From Gnetum montanum (Eukaryota; Plantae; Gnetophyta): a stretch of DNA of 64,000 nucleotides. Below the pieces are notes generated by a model, which was not told where the DNA came from, did no database searches, and saw only the letters and a program-made list of their open reading frames with translations. A program made the position numbers and the translations under genes. Location of the stretch: positions 460,875-524,874 of the forward strand of contig MNCI01000596.1 of assembly GCA_015680685.1 (NCBI GenBank), written 5' to 3'. Within the stretch, counting starts at the first letter, position 1. Each line of letters starts with the position of its first letter. Shown here in pieces: positions 1-64,000 of this stretch.

Positions 1-1767
1 GATAGACAATGCTTGGTACTTGTTTGTTCATGGTGTTTTACACTTCTTTGTCGACACCTCTCGAGTGGATTCCTCCAGACGTCAACAAAGAGGGACCAAT
101 GAAACACCACTAATTTTGGCCTAGCACTTTCAAATGGAAATGACTCAAGCCCTTTTGAAGTTTTGAAGATAAAATTTGGATAAGGCATGGCATTCATGCT
201 AACTTGGGAACTCACGTTGATGCTGGACGTTGTGGTCATGCTGCAGCATGACCTCCAATGTGACCAACTTTCACAACTCCAAACAGCCTCCAAACCGACT
301 TAGAATGACTTGATTTCGAACATGCAGGTCATCCCCGGGCATCCTTGGGCTCAGCATCTACAACCTCTAACTTCAGCTTCTAGAACCTCTAGAAAATTCT
401 AGTTCCAAAAGTCAAAAATTGCAAGTTTTCACAAGTGTTTGCAGGTGATGCTACAGTTTATGCTGTGGTCACACTGCAGCGTGACCACAACGTAACCTAC
501 CCAAAATAGCCAGCGTGACCTACTCAAAACCACTCAAATCCAAGCTCAAATTCCAGATTCCAGAGTTAAACACATCCAAGTAGCAGTCATAGGCTTCAGA
601 AATTAAAATTTGGTGTAAACGGTCAAGTTTTCTTTACTCACGCTAGAGGTCACACTGGGCATGAGTGCAGCATGAGTGCAATGTCCACACGTTGGGCATG
701 TTGGACGTTGGACACACGCTGGATTTCATGCTAAGCATGAGTGCAGTGTGACCACAAATCAACTTACACTAAAGCTGAACTTGACTCTGAAGACACATCA
801 ACTCATGTTGGAAGCCCTGGTTAAACATAGATGCCTCGAACAGCCTCAAATTAACATCTCAACATCCCGCAACACTCGATCCATGGTCAAACGAGCCAGG
901 TCAAATTTCTCTTATTGTACATTTCATAGTAAATCCTCATTTGTGGGCATGACAAGCCCTCACAGTCTAAATTAAATGTACTTTCATGGGCTTGAGTGAC
1001 CCACGAGTTGTAAAATGCAATGTATCTGGTCAAGAACATAGCTTGCCAACACACATCCAACTCATGCACAACTATCCATTGGACACGTGTCACTGGATCT
1101 ATTTTCCTGTTAAATCCCAACCATTGATTCCATTCTAGAATTTTGCACCTGAGCTTGGCCCAGCCCTATAAATACCCTGTCAATTCACATGAACCAAAAA
1201 AAAGGGGGGGTTGGCAACTGGAGACATTGGCAATTCTGAGAACATATAGAACCAGCAATCCTTGGGCGCCTGGCACACTTGAGTCCTAGCATCCAAGGAC
1301 TTCTCACATACATCACATCACATCATCACCTCATGTCACATCACCTTGGGGCTAGGCATTTGACCTATCACCCATACGTGCAGCTACACTTTGACCGGTG
1401 CATACCTTTTTTCTAGGCAATACAATTCAATTCATTTTGTCGACCAATCATTATTTCCGTTTACTCTATTTTATATTTAGTTTACATTCTACTTACTACA
1501 TTCAGTTTACATTCTACTTATATTCTGTTTATGATCTTGTTTACATTTTACGTGCACTATTCATGTTTACGATAACCCCAACGCTAGCCGTAGCTTACAC
1601 TCGGGGAAGTCCTTGGTTGATTTGCGTGTAAACCATCCAAGGCACTCTACCTTCGTTCTCTTTTCCAGCTTGCCCTCAAGTGAAGGCAAGGTCAGTTGTC
1701 CCTGCCCAACGATCTTTCACTGTTTGTTTCCCCTTCCAACCTTACACTGATGATTTCGTTCAGTACA
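1..1767 (+). mobile_element. 3' part of a long LTR from an unrelated LTR retrotransposon, inserted into the integrase of element A
   Basis: Element A integrase (CGGHYAG...YYCPTIFRDA on -) stops abruptly at 1768, where the sequence ends ...GTTCAGTACA (canonical CA terminus). TATAAATA at 1167-1174 and repeated palindromes at 234-253 and 464-489; no credible ORF. The 5' end lies outside the window. Confidence 0.65.
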
Positions 1768-4700
1768 TGCATCCCTAAAGATTGTGGGGCAATAATATCC
1801 TACAAATAAGATCTTAATGGTTGTGCATCGTCCAGCATAGTGGCCCCCACAAGGACCCTCGTGAGCATCTTGGAGAGCGTGTAATGTATCATCATCAGGG
1901 ACACACCATTAAACTAGGCCATCTGTACACACCTTATAAAGGTGGCCATTAATCTCCATGAAGCACTTGGCCTTATGGAGAAACTGTTGTTTCTACCAAT
2001 GTTTCCACTCCTTTGGCAATTCCTGAGTTGTGAGATAGGTGAGGATGTGGCTGAACCAAGGTGATTCCTTGGGCACCTGCGGATCGACCACTCCCGCAAA
2101 GAGAAGTTCATCAGGGAATTGGTCGAAGAGGGGCTCCTCCTCTTCTATGTCATCCCATCGCAACCGAGACAAGTGGTCAGCAACCACATTCTCGATTCCC
2201 TTCCGATCTACCATAGTGAGGTCAAATTCTTGAAGAATCGCTAGCCACCATATGATACGGGGGCTCACCATTGGTTTGTTCATCAGGAACTAGATGACAC
2301 TGTGGTTGGTATGCACGAACACCTTATACCCAAGCACATAGTGTCGAAATTTTTCCCAAGCGAACACCATCACCATCAACTCATTTTTGGTGGTGGTGTA
2401 ATTAAGCTGGGCACCCAAAATGCTATGGCTTGTATAGTGAATATAGTATGGGCATTTTTTATCATCACACTAGGTAAGCACAGCTACCAATGCATACTTG
2501 GATGCATTTGTCATGATGTGGTAAGGTCTAGACCAATCAGGTGCCCGTAGAACTAGAGTTTCTATTTAAAAGTTTGGAATGGTGATTCAAATTCCTTGGT
2601 CTAGAAAAATAGAGCATCTTTCTTTGTGAGTTTCACCAATGACTTGATGATTTTTGAGAAATTTTCAATGAAGCGTCGGTAGTAACTAGTGTGGCCAAGG
2701 AATGATTGAACGTCTTTTACAGTGCTTGGTTGTCGGGTGATTCCTTAGATGATCCTAATTTTTTCAAGATCCACGCTAATCCATATCTGTGAATATGGTG
2801 CCCCAGCACAATGCCCTCTTGGACCATTAAGTGGCTTTTCTACCAGTTGAGCTGTAGGTTAGTGTCCACACATCTTTTCAGAACTTGCTCAAAGCGGTCC
2901 AAGGCTTGATCAAATGTGGCCCCGTAGGTAAATAAGTCATCCATGAAGACTTCTACCCCATTGTCAATTTGCTGCTAGAAAATGCTGAGGATAAGGCATT
3001 GGAAAGTGGAAGGTACATTACATAGGCCAAAAGGCATCTTTTTGTATGCAAAAGTCCCCCAGGGACTTGTGAAGGTTGTCTTGGCCTAGTCCTCTAGCGC
3101 AATTTGGATTTGGTTATAGCCACTATAACCATCCAAAAAGCTGTAACAACGATGCCTCGTAATGGTATCCAACACCTGGTCCACAAATGGGAGTGGGAAG
3201 TGATCTTTGAAGGTAGCCATGTTGAGCAATCAGAAATCTATACAGACCCTCCATTTTCCACCCTTCTTTGGCACAATAACGAGTGGACTGACCCATTCGC
3301 TATCGGCAATAGTGTAGATAAACCCTACTTTTAGCAATTGCTTGATTTCATCTTTGACGACCTACTTCAATTTGGGGTTCAATCGCCTTTGTGTTTGTCT
3401 TCATGGCTTCATGGAGGGATCAATATAAATCCAATGCTAAGAAACCCTGGGATCCACTCCTATTAATTCAAGATAGGACCATGCAAAAGAAACTTCCCAT
3501 TTGTTCACCACCTTTAGCAATTTCTTCTTTTGTTTAGGAGCAAGGGTGGCATTGATAATCACCGGTTTCCCATTCTACAAAAAATGCATATTCTAGGTGG
3601 GCCGATAAGGGCATAAGTTCCAAGGGCTCTTGTTTGAAACTTTCAGGGATTTGCAACTTTCCCCAATCATCATGGTCATCAATAGTGGATACTTGTTGAT
3701 GAACCTTTTCCAACTGGTCCATGCTTTCTATGTAGGCTCATACAAGCTCCTCAGATGGTTCCATGCATAGAGTGCTACTAGCAGGATCAGCGATCAGCCA
3801 CTAGGTGCCTTCTTGAGTTGTGGATGTTGCGTACAGGTATTGTTGGACTTGAGATTCCTCGGTACACTGACTGCATGCTTGAATAGATGTCTGCTTAGCA
3901 GACCACAGCTGTTGCACACAATTGCACCCAGAGTCACTGTATGCGATGAATAGAATGCGCTTCTTCTCGATTTTTCCAAAAGGATTTTCCTTTGAAATTT
4001 CAAGGGAAAGATCTTAGAGTCCTAGTCTCGCATCCACCATGCTCAACCAGGCTCTTCCCATTATGATTGGGAATTTCCCCTTGCAATTCTCAACATGGAT
4101 GACAAGGAAATCAATAGGATAGGACCACCCACAAATGGTGATCACAATGTCCTCCACCAATCCCAAGGAAATAGTAATGGATTAGTCTACCAGTTTGAGT
4201 TGAATGTTGCTCTTCTTTAATGGGGGCAAGTTCCAATTCTTGTACATGTCATATGAAATCAAATTGACTCCTGACCCCGAATCCAGAAGGGCTTTACATG
4301 GCTCATTTCCTACCACCTGAAGATAGCTGAGGGGACTCCCCGAATCAGCCAATTTTTGGGGAAGATGGCCTACCTTTATCCAATTGATCACTACGTGTGT
4401 GAGCATGACCATTTGTACATTGGAGGGCATTTGGTTTGAAGGTTGCTTGAAGGGTGGAATAGTGGAGGCGGTTTGAGGTTCAGAGGCACTAGCCACAGGT
4501 GTGTGTGAGGGTGTGCTTAAGTTATTAGGCTAGAAGAAGGGATGTTTTCATGGCTTGGCTTCAGGTCCACTCGACTGAGGAGCTAATTGTAGGTTGCCAA
4601 CCCTTGTAGCATTACATTGTTGTGACTATGGTGGGATTTCCCCTTACATAGGTGGAGAAGGTGGTAACTAAGTGGGGTACTGTTTAGTAGGGGTGGCAGG

Positions 4701-6881
4701 AGAAGGTGATGAAGGATAGTAAAGGTGTGGGCTTTCCCCCCTAGGTGATGGAGATTTTGGTTGAAAATATTCTAGGGGGTGGTAGTAATTCTAAAAGGTT
4801 TCATAACTAGAAGAGTCTCATGGAGAGATTTCTTGCTAAACGTAGTACCCATAGGGATCTAGCTGTCGGTAAGGGTACTGCTGCCTTGGAGGTGGCATCC
4901 CCCACACTTGTGGATGCTATCACTACTGAAAGTGTTCATAAGGTTGCGGTGGTGCTCCACTTGGATAATATCCTTGTTGCTAGTTGAACTGCCTGGGATT
5001 GCCTTGTGGGTAAGGCAACCTTCGGGGTGTTTTCCTCTTTGCCAAATGAGGGTTTCACGCATACACCCCAGACTCTTGTAGATGTGACACTATGGGGCAA
5101 CATCCCTTAGGATGTTTGTATTGGCAAATGTTACATTCATCATCCTCCTCTGTGTCAGAGTCTACAACCTATTCAACTACAGCAACTTTGGCCTTACCCT
5201 TATGGTGGGCACGTTCAGCTTCCTTCTTCCTACATCGATCATGATCATTACCCTGCTCTCTGGACTCCTCTGTGATTTTCAAAACACTTTGGAATTTTTC
5301 GCCCAGAGAGTCCCACATCTTATCAACCTTTGCCAAGATCTCAGAGTAAAATTTTTGTAGAGGCAAGGTTTTCCAGTTCACCGCTGCATCTAGCAGTGAT
5401 CCCTCCTTGTCTTCACAAAATTGGACCTCCCTCTTTTTGATGGAGGGATCCTGATTAAACTCCTCTACACTTTCCTTCTTTCTAAGTTCCCCCTCTTCTT
5501 TAGCCACTTGCTCAATGAGGCATTGCAATTGATAGGCCCTCAATTTTGATAGTCTTCCCTGGGCATATATGCCAAGGGTCTTTCTAGTTTCAAAGCAGAG
5601 CCCATCAATGATATGACGAAGCTATGCCCGCTGAGAGTAGCCATGACTAGGGCACCAATGTAACATTGAATAGTACTTGCTCATGGCTACATCCAAAGGC
5701 TCATGATTACCTTACTTCTAGCCTTGGATTTCACATCTCAGATTTGCCACTCTGGAGTAGGTTTGATACTTGTCGTTGAACATCTCCAGCATCGTACTTC
5801 ATCTCCTAATTGATTCCAGTTCCAAAGACTGGTACTAGTTCCTTGATGAGTGTGTGAGGGAATAGCTAAGCTTTTGCCAATCATTATCGATATTTTGTAG
5901 GGTGCAAGCATTATAAAATGCTTGCAGGTGAGTTTACAAATCACAATTGTACCACCCTTCAAATCTGGGGATATTTTTCATGTTAATGTGTTTGATTCGA
6001 CTATCTTTCAAGTGCTTGCTAGGTATCTGAACTACCTCAAGGATATGGAGCATGCTCCGAGTAGCCAACAATGGCTCATCTAAGTCATAGTCCTACTAAG
6101 GACCACAATTTCTATTATGATTTTAGCTACCTCTCCTTTCATGATAGTGAGCATCGCGCGATTAGTCACATGCTTCCTCATGCCATTCCCTTCAGTCCTT
6201 ACAAACACCATCACCTCACTCCTTTCTACCACGGTTATGATTAGAGTTTGAACTAGGTGAAGGTAGAGGGGAGTGAGAGGATGGAGAAGAAGGAGAGGAA
6301 TCGCCACCACCCTAGTGTTAATCTCTCCCTCTACTCTGATGACAACCTTGATCTTCTTGCCCATCTTTACTTGTGTCATGACCTCTCCTGCGTGATCCTC
6401 CATCCTCCTGGGGGTCCCGGTCACTTAATTGCTTATTCTGAATGATGGACTGAATGACCTGATGCCCCAAAGGAAGTTCAGCTGAATGGGAATCATGAAA
6501 GATAGGCTCCCCATCATCCTGCAGCCCTTGTAAGAACAAGGGATTACTAAACTGTTTCCCCTTCATGTGTTCATACCGTTCTACCTACTACTGATCTCAT
6601 ACTCGTTGGGCCTTAGTGGGACAATAGTCCCAATAATCATGGTCCTCCATGATGTACTCCACACCGCAGTCCTAGATGCCTAGTCTAGCAAGATTGTGAA
6701 ACAGCATTCCAGGAGCCGATCAGTCAGGCGATAGTATGATGTTGCCTTCCATGTCCAGCCATCGCGAATGTTCATCCTAATGTAGGATGATGGGGACATA
6801 TTCATCTAGATGTGTGTAGACCACTTGACATTCTTGTGGCACCAATGGGTTGGATTCATCTCGCCTATGAGAACAAGACAT
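1768..6881 (-). pseudogene. Degenerate gag-pol of element A
   Basis: Starts MSCSHRR at 6881. Protease ALLDSGSGVNLI; RT FLDGYSGYNQI and FMDD (ATG at 2944); RNase H region WLAILQEFDLTMVDRKGIENVVADHLSRL; integrase zinc-finger region CGGHYAG. Many stops. Confidence 0.9.
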
Positions 6882-7026
6882 GTTGGATATTAGATGATCC
6901 ACTACTTAGTGTACCTTACTTTTTACTTAGTCTGCCTAGCGTGCATAAATGTTACTATCCTGGGTCCATTCCAACGACATGAATAATAATTTTGCAAAGG
7001 TTAAGTTGTGCATGTAAGACTAACAG

Positions 7027-7044
7027 TCCCCAGCAACGGCGCCA
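7027..7044 (-). promoter_or_regulatory. Primer binding site (tRNA-Asp) of element A
   Basis: TGGCGCCGTTGCTGGGGA, 1 nt after the LTR end CATCA; near-complementary to the 3' end of plant tRNA-Asp, the typical Athila primer. Confidence 0.9.
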
Positions 7045-7045
7045 A

Positions 7046-7920
7046 TGATGAGCGGCAAGGTACCCCCTATGCCCAACCATGTGAATCACGGGTGTTCACA
7101 CGCAACTTGGTCGAATTCTATAGACTATAAGCACTTTGCATACACCAGACCTTAACTAGCAAAACCTTTTGTTAGAATGGTTTTTGTCTTCCCAACCTCA
7201 CTTGTGATTTTCTAATTGCAATGGTTAAGTAAGATTGAGGCAACTGATTTTTAAGGTTTTTTACTTTATCTTCTAACATCTAATTCTCAAAATGGAAAGT
7301 AAGGAATGAAATATTATGTAATCTACAATTACCCTAACCTATGTCCTAACTCTTCCTAGCATAAGTATCTGATCCCATCTTCCATGCACATCCTAAGCAT
7401 CCCCTAACCACTACTGGGTTACTAGACGTTAAGCGTCGCTGGGTTTCCAAGTGTTGGGTTTATGTTTGAGATGGTCATACATATGGCTTCTATGAACTAT
7501 ATAAAAGAGCGATAGTGATCAAAATAATCACAATAGAAACTTAAGAAATTATTAAAGCATAGAAATATTAAACTATTAAATGCATTAAATGACTAAGTCC
7601 AATTGCTACAAGGAATGCTTGAAAAGCTTATCTTTATTGTTGTTCACGCCAATGGGCTCAGGTACATCAACGCTCAAAAAAAGAGTTGGACACCTTTCTT
7701 ACACCTACTATGGGCACTTGGAAAATCTTCTAACTCTCGCAAAAAAAAATTGCAAGAGCTTCGCTACAACTGCCAAAAAGGTACCTAAGTGTGGCGGGAG
7801 CCCACTTATTTATAGGCCGAAATAGGCACCACGTAAAAAGGGCCACGTCGATGCATGTAAGGATGCGTCGACAGGGCCACGTCAACGTGGCCCCGTATAT
7901 GCAGCCTAGTAAATGCATCA
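7046..7920 (-). repeat. 5' LTR of element A
   Basis: TGATG...CATCA termini; TATAAATA at 7814-7807, about 105 nt from the start, as in B and C; U5 homologous to B and C. The start could alternatively be the TGATG at 8502. Confidence 0.7.
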
Positions 7921-8699
7921 ACCATTTAGCACTTCATCAGATAGACAAGTGATTCAATCCAACTCTCACACACTCAATCAAAGAAAACACACTCTCACAT
8001 GGATGATGATCAAGGCACATTACCAAGGCTCTATATCTCTCTACTCTTTTCTCATTCACCTCTCTCTCCCTAGACTCTCTTTCTCTTTTCCTCTAAACTC
8101 TCTTGATCAAATTGAAGGCCCAAGGAGTTTATTCATATCTTTTCCTCCCCACTATCTCTTCATCTTTCCTCCAATGTATCATTCAATTTAATGTCCATTA
8201 AAATCCATGGGAGACATCTTTCCCAAGTGTCAAGGTCTCAAAGTAGACATCTTCAAATCATGTGGGAAATCTTAGTAGAGACATCTACAACATATACAGA
8301 ACATCTCACTTATAAATGGAACATCTCACTTACAGATGGAAAATCTCCTCTACAAGGCCAAAATACAAAGATGATTGTTCAATGCTTGGAACCTTTGGAC
8401 ACCTCCAAACAAGTCCCCATAGCCCTCGAAACATTCTAAATTCATTAAAATAGCTCCAAAACACTCCCAAACATGCCAAAACTCCAGGGAAAGATCCCAT
8501 CAATGGAGAGATGTTACTTTGGCCTATTTGATGTCCACATCACTATAAGTTCTTAAAGTTGAGTATGTATGTGCCTCACATACATATGGATGAAATGACC
8601 ATAGCCAATAATTTTATCAAAGATCTTCATGCATCCACTAATAATTACTTGTTTTCTTTCCATCTTCAAACATATGAGGATATGCACATTCATGTATTG

Positions 8700-11600
8700 A
8701 ACCTAGAGCCCAATTAGTCAATAGACATAGTGCATCATGATTACTCTGAAAAGAGGGGCTAGAGCTCTTCTAGGAAATATGGTGGACCCAACTAAGCCTA
8801 GGGTTCTAACTTCAATGAGTAGCAACAATCAGTAGATGGTGGAGCCACTCATGGATCCATTACTTATTCCACTTGTGATAGAGTTGGGTACATCTGCAAG
8901 GATTATCCCAAGTGCCACAATTGTAATCAATCGAGCCACAAGAGCTTCAACTGTCTAAAGCATTTGGACAATGGAAGTTCTCATCAAGTTGAAAAACTTA
9001 CAAGTAATTTAAATGATCTGAGAATACATGCTTGTATCTATGCTTTAATAGACCAACTAGTTAATGCCTAGTCAAGCACCATGATGGAGTCGAAAGGTAT
9101 ACTTTTTAATTTGGTAGTTTTAATTCTTTTTTATCCTTGTCCTATTAATTCCTTTGTTGATCCATGAGTAGTAGAACAATTGGGTTTGGAGGGTCAACCT
9201 TTTTTTAAGGGTTTACTATAAGCACCATTGGTGGAAAGTTGTTTGATGTGGACCAAGTTTGTAGGTTCATATCTTTAGTGATTTAGAATGTCTACTGGCT
9301 CAATGATCTCAATGTCATAGGCTTGGGAGAATACAGTGTTATCTTGGACATGGAATGATTATCCTGTTATTAGGGTTACTTAAATTGTTATCATAAAACA
9401 TTTCCTTCAATATTAAATGATGATGTTTAGCTAACCATTTATACTAGGCCATGTAAGGTTAAGTTAGATCTTGTATTTTTAGGTCTTTTCACTACTTTTT
9501 ATTGAAGGATCATTCATGCTTTGTTGTTTTAGTTAATAAATCTCCTTCTTCACCAAGGATAGATCAAATTTTGGTTATTAATAATTCCTCAATTTCTTCC
9601 ATTCAAATTTTCCTAGTTTACCTTCTAGGAATAATCTTGAGTTTGAGATTGCTCTCAAATCCAATGTCAAATTTATCTCCAAGGATCCACATAGGATGTT
9701 GCCTATCAAGTTGGCCAAACTAAAGATTCAACTTCAAGAGCTGCTAGAAAAGGATCTAATCTATCTAAGAGTACCTTCCTAGGGTGTTTCTATTTACTTC
9801 ATTAAGAATAAGTATAGAAGTATGAGGTTGTGCATCAAATATAGGTAGATAAATTAGGTGACTATGAAGAATGAATACTCCTTACCACATAAAGATGATT
9901 TTTTTGACTAGTTGAGAGAAGCATAGGTATTCTTAAAGATAGATATAAAGTTAGAGTACCACTAGGTTAACATTAAAGAAAAGGATATCCCCAACATAGT
10001 CTTCAAGATATGGTATGGATATTAAAAATTTCTAGTTTTTCCTTTTGGACTCACTAATTCTCTTGTGGTATTCATGCATCTTATGAACAATGTCATAAGA
10101 CCATACCTAGAGCAATTCATCATTATGTTCATCGATGACATTTTGATGTACTCTTCATCAAAGGAGTTGCATGAGCAACATTTATGATACTTATGAATCA
10201 TCAATTATTTGCCCAACCTTAAAGTCTTCATTTTTGTGCTAGGAGATTCATTCTTGAGGCATGTCATTTTGAAGACTAGCATAGTGGTGGATCATGTTAA
10301 AATATCAACTATTTGGGATTGGTCAATCCCTAAGAATGTTGGGAATTTTTGTATCTTTCTTAGATTGTCAAGTTGCTACAAAAGATGCATTAAGAACTTA
10401 TCCTACATCACTTTGCCTCTCACGAAGCTATTATAGAAGAATGTTACATTCTTGTGGGATCCATGATGTCAAGCTACTTTTGATGAACTTAACAATAGAC
10501 TAATCTCAACTCATGTTCTTATTTTACCTACTCTAAGTAAACTATTTAACATCTACATTAATATGTCAAGAGAGGGTTATGGGTATGTCTTTATGCAAGA
10601 GGAAAAAGTAACAGTATACATCTTACAATAGTTGAAGCCTCATGAAACTCACAATCCCACATATCATCTTGAGTTAGAAGAAATGGTGTTTATCTTCAAG
10701 GTTTTGCACCACTATTTTTTCAATGGGTTGTTAACAATTTGGATTGATCACAATGGGTTACAATACCTAACAAGTCAACCATATTTTAACTTGCATCAAA
10801 GAAGGTGAATTAAGATCTTAGCAAATTTTAATTTTACCATCTATTATCAGATGGGAAAAAGCAATGTTATTGTGGTGGTTGCCTTAAGCTATATGGCTGG
10901 TAATCTTCATAACTTAGTGATTTAGTCAAATGTGCTAAGTGAGATTCATTCAAAGCATCAACAACATGATCTTTACTACAAGAAACTTAGGCATTCTAGT
11001 GATGCTTCATTGGTGGTGGGTGTGCTTGGGTTGCTTCATTGTAAGGATCAAGTGTATGTGTCTAATTCCTTGAAGTAGCATTTATCAATGGAAGAACATC
11101 CCATTAGGGTCTAGATGCATCCTAGTAGTGACAAAATGTATTAAATGCTAAATAGGATGTACTAGTGGCTGGAAATGAACAAGCAAGTTAGGGAATTCAT
11201 AGCTAAATGCTTAATCTACCAACAAATTAAGCTTGAGTATCAATGACCAAGTGGCTACTTGTATCCTCACACTATTCTAGAGTGGAAGTGGAATGGAATT
11301 AGTATGAATTTTATTCTAGATTTGCCTCACACTAGGAATGAAAAGAATGCTATTCATATTTTTGTTAACTTTTTGACCAAGTATGCTTACTTTTTGGCAA
11401 TGAAAAATTCAACCAACATAGAGGATGTTGTATAGTTTTTCATTTCAAAGATTATTTAGCTACACATTATTCCTATGAAGATTACCTTAAATCATGATGT
11501 TAAATTCACATCTCAATTTTGGCATCCATTCATGGAAAGCCTAGGAACTATGATAAATTTGAGTTTAGCTTATCATTTGCAAATAAATGGCTAGGTTAAG

Positions 11601-12355
11601 AAAATAAATGGCTAGGTTAAGAAAATAAATTTGAGTTATGCTTTAAATTTTTGAATAGCCAGGATATTTGTTTTCATTGGCAAAATTTTCCTAAAATAAT
11701 AGCTATCAGGTCAATCTAAAGACATTGTTGTATGAGGTCTTATATGATAGGTCTTTTAGGAATTCCTTATGTTGGGATGTGATTGAGGATAGGCAATAGA
11801 TTATTATGGACATAATATTACATAGGATGAAGTATATCAAGGAGATTCAGAAGCAAGTTGAGACTATCAAGTGAGTTACATAAAGCATAGGAGAAGACCT
11901 GACAAGTTTGTGGTCAGTGACAAGGTGTTCATTCATGTCTCTTCATTGAAAGGCTTGATGAATTTTAGTCAAAAAAGACAAGCTCTCACCATATTAAATT
12001 AACATGTTTGATGTTCTTTAGCATATAGGAGAGGTGATGTATCATGTAAGTTTTCCTCCATAGCTTTCGAGCATGCATGATGTATTTCATGTCTCCATGC
12101 TTCAAAAGTACATCCTGGATGATAGTCATATTATCAATTGGACCAAGATATACATCCAAGTTAATGTTTTTTATGTGGAGAGTCCTATTAATATCTTAAA
12201 TCAAATGGAATAGTAGTTGAGCATAAAGAAAGTTTCCATGGTGAAGGTCTTATGAGCTATCATGGTTCCCAAGAAACAACTTAGAAGCTTGAAACTAATT
12301 TGCAATCATCCCATCTTGAGATCTTCTAGGAGGAAGATTCTTAAGGAAGGGATAA
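8700..12355 (+). pseudogene. Heavily decayed Tekay/Del-type chromovirus gag-pol (zinc knuckles, PR, RT, RH, INT, chromodomain)
   Basis: Tandem zinc-knuckle remnants at ~8870-8960; RT VFMHLMNNVIRPYLEQFIIMFIDDILMYS at ~10070-10155; integrase WKWNGISMNFILDLP at ~11283; chromodomain-like ESPINIL...VKVL at ~12180-12300; PPT TTAAGGAAGGGATAA at ~12341-12356. Confidence 0.85.
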
Positions 12356-14165
12356 CAAAACATCCCATGTTTTTGAATGCTTGGTTAGTTTATCTCTCTT
12401 CTTAGGACTTGTTTTTTATGATGCTTGGTGTGCTCTAATTTGATCACAATGTTTTGTTAGTTGGATTTCTAGCATTTTACATTTTATATTTTATGCATCT
12501 TAATATTTCATGCTTCATGTGATACTATGGTATCTATGCATTATTCTAGTCATGTTCTTCTTTATGATATTACTATTAATGTATTTCTTTACCCAACATA
12601 CATGCACTAACCTAGTGGGTAAGTTGTAGTAGGTCCTCATGGAGGTTGAGGTGGAAGCATAACATGATTGGCATTAATGATACTGATTTGTAAATTATTT
12701 TGGGTGTGGAGTTAATCTCTCTTTAATTTATGTTTTTCTGTTATTATATTAAATTAATGAGCATATTACATTGGGAAATTAATTAATTATTCTTGCCTTA
12801 GATGGAGTTATGTGAGTTACAAGATTTTAGAAGATTGTCTTCTATTTAGTGCTAGTTATGGTAATTGGTTTAATTTATTGTAAGTGATTTGGGATATTTT
12901 CATTAAAAACCACACAATTCTTCATTCAGCACCTTAACATTTGCATGCTAGAAGGGAAGGTGTTGCTAGATTTGAAGCTTGTGATGGTATTGGAGGTTTT
13001 GCTAGATTAGGAACTATGATCTTGATAGATTCATTATTGTACTTCATTCATTGTGTGGATTCTTACGCTTCTTTTAGGTGAGTAATCTTGATTACTCTTT
13101 TATTTATTTGTACTTATACAGTTTTGTGTGCATTAACATGGAATCAGATTTTGGTTGGAGCATTTTCTTAGATCTGTGCAATTTTATGGGAATTATGAGT
13201 ATTTTTTTCACTCAATTAAATCTAAGCATTTCAATAATATAGCTTGTTGATTTAATTATTATGCATATCATTATTATTCATTGATTTTAGGTATTAATTT
13301 ATGAGTATAATCATCAACTTTTGGTATGTGGGTTTTGTTCAATTGTCTATCATTTTAGCATTTATGAAGTCATTTTTCCCTTTTGCTTCAATTGTCTTAA
13401 CTATTTGGAGAGATTCAGGATTTTGGTTGGAGTGTTATTTCATTTATGGACTTCTTTCTTTAGTTTACCTTCATGTGGCTTAGTGATCCATTGTCTCTTT
13501 CCTTCTGTTGGATTGTACAATTCTTTCTACCTTGTTAAGTCTTATCTTTTTGTTCTTGGCACCCTTTGTTTGTTGAAAATTTTGTGATGTCCATTTCATG
13601 CACCTTTTTTATAATTTTTGTGAATCAATACAAAATCACAAGTCAACCATAACTCATGGTGTGACTGCTTGCTCTAACCACAAGTCGTGGTGGGGTCATG
13701 AAGGAGTCATGGTTTGTCCCTTGTTTTATGTCTTTTCTAATTTCTATTAATAAACCTACAGTACCATGAGTTGTGGTTAAGTCATGGTTGATCACCACAA
13801 ATTGTGGTTAGGATATGGTATGTATATTCTTATTACTCTTTTTATCTTACCTTGTTTGGTGATCTCCCTATTCACCACAAATCATGGTAAGGTTATGATC
13901 AATCCATCATGAGTATTAGCGAGCTTGTGATTTGGTATTCTAAGTTATCGTGTAGTTGTTGTGCATCTTTTGAGTTCTTGTATCTACCATTCGTAAGGTA
14001 TGTGCCTTTGGTTGTTCTCCCTAATAAATCATGAGTCATGGTCCAATTGTTATCTAGAATTTTTGGTTTCTATCTTTATTTTTAGTATTTTGAGGATTTC
14101 CACAAGTTGTGGTGAGCCACCATAAGTCACAGTAAGATTGTGATTATGTTGTGGTATTTTTTCTT
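12356..14165 (+). repeat. Probable 3' LTR of the Tekay element (3' boundary uncertain)
   Basis: Follows the PPT with a degenerate (TGT)AACATCCC-like start. AT-rich, contains AGGTGAGT at ~13077 and a cluster of ACCACRANTYGTGGT-like palindromes at 13640-14150. Confidence 0.5.
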
Positions 14166-15299
14166 CATCAACTGATCCATTGAGACATCATTGACAAGGA
14201 ATTCTTAAATGAAAATCCAAATGTTTTTTCACAACACACGAACACAAAAAGATCATAATGTAATGCTCTACTTATGAAGTCCTTAAGGCATTCAAGCCAA
14301 AGACTCATTACAAGATCAATAGATATAAGAACAACTACCCAACAAAAATAACTCATTGCAACAAGAAACATTGGTCTAACACATTACCTCATACTCAATG
14401 CATGATGGAATCACCATTTTAAACTAGCACAAGGATCAACTAGTAGGAGAGAATGTGTTTCTTTTACAATTTACCATAATAAACTTAGGCATACACAATT
14501 GTTTTGCACAAACTAGAGATCATCAATTATATTGCTCTAGCATACCAGATGATTTCTTAGTACAAAATTTTGAGCTAGAGCACATTTGTGTTTTGTGCAA
14601 GAGCTCACTGAAACAAGAAAGAAATTTCCTTAGAATCAACCATTGCTTACTATTTCAAGTAGATGACACATGATTGCATCACCCAATTGTAGCAACTATT
14701 CTTGTAACCTATAGATTTGAGAGTCATTTAGATCCCTTTGGTTCAAGGTAGACAACATGTGTATGTCATCTACTCGTAGTAGCTATTCATACATTTTGAT
14801 CCTCTGCAAAAGCATGACCAAGATCTATTTACTTGTCTTTAGGCATCTCATATATCACCTGTAACTACTTTACAAAAGTGTTTGAATGTGTCTTCTACTT
14901 GAGCCAAAACCCTAGCTTCAATACCAAGTGTAACAACATTACTTTGAAAAAGCACCACTTGACACCACCCAAGAGTCCCAAAGTAGCCAAATGTTCTAGA
15001 GAAAACTTAATGCAAACTACATCTCATCATGCTCAAGAACTTATGAGCATATCATAAGCACACAACTCACATGTCACATGTTAGTCCATGGTTAGGAGCA
15101 TTGCGAGGACACCTTTATAATTATATAAGCAACTAAATCAATTCAACACACACAACATACAAGAGTACTAATATACACATTAGACATTGTTCCCTTAAGT
15201 GAGCTATGATGTGTTCCTACTCTAAGATATCTAGCCCTAAGCCACGCTCCATAAAGAAAGGTGGTGACCTAAGCCAAAGAGGTGAAGTCTCCCCAATAA

Positions 15300-15464
15300 G
15301 CCTACATATCCTTGTGATGTGGTACATAAGGAATTAGGGCCATGTAGTGCAATAGTGTGATGGTTAAGATAGCATGGAACCTATAAGAATTTCCACACTC
15401 ATTTCAACCTCCATTCTGGAAGGGAAACTACCTTCAGTCCACCAACAAGGCATGTTTTCCTACA
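15300..15464. repeat. Dispersed repeat fragment (probable LTR remnant), homologous to ~55461-55628
   Basis: Shared CCTACATATCCTTGTGAT...GGTTAAGATAGCATRGAACCTATAAGAATYTCCACAYTCAT at both loci. Confidence 0.6.
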
Positions 15465-17412
15465 AACAACTTGTTCTTAGCAAGAAGAAACCAAGCAATT
15501 AGTAATTTCCAAATATAAATTCAAAAAGCTAAATATAATCATATTTTATTAAAAATACTAAGAGTTTCCAAAAATAAGATTAAAACAAGAAAATCTATTA
15601 AAAGGATTCACAGTTAATTAAAAGTAAGCTTAAGTAAAAGAGTTATTAAAAAATCCAAATTTTATAGAAGATGAAACACAAATAAAATATTTATGCAAAG
15701 GTTATGAGATCAAATCCTTAAGAAGCATAAACAATGTAACAAAAGATATAATGAAAGCCAAACCATAGGTCAATGAAAGATAGATAGATATAAAGTAGGG
15801 ATTAAGAACACGAGGTCTTACAATAAAGATAATGTTTTTTGGTGCATTATATAAATGAAAGAGATACAAAGGTATGATTGAATAAGTGATCTTACCAACT
15901 AGAGTCTACATGCTTGAAATAACAATTTTCTGTACCAACCTTCCAACTTTTTATTAGACACGTTTAATACAATGAAGTTAACTAAAAGCAAAATTCAAAC
16001 TTTTCCAAAATAAAGATAATGCTTTTCAATGCTTAACTAAAAAAGATACAAAGGCATGACTGAAAACTAAGTTTAACCTGCAAAATTATATATCACATTT
16101 TTTTTAAGTAAACTGTGTGTTTCAATAGGACCAGACATGATTAACATAATTATTAAAAATATAATTACTTCCTTGGGGTAGAGTGTTAAAACACTGAGAG
16201 GGATTAAATGGTCAGAGTGCTAAGTAAAACCAATATGTAAGCAGTCACGGGTGCAATGAAGTGCAGTGTTCAGGATACAAAGATTGTGATAGCAACCAAC
16301 CCCGAGTTTCCTTTTGTAAATGCATAAAAAACGTAATACTGACACAGGATTTTTTTGTTTTTCTTCAATCAAATAAACCCAGAGATGACGGTAAGTTTTT
16401 GATCCAGATAGCCCATGCATAAAGCTTAAGCCTCTGAAAACAACGTAAAGTTTCATGATAAAAAAAAGCCTTGGCAGGTGAACCTCGTCAGCAGAATGTA
16501 AAGCAGCTTTGCGATATGAAACTGCTCTTGTGTCATTATCCTCTTGAGCTCTAGACTTTCCAGAACACAGGGGTGGGATACTGGGGTATCAGAAGAAATC
16601 TATTCGATTTGGTTTTGGATTCCTTGAAACTAATATACAAATGGAAATGATTGACCACGCAGATCCAGAAACCCAAGAGTCCATAGCAAAGACCATTGCG
16701 GCGTCAACAGAACCGCCAAAAATTCCTGAACAATTCTTACCCAAAGCTTTTGCGGTCACTTAAACAAATGCCGGTCTTCTACACGCTGAGGCCCTATGAT
16801 GAAAGCACCTCTTACCATTCATTCCAGATTGTTCTGCAGCAGCGGTTCAATTTGAAATTGTTCAAGACGTGTATCACCTCAGTAGTGGCGTGTTCAAGAG
16901 CGAGCAGTTACAGTGTCACAAATCTTGTTCATGTGCATTATTTCAGTTGACCTTTTATCTTTGCATTTGCTGTTGGGGTTTGGATGATGTTGGTAACTGA
17001 TTCCCACCAAATTATCATAGGTTGCCCCCATAACGTCACCGCCCCTGGTATTATTAATTTCATCCAAGACGCCTTCATATGTGCCTGGCTCTGCTCAAGC
17101 AAGCCTTAGTCAACCCCTGATTTTAATGATTTATTCAATCCTTGGAAATTTGGATTGCCATTGCCGGTACTCAATAGATTGCATACATGTCAAAATCTGC
17201 CTGGTCCTGTTTTCAGAATTTGTGTACACGCCAAAATCTGCTTGCTCTTGGGAGATTTCAGGGGCTCCCCAACAGCAGCAGCAGGAGGTTAGGATTAGGA
17301 ATTTGTTTGTTCGGTTATGGGTCTGAAAGAACGAATAGGATCGTAGGCACCCAGTTGAGGCTTTTGGGGAAGGAGTAGTTGTTGTTGTTGGATACTTAAT
17401 GCTCATGATCAG

Positions 17413-17887
17413 ATGATGGTCTGCATCAAATGTTTCGTTCAAGGTTCCAAAAAGAAGACAGCAAGAGCGGCCAAACTGGCTGTGATCGACAGAAGTGATT
17501 TGGAACTTCAAAGGAAATATGAGGCCGAAAAGAAGCCAATCAGGAACACTATCAGGATCGCTACTTTCAATACGGCCCTGTTTGCCATGGCCCCGGCAGT
17601 TCCCTCTCGAGCTCAGAAAGAAAGCTCTGGGCAAGTTTCTGATATGCCTACTTCTTTGAAATTTGACCCCAGAGGAAAATCTGCAACTTTTTTGTCTCAA
17701 TCACAGATGCCCAGAAGCATTCTGAAGCGTAACTGTGCAGGAAGAAGTGTGAGCTTCGGGGAACAGTCTGGTTCACAGGCGAGATTGAGGGTGACCATCA
17801 ATCTTCCAGAAAATGAAATATCCTTGAGCAGAAAAGATTCAATCAGCAAGTATGCTCAGGAACCCAACGATGGTTTTTATTGCAACG
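17413..17887 (+). CDS. EEP gene exon 1
   Basis: MMVCIK...IRIATFNTALFAMAPAV...LRVTINLPENEISL; donor AACG|GTAGGT. Confidence 0.85.
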
Positions 17888-20800
17888 GTAGGTTTTTTGC
17901 TGCCAGTTCTGCTGATTGTCAGCCATGTCTGGAGAACTGAATCCCTGGAAATAATTGTGGAACTTAAATAGGATTGTTGTGGGGGGGCATGCATGTACGG
18001 GATTACGCTTTAGTTGGAGGATTCTGTGTATATACAGTTTCCTTGATGTTTTGAATTTTTTTCAATTTTAATTAAAGCGTTTACAATCATGTAAAGTGTT
18101 TGGTAATTAAATGTTTTAATGCTATTCAAGATTGTTAGCTGCTTCTAGTTGACAGCGATCTATGATTTCATTTACAGTGGACTCCGAACCCAGTCACCGA
18201 GTTCCTGAAAATTCAATATGGAATAGAAGTATTTATGAAGTCTTGAGAGATGTGGGTGCCGATCTTTTGGCCCTTCAAGAGGTAAAAGCAGACGAGGAGG
18301 ATCAGATGAGACCTCTTTCAGCTCTTGCCGATGCATTGGGAATGGAGTATGTCTTTGCAGAAAGTTGGGCTCCTGAATATGGCAACGCAGTTCTTTCAAA
18401 ATGGCCAATAAAGAGCTACAAAGTTCAAAAGATTGCCGATGATTCCGATTTCAGGTGATCCTCTTTATCATTTAGGATCTTTTCTTGTAGGATATTTAAT
18501 TGGTTGTTTAGCCTACAGAATGATTCATCTAGTGCAGTTTGTTTTCATTTGAAACTGATTTTGATTTTATAACCAGAAAACACATTACAAATGATTGGTT
18601 AAGATATTTTCTAGAAGCATCATGGCTTTGGGCTTTTAGTTTTTACAATTAAGCATCATGGCTTTGGGCTTTTAGTTTTTACAATTAACCAATTTTTGTA
18701 GGAAAAATGTTTCCTTACTTGCTTAAATTCCCTGGTGTAATTTCATTTTCTTGCCTGATAACATTATCATATACTTCAGAAAGTTTGTCTTCGAATCCTG
18801 CAGGTTAAACATTTTGAGGTTTTGAACTTCGAGGTCCATCCATGTTACTATTTATCCCTTTTGACTATTTACTAATTGAATTTGTTTGCATTTTTGCTAC
18901 TAATTCCAACAATATGTTTACCAATTTCACTATTCATTTTTGGATTCTGCTTCTTACAATCTAAAATCATTGTTCATTGTTAAAAAAGTAATTTCATGCA
19001 TAATGCAAATCAATTTGACATATATAACAAATTGTAAATGAAATTTATATCTAAGTAATTTTTTCCCCTTCTTTTAACAATTTTTTGAAATTAAAATAAT
19101 CATTTTTAGTATTCTTTATTTCATTTGTCTTCGATGTTTATTTTTTATTATGATATTCTCTGTTTGGTTTTCTTCCATGGTTCTTTTAAAACCAGTGAAA
19201 TCAAATTGTACACATCACTTAAGCCAAATTGGATCAAGTAGCAAAATTGATTTGCATTTGTTAAATTGCTAAACATTTTATTAAAAGTGGTAGAAAAACA
19301 GGGATTTCATTTTGTCAAAGTGCTATTATCCATTTAAAACCATCAATTCCTAGCATAGTGCAAGAGAAGAACCCTAGATACTTTTTGTTTAAAAAAAAAT
19401 GGCATAAAATCAATTTTTGTAAGGATCTTGTCTATAGTAGCCACTATAACTAGGAAATCTGAGGGAAATGAGCACAACACATTATTTATACTATAATAAA
19501 GTTATCATGCAGCACAAAAATAAGTAGCATGGCAGTACAAGATTCCAAATAATAAAGTTATCATGCAGCACAAAAATAAGTAGCATGGCAGTACAAGATT
19601 CCATGGGGAATCTTTTAGGGCTTATTTGGTTGAGTGATTTTTTCAATGATGAATTGGATTGAATGTTGAAGCCATAGCTTTACAAAGATTTACAAATGCT
19701 ACAAGATTACACCTTTGGGAGTGAATTCTAGAAAGAACCCAAAAATCAATAGAAATAAGTGTATCTAATAGGTCTAATCAAAATCACCCAATTCATCTTC
19801 ATAGAACCATTTACAACCAAATAGTTTTTTAATTTAAGAAGTAGAATTTGCAAACTCAGCATCCAAGGACTCAGATAACCAAATAAGCGCTTAAATTGAG
19901 TATCAACTAAACTACATTAATAGCATTGAAGGAACAATCATGTCCTAAAAACTTATTCAAAAACTCTATCATAAGAAATTACTCTTTGGTATCTATCTCT
20001 TTGATGACAAACAAACAATATTTTGGGTTTGAAATCAAGTTTTATCAAAGGTTTTAGGGTTTAATATTGTTGCATAGAGTACTAAAGATATAATTAATAT
20101 TGTATGCTCCCATAATATTCAATTAGAGAAACAAAGTTATTATTAAATAAAAATATGATTATTATCTATCTATATGACCTTCCAGCATTTTGGTAGAGTA
20201 TTGTATTAGTATATTGATTTTCATCTATTTTATTTATTGCTTTATTTTATCACTTGTGATGGTTCAAAATTTCAAATTACCTTGAATGTTTCAACTGGTA
20301 ACTGGTGATGGAATATTTAAACTTTCTTGAAACATGGTAAGATGTTCTCATGTGTTTTATCTTGATTATTTTTAATTACCTTTTTTATTTGTGAAAACAT
20401 CTTTCTAATTACCTTGTTCTTACCATGCATAGCTTGTGTTTTATTATTTTCAAAATGTTTCAGTTTACACTCATCAGCAATAGCAATTTATATCTCAAGG
20501 ATTAGAGAGAATAAATTCCACTATCGTTGAAAGTAAAACCATTTGACACATAGTGATAAGTGATCATAAGCAAAAAATTGTCAAACTAAATATATGCATA
20601 ACAAAATTATAATTTTAAATAGGTATTCTAAAAAAATAACATTTTCATAAATACAGCATTATTAACATTTGGTGTTTTTGCCAACATACATGTTTTAGTT
20701 AACAAAACTTTATTCTCATAGCAAATTGCTTTTGTAATAATTATCAAGGTTCTTGTAACCAAAGAAATTATTACTATTCTCCACATTTTCATTAAAGAGC

Positions 20801-21876
20801 TCATCCTATATTATTTTCCAAGCTTTACTTGAATGTTTGTAATGATCCTTTAAACATAGCATTTTTATTGTATAGTTCATCAATTTATATTCATTTATGT
20901 AGGAGTTGTTTTCATAATAATTATCAAGGTTGTTGTAACCATAGAAATTATCACTATTCTCCACATTTTCCATTAAAGAGCTCATCTTATATTATTTTCC
21001 AAGTTTTACTTGAAAGTTTGTAATGATCCTTTAAACATAGCCTTTTTACTATGTAGTTCATCAATTTACATCCCGTTATGTAAGACTTATCTCTAAACAA
21101 TTAGCATTTGATGCAATCCAGGAATGTGTTGAAGGTTGTCATTGATGTCCCTACAATTGGGGAATTGCACTTCAGTTGCACACAACTAGATCATTTAAAT
21201 GAAAACTACAGAATGAAGCAAATCATGTCAATAATTGGCAAGGAACCAACTCCACATATTGTAGCTGGAACCTTAAATTGTCTTGACAAAACAGACTATT
21301 CAGATGAAAGATGGGATGACATTTCCAAGGTTTGCTTTCTTAAACTCTAAACCAATTTTCATTGGATACAAGCGGAAATTGTCCACACATATGTACAATA
21401 AAATATTTTATTCTATGTAGTTTAATGAGGAAAAAGGTAAGCCTACTCCAAAAAGCAACGTAATGCACTTCCTCAAGGAACATGGTCACATAGATGCTAA
21501 AGATTTTGCAGGAGAATTCGAATCTGTTGTTATCCTTGCAAACGGGCAAGGTAATACAGTTTCTAAGTGATTAGATTTTTTTTTTTTAAAGATGCATTAA
21601 TTGCATTCTAAACTCCCTTCATTTTGCTGGATGAATATTGCAGAAGTGCAAGGAACTTGCAAATATGGAACAAGGGTTGATTACATTTTTACTTCTCCAT
21701 TTGCTCCATACAGATTTGTTCCAGGGTCATACGAAGTGATCTCTTCAAGAGGAACTTCTGATCACCATGTCGTGAAGTCTGAAATTGAAGTCAAAGAACC
21801 AGAAAAACCGGTACATCATAAAAGGACTGTACGGACAGATAAGGCTTCTTCCAAATGTATTTGGAAAATTGCCTAG
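17413..21876 (+). CDS. DNase I-like endonuclease/exonuclease/phosphatase (EEP) family protein, plant At2g48030/At3g21530-type; join(17413..17887,18178..18454,21122..21329,21421..21550,21644..21876), 440 aa
   Basis: Family motifs IRIATFN, LALQEV, FAESWAPEYGNAVLSKWPI, CTQLDHL, GTCKYGTRVDYI, SDHH. All four introns are GT-AG and phase-consistent, giving 1323 nt. The start codon is less certain than the rest. Confidence 0.92.
18178..18454 (+). CDS. EEP gene exon 2
   Basis: TTTACAG| acceptor; LALQEV...YGNAVLSKWPI; donor TTCAG|GTGATC. Confidence 0.92.
20735..21082. repeat. Diverged tandem duplication, period ~180 bp, in EEP intron 2
   Basis: TAATAATTATCAAGGTT...CATCAATTTA occurs from ~20735 and again from ~20915. 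Confidence 0.8.
21122..21329 (+). CDS. EEP gene exon 3
   Basis: TCCAG| acceptor; NVLKVVIDVP...CTQLDHL...ERWDDISK; donor AAG|GTTTGC. Confidence 0.92.
21421..21550 (+). CDS. EEP gene exon 4 (absent from the ORF track)
   Basis: TGTAG| acceptor; FNEEKGKPTPKSNVMHFLKEHGHIDAKDFAGEFESVVILANGQ; donor G|GTAATA. Confidence 0.9.
21644..21876 (+). CDS. EEP gene exon 5
   Basis: TGCAG| acceptor; VQGTCKYGTRVDYIF...GTSDHHVVK...IWKIA then stop. Confidence 0.92.
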
Positions 21877-23225
21877 ATGGAAAATTTCAGATGCCGAGTT
21901 TGTCTACTTGTAGCACCGTTTTTGGGTCAAAGTTAATTCTAACATCATAGAAATCCCTCAAGAATCTAGTGATGTAAATTTGCTTCAAGTTTCTGACTAT
22001 TCGATGAATGATTGCTAGAGAGTTAAATCGTGCTCTAGCCAGTTCTGCTCTATTTAGAAACAACTGATATTTTGCCTTGTAGATTTTCACGTTTATGCTC
22101 CACTTTGGACATATTCCAGACACTAAGATCATAGATTTGATTTTTGTGGGCAGCAATTCCAAAATGGTTTTCTAATGTTACCCAACTTCGTGCAGTTGAA
22201 CACACAAGATCCTTGTATGCATCACTTTTAATGTTAAACTTACATTTTCTACGTGTCTTGAAAGACAAAATATAACAATGACCGAATCATGGATTGATTT
22301 TAAAAACATCTTCGTTTCATTCGATACGGCACCTAATGTTATTCGTATACTTTTTTCTTCAGCAGGAAGGCGGCCTGATCATTGATTACGTCAAGGAAAT
22401 CCGCTTGATTCAGATTTTTCTTACAAGTCAGCGCATAAAAGTATTGGTAAAGGTATTTACAGGTATGCCCACCTTTTGCATTTTATCCACACCCACCGAT
22501 GTCTTAGTTGCTCTTGTTGGAAGTATTATGGCAACCAAGCCAGTGAAGCATTGGAACCTCCCGACCAAAAATTATTAATTTCATAACAGTTGCGTGAACT
22601 GCTCCGCCCACATCAATATTTACCTTTTAAAGTATCACAATATTGCTCAATTCATCCCCTGCGTATTTCTGCAATGTTTTTAATAGTAAAAAGAATAAAA
22701 ATAAAACCTTACGTTCTCAAAAAATAATAATAATAATAATAATGAAATCTTACTTTTTACCTGTTTCAAAAATGACGTTAAAAAACTATAACCAATATGC
22801 CAAGAATCATGTAGAAGATCCATGCAATGAATAAATACATCACATATTGTCCTCTGCACCAAGCTGGAGCATTAACTTAAAATATTTGGCTGAAAAAACC
22901 ATTTCCAGCACTTCCAACAACTTTATAAGCATCAATTTTCGAATGATTTCAACATCAGTTAGTGCACTGCGAATGAAATAGAATTATAGCCAATACTCTA
23001 GAAAATAAAAGCTAATACAAAAACCTACCGTTTTTCACAAAGCCATCCCAAGGCTAACAGAGGAGAATTACAACCTCCTCAGTCACATCACTAATGGGAA
23101 CAAATGGTGTTATGGAATTGTGAATTGATCACCTAAGGCATTATACCAAACAGGAGAGAAAGCAAAGGACAGTAAAACATTCCTATTGCTCTGCAAAATC
23201 GCCTCTACGGCAGCAAAAGCTTTGA

Positions 23226-23415
23226 CTAGGGTTTTACACATTCCCTAATAAACTTCTCGATCTCTGTTATATTAGGCAACAGTGCAGATCCATCTACAAC
23301 TGCAACTTTGTTTATGCACTCTGTAAAGGAGAAGGGTTGTCCTTGAACTCCCAGTGTAACTTCATTGATAATATCAGCCGCAGAAATAGAATTTCTTGAA
23401 GCACGCAGCTTATCA
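23226..23415 (-). CDS. SRPRB: SRPRB coding exon 6
   Basis: DKLRASRNSISAADI...FIRECVKP then stop. Confidence 0.93.
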
Positions 23416-26400
23416 CTGAGGACACACAAATTCATTATTTACAAAACGAAAATGAAAATAACAAGAAAACATTTAAAAAGTAATAAAAGAAACAATTTCC
23501 TGTGGCTATCACATAAGTAGACATCAGAATTTTTTTTCCAGAATTTGAACTTAAGAAATCTGTAAATAATACAAAACAGATCAGAAATTATACATACATT
23601 TCCTTCTCAAGCTGCTTTTTAATGAATTCCTTACTATGGGCTGTCACTTTGTCTCCTTTGTTGCAGACAATTAAGACAGGGATTTTCTTTTTCACTATAA
23701 ATGCCCTCGTCAATATCTCATAAAGGTACCTACAGAAGATAGCTCAAATATTTTAGTGCTCTCAAAACATACAAATACTTGGTAATATTTTTGAAGTAGG
23801 TAATGAGTTAGATGTTAGATGTCTGTCACTATTTAACAAGAAAACAACCCTTAAAAGTTGTTGGTAAGTGCTCAAGGCATTACTCAGCTGTTGCTCGGTT
23901 ATGTTGCAAGAAGTCCAAAGCATCAACAAGAAAGATAATTCCAGCAGCCTGAGGCAAATACTCATCTAACTTTGATCTCAGTCTTGGATGTCCTGGCAAA
24001 TCAACTATACGAACAGGCTTTATTTTCCCCTTCTGAAAGGAACAATCATAAAGCATGTTGAGATGATATTTTACTTGAAAATTTATTTTTTATTTTCCTC
24101 AGCTAAATCTAGAACCCCACACAAGCAAAAACAAAAATCTTCTGTACCATATGATGCAGAAAGAATAATGAAAAAAAATCTTCAATACTATGATATCCAA
24201 GAATTAACAATGCATAAGTAATACTTGTTCAGGATAAACCTAAGTTAATGGCAAAAATGCAAGGGTTATCTATGATAAAGAAATAAAGGTGCATCCAAAA
24301 AATTGAACCTCCCACTTTTCATTGGCAGAATGAAAATCAATTTATGGGAAGAAGTCGTTGAAAAAATTAATAGAAGATTATCAGTGTGAAAGGAGAAATT
24401 GCTAACACAAGCTACTCCTCTTTCTGTATTGTAAGCTACTCCTCTTTATTATCTCTCATGTTTTAAAGCCCCAAAAACAGTTTTGCATAAATTGGAGAAG
24501 CTAGAAGGATGTTTTCTTTGGACTCATATTAAAGAACACAGCTTTCATTCAGTAAACTGGAATGGATCTTTGTCATCCCATCCAAAAGGGTGGATGGGGT
24601 ATTCGCCATTTAAGTCATATAAATTTAACATTGTTGGGGAAGCTTGTGTGGCAACTTTACACAGGTGACAAATTATGGATACAAGTCATGAGAGCTGAGT
24701 ACCTATATAACAACATACTTTTCCATAATGCTCCATCCATTGTTTGTGCTAGTCCAACATGGAGAAGTTTTGAAAAATTAAAGCCTTGGTTCCAATCAAA
24801 TATTTGGGTTCATGATCAAATACTACAATGGGGTGATTCTTGTCAATATAAGCTCAATGAAGCATATACAAGTTTAGTTCCAGGAATTGAAGATCCAATT
24901 AAGGAATCTTGGAGGCATGATGTGATGATACCATTATGTCAAAGTGTCAAAATGATGTGATGATACCATTATGTCAAAGTGTCAAAATGAAAAATTAGCT
25001 GTGAGCATGTTTTTATTTCATAAGGGATTAATTACAAATGATAAGTGTGCATGTTGTGGAGTTCAGGCAGAAACTTTTAATCATTGTTTATTCCATTGTC
25101 CTGAGGCCCAGTCTTTTTGGAATGAACTCAGGCACAACACAGGAATATGTTGGCTTAGGAGTTCCATTCATAACTTTATTAATTGAATTCCTCAAAGATG
25201 GGAGAAATGTAACGCCAAAATAAAACTTTTTCTGTAGCAGCGCCTACACACTGTGTGGGTTTCATGCAATAGGTGGGTTTTCTAAGTGATTGTTCTATTA
25301 TTCTAAGACACTATGGTGATGCTCGGCTAGCTTAATACTGCATTTGTTTTGGGTTGTTCTATTCCTGGAATCTGTAATCTTTTTTTCCCCAGTGTGCTTC
25401 ACGTATAACCTTTTTTTCCAGTGTGCTTCACGTATAACCTTTTATTACCAAATGTGCCCTGACCACCATAGAACCGGGTTTACTTTTTCTCTAAAGAATT
25501 AAAAATTAAAAAAATATATAAAAAAGTGCCCACAAAAAGCATTGATACATTTGTCCTATTTAAGAAGCGGTTGAGTGAATTCTGAGAATGAAAGAATACC
25601 ATTGTAATTCCACTATTATATGCCGTCTTATTAGTTACCTTTGAAATTTCAGAGTGTAGAATGAAACAATCATCATTTGGCTCCATTGATGTTACAGTCC
25701 CCTGGTGTGTTGAACCATCCCGCAGCTGAAAAGTCATAATGTAGGTGTTAAACGCCAGTTGCAACAAGTGCAATAGAAAGCACTAAATCAAACAAAAAAT
25801 TTTCATGGGATTTTAAATTAGCATTCACTGTTTAATTAACAACCATGACCGGGATGCTAAATTATGCGAGCCAACATGGTTACTTCCATCAGCATTTTAC
25901 CTCACTTGCCTTTTAATTGTTTTTCCATTTTTGAGGGGAGAATCCAGAAAGCTATATTAAACCTTAAACTTTACAAAAGAGCCACACAGAGCCGTGCTTA
26001 ACCATCGGTAAAAGGAACACAACTACGGATGCCCTTGCACAAGTAAAGAAAAACAGATGATGACATGACGAGACATAAATATCTGGGCAGATCTGTTGCA
26101 GAGAATAAACATTATCCTGCATACAACCAAGGGCAACAACACACCGAGATGACTCTCAATGTAACCAGGATGTCACCAAATGTTTTACTACAATTTTACT
26201 CACTTTTTGATAAAAATTAAGGAACATGACTTTTGTGAAGTCTGTCAAATTAAATTTCTCGGTAATGTGTCCCTATTACGGTTAGGTCTACCAATTAAAC
26301 GTTTTCGCAAACATTATGCACGCCAAAATGGTATTTTTGTTTTACTGGAGGGTACTTGATAAAACAGAAAATTAGGACAAAGAAAATATCTCGTCATCAA

Positions 26401-29400
26401 TCCCCAATATATCAAGATCAGAAAATTCTAGTTGTACTTCCACATTTTTATACTGATATTTTTTCCCTGTTCATAATAAAGGCAAAGAAAACATTACAAT
26501 GGAAACTACAACAAAACCAAAAGCTCAATATGAATGCAAATGTCGGCAACCTCTCCAACAATGAATGTGTGGTGAAGTGCAGTCATGAATAGAATAGAAA
26601 CCAGGAGAAAGTTGTTGGACAAAAATAGACTAGTACTTCCTAACAGGAAGTGACTTAACAATTAATGAAGTGGTAGCCAAAGCAGGTACAGACTGAGGAT
26701 GGACATGAGCTACAAACTTCCAAATTCTGATTATTGCATTAGTTTCCATTGTTCATATTCCGACAACCGATACAACTGCAGTTATTCAAAACAAGAGGAC
26801 ATGTTGGTTCATCTGTTGTAACCATAGCACTACCTCATCAGAGCTTCTGCCTTTGATAACATGACAGTTTTTCATCAAGGTTGAATCCAAGTAATTAACT
26901 AATTTATCTTGGTAAAACTTACTTGTAGGGTGATATTAAGTGGTACAGTTTCTTACAATGAAACTGGTTTATAAGTACAGTTTCGTAGAACAAATTAGTA
27001 ATATGGAGTCTAGTAAGAACATAACCGGAGTTGATAAACTGGCTAAGGGCTTCTTAACTCAGCTACTCCATAACACAAAAAGATATAATTATTTGATGTA
27101 CAAGTGTAAGCTACATCGCAGTTGAGCCCACGGGCTCCCAATTAGCTCACCAGGCAACAAGGGTTAATGGCTGATTTGGCAGTCTTTCAATCCCCGTGCC
27201 ATATGTCATTTTACAGTTTAATTTTGCTGGCCTGCTGTTGAGCAGCTACAGTTCAATGCACTACTGCACCCAGCGTCTTCTATTCTTTTGGTAAGCAGAT
27301 CCTCCTCTGTGTTTTTTTCTTGTGCATTGTCTCAAATTGGTGTCTGTCTGTCTTAATACATTGTTGGCTCCTCTTTGTAATTTTTTTTTCTTTTTCACTC
27401 TGTTTACTAAAGCATACTTCTGTAGCGCATTTACACAAGGTTGTTAAAGCATAATGGAGCAACAGAACTCTTGGTGTGGGGAAACATCATTTTGTTTAAG
27501 CTAACAGACAGTGTTATTAATCTGCTCCGCAATTACAAAATTGGTTAATTTATTATTAACACTCAATCGATGAAATGTGTTTGTAAAAGGGTCAATCATA
27601 TGATCAAACCAAGTACATGAAGTGAACCATTGTAGTGGCCACTTGCGTGTTTCAGTATTTTACAACACTGTTCAATCAATGCAGTCTCCCCTTCACCTTG
27701 CAACACAAATTAGGCAGTATAGACATCACACAACGGAACACCCATCATCTATCATTACAAACCAGTGGTTGTTACATCACTTATAATATTTTGCCATTAA
27801 ATCCATGGTAGAAGCTCCAGTTTCTCTTCAACAATATAAGTTACAAAGGGGAATTTTGGAGGAGGGTTTGAAAAAGAAAGCCATTTGACCTTTAGTGATT
27901 ACAGGTTGGCTCCTACTGCATCACTTATAATATTTTGCCATTAAATCCATGGCAGAAGCTCCACTGCCTCTTCATCAATATAAGCTACAAAGGGGAGTTT
28001 TGGAAGGGTTTGAAAAAGAACCCAATACGACCTTTAGTGACTGCAGATTTAAGAGGCCCGGTTCCTACTGCAGAAGGTGAAGGAGTACCTTCTGTCTTGA
28101 ATATGTGCTTTACTCACCTACTCCCAAACCTTCTTCAACTAACAGAATTCATTTGTTGCCTACGAACTTCTGTTACAAACCTGAAATCTATAAATACCCA
28201 AGGAGAAAAGCTCAAAATTTATCTTCCAATTTTATTTATGTAAGAGCTTCTCCTCCTCCCTTGGGTAAGTGTGTAATTTAGTTTCTTTAATATTTTTGAG
28301 TCATCGCTTCACCATGCAATGAGACCCCGTCGGAGTGCTGTCATGTTTTCGCAACCCTTACGTTTATTGCTGAGGCTCCTAAGGGTTTGTTGCCATTTCC
28401 GAGGGTTTATTGACAAGGGTTTGTTTATCTATCTGGACGTCAAGGAAGAAAAAAGCAACAAACAAACCAAACATAGCATCTAAAATTTGCACATTCTTTG
28501 TTTTGTTGGAGAAGCAAACAGGAGCAAACAATGAAAACAGTCACTATTTCAAAATCAGAATAGGAAATGATGGTAACAAAAGTGAAACACTTGGGCACCC
28601 TAAAAGCAATGTCAGAAATGATGAGCGCAAGAATGAAGCAGCTGGAAACCTTCATGGGGGGTTTTATTGTGCAAATGAAATGTTTACTAAATCATTTAGA
28701 AAATCAGCACAAAGATGTTCTTGAAAAAAGTACAGCTTTGGAATCCAAGATTGGCAACACAGCTCATTCACAGCAGCAAGTCTAGCATAGCAATTTGAAT
28801 CATACTCCACCAAAAGTAAGTAAGAAAATTTCAGACAAACTAAAGGATGTACAGGAAAAATGAGAAAAAGAAGTAAATTTGTGCCTAGTTGGGGTACCTG
28901 AAAAGGAGGAAAATTTGATTGAAGAAATCCCTAACCTACTAGAAGAAAAATTGCATCTGACAGAGAAACCCTAAATTTTGGAGGCTGTCAAAACATGTCA
29001 GGAGGGAAAAAGAATTCATCATATTATTATTAAATGTAAGGATGCTAAGGAAAGGACAAAAATTTGGAATCATCAACATATTCTAAAAGGTGAAACATTA
29101 TGGCTAAATGAAGACCTTCCACGTAAAGAATATGCTAAGAAAGTTGAAGAATGGAAAAAAGTAAAAAAGGAAAGAAAGGAAGAAAAAATTGCTTATCTTA
29201 GTGCTAAATATGTTACAGTTATCAAGGATCGTAAATAGGGATTAAAATTCCTGCACTATGGTTTTTTTTAATAGGTTTTCAGACTTTGTCCTTTCCTTAT
29301 ATAAAAAAAGTAAACGTGGAAGACCTTCTAGTGGCCTAGCTATGCTGATTCACAGTCCCATACAACAATATATAACAATTGAAAAAGTAGATGAACACAA

Positions 29401-32400
29401 GCAATATGTTTGGATTTGGGTAGCTCCTTAGGAGGTTAGTTTTTTCTTAGCTTTTTGTTAATTTGCTCCTCAAGAAGCTACTTTTTATGATAAAGAAAAT
29501 CAGTCAAGGGACTTTCCTTTTCAAAGCCTTGATATGGATATTGCTACTTTTTCTCAGATGGAAAAAAATTTACATTTGTGGGGATTTTAATGCTAAGGTT
29601 GTGCTTGAAAAAATCCCAGCAAGCTTTTGGAATCAGCAAGGATATTTTAACTATGAAAATAATGTAAAGAAGAAAAGGTTCTCTCAAGATACATAAACCA
29701 ATCATAGAGGCAGACATTTGCTGGATTGGGATCTAGGTTTACATTTGGTAATCCTTAATGGATTAACCAATTTCTCTAATTCTGGTTGCTACACATTCAC
29801 AGAATAACAAGTTTCCTCATGTATTGATTTTGTGATTACCAATATAGATAGTCTGGATTGTAGGTATGTGATAAGGTGATTAAGTCTAATCATCAGCCAC
29901 TGTATTTTAGCCTTTTGATAAACTTACAGCATGTTAGACAAAGTCAAGTTAATTTTCAAGAAGAAGTCCAAAAGCACTTGAGTCTTGATGTAAAACTTGA
30001 AAAAATTTTAGTGGCAGCAACACAACATGTTTCTAGAAAAGCATCAACACAGTCAACACAATCCCAACTTTGATTTTATTCTGAACGTGTGGTAGCTAGA
30101 CTTAAATTAAAAAATCAAAAATCTCCAACAGTATCAAATTTATAAGAAATTGATTTGACAAAAAAAGAGACAATTCATTAAAGAGAGACAAACTACTCTT
30201 CTCCACATGATCAACAAATAATGAAGAAATTTCTGGAAGCTGCTTCATCAAAGGGAAAGATTGAAAACAAAATTTCCCTTTTCTGACACTGCAATTTTAT
30301 CAAAATTTGCTTCTAGGCAAGCATGAGCTAATAGGATATCGGTAGGACTGACAACTTTTTCATCTTCTTTGAAGACACTATGCAAGGCATCAAAAAATTA
30401 GCCTCAGACAAAGTAGCTGATGCAACAAGACTATGGAGAAATGCTGACATGGGGAGGACGTTTGGTATGGCAGACAGTTTGAAAAAACCTAAATCATGCT
30501 CTCCAAAAGAATGATGCACTAACAGAGCTATGTTGCTCTTCAAAAAAAGAGATAGATCTGATTTAGATAACTATAGGTTGATTGTAATTACTAATGTTTT
30601 TGCTAAAATTTTGGAAAAAATTCTTGAGATGAAGATTAGGAAATATACAGAAGAAAACAATTTACAAGCAATTCACAAGCTGGGTTTAGATGTCACCATT
30701 CTACTACTGATAACCGCATTACATTGAAATATGTTATTGATTGTGCAAAAGGGTAATATAAAAGAACATTTGTTTGCTTTGTGTATTTCTCTAGAGCATA
30801 TGATTCAGTTATTCAAAGCAAGTTGTAGAAGCAATTACAAGATATATGTACTCTTCCAATATATAAAAATCACATATCACCACTCCCATAAAAATGTTTT
30901 ATTGCATAGTGATACTGGGGTGAAACAAGGCTATCCTCTTTCACCTCCACTTTTTGGTATTTTTATTGATGAACTCAAGGAGTGGATGCAGAAAATTCTA
31001 GGTAGATACTCTATTAAAATTAATGGTCACTTTTATCAACCTTTTGATGTATGCTCATGGTGTAGCTCTCATCTCCAACTCTGAGGAACACTTGCAACAA
31101 ATGTTTACTATTTTGGATGATTTTGCCAACATTCAAGAATGAAAGTTAATGTGAAAAGAACCATTAAGACCAAGAAATATCCAAACGAAACGAATTCCAG
31201 CCTCCCCCAAAATATTTTTTAATACAATGTGGTACTAGGAATAATAATTACTCTTTCACTATTGAAAAGGACCCAGTAAATGTGACACCAACTTATAGAT
31301 ACCTTAGTCTAGATCTTTCTCACAAATACAGTTAGGAGATGTACATTAAACAGAGGATTGCAAGTGGATTGAGAGCCTTATTTGATTTAAAAAGTAAATG
31401 TCAGAAGGAAACTATCTTAGCCTAGGACATCAAAAAACAATTATGTTGTTCTATTGTGTAACCAACTCATTTGTATGTGTGTGCAGTGTGGCGTTTTGGA
31501 CTTGCTAGCAAATATTGAAAGAAAATAGAAGTTCAAAAGCATTTTTTGGTAGAAGAATTTCAAGTTAAAAGGAGGGTACCATATGATTTCTTGGTTCTTT
31601 TGATTTTGTAGGAAACAAATGACCAAAGCAACCATGGCTGCATTAAACAATGAAAATAGATTGAAGTAAAAGCTTCAATTGGTCCAAATTACTTTCAAAA
31701 ACATTGTGAATGAAGCAACACCTCCTATTATGGTAAACTGTCATCAAGACAAACTAGGACAATCGCACGATGCACATGGACAATTTTGCAAAGAACCTGG
31801 GGAAGCTACCGTGCTAGCTTTGAGGAGGCTTTGTCCAATCAAGCCTTCATCAATGACTTGGTAGATTACAAACCCATGTCACCCTAACAATCAAAATATG
31901 TTGCTCATGAGAAGCAAGAGCTTCATGATATGATTGTGAAGAAACAATACAAGCACATATATGCTGAAAAGCAAGAAGGACATTCTTCTAGAGATATTGT
32001 TGCTACAGCATGAATGATTCTAGGGGAAGGAGGTCCTTGCATCTTTATCCATGGGACTTGAGCTACACTTGTGGTGATCCGAAGTAATTCATCATTCCAC
32101 ATGCCTTACCGTCATTTGAATGGAGATGTTGATGGCTTGGATGACCCATTGTTTCCATGGACCTACCAAGGTCAAATTCATGAAGCAGTTTGCATCCCAC
32201 CTAAAAGTATTGAGGAGAGCAAAAACAAAAAGGTTAATATGACGAACATTTCTACATTCAACAGGCAGTTGAATGACGATCCACAACTTCATGTTCATGC
32301 ATTCGTCATGACTTGTGAGCTACAAAGGTTGAACAGTGAGTGGCAAAAACTTTGTCTTTTTCTCAACACATTGATCATGCTAGAACATGATATCAAGCTC

Positions 32401-34642
32401 TTCCACCCAATTCCATCTCTTGTTGGACAGACATGTTAAAAGCCTTCAATGCTAGATTTCAATCTTATGCATGGGTTGCAAACCTTAGGAAAAAGATAGC
32501 AAGATGGAAGCAAAATATCAATGAATCATTGGATGTGGCCATAAAAAGTTACAATTGCATGCTCAATCAATGCCCAAATCATGTGTTCAGCAAGCATGAC
32601 CAATAATACGCCTAGTAGAACAACTACAACTGCAAACTCATGAAAGGGTGGATATGTATATCATGGGTAATCTCTACCAGAAATCAGTTGCTCAAATTGC
32701 AGCTATGTTAGATGTGGCGAGATTAGAAGGTGAATGGCACAAGCATGCTAATGTGGAGGAAGTCAACACATCAACCCAATGTCAAAAGGACATGAAGAAT
32801 GTTGAATGTAAGATTCAACCTTCTTATGCTATTAAAGCCCTTGTGCAATAAAGCATGAGAACCAGGAAGACTATAGCAGACCTTGCCAATGTTGTTGACA
32901 AGGATTGGGATGTATTAAATCAAAAGATAACATCAAATCTCAAGAATTTGAAAAACAAAGTTGTTGAAGCAACTATAAAAGCAATTACACCACAAGGCAA
33001 GAGTGGTGAAAGTAAAACAAAGGCTAAGAGGCCTTACCATGATCAAATGTCTTACCCTTGTGATCCATTTATTCAGCCACAACAACAACATCAACAATGG
33101 GTGGGGCCTAAGCCTTGAAACTTGACAGCTTAGTGTGTTCCCTCTACATCGCAACAATCTTCCTCATGTCATCCTCCTTCCTAACATGAAACTCAGCAGG
33201 CCATGAACCAAATACCTCATACAATGCCTCATCAATATTGGCCATATCCACCTCTACTATCTCAGAAGCCACATGTCCAGCAATGTCCATCATGGCCCTT
33301 TTTATCATTACAAGAGAGAATTTCAAATCAGCCACAGTAGGGACAAGTCCAGTTCTTTAATGCAAGGTACTACCTTCATTTTCCATCACCATACACTATT
33401 GGGAAGTACCACAATAATCATGTTTCTCCTATGGCAAGAAATTCATCACCTCACAGACAAAAGCATTTTCCTAAGAGAAAGAAGAACACAACTGTCAGTG
33501 AGGATTCACACTCATCCCCTTCTTCACCATAATTTTCAAAAAAACAAGACTATGGGGATTGTGTTTCTAAAGATCAAGCAAATGAAGTTTTCACTCCTTC
33601 AGATAAACACAAAAGTAAAAATTCCACATGTGGAAGGAAGAAAACTTCATCATTAAAATTCAGCCAACAAGGCCAACATCTAAAATGCTACAAAGAATCT
33701 CAATCACCTCCTCAGCCATTTGGTGATGTTGATTAAAAAGGATGTTGTCAGGTGCTAGCCTTGAACTCAGTCATTGGAGAAGATGCCTTCACGTAATGGC
33801 TTCACTGATAGAGTATGATTTATTTGTTTGTGTGTATTTTTGTGTGAATATTTTTTCAAAACTAACAATATATCATTCTCTAATTGCTTATTCTTTTGAT
33901 TTTGTGTGATTTTGTGTGCATGTTTTTTAGCATATAGATCTATCAATTTTGGTTTGTTATTTTTTTAACGTGATTTTTGTGTGTGCCTATTTTGATATTA
34001 ATGATTGATCCATTTTGATTTTCATATTTGTGTGTTCATGGAAAATCAATTAATGTGCTTTATGAATGCTTACCCTAAGAGACAATGGTGGATGGGTGAG
34101 TTAATAGATGCTATGATGATGCAAGAGTGTTGAACGAGTCCAATGTGGAACTTTGATTGATGGAATGCACACACAATGCAAATTCATCCATCCCCTTTTC
34201 TTCTACCATCACCAATGATCCAAGTATATAATTAGCCTGGAGCTAAATCCTACACCAAAAGTGGGGAAGTTGTAGCCAGTAGATCCATGGGGGTTTGGTG
34301 GGCCCAGACTTTTAAGGTGTGAGCTCTAGAAACCTGAATAAGTGTCTGGTTGTAGTTTAGAAAAAGCTATGTCATCAAAGGATCCTAGGACCATTGGAAT
34401 GGGGCTTGATCAATAGGGTTGGATCGTGTTTGTGCTTTCCTTGATTGACCACACTAGTCAAAGAAGGTTTGTGATCTTATGATCCTATGCTTGCCACATT
34501 GAGCTCATGGGTGAGATGCCTGATTCATCAAGTGCATGTCAAGGACTCCATGTGGTGACCCAACACTCTATGCATCTTCAAAGGATTAATTTTTCCAAAA
34601 GTAATCGGAACTAAAAAAAGGCAAAAAAGGGGAAAAGAGTTC

Positions 34643-34687
<45 letters not shown>

Positions 34688-37600
34688 CAACCAATGTTTT
34701 CTTGCCCTTTTAGCCCCCACAAATTGGTAGCATTACTATCCTAAGCTAGAAACTTTTGTGTGTTGCTAGAAATTAGTAGTTTTACTATTTGGGCAACATG
34801 ATTTATCTATAACCAACTCATTGGGTTACTTGAGAAGACCAAACAAGTGTAAGTTTATGATCATTAATCATTGCAATACCCTAGCTCTAGAAACTTTGAA
34901 GCCCTAGAAGTCGCTCTTCAAGGAAACTTTGGTAAAGTTAAATGCTACTTTCAATCAAGTCCTAATCCAAGGGTCAAGAAAAACCCCAAAAAATGATCAT
35001 CGCATCCCTATGTTCATTGCCCATCCAAAGTACAATGTTTGAATTTGATTGTTTAGGACAATTGGAGGGACTACTTTCATAACATCAAATTCAAGAACCT
35101 ACGCTACGTATGTGCAAAAAGGAAATAAAACCAAACTAGAATCTTAGGCTTCTAGATGAATTTGCAGCACATTACTCAATCTAGCTCCATCAATGATCAG
35201 ACCATGGAATAATTGGGACTAGATGGCATTGGAAGTGGCAGTGCTACCTTGCATCTCTAAAGGGAGACTTGCAGGGCTATCCTTATTGGTTGGGAAAGCA
35301 ATGGTGAAGGGAACCAATAGAAGATCTCTTGTGGAGTATAGTGAATGCTCTTGTGCTCTAATGAGCTAATTGAATTGTTGGCTAGGACCCAGTGATGTTG
35401 CATTTCCCCTTTCTCCTCTCTATTCCATTCAAGATCTCCATGTCTTTCTCCCTCTTTAGACCATCTCTAGTTAACCATTGTGCATGCAAGATGTCAGCCA
35501 AGGTGAAACACAACATGAGATTTGGTCATCCAAGGGGTGGACTCACATTTGATGCTAATGTGTCACTGGTTGTTGGGAATCCACGAGTATCTCATCCATA
35601 GGATTTGAAAAGGCAAAAAGGTAAGGGTCAACTGTGGAGAGGACCCACTTATGAATTCTTGGTGGCTCAGCATAGTGAGGGAGTGAGAAGCTCCATGCTG
35701 GCAATGGTTGTATTGCATAAAGTTCTTGATTGGTCTTTCTCTCCGGTAGTAGTGACTCTATAGGTCTTCATGGTTGACCAAGACATTCCATTTCTTGTCA
35801 ATTTTAATTATTTGCCTATTTACATGCTCATTTATTAAAGTATTTAATAAATTTTAGTCCTAGCTAGTCCCCAAGGATTTATGTTTCCACTTTCTTCTTT
35901 CACTTCTGCAACAATGGGATTCATGTTTTTCTTTACTTTCAACTTTGGTGATAAAAAACATAGTGATCGGATGCATCAAGAAATTTTTATATGGACTCTA
36001 TATAGCCCAATTTCGGAATTTTTGTGACCATGATGGTATTTTTTTTGTTTTTATTTTTTTAATTTAAATTTATAGGTGCTATTTTTTACCTTTTCACAAT
36101 GCTTTTTTGGACTTTTACGGCACATTTAGTCTTAAAAAAACTTAATTTTCACATTTGTGTGCATCACTTGTGAGTTGCATGTTTTTTTTATTTTAAAGAA
36201 TTAAAATTAAAATCAATTAAAAAGTTTTTAAATCAACAAATTAATTTTAAAAATAATTAATTAATTAATTAGTTTTTAAAAAAATAGTATGCACATTGTG
36301 TGTGCTACCATGTGTTAGCACATTGCTATTAGCACTAAAGATAATGTAATAGTTTGTTAAAAAAAATGCATACCTCTTTCCATTGTGCATTGCCACCTTT
36401 TTTTCTCCTGCCTCCTTCCCCCACCACCCATATCCCTACCAAATGAATTCAACACCTTTCCCCTCCATGCACAACTTTTGTTTTCTTTTTTTATTTATTT
36501 TAAATTTCAAATTAGTTTTATTTTGTTTATATATATATATATAGTAAATTCTATTTTTTTATAATTTTTACTTTTTCCATCCTTTCCTCGATTTTCCAAA
36601 ATCAAGCCATTTCTTGATTGCACATTGGTGCTTTAAATCCAAATCTCACATAGCTTTCATCATTGTAAACTTCATTCTTTAGTGGTGATGCATAGTTTCC
36701 TTGTCCAAGTTGATATCTTGTACCTCAATCATGGAGAGAGGCACAAAGTCAGGTATGAAATTTGAATATTTTTATATTACTTTTTTCATACCTACATGTG
36801 TTGGAACCTTGCCTGTGATAATGTTTCACATGTTGTCCTTGCATTTTATGTTTTCTATCATTCTTACTCACATTTTTTGTGATGAAGGTATAGAATATCA
36901 AGAAAATTACATGATTTCTTTAGCATATTTCATATAGAATCAAGTTCCAACAATCATGTTCCATGCACCAAAGGCCACAACTACATGAACTCGAAGAACC
37001 TCAAGCCTTTGTGGTGGAACCAGCTGAAAGAGAAGGACCACTCGAACCACCAAGTGAAGCTGATCCAACTAAACCTCCCTTAACCAAAAAAGTCCAAAAG
37101 TCACAAATCTCATTCCCCGAATACCAAATGGGGGACATGCACAACAATGACCACCAAGCACAAAGCTGAATGATCCATTGGTAGGTCCCATTGATCCAGA
37201 GAATGTATAACAAAAGGTTGGAACTCATGCAAGCAAGTTGGTGCCATGGGCAGTGTAAACAAGAGAGAGAGAAAATATGTCAAGCACTACTACAAGAACA
37301 AAGACTGATGTAGGCCCAATGTAGGATTTTTTCAACTGAGGGTGACAAGCTTAGAGGAGAAATCCCAAAGACATTCAGCATACCCTCAATACACATCAGG
37401 CATGCTAGGGGTTGTTTCACCATAACCACCACCTTGTGGTGCTTGTTCTTGAGGTGGCTAGTTAATGTTTTATCTTGTGTCACATCTTATTGTAACTCCA
37501 CTACGTGAACCATTAATTAAGCAATGTCTAGTCCAATTTTTATTGTTGTAAGCTAAAGGACTAGCTTAATTCAGTCATGGGGAAATGATGAAGCATCCAA

Positions 37601-40600
37601 TGGAAATTTTGTATCTTTTGGTAAGCCCATATGCATAAAGTCATTTGTGTGCACTCAAACCTATAGTTTGGGCTTGTTTTAGTAAGTGGTGTTGCATCAC
37701 ATGGTGTGCTGCCTCATGTGGTGCACTACCTCAAGAAGTGTGTTGCCTCACCTAGCTTGTCACCTCACCACTTCCGTTACAAACCTGAAATCTATAGATA
37801 CCCAAAGAAGAAAGCTCAAAATTATCATTTATTTTCCAATTCTCTTTATGTAACAGCTTCTCCTCCTCCTTGGGTAAGTGCGTAATTTATTTTCTTTAGT
37901 ATTTTTGAGTCATCACTTTGCCATGCAACGAGACTCTATCGAAGTGCTACCATGCCTTTATAGCCCAAAACCTTTTGGTCAATGCAAAGTCAAGTGTTTG
38001 CACAATGAATAAAGTACATTTTGATTTCTTTACATTTTCCAATTTTATTTTATTAAATCTTGACAAAGACATCTCATTAATGAAATTATTTGTTAAATTT
38101 AGAAATTATAATTAATTTAATTCCTTTAGATAAATTAGTGTAGTTGCGTGGAGCTTTGCGATGATGCCACCTTGCCCGAGGAGGTCATACTTGGATGGAA
38201 TAGTGTTGGGCCATCAAGGGTGACTGAGGAGCTTGCAACATGGTTTGTGTGTGTTTGGTTTCCACATTGCACCTATCTCATAAGGGATTGTAACGTGAAG
38301 GTGTGTTTTATTTCTTTTTAATGTGTGCAAATTACACCTGTCCCGCAAGGGATTGCAACAAGTTTGAATTATCATTTTATTCTTTACATTTATAAAATAC
38401 ATGAAAATTATAAAAATATCATTTCCCTACCATGGCAACATAGGTTTCTTCACTTGCATCATATGTATTATAATATTTCCATTTATTAAATGCAACAATA
38501 TACATATGTAAACTTTACCATTCACGTTCCCATCATCTTTGATATTTAGGACTGGTTCGCTATGCATACCATTGATAAACCTCTTGTGGTCTCTGCCAAT
38601 GGGAACCCCTATCATCTCTGTAGGACCAATGCAAATAGAAGTAGAATGGAAAAATATAGATATTTACCACATGTAGCATCATAGGCACCATCTTGCTCTT
38701 CACAATCACTCACAAATGAGCCAACTTGATGACCTCCAAGCTTTTACAGAACTTAAGTGAGGCCTCCTTGTGGAGCTTGAGCTTCTTAATAAGATCAGCC
38801 ATACTTGGGCCCATCAGCTCCAAAGTCTTCTTGGTCTCCTTCCATTCACACTCGCCCATCTTACTCAGCAAAAACCACCTAAACTTCGAAATAGACAATG
38901 CTCAACACTATGAACACCCACTAAACACCATAGCCAACCTTTAATAAGCACACTAATGCTGAAAGCGCTAAAGGAAACCAGAATCTCTAAGAAAGCATAG
39001 AGACTCTATAACACCAAAGGAAATCAATAAGTAAAATCTCATCAAACAAATTAGTACTATGGAATTTGGTACAGAACATAATCAGAGTGGATAAGCTAGA
39101 TATGAACTTCTTAATTCAGCTATTCCCCACACAAAAAGACTTAATTATTTGATGCAAAAAGTGTACACTATATGCTAAATATGGACTTCTTGAATCAGCT
39201 ACTCCCCAACACAAAAAGACTTTATTATTTGATGCAAAAAATGTAAGCCAACGACTCAAGGACTCCCAATTAACTCACCAGCCAACATGGACTAACGGCC
39301 AATTTCAAAACCTCTCAATCTCACTGCAATACACAATTTTAGTGTTTAATTTTGTTGGGCTGTTGTTCAACAGCTACAACTCAATCCCCTGCTACATCAC
39401 AGTGCTTTCTAGTCTATCACTACAGAGGTCCTCCGCTATGCTTTCTTTCTTATGCACTGTCTGTCATTAATGTTATTGACCCCTCTCTGTAAACGTTTCT
39501 TTTCTTTTCTTTTTCATTCTATCTCTACCAAAGCATACTTCCACAATGCTTTTACACAATGTCTTTAAAGCATAATGTCGCAACGCAACTCTTGGTGTAG
39601 GGATACATCATTTTGTTTTAAGTTAACAAACATGGCTTTTACAAAATTGATAAATTTCTTAATGTTAACAGTATTCTTTATTTTCTAAGTAAAAAGAAAA
39701 TAAGCCCTGCAACTAGGGATATACATAATGATGAGTTGATGACAACAATGATTACCATCATTGTGATGAGCATGGTGATGTTTTCTAACATTCATATACT
39801 CCAAAACAAAAGCTAGGATTGCATTTCCACTTTCCATGGACTATAATGCCATTTTTAAAGCAATCACAAACTGTCATTGGTTACGTAAAGAAATTGTACC
39901 ATAGACTTGATTGGTAAACTGCAAGGAAAAGGATGTCTCATTATTGAATGGTCATGGTCATAAACTATTCAGTGCATTCCTGCATTTATAATGAAACAGA
40001 AGGTGGAAGTCAATCAAATCATTTAATGTGTCTACCTGCTCAAATCTTTTAAAAAAAAAGAATAATCTGATTTTTTTTTACATTATTTTTATTTTTAAAT
40101 GTGAAATGAGCATCAAAAACAGTGCCATGGAACAATTACCGAAAATTAGTTAAGAGGTTGTGCAATTCTTCCTATTCACTTTACATTTTCCAGATAAATG
40201 TCAGCTGGTATAAGCTTTAACGAGAATGCTCATGATAAGAAATATAATAATTAACCTTTTCATAAAAATGAAAAGTTTTATCATAAAAATTTTCATCTGG
40301 AATGATAGTCTTGGAAGATTCTATAGTGCAACATGACAATTTAAAAAAACGATCCAACTTAAAGATAATAAGCTTACCTGATAAAAGAGTGCAGTTTTAC
40401 CTGCTCCACTTAAGCCAGTCAATAAAACCGTATTCAATTTCTTGCCCCTTGAAACTCTTATAACTGAAACCAGTCAACATATTTGAAAAAAAAAAATAAG
40501 AAGCCCTATCCATTGATATCAGTAATAAAATAAACCATCAAGCATAACCTAGATCTCTGTGACATTTTTACTGTGTGCGGGTCATTCAAAATTATGAATG

Positions 40601-41282
40601 GTGAAAACATAATGTTGAAACTTGAAACTTGAACCCAAAGAAACTTTCAAAACTACACCAAAGCAGCAGAAAAGGGCAGTTTTAACAAGCCCAACCAATC
40701 ACGATTGTGTCATACATATTAGAAACAGCTTCCGTGTTGAAAATTGTTAGATAAATGGTAAGAACCTGAAGGCCAAGGTTTTATTTCTAGAAGATTTTGA
40801 CATATACTTATTATAACCAACTAAGCTCTTACTCCAGAAGTATCTATACTGAACTCAAATCTGAGATTTTTCAATCCTTACAAATGCTAATAAAAAAAAG
40901 TCAGGGGAAATCCCTTGTATTGAATACCCAAATTCACATGTATAAAAGGTCCATTACTTAAAACCAACCAGAACAAAAATAAATAAATAACTAACCCCAA
41001 AATGGATATAATTTGTGAACTAACAGTGGATAGAAACATTAAATTGGATGATCAAAACAATAAATGAGTGACAGCCTATGTAAACAGGCAACTAGAAATA
41101 GAAATTTAAATGGCATTGTCGTTTTATTTTTGATATTCTAATAGTAAAATTGAGGTTTCTATAGTAATCTTACCAATATACAACAAAATGGAAGTCAGAA
41201 TGACAGCAGCAAGGCCAACATATAGCTCTGGTCCTAAATCCTGGAGTTCAAGCAACAATTCCTCCATTTTATTTTTACTCAT
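23226..41282 (-). CDS. SRPRB: Signal recognition particle receptor subunit beta; complement(join(23226..23415,23598..23729,23884..24032,25639..25725,40378..40463,41174..41282)), 250 aa
   Basis: N-terminal TM helix LYVGLAAVILTSILLYI, P-loop GLSGAGKT, HQGTVTSMEPN, G3 DLPGH, G4 NKGD, C-terminus FIRECVKP as in plant SR-beta. Five GT-AG introns, phases consistent, 753 nt. Confidence 0.95.
23598..23729 (-). CDS. SRPRB: SRPRB coding exon 5
   Basis: YLYEILTRAFIVKKKIPVLIVCNKGDKVTAHSKEFIKKQLEKE; AG/GT boundaries. Confidence 0.93.
23884..24032 (-). CDS. SRPRB: SRPRB coding exon 4
   Basis: KGKIKPVRIVDLPGHPRLRSKLDEYLPQAAGIIFLVDALDF; AG/GT boundaries. Confidence 0.93.
24240..25290 (+). mobile_element. 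5'-truncated L1-clade LINE fragment (ORF2 C-terminal region and zf-RVT)
   Basis: WEEVVEKINRRLS, PLYYLSCFKAP, HPIQKGGWGIRHL...LLGKLVWQL, KCACCGVQAETFNHCLFHCPEAQSFW. Lies in an SRPRB intron, antisense to the gene. Confidence 0.85.
25639..25725 (-). CDS. SRPRB: SRPRB coding exon 3
   Basis: LRDGSTHQGTVTSMEPNDDCFILHSEISK; AG/GT boundaries. Confidence 0.93.
26990..27550. repeat. ~560-bp dispersed repeat, copy 1 (copy 2 at ~39046-39660)
   Basis: Collinear shared blocks ACAAATTAGTA, CAGCTACTCC, CTCCCAATTA, CAGCTACA, AAAGCATACTTC, AACTCTTGGTGT, ACATCATTTTGTTT. Confidence 0.75.
27775..28071. repeat. Tandem duplication, period 144 bp
   Basis: CATCACTTATAATATTTTGCCATTAAATCCATGG starts at 27775 and at 27919. 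Confidence 0.85.
28167..28347 (+). repeat. ~185-bp direct repeat, copy 1 (TATA box plus splice-donor-like site); copy 2 at ~37770-37955
   Basis: ACTTCYGTTACAAACCTGAAATCTATARATACCCA...AGCTTCTCCTCCTCC..TTGGGTAAGTG...TATTTTTGAGTCATC...CCATGCAAYGAGAC at both loci. Confidence 0.85.
28400..31600 (+). mobile_element. Decayed non-L1 LINE (RTE-X/CR1/L2-like): coiled-coil ORF1 plus APE-RT ORF2, 3' end interrupted
   Basis: ORF1 VNLCLVGVPE...ILKGETLWLNEDLP; APE motifs RGRPSSGLA, ICGDFNAK, ILNG, CIDF, SNHQP; RT LFKKRDRSDLDNYRLI, GVKQGYPLSPPLFGIFIDEL. Clade assignment is an inference. Confidence 0.8.
31600..37769 (+). mobile_element. Diverged Athila-like element D (gag remnant, no pol, long 3' region, truncated 3' LTR from 37586)
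   Basis: Gag DDPQLHVHAFVMTCELQRLNSEWQKLCLF matches C (DPQNHLQAFHDACVLQKIDSEWQKLKLF). Family PPT motif TTCAGTCATGGGG at 37570 is followed by TGATG. No 5' LTR or PBS seen; boundaries approximate. Confidence 0.7.
34645..34685. repeat. (AG)n microsatellite, ~20 units
   Basis: Direct reading. Confidence 0.95.
37770..37955 (+). repeat. ~185-bp direct repeat, copy 2
   Basis: Matches 28167-28347; truncates the 3' LTR of element D. Confidence 0.85.
38135..38878 (-). pseudogene. Nested three-exon pseudogene of unknown product; exons 38878-38714, 38617-38431, 38272-38135
   Basis: AG/GT-bounded segments join in frame. The three internal stops (TAG, TGA, TAA) are each one C>T from a sense codon. No recognised homolog. 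Confidence 0.45.
39046..39660. repeat. ~560-bp dispersed repeat, copy 2 (with an internal ~70-bp duplication)
   Basis: Same blocks as 26990-27550; CAGCTAYTCCCC..ACAAAAAGACTT..TTATTTGATGCAAAAA occurs twice. Confidence 0.75.
40378..40463 (-). CDS. SRPRB: SRPRB coding exon 2 (P-loop)
   Basis: IRVSRGKKLNTVLLTGLSGAGKTALFYQ; TTTCAG| acceptor and CAG|GTAAG donor. Confidence 0.93.
41174..41282 (-). CDS. SRPRB: SRPRB coding exon 1 (TM anchor)
   Basis: MSKNKMEELL...LYVGLAAVILTSILLYI; acceptor just upstream (exon starts 41292); donor TTG|GTAAG. Confidence 0.88.
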
Positions 41283-42511
41283 CCTGCACTTCCTGTATGA
41301 AAAAACAACATACATTGGAGGTACTAAGATGCCCAATTGAAGTTTAGAAACTCCAAAGAAAATAATTGTACATATTTGAAGCAATTAAATTATGTATCAA
41401 AACCAGTAATAACTTTGCATGTACAGATAACTATAGGCTCTTGTTCACAGCATAAATGAGAGCTTTAAGTTGTTAACGCAACTTGAAACCTATGTGTTCC
41501 ATCATCAGTTATCATCTAGCAGCTACTGATACTAATAGAATGAAAAAAAAAACTGCCAAAAACAGCAGCGAAGAACAGAACATCCAAAAGAAACATGCAA
41601 AATAGCATGGTGCACATTTTATCTTTCTTAGCTTCAGAGATTCAAGTTACAATCCAAAATGCTTTCGTCCCTGTCTCTCAAACAGAATTAAGGACTATTA
41701 AACGTTGCTTTTGCAATCAGGAAACCCTGGTACTCATGCTCTTTTAACACGAGATGGGCTAGTCAGTATAAGAACATGTTACATCACTCGTGCAGCTAAA
41801 TAGATATACCATTACAAATGACAAAACAAAATGCATCGCTTCAGTGTATAATGCTTATTATATGTCTCAATAACTATAGAGATGAAAATCAGTACATAAC
41901 TTTGCAATACAACCCATGATTTATAGGTTATTGGGTTCTTGTTAACTATGTACGAAAGTCGCATGATCCACTGGAGAAGAAAGAATCTTGAAATACCATT
42001 TGATTGTAGATCATGTTTTCCATGTATCAACATACCACAGCTCTAAGAGGAATAACTTCTAACAAATATACCATGTAACGATGAACTTCAATACCTTGCT
42101 TTACCTTCCCAATGAGCCACAACAATAAGATACAGTCTGCCTAAAAATATACGGTTATATCCTTAAATATACATTTAAATACAGTGACTATTTTGTTGCG
42201 CTTCGCGTAGATATTCACGGTCGCTTTCAGCGAAAGGCAAATGTGCTCTAGCCCTAAATTTTCCTGCCTGGGCCACGTGATTTCAAAACCAAATAAATAT
42301 ATACAGCCATCATCGATGTTTAATCAATCAATGGACAAGCGTAAAAAGAGCTTAAGACATATAAACGTTTAAAATCTTTTAAAAATTACTGTAACGAACT
42401 CAATTTTCCCATTCCACGGAACAATCCCTACTATGCTCGTAAACTTTAAAAAGAAAGAAAATACATGCAACATAAAAAAGCTTAGCCGCTGCTAAAGCTA
42501 TCGACTTTTAC

Positions 42512-43020
42512 CCGCAGATCTGAATAAAAACGTGAAAATGAGGAAGAAAGCCATACCAGAAATTGCGTTGGGCGCTATTCAAGAGCCAGCAATACGATTT
42601 GAGCTGGTAGGTGCAGATTGTGCAGCTTGGAGAGAAGCAAATAGGTTGTTTCAGCGAGCAGGCAGGGTTAAAGCTAAACACGCTGAAATAAGCAACCTTC
42701 TTGGTCTGTTTCAGGCTTCGTTTTGCCCCTTTTACATACACATACAACTCTCCAATAAATCTTTTACATACCCAGAATAACTCCCCAATAAATATTTCTC
42801 CTTATCATTTAACGAAGATCACAACGCATTAGCAAGTGTACCCGTCACGCTGATGATGTGAGATTATCCGTATGTACAACTTCTACCGTGTTCTGCAGAT
42901 TGAACGCGACGAGAGAAATGTACGGGATTCAAATTGCAGTCAACCTTATCATACCGTATGGTTTGCCTAAATTTATGGTAATTATGTTGAAGCAGTGGAT
43001 TATATTCTTACTCATCCAAG
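42512..43020 (-). promoter_or_regulatory. Probable SRPRB promoter and non-coding first exon
   Basis: CpG-retaining island at ~42150-43020 in otherwise CpG-depleted DNA; candidate donor GCGG|GTAAAAG at 42512/42511 that could pair with the acceptor at 41293. Confidence 0.5.
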
Positions 43021-43080
43021 CGGTAAGATTTTTTATTTTAAAGCTCTAAGTTAAGTTATGTGTTAGATTTTGGTGGACAA

Positions 43081-43272
43081 TACTGAGTTATAAAGTTCAT
43101 ATCTTCCAATGTACTTATACTACAATTATACTGAGTTATAAAGTTCATATCTTCCAATGTACTTATACTACAATTATACTGAGTTATAAAGTTCATATCT
43201 TCCAATGTACTTATACTACAATTATACTGAGTTATAAAGTTCATATCTTCCAATGTACTTATACTACAATTA
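43081..43272. repeat. Perfect 48-bp tandem repeat, 4 copies
   Basis: TACTGAGTTATAAAGTTCATATCTTCCAATGTACTTATACTACAATTA four times with no spacers. Confidence 0.95.
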
Positions 43273-44209
43273 TTTTCAAGGTTCCAATACCCGAATTACT
43301 AGGAAATGAGGAAAAAAAATAGGTCAAAGAGGAGCCACTATATAAAGACCATTTCAAGCCAATCTAACATTTGGTTAAAACCAAAGATTAATGTAGGGAA
43401 ATATAGCTGACCCACTTAGTAAAAGGATGTGAAATTTCTAATGAAAATTTATGGTAGACATCATGCAATTAGAGAGCAAGATAATATCTCAAAAATCTAA
43501 CTTAAACAATTAAAATAAAACTAAGGTCTACACTAAAGACAGACAACTATAAACATATTTATGCTAATTAAAGGGTATTAAAAACTACAAGTAATCCAAG
43601 CTAAGCATTATAACATAAAATTACATAAAATTCCAGATGCTAAAAAAACTATTCTTGGGAGGTAAAAACAAGAGGGAATGTTAGTCCATATAATTGAGTT
43701 AGAAAAATAAATTACAATTACCCCTTGAGGGATTTTGGAATCAAGTATCAAGTAGTTGGACAGCCATGCATAGGGGTTGCTACATCTTACCAAAATGTTA
43801 ACATCAAACAAACAACCAAAAAATAACAATTAAATAATAACGAATAGCCAAATGTCCAAACTAAAATTCCACTACCACGCAACCCAAATTTTAGAGGCTA
43901 GCATCCACTCTTAGTTTCAAATAAGGAGGGGTTGTAGGGGGTGGGGGGCAAGGAGGGTGGTGGGGGGTGTTGGAACTTGAAATAAGTGAAACATAGGTAC
44001 ACCTCAAAATTTATAGAAGTTTATAACTCAATGTTACCTAGTAAATTTGAACCTATGACTTACGCTTACCATGTACAAATTGGTACCACTAGGCTAACAT
44101 CTCATTATTTTAGTTCCACATATGATAAGTTTGGATGTTTACTCTTTGTACACAATGAGATTTTATTCAAATCAAACCAAACCAAACAAATACAAATCAC
44201 CTAAAGAAC

Positions 44210-45072
44210 TTATATTTATGTTTCTTATAACTGATGTCATAATCAACTAAAATACCACCTTGATTTTTGTAGTCCACCAAGATGCGCACCATGCTTAATC
44301 CCTCCCTCTTTTGACTAGGGTTAAGGGCCACACCTAAAAGACTTTCCTACTACTCAAGACAGTGAAGGGTTACAACACTCTTCAGGGTTTCCTTAACACC
44401 AACCAACCTCTTTGTTTGTGCTACAAATGAAAAGATACTTACTAAGAAAGGCAACTGGCATAAGTAAACAAGTTTACTTACTGAAAAAGGCAATCTACAT
44501 CAATAACCATGAAACATCACTAACCAAATATAATCAAATAAACCAAACTTAGGATGGTGTGAAAAACATAACCAACCAAATTATTTATTGTTTTTCTTAA
44601 AATAGAGTTCTCTAATTTTCATGTACCAACTAATAAGTTTTAGCCAAAATCAACCTAAATAACCTTTATTTATGTTTCTTATCACCAATGCCATAATCAA
44701 TACAAATACCACCTTGATTTTTGTAGTCCACCAAGACTCCTTAGGGTTCCCTTAAAATCAACCAGCCTCTCTCTTAGGGTTCCCTTAAAATCAACCAGCC
44801 TCTCTCTTTATGCTAGCTCCAACAAATTTAAAGACACTTACTAAGAAAGGTAACCCACACAAGCAAATAGGTTTACTTACCGAAAAAGGCAATTCACATC
44901 AATTACCATGAAACATTACTAACTAGATATAATAAAAATAAACCAAACCTAAGGTGGTGGTAAAAACATAACTAATCAAATTATTTATTGTTTTTCTTAA
45001 AATAGAGTTCTTAAGCCAAACCTTAGGTTCTCTAATAATTTCATGTACCAACTAAGAGGTTGTAGCCAAAAT
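44210..45072. repeat. Diverged ~450-bp tandem duplication (copy 2 carries an extra ~33-bp duplication at 44740-44806)
   Basis: AATACCACCTTGATTTTTGTAGTCCACCAAGA and AATTATTTATTGTTTTTCTTAAAATAGAGTTCT each occur twice, collinearly. Confidence 0.8.
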
Positions 45073-47474
45073 CGAAGGTTATTAATTTGGAGTTTCTCCT
45101 CCTTGTAGTTCTCCTTTTGCTTTTATACTTTAAATTTTTATTTTTAATATATATATTTTTGGGGGTCTAACACTCAAAATCAAATATTATTGGATTAAAT
45201 TTTGGATAAGGTATTACATTAGCTTTTGCATGTTGGATTTTCTTCTCTGTCTTTGTGTGTTTGTTTGTTTGTTTTTTCTTTTTTTCTTTTTTTCTTTTTT
45301 TGGAGGGGGATGTGTTGAACCCGATATAAATAGATATATATATATATTAAAAATAAAAATCCAAAGTATAGAAGTAGAGGAGCACTGCAAAGAGGAGAAA
45401 CTCCAAATCAATAAAAAGAAAAGGCCTAACTATTTTGGAGATGTCTTTTTAGATTTTCACCCTTACAACCAATCATGAAAAACCTTCCCTGTGGTGTAGG
45501 AAATTAAACATTCAAAGAAAAAATTAACATCGAGTGGAGGGGAAGGAAATCCCTAGCTTGTCAATAGAATCAACATTATCAAAAGATATTATCTTCATAT
45601 CTTAACCAATAGCTACAAATGAACTAGTTAAAAATCATTTGGATTAACAATAGGATTTTATGAAACTTGAGGAACATATATTTGTTTTTTCTTAGTCATT
45701 GAAGAATTTTTTGAAATTGATTTCATTAGAACTTTCCTTGAAGATACATTATGTTGAACAACAATAAAAGAAAAGGGTGGGCTAACTATTGAAATGTTAG
45801 TAGAAGAAATCATCTCAAGATTTGCCCAAAAAGATAATCTGAGAGATCATATCAAAATATGATTCATAAGATTAACATCCTTGAAATAGAAAACAAATTA
45901 AATAATTATCATTAGTAACATGAACAAAATGGAAATTAGTATAACAAAAAATCTAACATGCAGAAACTCAAATAAAACATTAGATTTATTAAGAAATAAT
46001 CTCAAAGTAATTAATTAAATAAGTCATCACCAAAATGCATTCATATATGCATAACCTTAAGGAAACCAAACCTAAAAAGAAAACCATTCATAATAAATTA
46101 TAACACCTTTAAACCTATAAGCTCCTAGGTCAAGGGGTGATACTAATTACAAGTATTAAAAATTATAAATCACTACATAAAAATAATCTAAGTAATTACT
46201 ATTTTATTAGGATATAAAACAATAAATTGTATCTAAGCTAAAAGTATAAATAATAACTAGCTTAGGGGGAAATTCTAAACAAAAATCAAAACTAGTATGC
46301 TAGCATCCCCTTGGCAAAACAAATCTCACATGAGCAAGAAAAAGTAAATTCTATATCTAATAAAAATATTATTATCAACGCAATGATAGTAGTCCATTGA
46401 GCCAACAACACCAAATCATATGCTCTACACATAAATGAGAGAGTATGCTACCTAAGCTCATTAATCATCAAACCACAATGCATTGAGGATAACCAATTAT
46501 TAAAGCATTACATAAGTAACGGGCTTCTACACAAGGGCCATCAATCATATGAAAAAAATACACCCCAACCCTCACACCTTCCCTTCCCCACCTCCTCCAC
46601 ACCCTCATCAAAATAAATAAATAAATTTTTCCTTAGCAAATATCAATGGATCCACTTGCAAATATAAAAATATAAAAAAATATCCACATTGCCATCCTAC
46701 ACAATTATATCACATACAAAAAGTATAGTCAATACATCATCCATTAGCATCATTGTAGCCAATCCTTTACAAGAAGAAGATTTATAAATAGAAATGCTTC
46801 AAGGATTCTTGGCACTACTCTACTTGCCATCCTAATGATTAAGTAGATGATACACCCTAACAACTTGAAGATGATTTACAAAGCTACCCTTAGTGCATGT
46901 GGATTTCATCTTGCATTAAACATTAGTCATGAAACAAGCCATATAGACTAGCACACAACCCATAAAAGTCAAAGTAGAATCTCATATATATAAGAGATCA
47001 AATAAGAGTTCAATCTAACGTATAACTCGTTATTTACCAAAACTAAGCCACTACCACCACCCCAACACACATAAGTAATTACTTTGATAGCTAGCACTTC
47101 TCTCTCTATGTGCCATATATAAATTAGGTTGTCATGAGTACTTTATTAATTCATATTTTAATTGTAGATTTACTTCACCTTATAGTGTCATATTTCCTTG
47201 TTCCAATATTGAGTCTTTCATGCAATAGACTCATCTAATTTATTTATTCTTATTTATTATGAATTTGTCACACATCAAATTATTACCCTTGTAAAGTTAG
47301 GTCATGCTAAAGATCAAATCTAAAATCTTCCTCTTGCTCATGATGGAGCCTAGCATATGAGAGACATATTATTACAGCACAATGGGTGTGAATCTAATTG
47401 TCTCTTCAAGGATCTCTAATCTATTGATAGATGACTTTCTTAGTACTAAATCTGGAAATAATAACATAACATAG

Positions 47475-48275
47475 TGATGGGAAGCGATATCGCATAGGCC
47501 GCGATATCGCATCATTCCTTGCGATATCGCGTACAAGATATCGCAGCCCATTGCCTTGTTTATAAATAAGAGGCAACCTTCCCTTGTTTCTCCATCTAGA
47601 TCTAGACCCTTAGTGAAACTCTGGCAATTTTACCCTTCCAGAGATAGAATAATTTCCATGTGCCCGCAGTAGGAGTCTCAAAGTGAACAGATCTTTATTC
47701 GAGCAAATTTGTACTTGAGCACACATTTGTGTATGGAAATAAAGATGAACTTTCTGATAAACCTTATAGTGCATGGACTAAGCTAAATAGGACTTAATTA
47801 ATGTTAAATTTTTAAATGCTTTATTAGTTAATTAAATCTCTCTCAACCCTTAACTCCTACTTAAGTGCATTTAGTACAACCACGTCGGGCACGTGCATTA
47901 CGCGTGGTAACCCAGTAACGAATAGCGTTTGGTAATCCTAGTAGTGTTGCATTGGTTCAGGGTGTGAACAGTAAGTGGGACAGATACTGATGCCAGGGCA
48001 TTAGAACTTAGTTAATGAAAGTTAGTCACTTAGTCTCTTCACCCTTTCCCTCATTAGCATAGGCGATAAAAGAGAAAAGATATAAAAATCACATACCTCA
48101 AACTCATTTAACCATACAACCATGACAAATACAAGTGAGTTTGGAAAGACAATGATTGATTAACCTTAAGTGTTCCATAAGGCATGTAAGCACTTAATCT
48201 GCGAAGTTCGACCGGATCACTCGTGTAACGCTTGTATTCATATGGTTGAGTGTAGGGGTACCTCGCCACTCATCA
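47475..48275 (+). repeat. 5' LTR of element B (801 bp)
   Basis: TGATG...CATCA; TATAAATA at 47561; roughly 90-93% identical by eye to 53717-54511. Confidence 0.95.
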
Positions 48276-48276
48276 T

Positions 48277-48294
48277 TGGTGCCGTTGCCAGGGA
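48277..48294 (+). promoter_or_regulatory. PBS (tRNA-Asp type) of element B
   Basis: TGGTGCCGTTGCCAGGGA, 1 nt after the LTR. Confidence 0.9.
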
Positions 48295-48420
48295 CTAAGT
48301 TGTTTGTGCGCTAAGTAGAACATAGGAAAATATCCACATTGTTGGAAAGCTTAAACGAACCCTTAAGATTAATCAAAAGAAAATTTAAACAACAGTCAAT
48401 AGCACACCGACAAGATAAAA

Positions 48421-51400
48421 ATGTCTTCTTCTCCACACAAAAGCACTTCACCGCCTAGGACCAACACTAGAGAAAGTCGGCAGCACCACACACATAACCA
48501 AAATCCGCCAGTTCCTCAATAGTTCAGTGTGGTATATGTTCATCATGATGAATATATACCTGACTTTACCTTTGTCTTCCATCAAGATGAACAACTGTGT
48601 TGTAGAGACTTGGAGGGTAACATAGTGTTGCCTCTAGACAGAGCTACCCCCAACATGCTCCTTTGTGCCCTTGCACGAATTGGCATGTCAAAGTTATATG
48701 CTGAGTACATTGCGCTCGATTACAACATAAGGGACTACCATCCCACAGAAGCGCAACATCAATGGGACTCGTAGTAGGAGAGTTATTGCACATCATTGAA
48801 GGGCAAAGAACCCCATAATGCTTTGCCCATCATAAGAGAAATTAAAGGTGGTGAACCTATCTTAATAGGTTCTCCACAAAATGATGTTCCCCCTCCTAAC
48901 AATAGTGAGGAGGTGGTGTATTAGAACCTTCACTCCACGATACATAACCTTGGTTTTGATCCCCACGAACACCAAGTGTTTAATGAGGGAACACAAACAC
49001 AAGATAAGGGCGAGCATTTTGATCGTCATCACGATCGAGGACGGGATCATCGAAGGGAAGGTAGGAAACATCGTCATGGTGATGGTTCTCCTTCCTCTTC
49101 CCCTTCATCGCAACATTCACCCTCTCCTTCAACATCGGGACACAGTCACAAGGAAACTAGCCATGAGGACAAGAGTAAGCAAAATGAGAAACCTCAACGA
49201 GAGAGTCGAGAGCAAGGACGAGGGCATTCTAGGGAATCACGGCATGAAAGAAGGGAAAGTAGGGAACTGCGTAGACATCACAGATGTCATGAGAGAGACG
49301 ACCATGATGAACCCCTACTTGCAACCCGAAGTATGTTAGACATTACAGAGGCCGTTAAAATACCTACAAGGCACCAAAAAGATAGTCGGATTAAGAGACT
49401 AGACATGAATAATATCCCATGATTTGAGGGGGAATACAACGCTAATCCGTAGAATCATTTACAGGCATTTCACAATGCCTGCGCCTTGCAGAATATTGAA
49501 AATGAGTGGCAAAAATTAAAGTTGTTCCCAAGGACACTCATAAAAGAAGCGAAAAGCTGGTACCAGTCCTTAGAACCGGAAACCATTAGGAGGTGGAGTA
49601 CGATGCTAGAACTGTTTAATGATAAATATCAAACATACTCCGAAGTGTCCAACTTACAAAAATAGATCTAAGGATGGAAGCAGGGAACTCATGAATCCTT
49701 GGATGCTACCATGGGTAGATATTATGCATTGTTACATCGTTGCCTAGGCCATGGTTACGCACAACGGGATCAACTACGCCATCTCATAGATGGGCTAAGA
49801 CATGAAACCAGGAGAACCCTTAGAACATATGCCCAAGGGAGATTATCTGAACTTAGGTCCCATGAAGTTCATAGATTGTTGGAGCAAGTAGCTAAGGAAG
49901 AAGGAGAGCTATGTAAGAGAGAAAGCGCAGAAGAGTATAACTACGATCCTTCCCTCTGAAAGAGGGGAGTAAGATTCTATGAGGAGGAGGATGAGTCACC
50001 ACTCGAAGAGTTGGTGAGTAGGAAAACCTTGCCACTTTAGAAATTAACAACAGAAGTGTTGGCTAAGGTAGATCAAATGTGGGACTCCTTAGATAGTAGA
50101 TTTGAAACTGTTTTAAAAATCGTAGAGGAGTCTAAGGAGCGAAGTAGTGATCATGATAAGAAAAAGAAGAGGGATTTGGACTATGCATGTAACAAAGGTA
50201 AGGGCAAAATGACTATCACCGAAGAGGTTGTGGATTTGGATACAGACAATGACGGTGGATGTGAGATCTGCCAATATGACCATCCTAAGGGATGTTTCCC
50301 AATAATCTCACATCTACAAGATTCTGGGGTGTATGCACTCAACCCGAGACTTAACAAACGGCAAGCACCCCGTCGGTTACCTTATCCCCAAGGTAACCCG
50401 AGGCAGTTCCACCAACCATTAACATATTATCCAAGTGGAACTCCACCACAACCTATGGAGTAACACTAGTAGTGGCAATACCCATAGTCATGGGGGATGC
50501 CACCGCCAAGGCAACAATACCCTTATTGGCAACCAGACCCATATGGCTACTACATGCAGCAGCCAATCTCTCCACATGACTCTATTGGTCGTGTGACACC
50601 ACCACGTCACTACCAAGCTTGAGAGTATTATAGGATTCCTTCTCCCGGGAGAAACACACCACATGCATACCATCCTCTGACTCCATCCGCAACTCTTACA
50701 CCGATAGCTCCACTACCACCTACTCCAGCGATGCAAGGGGAACTCCCCACTCAACTACAGCAATGTAATGCTACGAGAGCTGTAAACCTTCAACTTGCTG
50801 CTGGTTCTGACAACCATAGAAAGAGAAGACCTTTCTTTAGAACCAAAAGCCCAAACAAGCTCTCATAACCACAAGTAATTAAGCCTTTAAACCCTCCTCC
50901 ATCAATTAAGGCTTCGGAGCTCCCTTCAAACCAATAACAGAGCTCAACGCATACAGNCCTCCATCAATTAAGGCTTCGGAGCTCCCTTCAAACCAATAAC
51001 AGAGCTCAACGCATACAGTTATGTTAACACATACCGTCATTGACTGGATCAAGGTGGGCCACCTTCCCAGGAAACTCTCTAATCCTGGAAGTCCCTTAAT
51101 CTATCTCCAAGTCACTGGGAATGGACCTTGTAAAGCTCTTCTTGACTCAAGTTCCAGAGTCAGCTTGATATTGCAAGAAATGTATAAAGCCTGGAACCTG
51201 CCTCCACTAAAGAAGAGTAATATTCGCTTAGAGCTGGCTGACCAGTCCATCACTATTCCCTTGGGATTGGTGGAGGACATCGTTACCACTGTGTGTGGTT
51301 GGTCATACCCAGTTGATTTCCTAGTGATCCAAGTAAACAATGACAAGGGTGACTTCCTAATAATAATGGAAAGGGCATGGCTAAGTACCATGAACGCATG

Positions 51401-51795
51401 CCTAGGAATCCATGATCTTTACCTAGAAATATCTAAGGAAAACACTTATGGAAAGATCAAGAAGAAGAAGGTTCCATGCATCACATATAGTGATATAGAG
51501 GGTGATAGCATACAGGAGCGTTCAACATCTCCTGCATGCAACCGGTGTGCCTAGGAAGTTAACATACAAAAGTGCCTATATGTAGCAACCACACAACAAG
51601 AGAACACCCAGTGGTTGAGAGCTAATCAAGAGAGCAACCCACCAATATGCATGGAACTAATTGGGGAACCAATGTGCGCTCATGTTGAAAGCATAGAAAC
51701 ATTGGAGCAAGAGTGTCGCCAACTTCCAACCCTTAACTTGAAAGCCCCAATTGGGAGGAGTTGGACACTTCTAAGAAATTCAAACAAGCACTCAC
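48421..51795 (+). pseudogene. Degenerate gag-protease of element B
   Basis: MSSSPH start, EWQKLKLFPRTLIKEA, CEICQYDHPKGC zinc-knuckle remnant, ALLDSSSRVSLI; multiple stops. Confidence 0.9.
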
Positions 51796-53700
51796 TATTT
51801 TGGATCTCTCCCTTTCAATTCAGTCATGGGGGAGATGGCCACCTATGCTGATCATTTGAGGCCCTTAGTTCTTTTTAAATTTTTGTTTCACACATTTTTG
51901 TTTTACAAATTTCTTTAACTTTTCTTATTTTTTTTTAAAACATCGTTTATACTTTTTCATTTCTTTGTGTGTTTGATTACTTTGTTTGATTTGTCACTTA
52001 TTAAGTGCTCCGAAGATGGTATGAACTGTATTCCATTGATTGCTAATGTTTGGTTTTTACCTTTAAGTTATGATGTTAATACGAAGGTATGGTTCTTTTG
52101 ATATAGTAGACAATGAGTCCACTTCATCCATACCTCCATAAAATTCTATGGTCTCTCTTGGCTTGGAACTGTACAAGTCCCTTTCTCAATAATAAGAACT
52201 ATCAACGAATCGGTGACTGGGTATTTCTCAAACTAAGGAAGGACTCAAGGATTGAAAAGGGTGTGACTTCGGGGGGATTTGATGCACTTGTGTTGGCCAT
52301 TCTCTTGGGTGCTTAGATGTTTTCTTCTTGAGTTTTCTTACCATTTCGACATTGCCGCATTATCGAGAAGCTGAGCAAATAAAAATAATAAGTCTTTGCA
52401 TGGTGTGGTTCTCACGCAAAAACACAAAAAAAAAAAAAACAGTGAGAATTCAAAGCACGCTCCTTAGATGAAATAATCATTTGGGCTACAAGCACTAGTT
52501 ATGGAACTAAAATAAATATGTTCCCTTCTCGCTTCCTACTCTCTCCTCCTTTGTTTTGTTAGAATGGTGGTGGCTCTTTGATGAAGGCATTCTTGTTACT
52601 TCCAATGGATGGATGGGCCGAATGTATTAATGCAAACTCACTGCATGTGTTTTGTTTGAGGCTGAATTTGGAATGGGATATACTAAGTCACATTAACCAT
52701 TAATACACAAAGGGCTATACATCACCTTGTTCTTGAGATTCCATTCTATTCTCTTCTTTCCATCCTTCTTTCCTCATTTATCAGCTCATTGACGATTGTA
52801 TCTGTAGTTCATATTTTTGTGGATGCATTGTTTTCTTTTTGGTAAATTCTTGTGGTTAAGACTTTAACTCTTGTCTCCGAATGACATTCTTAGAGCCTAC
52901 AGACTCTTTGAATGTGGGATTGTTAGGGCATTAAGAGCATGAGCCTACTTTGGGGAGGACCCACTGGCATTCCTATTTGGTGCATTCGTTAATTTCTTTC
53001 CCTTAAACATTTTTGCAATTAACATTTATTTGTTCATCTCCATCTTTGACATCCATTTTATTGACATGGTCGTTGTCTCTTTTTATTCATCTTTCTTATT
53101 CCTTCTCTTTTTCCATTCTATTGCTATCGAAGGTTCGCTCTCAGTCATGGGGGTCCTGGTCCAATTTTTTTGATTTTCTCCTAACCCCTACACCTCGAGT
53201 AGCCACCAATATTATATCTCCAAATCCGTATCAGCCATATCACAACTCAACCAATGGACCTTACACTGAGGCAAGGTATTAACTACATTGTGATTCATTT
53301 ACCCTTGCTAATATTAGACTGTGTTGTGTGTGTAGATAGCAATCATACAACAACAGACTGGATCTGGAGGAAACACTTGGAATGAACTAGTGTTGAAGTA
53401 GTTATGCAAGGAACGAGATTGATGGTGCGCTTATGGATGGACAACAAAAGATGCAATCTTGGCGTTCGCAGTAGCAAACTTCTTCTTTTCTCTCTCTCTT
53501 CTCTCTTCTCTCTCAGCTGCCAAATAAGGCTGGATGTCAATTATGTATAGTGTTCACTCTTGTTGTCATAAACACTCGATTTTGCCATGTATTGTAATGA
53601 TGATCCGTTCACATGTCATCCCATTCACCATTAGTTCCATTTAAGTCAATAATCTCATACCTTCCCAATATTTTGTAAGGAACTCAAGGAAGAGTTTTTA

Positions 53701-53716
53701 TTCAGTCATGGGGGTA
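53701..53716 (+). promoter_or_regulatory. PPT-like motif before the 3' LTR of B
   Basis: TTCAGTCATGGGGGTA directly abuts the LTR TGATG; the same motif precedes the LTR of D. Confidence 0.8.
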
Positions 53717-54511
53717 TGATGGGACGTGATATCGCATAGGCCGCGATATTGCGTACGCGATATTGCGTATGCGATATTGCAGCCCGTCGTCTTGTCCATA
53801 AATAAGAGGAAGCTTTCCCTTGTTTCTTCATCTAGATCTAGACCCTTAGCGAAACTCTGGTAGTTTTACCCTTCCAGAGATAGAATAATTTCCATGTGCC
53901 TACAGTAGGAGTCTCAAAGTGAACAGATCTTTATTCAAGCAAATTTGTACCTGAGCACACATTTGTGTACGGAAATAAAGACAAACTTTCTGATAAACCG
54001 TGCAGTGCATGGACTAAGCTAAATAGGACTTAATTAATGTTAAATGTTTAAATGATTTATTAGTTAATTAAATCTCTCTCAACCCTTAACTCCTAGTTAA
54101 GTGCATTTAGTATGACCGATTCGAGCATGTGCATTACGCTTGGTAACCCAGTAACGAATAGCGTTTGGTAATCCTAGCAACATTGCATTGGTTCAGGGTG
54201 TGAACGGTAAGTGGGACGAATATTGATGCTAGGGCATTAGAACTTAGTTAATGAAAGTTAGCCACGTAGTCTCTTCACCCTTTTCCTCATTAGCATAGAC
54301 GATAAAAGAGAAAAGATATAAAAATCACATACCTCAAACTCATTTAACCATACAACCATGAAAAATACAAGTGAGTTTGGGAAGACAATGATTAATTAAC
54401 CTTAAGTGTTCCATAAGGCGTGTAAGCACTTAGTCTGCGGAGTTCAACCAGATCGCACGTGTAATGCTCATATTTGTATGGTTGAGTGTAGGGGTACCTC
54501 GCCACTCATCA
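53717..54511 (+). repeat. 3' LTR of element B (795 bp)
   Basis: Direct repeat of 47475-48275, followed by the TSD CATAG. Confidence 0.95.
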
Positions 54512-56159
54512 CATAGCAATGCAACATGAGCCCTTTAAAAATAGAGTTCACCACATATCAAATGCTCAAATCAAAGAATTAGAGCATACAAACATTAAAG
54601 TAAGAACATGGAATAAATCAAAATATAAATATTGAATGTAAGTTTTTTGGTATATGATACACATCGAAGATACACATATATATCCAAACTTGATTGGATG
54701 AAGAAACTACACCCAATTCCATTACATGCCCATGATACTTATCCTTCCAACCTGAGAAAGCAACAATATCCAAGTTTCAACCTTCATTCATGGCACCTAA
54801 CATAATCTTTCAAATATATTACCTTGTCATAACTCACCTAACTGACACATGCCTTATTCAAATTCTAATCACAAGTACTAAGCATGTACTTGTGTACCAC
54901 TATTCTTTCTCTATGCCTACATGAATAAAACAAAGTCATATAATAGTATTGCAAGAATCTATATTTTACTTATTTCAACTATAACTATTACAAAGTCTAC
55001 ATTTGGTCATCAATCAATAGCCATTATGGCACTTTCTACAATCTAGTGACTATCATAACACTATCGGCTCATCAACATTACATTAATAACTAAGATCAAT
55101 CACCACTTACTATCATGGTGACATCCTTACATATGACACCACCCTTGAGTTCCAAGTCAGTAAGGAAACAAGGGAAGAGTCAAGATGAACTATACCTTAG
55201 TGTTCATAACACCACAAGAGAGCCATGACACCTATTAAATAATGGTTACAAGTGTACCAAGTATGCCTTAGGAAACATGCATACATGATGACCCAAGTCA
55301 TACACATGCACATACATGGGGTACACCACAGCACAACATGATGTAAGACATCACAACAAGACAACAAGAACTAATCTTATGTAAGCCACATCCAATCCTA
55401 TGTCCCTGCTTCATAGATAAGAGGTAGTGCTCAAGCCTCAAAGCCAAAGCCCCTCTGCAATCCTACATATCCTTGTGATACTGTTCACAAGGAATAAAAC
55501 AATGTAGTTCTATAGGGATTGTTATTGACGGTTAAGATAGCATAGAACCTATAAGAATCTCCACATTCATCTGACCCTCATTTTAGAGAGAAAAAACCTT
55601 TAAATCACCAATAAGACATGCTTTCTTATGCTCTCCCCTACTTGAAAAAAGTGATGCCCTTAAAGCTTAAGTCTTTTTTCATTCATTTTCCAAATATGAA
55701 GAACACATTAGACATTGAGGAAAATTAAATAACTAAAAGCCCATTTGATAGTTCCATACAAAAAGGTCCAAGGACTAGGGTTATTCAACCATAAAACACA
55801 AAATTTAAACTCAAATTAACATCCAAAAAAGACTTAGAGATGTTTATGCAACTTGGATTAAGGAAGAAAAAGTTTATATTTTTTCATGTAAACTATACCA
55901 ATCTTTCTACCGAGAGTGAAATATATTTGCTTAACATGCAAGCTAGTTTTCTACCTTTGACAATGATACGAGACTGTAGAGTTAATTCTCTACATTCAAG
56001 GGAAGGCTACCTTATACCTTAAGAGAACCACTTCCCATGCCTAGAGAAATCTTGACACTAGCTTCAATAGGGATCTTTGGAACTTTAGCCTTATTGTGAC
56101 ATCATTCAACTCCTTAATTTAGGAGAAACATATTGGTTCTTCACATCTTAGAAGTGGTC

Positions 56160-57278
56160 TGATGAGACACAGATTGCACAAGCCATGATATCGCGTACGC
56201 GATATCGTGTACGCGATATCGCAGCCGCCGCGATATCGCATCCCCTGCGATATCGTGTACGCGATATCGCGTCTCTCCATGTGATATTGCGTACGCGATA
56301 TCGTGGTCCGCCGCCATATCTATAAATAAGAGGCGGCACTCCCTTCATTTCCCAATTCTGGCTAGAAGTAGCGAAGCTCTGGCAGTTTGAACACTCTAGA
56401 GTTAGATTAATTTCCCATGTGCCCGCAGTAGGAGTCCTAGAGTGAACGACTCTTTATTCAAGCAACTTTGTAGCCTGAACACAAGTTGTGTACGACAATA
56501 AAGATGAACTTGATTGGGTAAACCTTGCAGTACATGGTTTTATTTTGTTGTTATTTATTGCTTTCCTAGTGCACACGAGTACGACTTGATTACGAGCATC
56601 TACGGATGTGTACGGCTAATCAAGGAATTGGCTACTCGTCGCAACGCGTGAGTATGACTTGATTACGGGCATTGTGATTGCTTGGTAACCTAGTACCATA
56701 TCCCAGGATCTGCACTTGGTAATCCCAGTGGTAGTCCAATGTGTACGGCTGGTCAAGGAATCGGCTACTCATCGCTAGGCTAGAACGTGTGATAAGTACG
56801 ACTTGGCTACGAGCACCCACGGGTGTGTACGGCTAGCCAAGGAATCGGCTGCTTATCACACTTAGGCTAAATAGGTGCCTCAGTACGACCACTTCGAGCA
56901 CTTGCGTTACGTGTGGTGATCCCAGTAACGATTAGCGTTTGGTAGCCACAGTTGCATAGTTCAGGGTGTGTCCGGTAAGTGGGAACGGATGCTAACGCTA
57001 GTTAATTTAGACTTAGGACATTAGTTAGAGTTAGTTAGTTTCTCAACCCTTTCCCTCATAGCTTAGGAGATAAACTGAAAAATACCAAAAAAATCATATA
57101 CCTTAGACTTGCTTAACCATACACTGTGACACATACAAGCAAGCCTGGGAAGACAATGAACGATTAACCCCAAGCGTTCCTTGTGACGTTAAGGCATTTA
57201 GTTTACGCAGTTCAATCGGATCGCGCGTACACGCTCATATTCGTATGGTTGAGTGTAGGGGTACCTCGCCACTCATCA
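56160..57278 (+). repeat. 5' LTR of element C (1119 bp)
   Basis: 7-bp terminal inverted repeat; TATAAATA at 56321; homologous to the B LTRs plus an internal ~290-bp hairpin-repeat expansion. Confidence 0.92.
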
Positions 57279-57279
57279 T

Positions 57280-57297
57280 TGGTGCCGTTGCCAGGGA
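57280..57297 (+). promoter_or_regulatory. PBS (tRNA-Asp type) of element C
   Basis: TGGTGCCGTTGCCAGGGA. Confidence 0.9.
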
Positions 57298-57420
57298 TTA
57301 AGTGTTTTTATGCCAATTGAACATAAGGGATATCACTCACATCATTGTGAGCTTTAAACGAACCTTAGGGTTAATCAGTTAATTAAGAACATAACTAACG
57401 ATAAATAGCACACCATTAGG

Positions 57421-60400
57421 ATGGCTTCTTCTCATGAAATCAACTCACCTAAGGACAACACAGGAGATGGTCAGCATCAGACGCATAGCTCAGACCAGCC
57501 ATGTCCTAAACAATCTAAGGTCACATATACTCATCCTGATGAGTATGTCCCTGACTTTACTTTTATTCTCCATCAAGATGAACAACTGCGATGGAGAGAT
57601 CTGCAAGGTAACATCGTGTTACTCCCAAATAGATCTACCCCTAACATGCTTTTCCATGCCTTAGTACAGATTGGCATGCAAGAAATGTTTGTGGAATACG
57701 TTCTGGATGATTATGACATGAGGGATTATCATCCCACAAATGCCCAAGGTATTCGGGACGAAAGGCAGGAGAGCCAACATTCATTGTTGAAGGGCAAGGT
57801 CCCCCATGTCATTAGTTAAATAGGAGACGAGGAACCCCTCACAATGGGTTTCTTAGAAAATGATGTTCCTCCTCCTCACTCTGGTGAAGTGGTAAAGCAT
57901 CAGGGCCTTCGATCAACTGTACATGCTACAGGCTCTGATCCTCGTGAGCACCAACTATTCATGGCAGGAACAACTACTCACACTAAGGACAGACACTTAG
58001 ATCGTCACAACGATTAGGGCCAAAGCAGCCGAAGAGAAGGTAAGAAACATCACCACGATGATGGATCCCTTTCCTCTTCTCCTTCATCTCACCATTCACA
58101 CTCTCCTTCCACATCTAGGTGCAACCATCGTGAGCATAATGGAGAAAGTAAAAGTAAAAGGGAAGATGAAATACCTCGACAAGAAGGTCGAGAGGAGTTA
58201 GGACAAGGGCAAGGACGTAGGGAGAGTAGGGAACCACCACGAAGACATCACAGACGTCATGAAAGAGATGATCATGATGAACCCCTACTCACAACCCGAA
58301 GTATGCTTAACATAACAGAGGTAGTTAGGATTCCCACAAGGCATTTAAAGGATAGTCAGATCAAGCGATTAGACATGAACAACATCCCACGATTTGAAGG
58401 GGGATACAATGCTGATCCGCAAAATCATTTGCAGGCATTCCACGATGCCTGTGTCTTGCAAAAAATTGATAGCGAGTGGCAGAAGCTCAAGTTGTTCCCA
58501 AGGACACTCATCAAAGAAGCAGAGAGCTGGTACCAGTCCTTAGAACCAAAAACCATCAGGAGGTGGAGTACGATGCTTGAATTGTTCAATAACAAATATC
58601 AAACGTACTCTAGAGTGTCCAACTTGCGTAAGCAGATCCAAGGCTGGAAACAAGGTGCTTATGAACCCTTGGATGTTGCCATGGCCCATTACTATACATT
58701 GCTACATCGTTGCCCGGGCCATGGGTACGCTAAGCGGGATCAACTTCGCCACATCGTGGATGGGCTAAGAAATGAAACGAGAAGAACTCTTGGGACTTAC
58801 GCCCAAGGGAGACTCTCCCAAATAAGAGCCCATGAAGTTGAAAGCTTGTTGGAACAAGTAGCGTAAGAAGAAGGTGAGCTACGGAAGAGAGAAAGTGCAG
58901 AAGAGTACAATCGCGATCCCTCCCTTCGCAAGAAGGGAGTGAAATTCTGTGATGAGGAGGATGAGTCACCACTCGAAGAGTTGATGAACCAGAAAACCTT
59001 GCCGATCCAAAAGTTAACAACAGAAATAGCGGCTAAGGTAGACGATGTATGGAGTTCCTTAGAATCTAAAATAGAAACAGTTTTAAAAATCGTAGAAGAG
59101 TCTAAGGTAGAGCAAAGTAGTGACAAAGGCAAAACCAAGCGGAGAAACTTAAACCCTGCACATAACAAGGGTAAGGGAAAAATTCCTATCTCCGATGAGG
59201 CTGTAAATTCTGATTCAGACAATGATAGTGGATGTGAGGTCTGTTACTATGACCATCCTATGGGATGTTGCCCAATTATCTCACATCTGCAGGAGTCTGG
59301 GGTGTATGCGCTAAATCCAAGACTTAATCAACGACAAACACCCCAAAGGTTACCTTATCCACAAGGTAACCCAAGGAAGTTCCACCAACCACTAACATAT
59401 TATCCAAGTGGAATGCCTCCATAGCCCATTGGACAACACCAGCAGTGGCAATACCCACAGTCATGGGGGATGCCACCGCCAACACATCAATACCCTTACC
59501 AGCAGCCCGATCCTTGTGGTTATTATGCTCAGCAGCCAGTTTTTGTAGGTGACTCTACGGTCATAAAACCTCCATGTTACTACCGAGTTCAGGAATATTT
59601 TAGAATTCCTTCCCCTTCGGGAAACACCACATACCCACGATATCCTCCAGACCCATCCGCACCTCTTACGCCGATGGCTGCACCACCAACTACCCCAACA
59701 AAGCCCAGAGTAAATCCCACTCAGCCACGACAACCCAACACTGCGAGGGCCCCTAAGCCTTCAATCTCGGTTGGTTCTAACAATCGTTCACCAAAAAGAG
59801 CCTTCCTTAGGACCAACAATCCAACTAAGCCTTCGCCCTCACAAGCAGTTGGGCATCCTAACACTCCCACAACTAACGCGGTTTCGAGAAATCCTCCAGC
59901 AGCGAAATCATGTCCAATGCATACAGTTATGTTAACACATACAGTAACTGACTGGATCAAAGTTGGCCACCTTCCAAAGAAATTATCAGATCCAGGAGTC
60001 CCCTTAGTTTACCTTCAAGTCGCTGGGAATGAACCCCATAAGGCTCTTCTTGATTCAGGTTCCAGGTTTAACTTAATCTCACAAAAATTGTACAAGACCT
60101 GGAACCTGCCTCCACTCAAGAAGAGCAACGTTCGCCTCGATTTGGCTGACTAGTCCATCACTATTCCTCTGGGACAGGTTGAAGACATCGTTACAATTGT
60201 CGGTGGATGGTCATATCCAGCCGATTTCCTAGTGATCGAAATAAATAATGACAAAGGGGATTTCCCAATTATCATGGGAAGGGCATGGCTAAATACAATC
60301 GACGCCCACTTAGGAATTCATAACCTTTCCCTAGAAATATCCAAGACAAATACGTTTGGGAAAATTGAGAGGAAAAGAGTTCCATGCATCGCATATAGTG

Positions 60401-63040
60401 ACACAGGGTGTCATTGCGTGAAGAAATCATGGGTAATGCAAAGTTTAACATTGCTTGCATGCGATCGGTGTGCACAGGATATTAATATACAAAAGTGCCT
60501 ATATGCAACAGCCACATAACAAGAAAACACCCAGTGGCTAATGGCTGATAAGGATAGTGACCCGACTACCTGCCTGGAACTAGCTGAGGGAATAACTAGT
60601 GCTTACTTGGAAAGCACAGACATATTGGAGCAAGTCCGTTGCCAACTTCCAGCCTTTAACTCCGAAAATATTAATTGGGGGAAGTTGGAGATTCCAGAGG
60701 AGTTTAAACAAGAACCCCTAGAGTTAAAATCATTACCCACTGGTCTAGAATACGTGACCCTCAAAAAATGGAAAATCGATGATCATCAACGCAAAGCTCA
60801 TGCCCACGCAAAAAGAAAGTTTGCTAAGGATGATAAACAAGTGGTTCACTGCCTTTGCTTGGTCATACCCTGAACTAATTGGAATAGATCTGTGGATATG
60901 CTAGCATAGGATCTATACAGACCCCTCTATGAAACCTCGTAAACAATCCCAGAGGCAACTGAACCCAAAACTAAAGCAAATAGTAAAAGAGGAGCTAGAG
61001 CAACTTCTCAAGGCTGGGTTCATTTACCCTATCGCTGACAGCGAATGGGTTAGCCCTCTTGTCATCATACTGAAAAAGGGAGATAAGTGGAGAGTATGTA
61101 TAGATTTTAGGCTATTAAATATGGCAACATTCAAAGACCATTTCCCATTGCCATTTGTGGACCAAGTCTTAGACACTATAGCAGGGCATCGCTATTACAG
61201 TTTTCTGGATGGATATAGCGGATACAACCAAATACGCATTGCACCAGAAGACCAAGCCAAAACAACGTTCACCAGTCCCTGGGGAACGTTTGCATATAAA
61301 CAAATGCCTTTCAGTTTGTGTAATGCACCTGCCACGTTCCAACACTTACTTCTAAGTATTTTTCAACAATAAATAAGCAATGGAGTAGAAGTCTTCATGG
61401 ACGACTTCTCCACTTATGGAATGAACTTTGATCAAGCTCTCAACCGGTTAGAGCAAGTATTGAAACGATGTGTTGAAACCAACCTTAAGCTCAACTGGCA
61501 AAAGAGCCATTTGATGGTTCAAGAGGGCATCGTGCTGGGGCACAAAATTTCGCAATCAGGAATCGAAGTTAACTCAGAAAAAATTAAAGTCATCCAAAGA
61601 ATCACTTGACAACCAGAAATCGTTAAAGATGTGAGGTCATTCCTTGGACACACTGGCTACTATAGGAGGTTTATTGCAAACTTTTCAAAAGTTGCCAAAC
61701 CGTTGGTGGAATTAACAAAGAAGGATGCACCATTCGAATGGACCAGGGAATGTGAACAAGCATTCCAAGCTCTTAAACAAAGGCTTGTGGAAACTCCCAT
61801 TCTATAGGCACCTGACTGGTCCAGACCATTCCATATCATGACCGATGCATCTAATTATGCTTTAGGAGCTGTATTGGCATAATTAGATGAACAAAAACAA
61901 CCTTATTACATCCATTGTGCTAGTAAAAGTATTACCGGTGCACAACTTAACTACACAACTACAGAAAAAGAATTAATGGCTGTTGTGTTCGCACTGGATA
62001 AATTTAGGCACTATGTATTGGGTTACAAGGTATATATCCACACAGATCATAGTGCAATTAGGTTCCTTATGAATAAGCCCATGGTTAGCCCACATATCAT
62101 ACGTTGGCTCGTGATTCTTCAGGAGTTCGACTTAACTATTGTAGACCGCAAGGGCACCGAGAACATCGTCGCCGATCACCTATCTCGGTTACGATGGGAC
62201 AACAAAGAGGACGAATACGCAGTATCTGACCATTTTCCTGATGAGACCCTCTTTGCTGGTGTAATAAATAATCAACCCACGGAAGTAAACTGGTATGGCG
62301 GCATTCTCACTTATCTCACCTCACAACAATTACCATAGAGATTAGACTTTAGGAAGAAACAACAGTTCCTTCACAACATCAAATACTTTATGGAAATCGG
62401 GGGACAACTCTATAAAGTCTGCCCCGATGGCCTAGTTCGATGGTGTGTACCCGATCAAGATCAATTAAAAGTCCTCTAGGATGCTCATGAGGGCCCTTGT
62501 GGTGGTCATTATGCGGGGAGATGAACGGCCGCTAAAATCCTGCTTGCAGGATATTATTGGCCAACACTATTTCAGGATGCCCATCACTTTGCTCAATCCT
62601 GTGAGCGCTGTCAACGTGATGGGGGAATGACTGCTAGGATGGAGGGTCCACAACAATGGATTCAACCTTTAGAACCCTTTGACATTTGGGGGATTGATTT
62701 CATGGGACCGATTACACCAATGTCCAACGGAAAAGCATATATAATTGTTGCTGTTGATTATTTAACCAAATGGGCTGAAGTAGCCACCGTAACAGATTGC
62801 ACATTAGCTACAGCTGCCCGATTTGTACAGCAACAAATCATTAACAGGTTTGGTGTACCACGTGCACTTATTTCTGATAATGGAACACATTTTACAGGAG
62901 CAACCTTTAGAAAGTTGATGCAACGCTTAGGGGTTGAGCATAAACTAACCCCACCTTACCACCCCCAAGCTAATGGTCAAGCTGAAGTTACTAATAGGGA
63001 GATTACCAGAATATTAACACGAACAATTAGCAAATTTAGG
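57421..63040 (+). pseudogene. gag-pol of element C, with in-frame stops and one frame change at ~60765
   Basis: Gag core, CEVCYYDHPMGCC knuckle, PR ALLDSGSRFNLI, RT WVSPLV...CIDFRLLN...FLDGYSGYNQI...FMDDF, RH TDASNYALGAVL...YTTTEKEL, INT CGGHYAG...WGIDFMGP...ISDNGTHF...YHPQANGQAE. Confidence 0.95.
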
Positions 63041-63383
63041 NNNNNNNNNNNNNNNNNNNNNNNNNNNNNNNNNNNNNNNNNNNNNNNNNNNNNNNNNNNN
63101 NNNNNNNNNNNNNNNNNNNNNNNNNNNNNNNNNNNNNNNNNNNNNNNNNNNNNNNNNNNNNNNNNNNNNNNNNNNNNNNNNNNNNNNNNNNNNNNNNNNN
63201 NNNNNNNNNNNNNNNNNNNNNNNNNNNNNNNNNNNNNNNNNNNNNNNNNNNNNNNNNNNNNNNNNNNNNNNNNNNNNNNNNNNNNNNNNNNNNNNNNNNN
63301 NNNNNNNNNNNNNNNNNNNNNNNNNNNNNNNNNNNNNNNNNNNNNNNNNNNNNNNNNNNNNNNNNNNNNNNNNNNNNNNNNNN
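63041..63383. other. Assembly gap (343 N) covering the integrase C-terminus of C
   Basis: Run of N. Confidence 1.
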
Positions 63384-64000
63384 GGATCTCTCCCTTACAA
63401 CTCAGTCATGGGGGAGATGGCCACCTATGCTAACCATATGGGGCCCTCAGTTCTTTTAGGTATTTGTTTTACATGTTTTTGTTTTACAACGTTTTTATTT
63501 TACAACATTTTTGTTTTACACATTTTTGTTTTACAAATTTCTTTAACTTTTCTAATTTTTGTTTTACAACTTTCTTTAACTTTTGATGTTTTTGTTTTAC
63601 ACCATCGTTATACTTTTCTATTTTTGTGTGTGTGTGTGTGTGTCATCCACCATGTAAGTTCGTCACCCAATAAGTGTTCAGGCCGATGGTATGAACTGTT
63701 TCATATTGATTGCTAATGTTGGTTTTTACCTTTAAGTTACATCGTTGATACTAAGGTATGTTTCTTTTGATATGGCAGGTAATGAGATCACTTCATCCAT
63801 CCATCCACCAGAGTCTATGGTTTCTCTTCGCTTGGAAATGTACAGTCCCCTTTTCTAATAAGAACTTTAATGAACTGGTGACTGGGTATTTCTCAAACTA
63901 AGGAAGGACTCAATGCTTGCAAAGGGTGTGACTTCAAGGGAACTTGGTGCTCTTGTGTTGGTCATTCACTTGGGTGCTTGGATGTTTTCTTCTTGAGTTT

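Follow-up and report, generated by a model that had tools for sequence, protein, structure and literature searches.

Repeated hairpin units in a plant Ty3/gypsy LTR: a probable, lineage-restricted RNA structure with a possible role in packaging

The window, that is the whole stretch of 64,000 nucleotides analysed here, is plant DNA full of decayed retroelements. In the 5' LTR of one of these, element C, we found a module of four hairpin units. As judged from sequence, this is a real structured unit of a plant retrotransposon LTR which is restricted to its lineage and has not been catalogued so far; we infer its function. The unit is very probably a selected RNA structure. Our leading, still tentative reading, drawn by analogy, is that the module is a lineage-specific structured cis-element, possibly a packaging signal that binds Gag.

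The four stem-loops predicted for the leader of LTR C are present and were segmented by coordinates between 56575 and 56996 (Table 1). The units share a common order, in which helix P1 is followed by an internal loop with CGA opposite GA(N)NCGGN, helix P2, a loop with CGA opposite GNNCGGN, helix P3 and an apex, the latter being a YACG tetraloop in C1 and C3 and an apical domain of 62-68 nt in C2 and C4. The minimal form, represented by C1 and C3, has 65-75 nt and retains only the two loops. All stem pairs named in the original prediction (CTTGATTA/TAATCAAG, CTTGGCTA/TAGCCAAG, CCACTT/AAGTGG, GCATC/GATGT and GCACC/GGTGT) are correct, as are the closing loops c(UACG)g and c(CACG)g of the first and third copies. 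The layout said to be shared by all four copies holds with small departures for C1 to C3, while C4 is only a loose fit, with GTCCGGT and GAACGGA as its 3' loop strands. Of four TGG-TRAYCC-YAG motifs, two are exact and two are off by one position. The asymmetric CGA/GNNCGGN loop was described as kept, and lopsided loops indeed persist in all seven units (four in C, A5 and A3 in the two LTRs of element A, and one in element D). The distance of the module from the TATA-like box at 56321 was also given correctly (254-672 nt). Using a descriptor of the three-helix, two-loop layout, which was derived from the same units, we found the seven homologous units and one other site in the window; the mean over 30 shuffled windows, which served as control, was 0.3.

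Table 1. Positions of the hairpin units and of associated features in the window
Feature	Position	Strand	Remarks
5' LTR of element C	56160..57278	+	1119 bp, TGATG...CATCA ends; sequence inspection
CpG-rich palindromic GCGATATCGC repeats	56187..56305	.	5' of the TATA box, putative U3; also in both LTRs of A
TATA-like box TATAAATA	56321..56328	+	conserved in A5, A3 and D
Predicted poly(A)-signal hairpin, TCTTTATT paired with AATAAAGA	56451..56504	+	would mask the AATAAA-like signal at 56497
Counterparts of the poly(A)-signal hairpin	47691-47745; 53927-53981; ~7685-7630	the last on -	consensus fold of four LTRs
Unit C1, short form	56575..56639	+	P1, CGA/GAATTGGC loop, P2 (8 bp), CGA/GTACGGC loop, P3, UACG loop
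Unit C2, long form	56648..56772	+	base of the C1/C3 type, apical rod with two GGTAA(T)CC motifs
Unit C3, short form	56787..56861	+	including outer stem; core 56792-56856; CACG loop
Unit C4, long form	56879..56996	+	counterpart of the single unit in A and D, from comparison only
Module positions differing in the family	56573, 56634, 56655, 56668, 56678, 56696, 56702, 56751, 56902, 56994
PBS of C, TGGTGCCGTTGCC...	57280..57297	+	same site in A, D and conifer loci
Broken gag frame of C	57421..59424	+	three internal stops and another stop at the end
Broken pol of C (RT, RNase H, integrase)	60905..63040	+	domain matches
Element A	47476-54511	+	flanked by a target duplication (CATAG); retains its two LTRs, PBS and gag
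Single long unit in 5' LTR of element A (A5)	47870..47991	+	LTR comparison
Single long unit in 3' LTR of element A (A3)	54106..54227	+	LTR comparison
Single long unit in LTR of element D	7361..7484	-	stem sequences differ, pairing kept

For the large domain of the long units, a rod that brings the two TGG..CC motifs opposite each other is a better model than separate small hairpins, being preferred by the alignment fold as well as by the energies. The predicted rod consists of two G-C pairs, a symmetric loop of the UAAY/UAAY type, two C-G pairs, an A-U pair and a terminal ACG-N5-CGU hairpin. A tRNA-like cloverleaf was dropped for this domain, since in each of the five long units its energy is less favourable than that of the rod, by 2-6 kcal/mol. 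Several known motifs were compared with the unit and rejected. A kink-turn has tandem G-A and A-G pairs next to a bulge of three nucleotides, while the 3' loop strands of the unit have CGG where GA is needed. The sarcin-ricin or bulged-G motif has AGUA opposite GAA in non-canonical pairs; both words are present here, yet AGUA pairs with UACU or UGCU and the neighbouring pairs are compensated. A likeness to a tetraloop receptor, a T-loop or the translation element of barley yellow dwarf virus was rejected on sequence.

Paired changes in the stems are the main sign that the structure has been selected. Helices P1 to P3 of the seven units comprise 92 Watson-Crick cells, 15 G-U and 4 mismatched ones, and P2 occurs in four different sequences of 6 or 8 bp, every one of which pairs. 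Between C1 and C3 all 20 pairs are kept and 5 are compensated, which a random placement of the 11 changes matches with P 2e-4. C4 and D differ by 14 changes in 26 pairs, with 4 compensated pairs (P 0.044), while compensation between A and D was not significant (P 0.15 and 0.33) and no pair is compensated between A and C4. The shuffle control for covariation was borderline, with 18 of 500 for C1 to C3, near the floor for two sequences, and for the long unit 22-44 of 500 as a rod and 52-105 of 500 as a cloverleaf; these values come from few copies and from structures derived from the very sequences tested, and related sequences beat such shuffles even without structure.

The copies of the family add to this picture. 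Among the 40 of 272 difference rows listed, there are ten module positions at which most family contigs differ from the C copy. Eight of them lie in modelled pairs, and at seven of these the letter commoner in the family keeps (four) or restores (three) the pair; at 56902 it loses a terminal U-G pair that is unpaired in A and D too. At the two loop positions the commoner letter matches the CGA of the other units. Moreover, the non-conserved G-U pairs point to the sense strand as the one that would fold: G-U outnumbers A-C there by 9 to 1 (P 0.02) when the conserved first pair of P3 is left out, and by 7 to 1 (P 0.07) when shared cases are counted once. In the decayed copies C4 and D, 12 of 20 loop columns are kept, which is no better than in the stems (19 of 29). 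The loop differences between these two are mostly at CpG, which would fit decay after insertion. Overall, the paired changes, the G-U bias and the ranking of the models speak for a selected, modular structure, as in the original prediction, and for the sense strand, while the formal covariation is borderline.

Folding of single sequences was strong for C3, moderate for C1, weak for C2 and absent for C4 (folding-energy z -4.7, -2.1, -1.2 and +0.8, respectively), and the whole module of 436 nt reached -0.9. Within the whole predicted leader, the mean pair probability of the modelled helices was 0.83-0.98 for C3, 0-0.35 for C1 and C2, and 0 for C4. By these models C3 is the only unit which folds robustly both alone and in the whole leader, and the fold of C4 is without support from energy. 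On the antisense strand C1 and C3 fold too, while the long units do not.

The unit is older than the amplification seen in element C. One long unit each is found at the equivalent LTR place in A5, A3 and D, thus three copies across two related elements. A covariance model built from C4, A5, A3 and D gave as its next matches C2 (E 5.7e-6), C3 (0.0035) and C1 (0.069), none of which was in the training set, and the next-best match in the 64 kb had only E 1.6; all these E-values are rough. Since C1 to C3 rank directly behind the training set, they are further copies of the unit, two of them truncated, and the module is the amplified form of a unit which related LTRs have once. Contigs of the family also contain joints that skip units 1 and 2, from 56569 to 56795 (4 contigs in 2 runs) and from 56570 to 56792 (4 contigs in 3 runs), as well as joints in the reverse order, which connect the end of C3 with C1; over the upper part of C2 the summed depth is much lower. 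These signs suggest a variable number of units within the family, with the qualification that cross-mapping between similar units can produce them too.

From its sequence, element C is a Ty3/gypsy element of high copy number, which has decayed and is related to the elements of conifers. Its domain order of gag followed by RT-RNase H-integrase, its TG...CA LTR ends and its PBS are those of a Ty3/gypsy element. The PBS is of a type which we take to be Athila-type, and this type is the sole basis for the lineage label. The gag frame matches Retrotrans_gag (PF03732, E 1.5e-10) and encodes a single CCHC-type knuckle (CX2CX3HX3C, residue 605), the zinc knuckle looked for in a Gag that recognises a packaging signal, and an Arg/His-rich patch. 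An N-terminal extension of about 350 residues ahead of the Pfam domain (57421-58250), with Ser/His-rich and Arg/His-rich patches, had no Pfam match; the long extension is conserved in A (65% over the frame) and in D (47%). With conifer proteins, among them a named one from Cryptomeria japonica and PITA entries (presumably Pinus taeda), the RT of C shares about 70% identity, which makes a gymnosperm host probable; with the RT of element D, which lies on the minus strand, it shares 81%. In the tree C and D form their own clade (support 100/98), separate from conifer and angiosperm rows. Element A has LTRs that match LTR C at about 75% and differ from each other at 72 of 794 sites; it lacks the RT-RNase H-integrase part (~60716-63383 in C) and is a possible non-autonomous derivative. 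The family of C is represented by 85,580 to 134,464 contigs per run in four DNA runs labelled as four organisms, and loose ends accumulate past 57278, the border of LTR C, in all four.

The module is situated between the conserved AATAAA hairpin, on its 5' side, and the PBS, on its 3' side. Of the eight pairs of the poly(A) hairpin, all are kept in C, A5 and A3 and seven in D, and its upper stem is changed on both sides, while in the single-sequence fold of C the hairpin is weak (0.05). In the consensus fold, the four LTRs also share a longer helix around this hairpin and a small 5' hairpin. Moreover, three LTR sequences share a U5 stem and a domain enclosing the PBS (57100-57310 in C, with counterparts in A and D), and of the 69 pairs predicted there, 19 have changed on both sides within this set of three. 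The words TTTGTA and TTGTGTA, which we take to be plant upstream elements of poly(A) signals, stand immediately 5' of AATAAA. If cleavage occurs about 25-35 nt past AATAAA, the R/U5 border would be near 56520-56535 and the module would therefore belong to U5. It had originally been assigned to R/U5; a place in U5, behind the conserved AAUAAA hairpin, is more likely than one in R. The tandem GCGATATCGC/GTAC palindromes of element A (47484-47546 and 53728-53784) resemble those upstream of the TATA box in C, and such palindromes attract weak matches to microRNA models. The observed/expected ratio of CpG is 1.13 in LTR C and 0.29 in positions 1-46000.

We propose the following course of events for the packaging reading. 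Transcription would begin near 56350, and cleavage in the 3' LTR near 56520-56535 would leave the module only at the 5' end of the element RNA. The units would fold as three-helix hairpins, the long ones as rods, and a protein would recognise the CGA/GNNCGGN loops and the symmetric GG-UAAY-CC loop. This protein may be the element's own Gag, which would thereby help to select and package the full-length RNA. In the lineage of C, the unit would then have been duplicated, and two copies would have lost the apical domain and been closed with stable YACG loops, so that the loop sites were multiplied. A unit that is confined to the 5' end, acts on the sense strand, conserves its loops and can be repeated is most simply explained as a site to which a protein binds and which is required in cis.

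Gag is the leading candidate for the partner because the frame of C has the CCHC knuckle and the Arg/His-rich patch, and Arg-rich patches like this one are of the kind that binds such internal loops. Two known systems argue in the same direction: in the sections available of one article, the cis-signals of Ty1 and Ty3 are located at the RNA ends and packaging of Ty3 needs the zinc finger of Gag (PMC4974528), and in excerpts of another the CaMV leader is described as carrying a packaging signal on a stem-loop that binds the coat protein (PMC5902531). The packaging regions of retroviruses, Ty1 and Ty3 have, like C, a cluster of hairpins in a structured 5' leader near a poly(A) hairpin and a PBS domain, as well as a Gag with a CCHC knuckle; the conserved structure in the rest of the C leader likewise recalls retroviral leaders, which have a poly(A) hairpin and a PBS domain. 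Many retroviral packaging signals are located 3' of the PBS, whereas the module of C lies 280-700 nt 5' of it, which we count against packaging. In contrast to psi and the MuLV regions, it also lies inside the LTR, comprises one to four units, has no strong loop palindrome and shows no similarity to them in sequence or in Rfam. By analogy, the evidence would fit a host factor as partner as well as Gag, and the binding of Gag is a proposal.

It is unlikely, though worth considering, that the same RNA structure recruits host factors for the export or stability of unspliced RNA, in the way of CTE, RTE, MTE or the CaMV leader. CTE-type elements are rods with repeated internal loops, and the unit, like CTE (MPMV), RTE (IAP), MTE (MusD) and RRE/RcRE, is a rod-shaped RNA in which conserved internal loops recur. 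The CTE, RTE and RRE families are included in Rfam, yet the module has no Rfam match; moreover, no Rev-like gene was seen, and the module would have its place in U5. According to PMC8421220, the structured 5' leader of CaMV is an export enhancer which binds the TREX adaptors ALY1, ALY3 and MOS11. The available parts of a review state that export of plant LTR-element RNA has not yet been studied directly, which leaves room for such a role, and also that plants do not use the NXF1 receptor on which CTE, RTE and MTE depend (PMC12786077).

The leader of CaMV and RTBV resembles that of C: both are long leaders of plant retroelements, rich in short upstream frames, in which a stem contains a poly(A) signal and stem-loops may offer binding sites for coat protein or TREX. 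The viral leader forms one large stem-loop, whereas C has separate, repeated hairpins with a fixed internal-loop motif. A control of gag translation by the module across the predicted leader of 1071 nt with its 10 upstream AUGs, via ribosome shunting or internal entry, is improbable in our view. The leader contains 10 short upstream frames, some of whose AUGs may be later mutations because the copies are decayed. One frame of 11 codons (56534-56569) ends immediately 5' of unit C1, which is the layout of a CaMV-type shunt as described in excerpts of PMC5902531; the same excerpts hold that shunting depends on the strength of the stem and not on the sequence of loops, and no frame, as read by eye, ends right before the single unit of element A, so that the short frame before a stem is seen in C only.

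The hairpins may also have arisen, or function, at the level of DNA, as amplified factor sites with a GTAC core whose palindrome arms were homogenised by template switching, with no role of the RNA. We regard this as distinctly unlikely, even though GTAC, with a density of 2.2 per kb in the window as a whole, reaches 13-16 per kb in LTR C and in the module, GTACGG is found three times in C1 to C3, and the GTAC cores are presumably SBP-box sites. Where P2 and P3 have compensated pairs between C1 and C3, three in all, the changes are transitions throughout, and the ability of C1 and C3 to fold on both strands would fit as well. However, C4, A and D are without GTACGG at that place, copying of arms would erase the lopsided loops that persist in all seven units, the G-U bias favours one strand, and the long units have no antisense fold.

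That the module, acting with the poly(A) hairpin and a splice-donor-like GGTAAGT of C4, helps to suppress cleavage at the poly(A) site of the 5' LTR seems very improbable to us. The module does lie 70-500 nt 3' of the signal and would be present only at the 5' end of the RNA, a donor-like CG|GTAAGT occurs at 56975 in C4 and in A3, and foamy viruses reportedly use a U1-based suppression. This word is absent from D and from C1 to C3, is part of stem P2 and, at one per kb, is near chance. Least probable of all is that the module starts dimerisation of the RNA through near-palindromic GGUAACC and YACG loops, like the four stem-loops of MuLV, or is catalytic. Its two tetraloop hairpins of the ACG type and two near-palindromic hairpins recall SL-A to SL-D of MuLV, which likewise include two hairpins ending in NACG loops; in the sections available of PMC5874298, the kissing hairpins SL-C and SL-D have conserved GACG tetraloops. 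In the units the tetraloops are UACG and CACG, not GACG, and occur only in C1 and C3, being absent from A and D; the apical loops overall are UACG, CACG, AAUAG, AUUAG and CUUAA. The self-duplexes of GGUAACC reach -2.8 to -12.2 kcal/mol, which is unremarkable, as 294 of 938 13-mers of the leader reach -6 or lower. A catalytic fold, also suggested from the first inspection, found no support, and there was no match to a ribozyme family in Rfam.

An Rfam search of positions 46000-58000 agreed with the view that the module belongs to no known RNA family: all 8 matches at E up to 5 lay outside the module and were to microRNA-precursor models, with scores far short of the gathering thresholds. A weak MIR159 match in element A (50965-51150, minus strand; 33 bits against a gathering score of 74) is probably due to chance. 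Other structured RNAs are known from plant LTRs, namely the 5S RNA in Cassandra and the hammerhead in the LTR of retrozymes. Like these, C carries a defined structured RNA inside the LTR; it differs in having no 5S or hammerhead match in Rfam and in being a gag-pol element of the autonomous type. The module resembles the structured leader elements of retroviruses and pararetroviruses, and none of the defining tests that were run assigns it to one of them.

Beyond the window, neither of the two unit models matched any of 78 RT-related metagenome loci under default filters, the loci having come from the best 80 of 409 that were confirmed and most being too short for an LTR. Seven of the 78 which were chosen for their LTR sequence yielded nothing better than E 1.9 with the filters off. 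Pattern scans for LTR ends and units returned no stretch in metagenome contigs or GTDB genomes, and the full unit layout no stretch in viral contigs, among which there was also no RT relative; 49 viral stretches with a looser pattern of two motifs are taken as chance. Conifer LTRs share only the PBS with LTR C. As no copy was found in these more distant relatives, the role of the unit is either specific to the lineage or met otherwise there. A literature match for UGGUAACCCAG proved to be an unrelated antisense oligo, as judged from the matching part of PMC10254303. We found no description of this element in the literature searched; the LTR may be present in gymnosperm repeat libraries.

Cis-acting RNA signals for packaging or export have been mapped for retroviruses, Ty1/Ty3 and CaMV, while export of plant LTR elements is, in the parts of PMC12786077 available, described as not directly studied. 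The single long unit of the sister lineages, the four units of C and the minimal form of 65-75 nt together provide a natural series. The minimal unit is a small RNA suited to probing, structure work and pull-downs, and the very large family would allow a real test of covariation. It is possible, if on balance doubtful, that the CGA/GNNCGGN loop is an undescribed protein-binding motif and the unit a packaging or export signal that plant Ty3/gypsy elements can stack; C would have multiplied it from one to four, with two copies trimmed to minimal YACG hairpins, and so gained an edge over sister lineages in the competition for Gag or for export factors of the host. If the loop is such a new motif, this would also define a new RNA family.

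A few observations do not concern the unit itself. In six of nine loci (L051, L052, L056, L063, L066 and L083) a GGGCCC palindrome is found 500-1000 nt 5' of the PBS; the nine are those with 1.2 kb ahead of a PBS-like site, and they include several near-identical copies and one doubtful PBS. This palindrome, which is absent from LTR C, is a candidate dimerisation site of conifer-type elements. Within the window, positions 9648-11453 hold a divergent RT-integrase region of another Ty3/gypsy lineage, about 25-27% identical to conifer polyproteins. A further repeated element, unrelated to the LTRs of A, C and D, is present at 26971-28345 and 37770-39632 in pieces which are 71-84% alike, and a 48-bp unit occurs in four exact tandem copies at 43080-43273.
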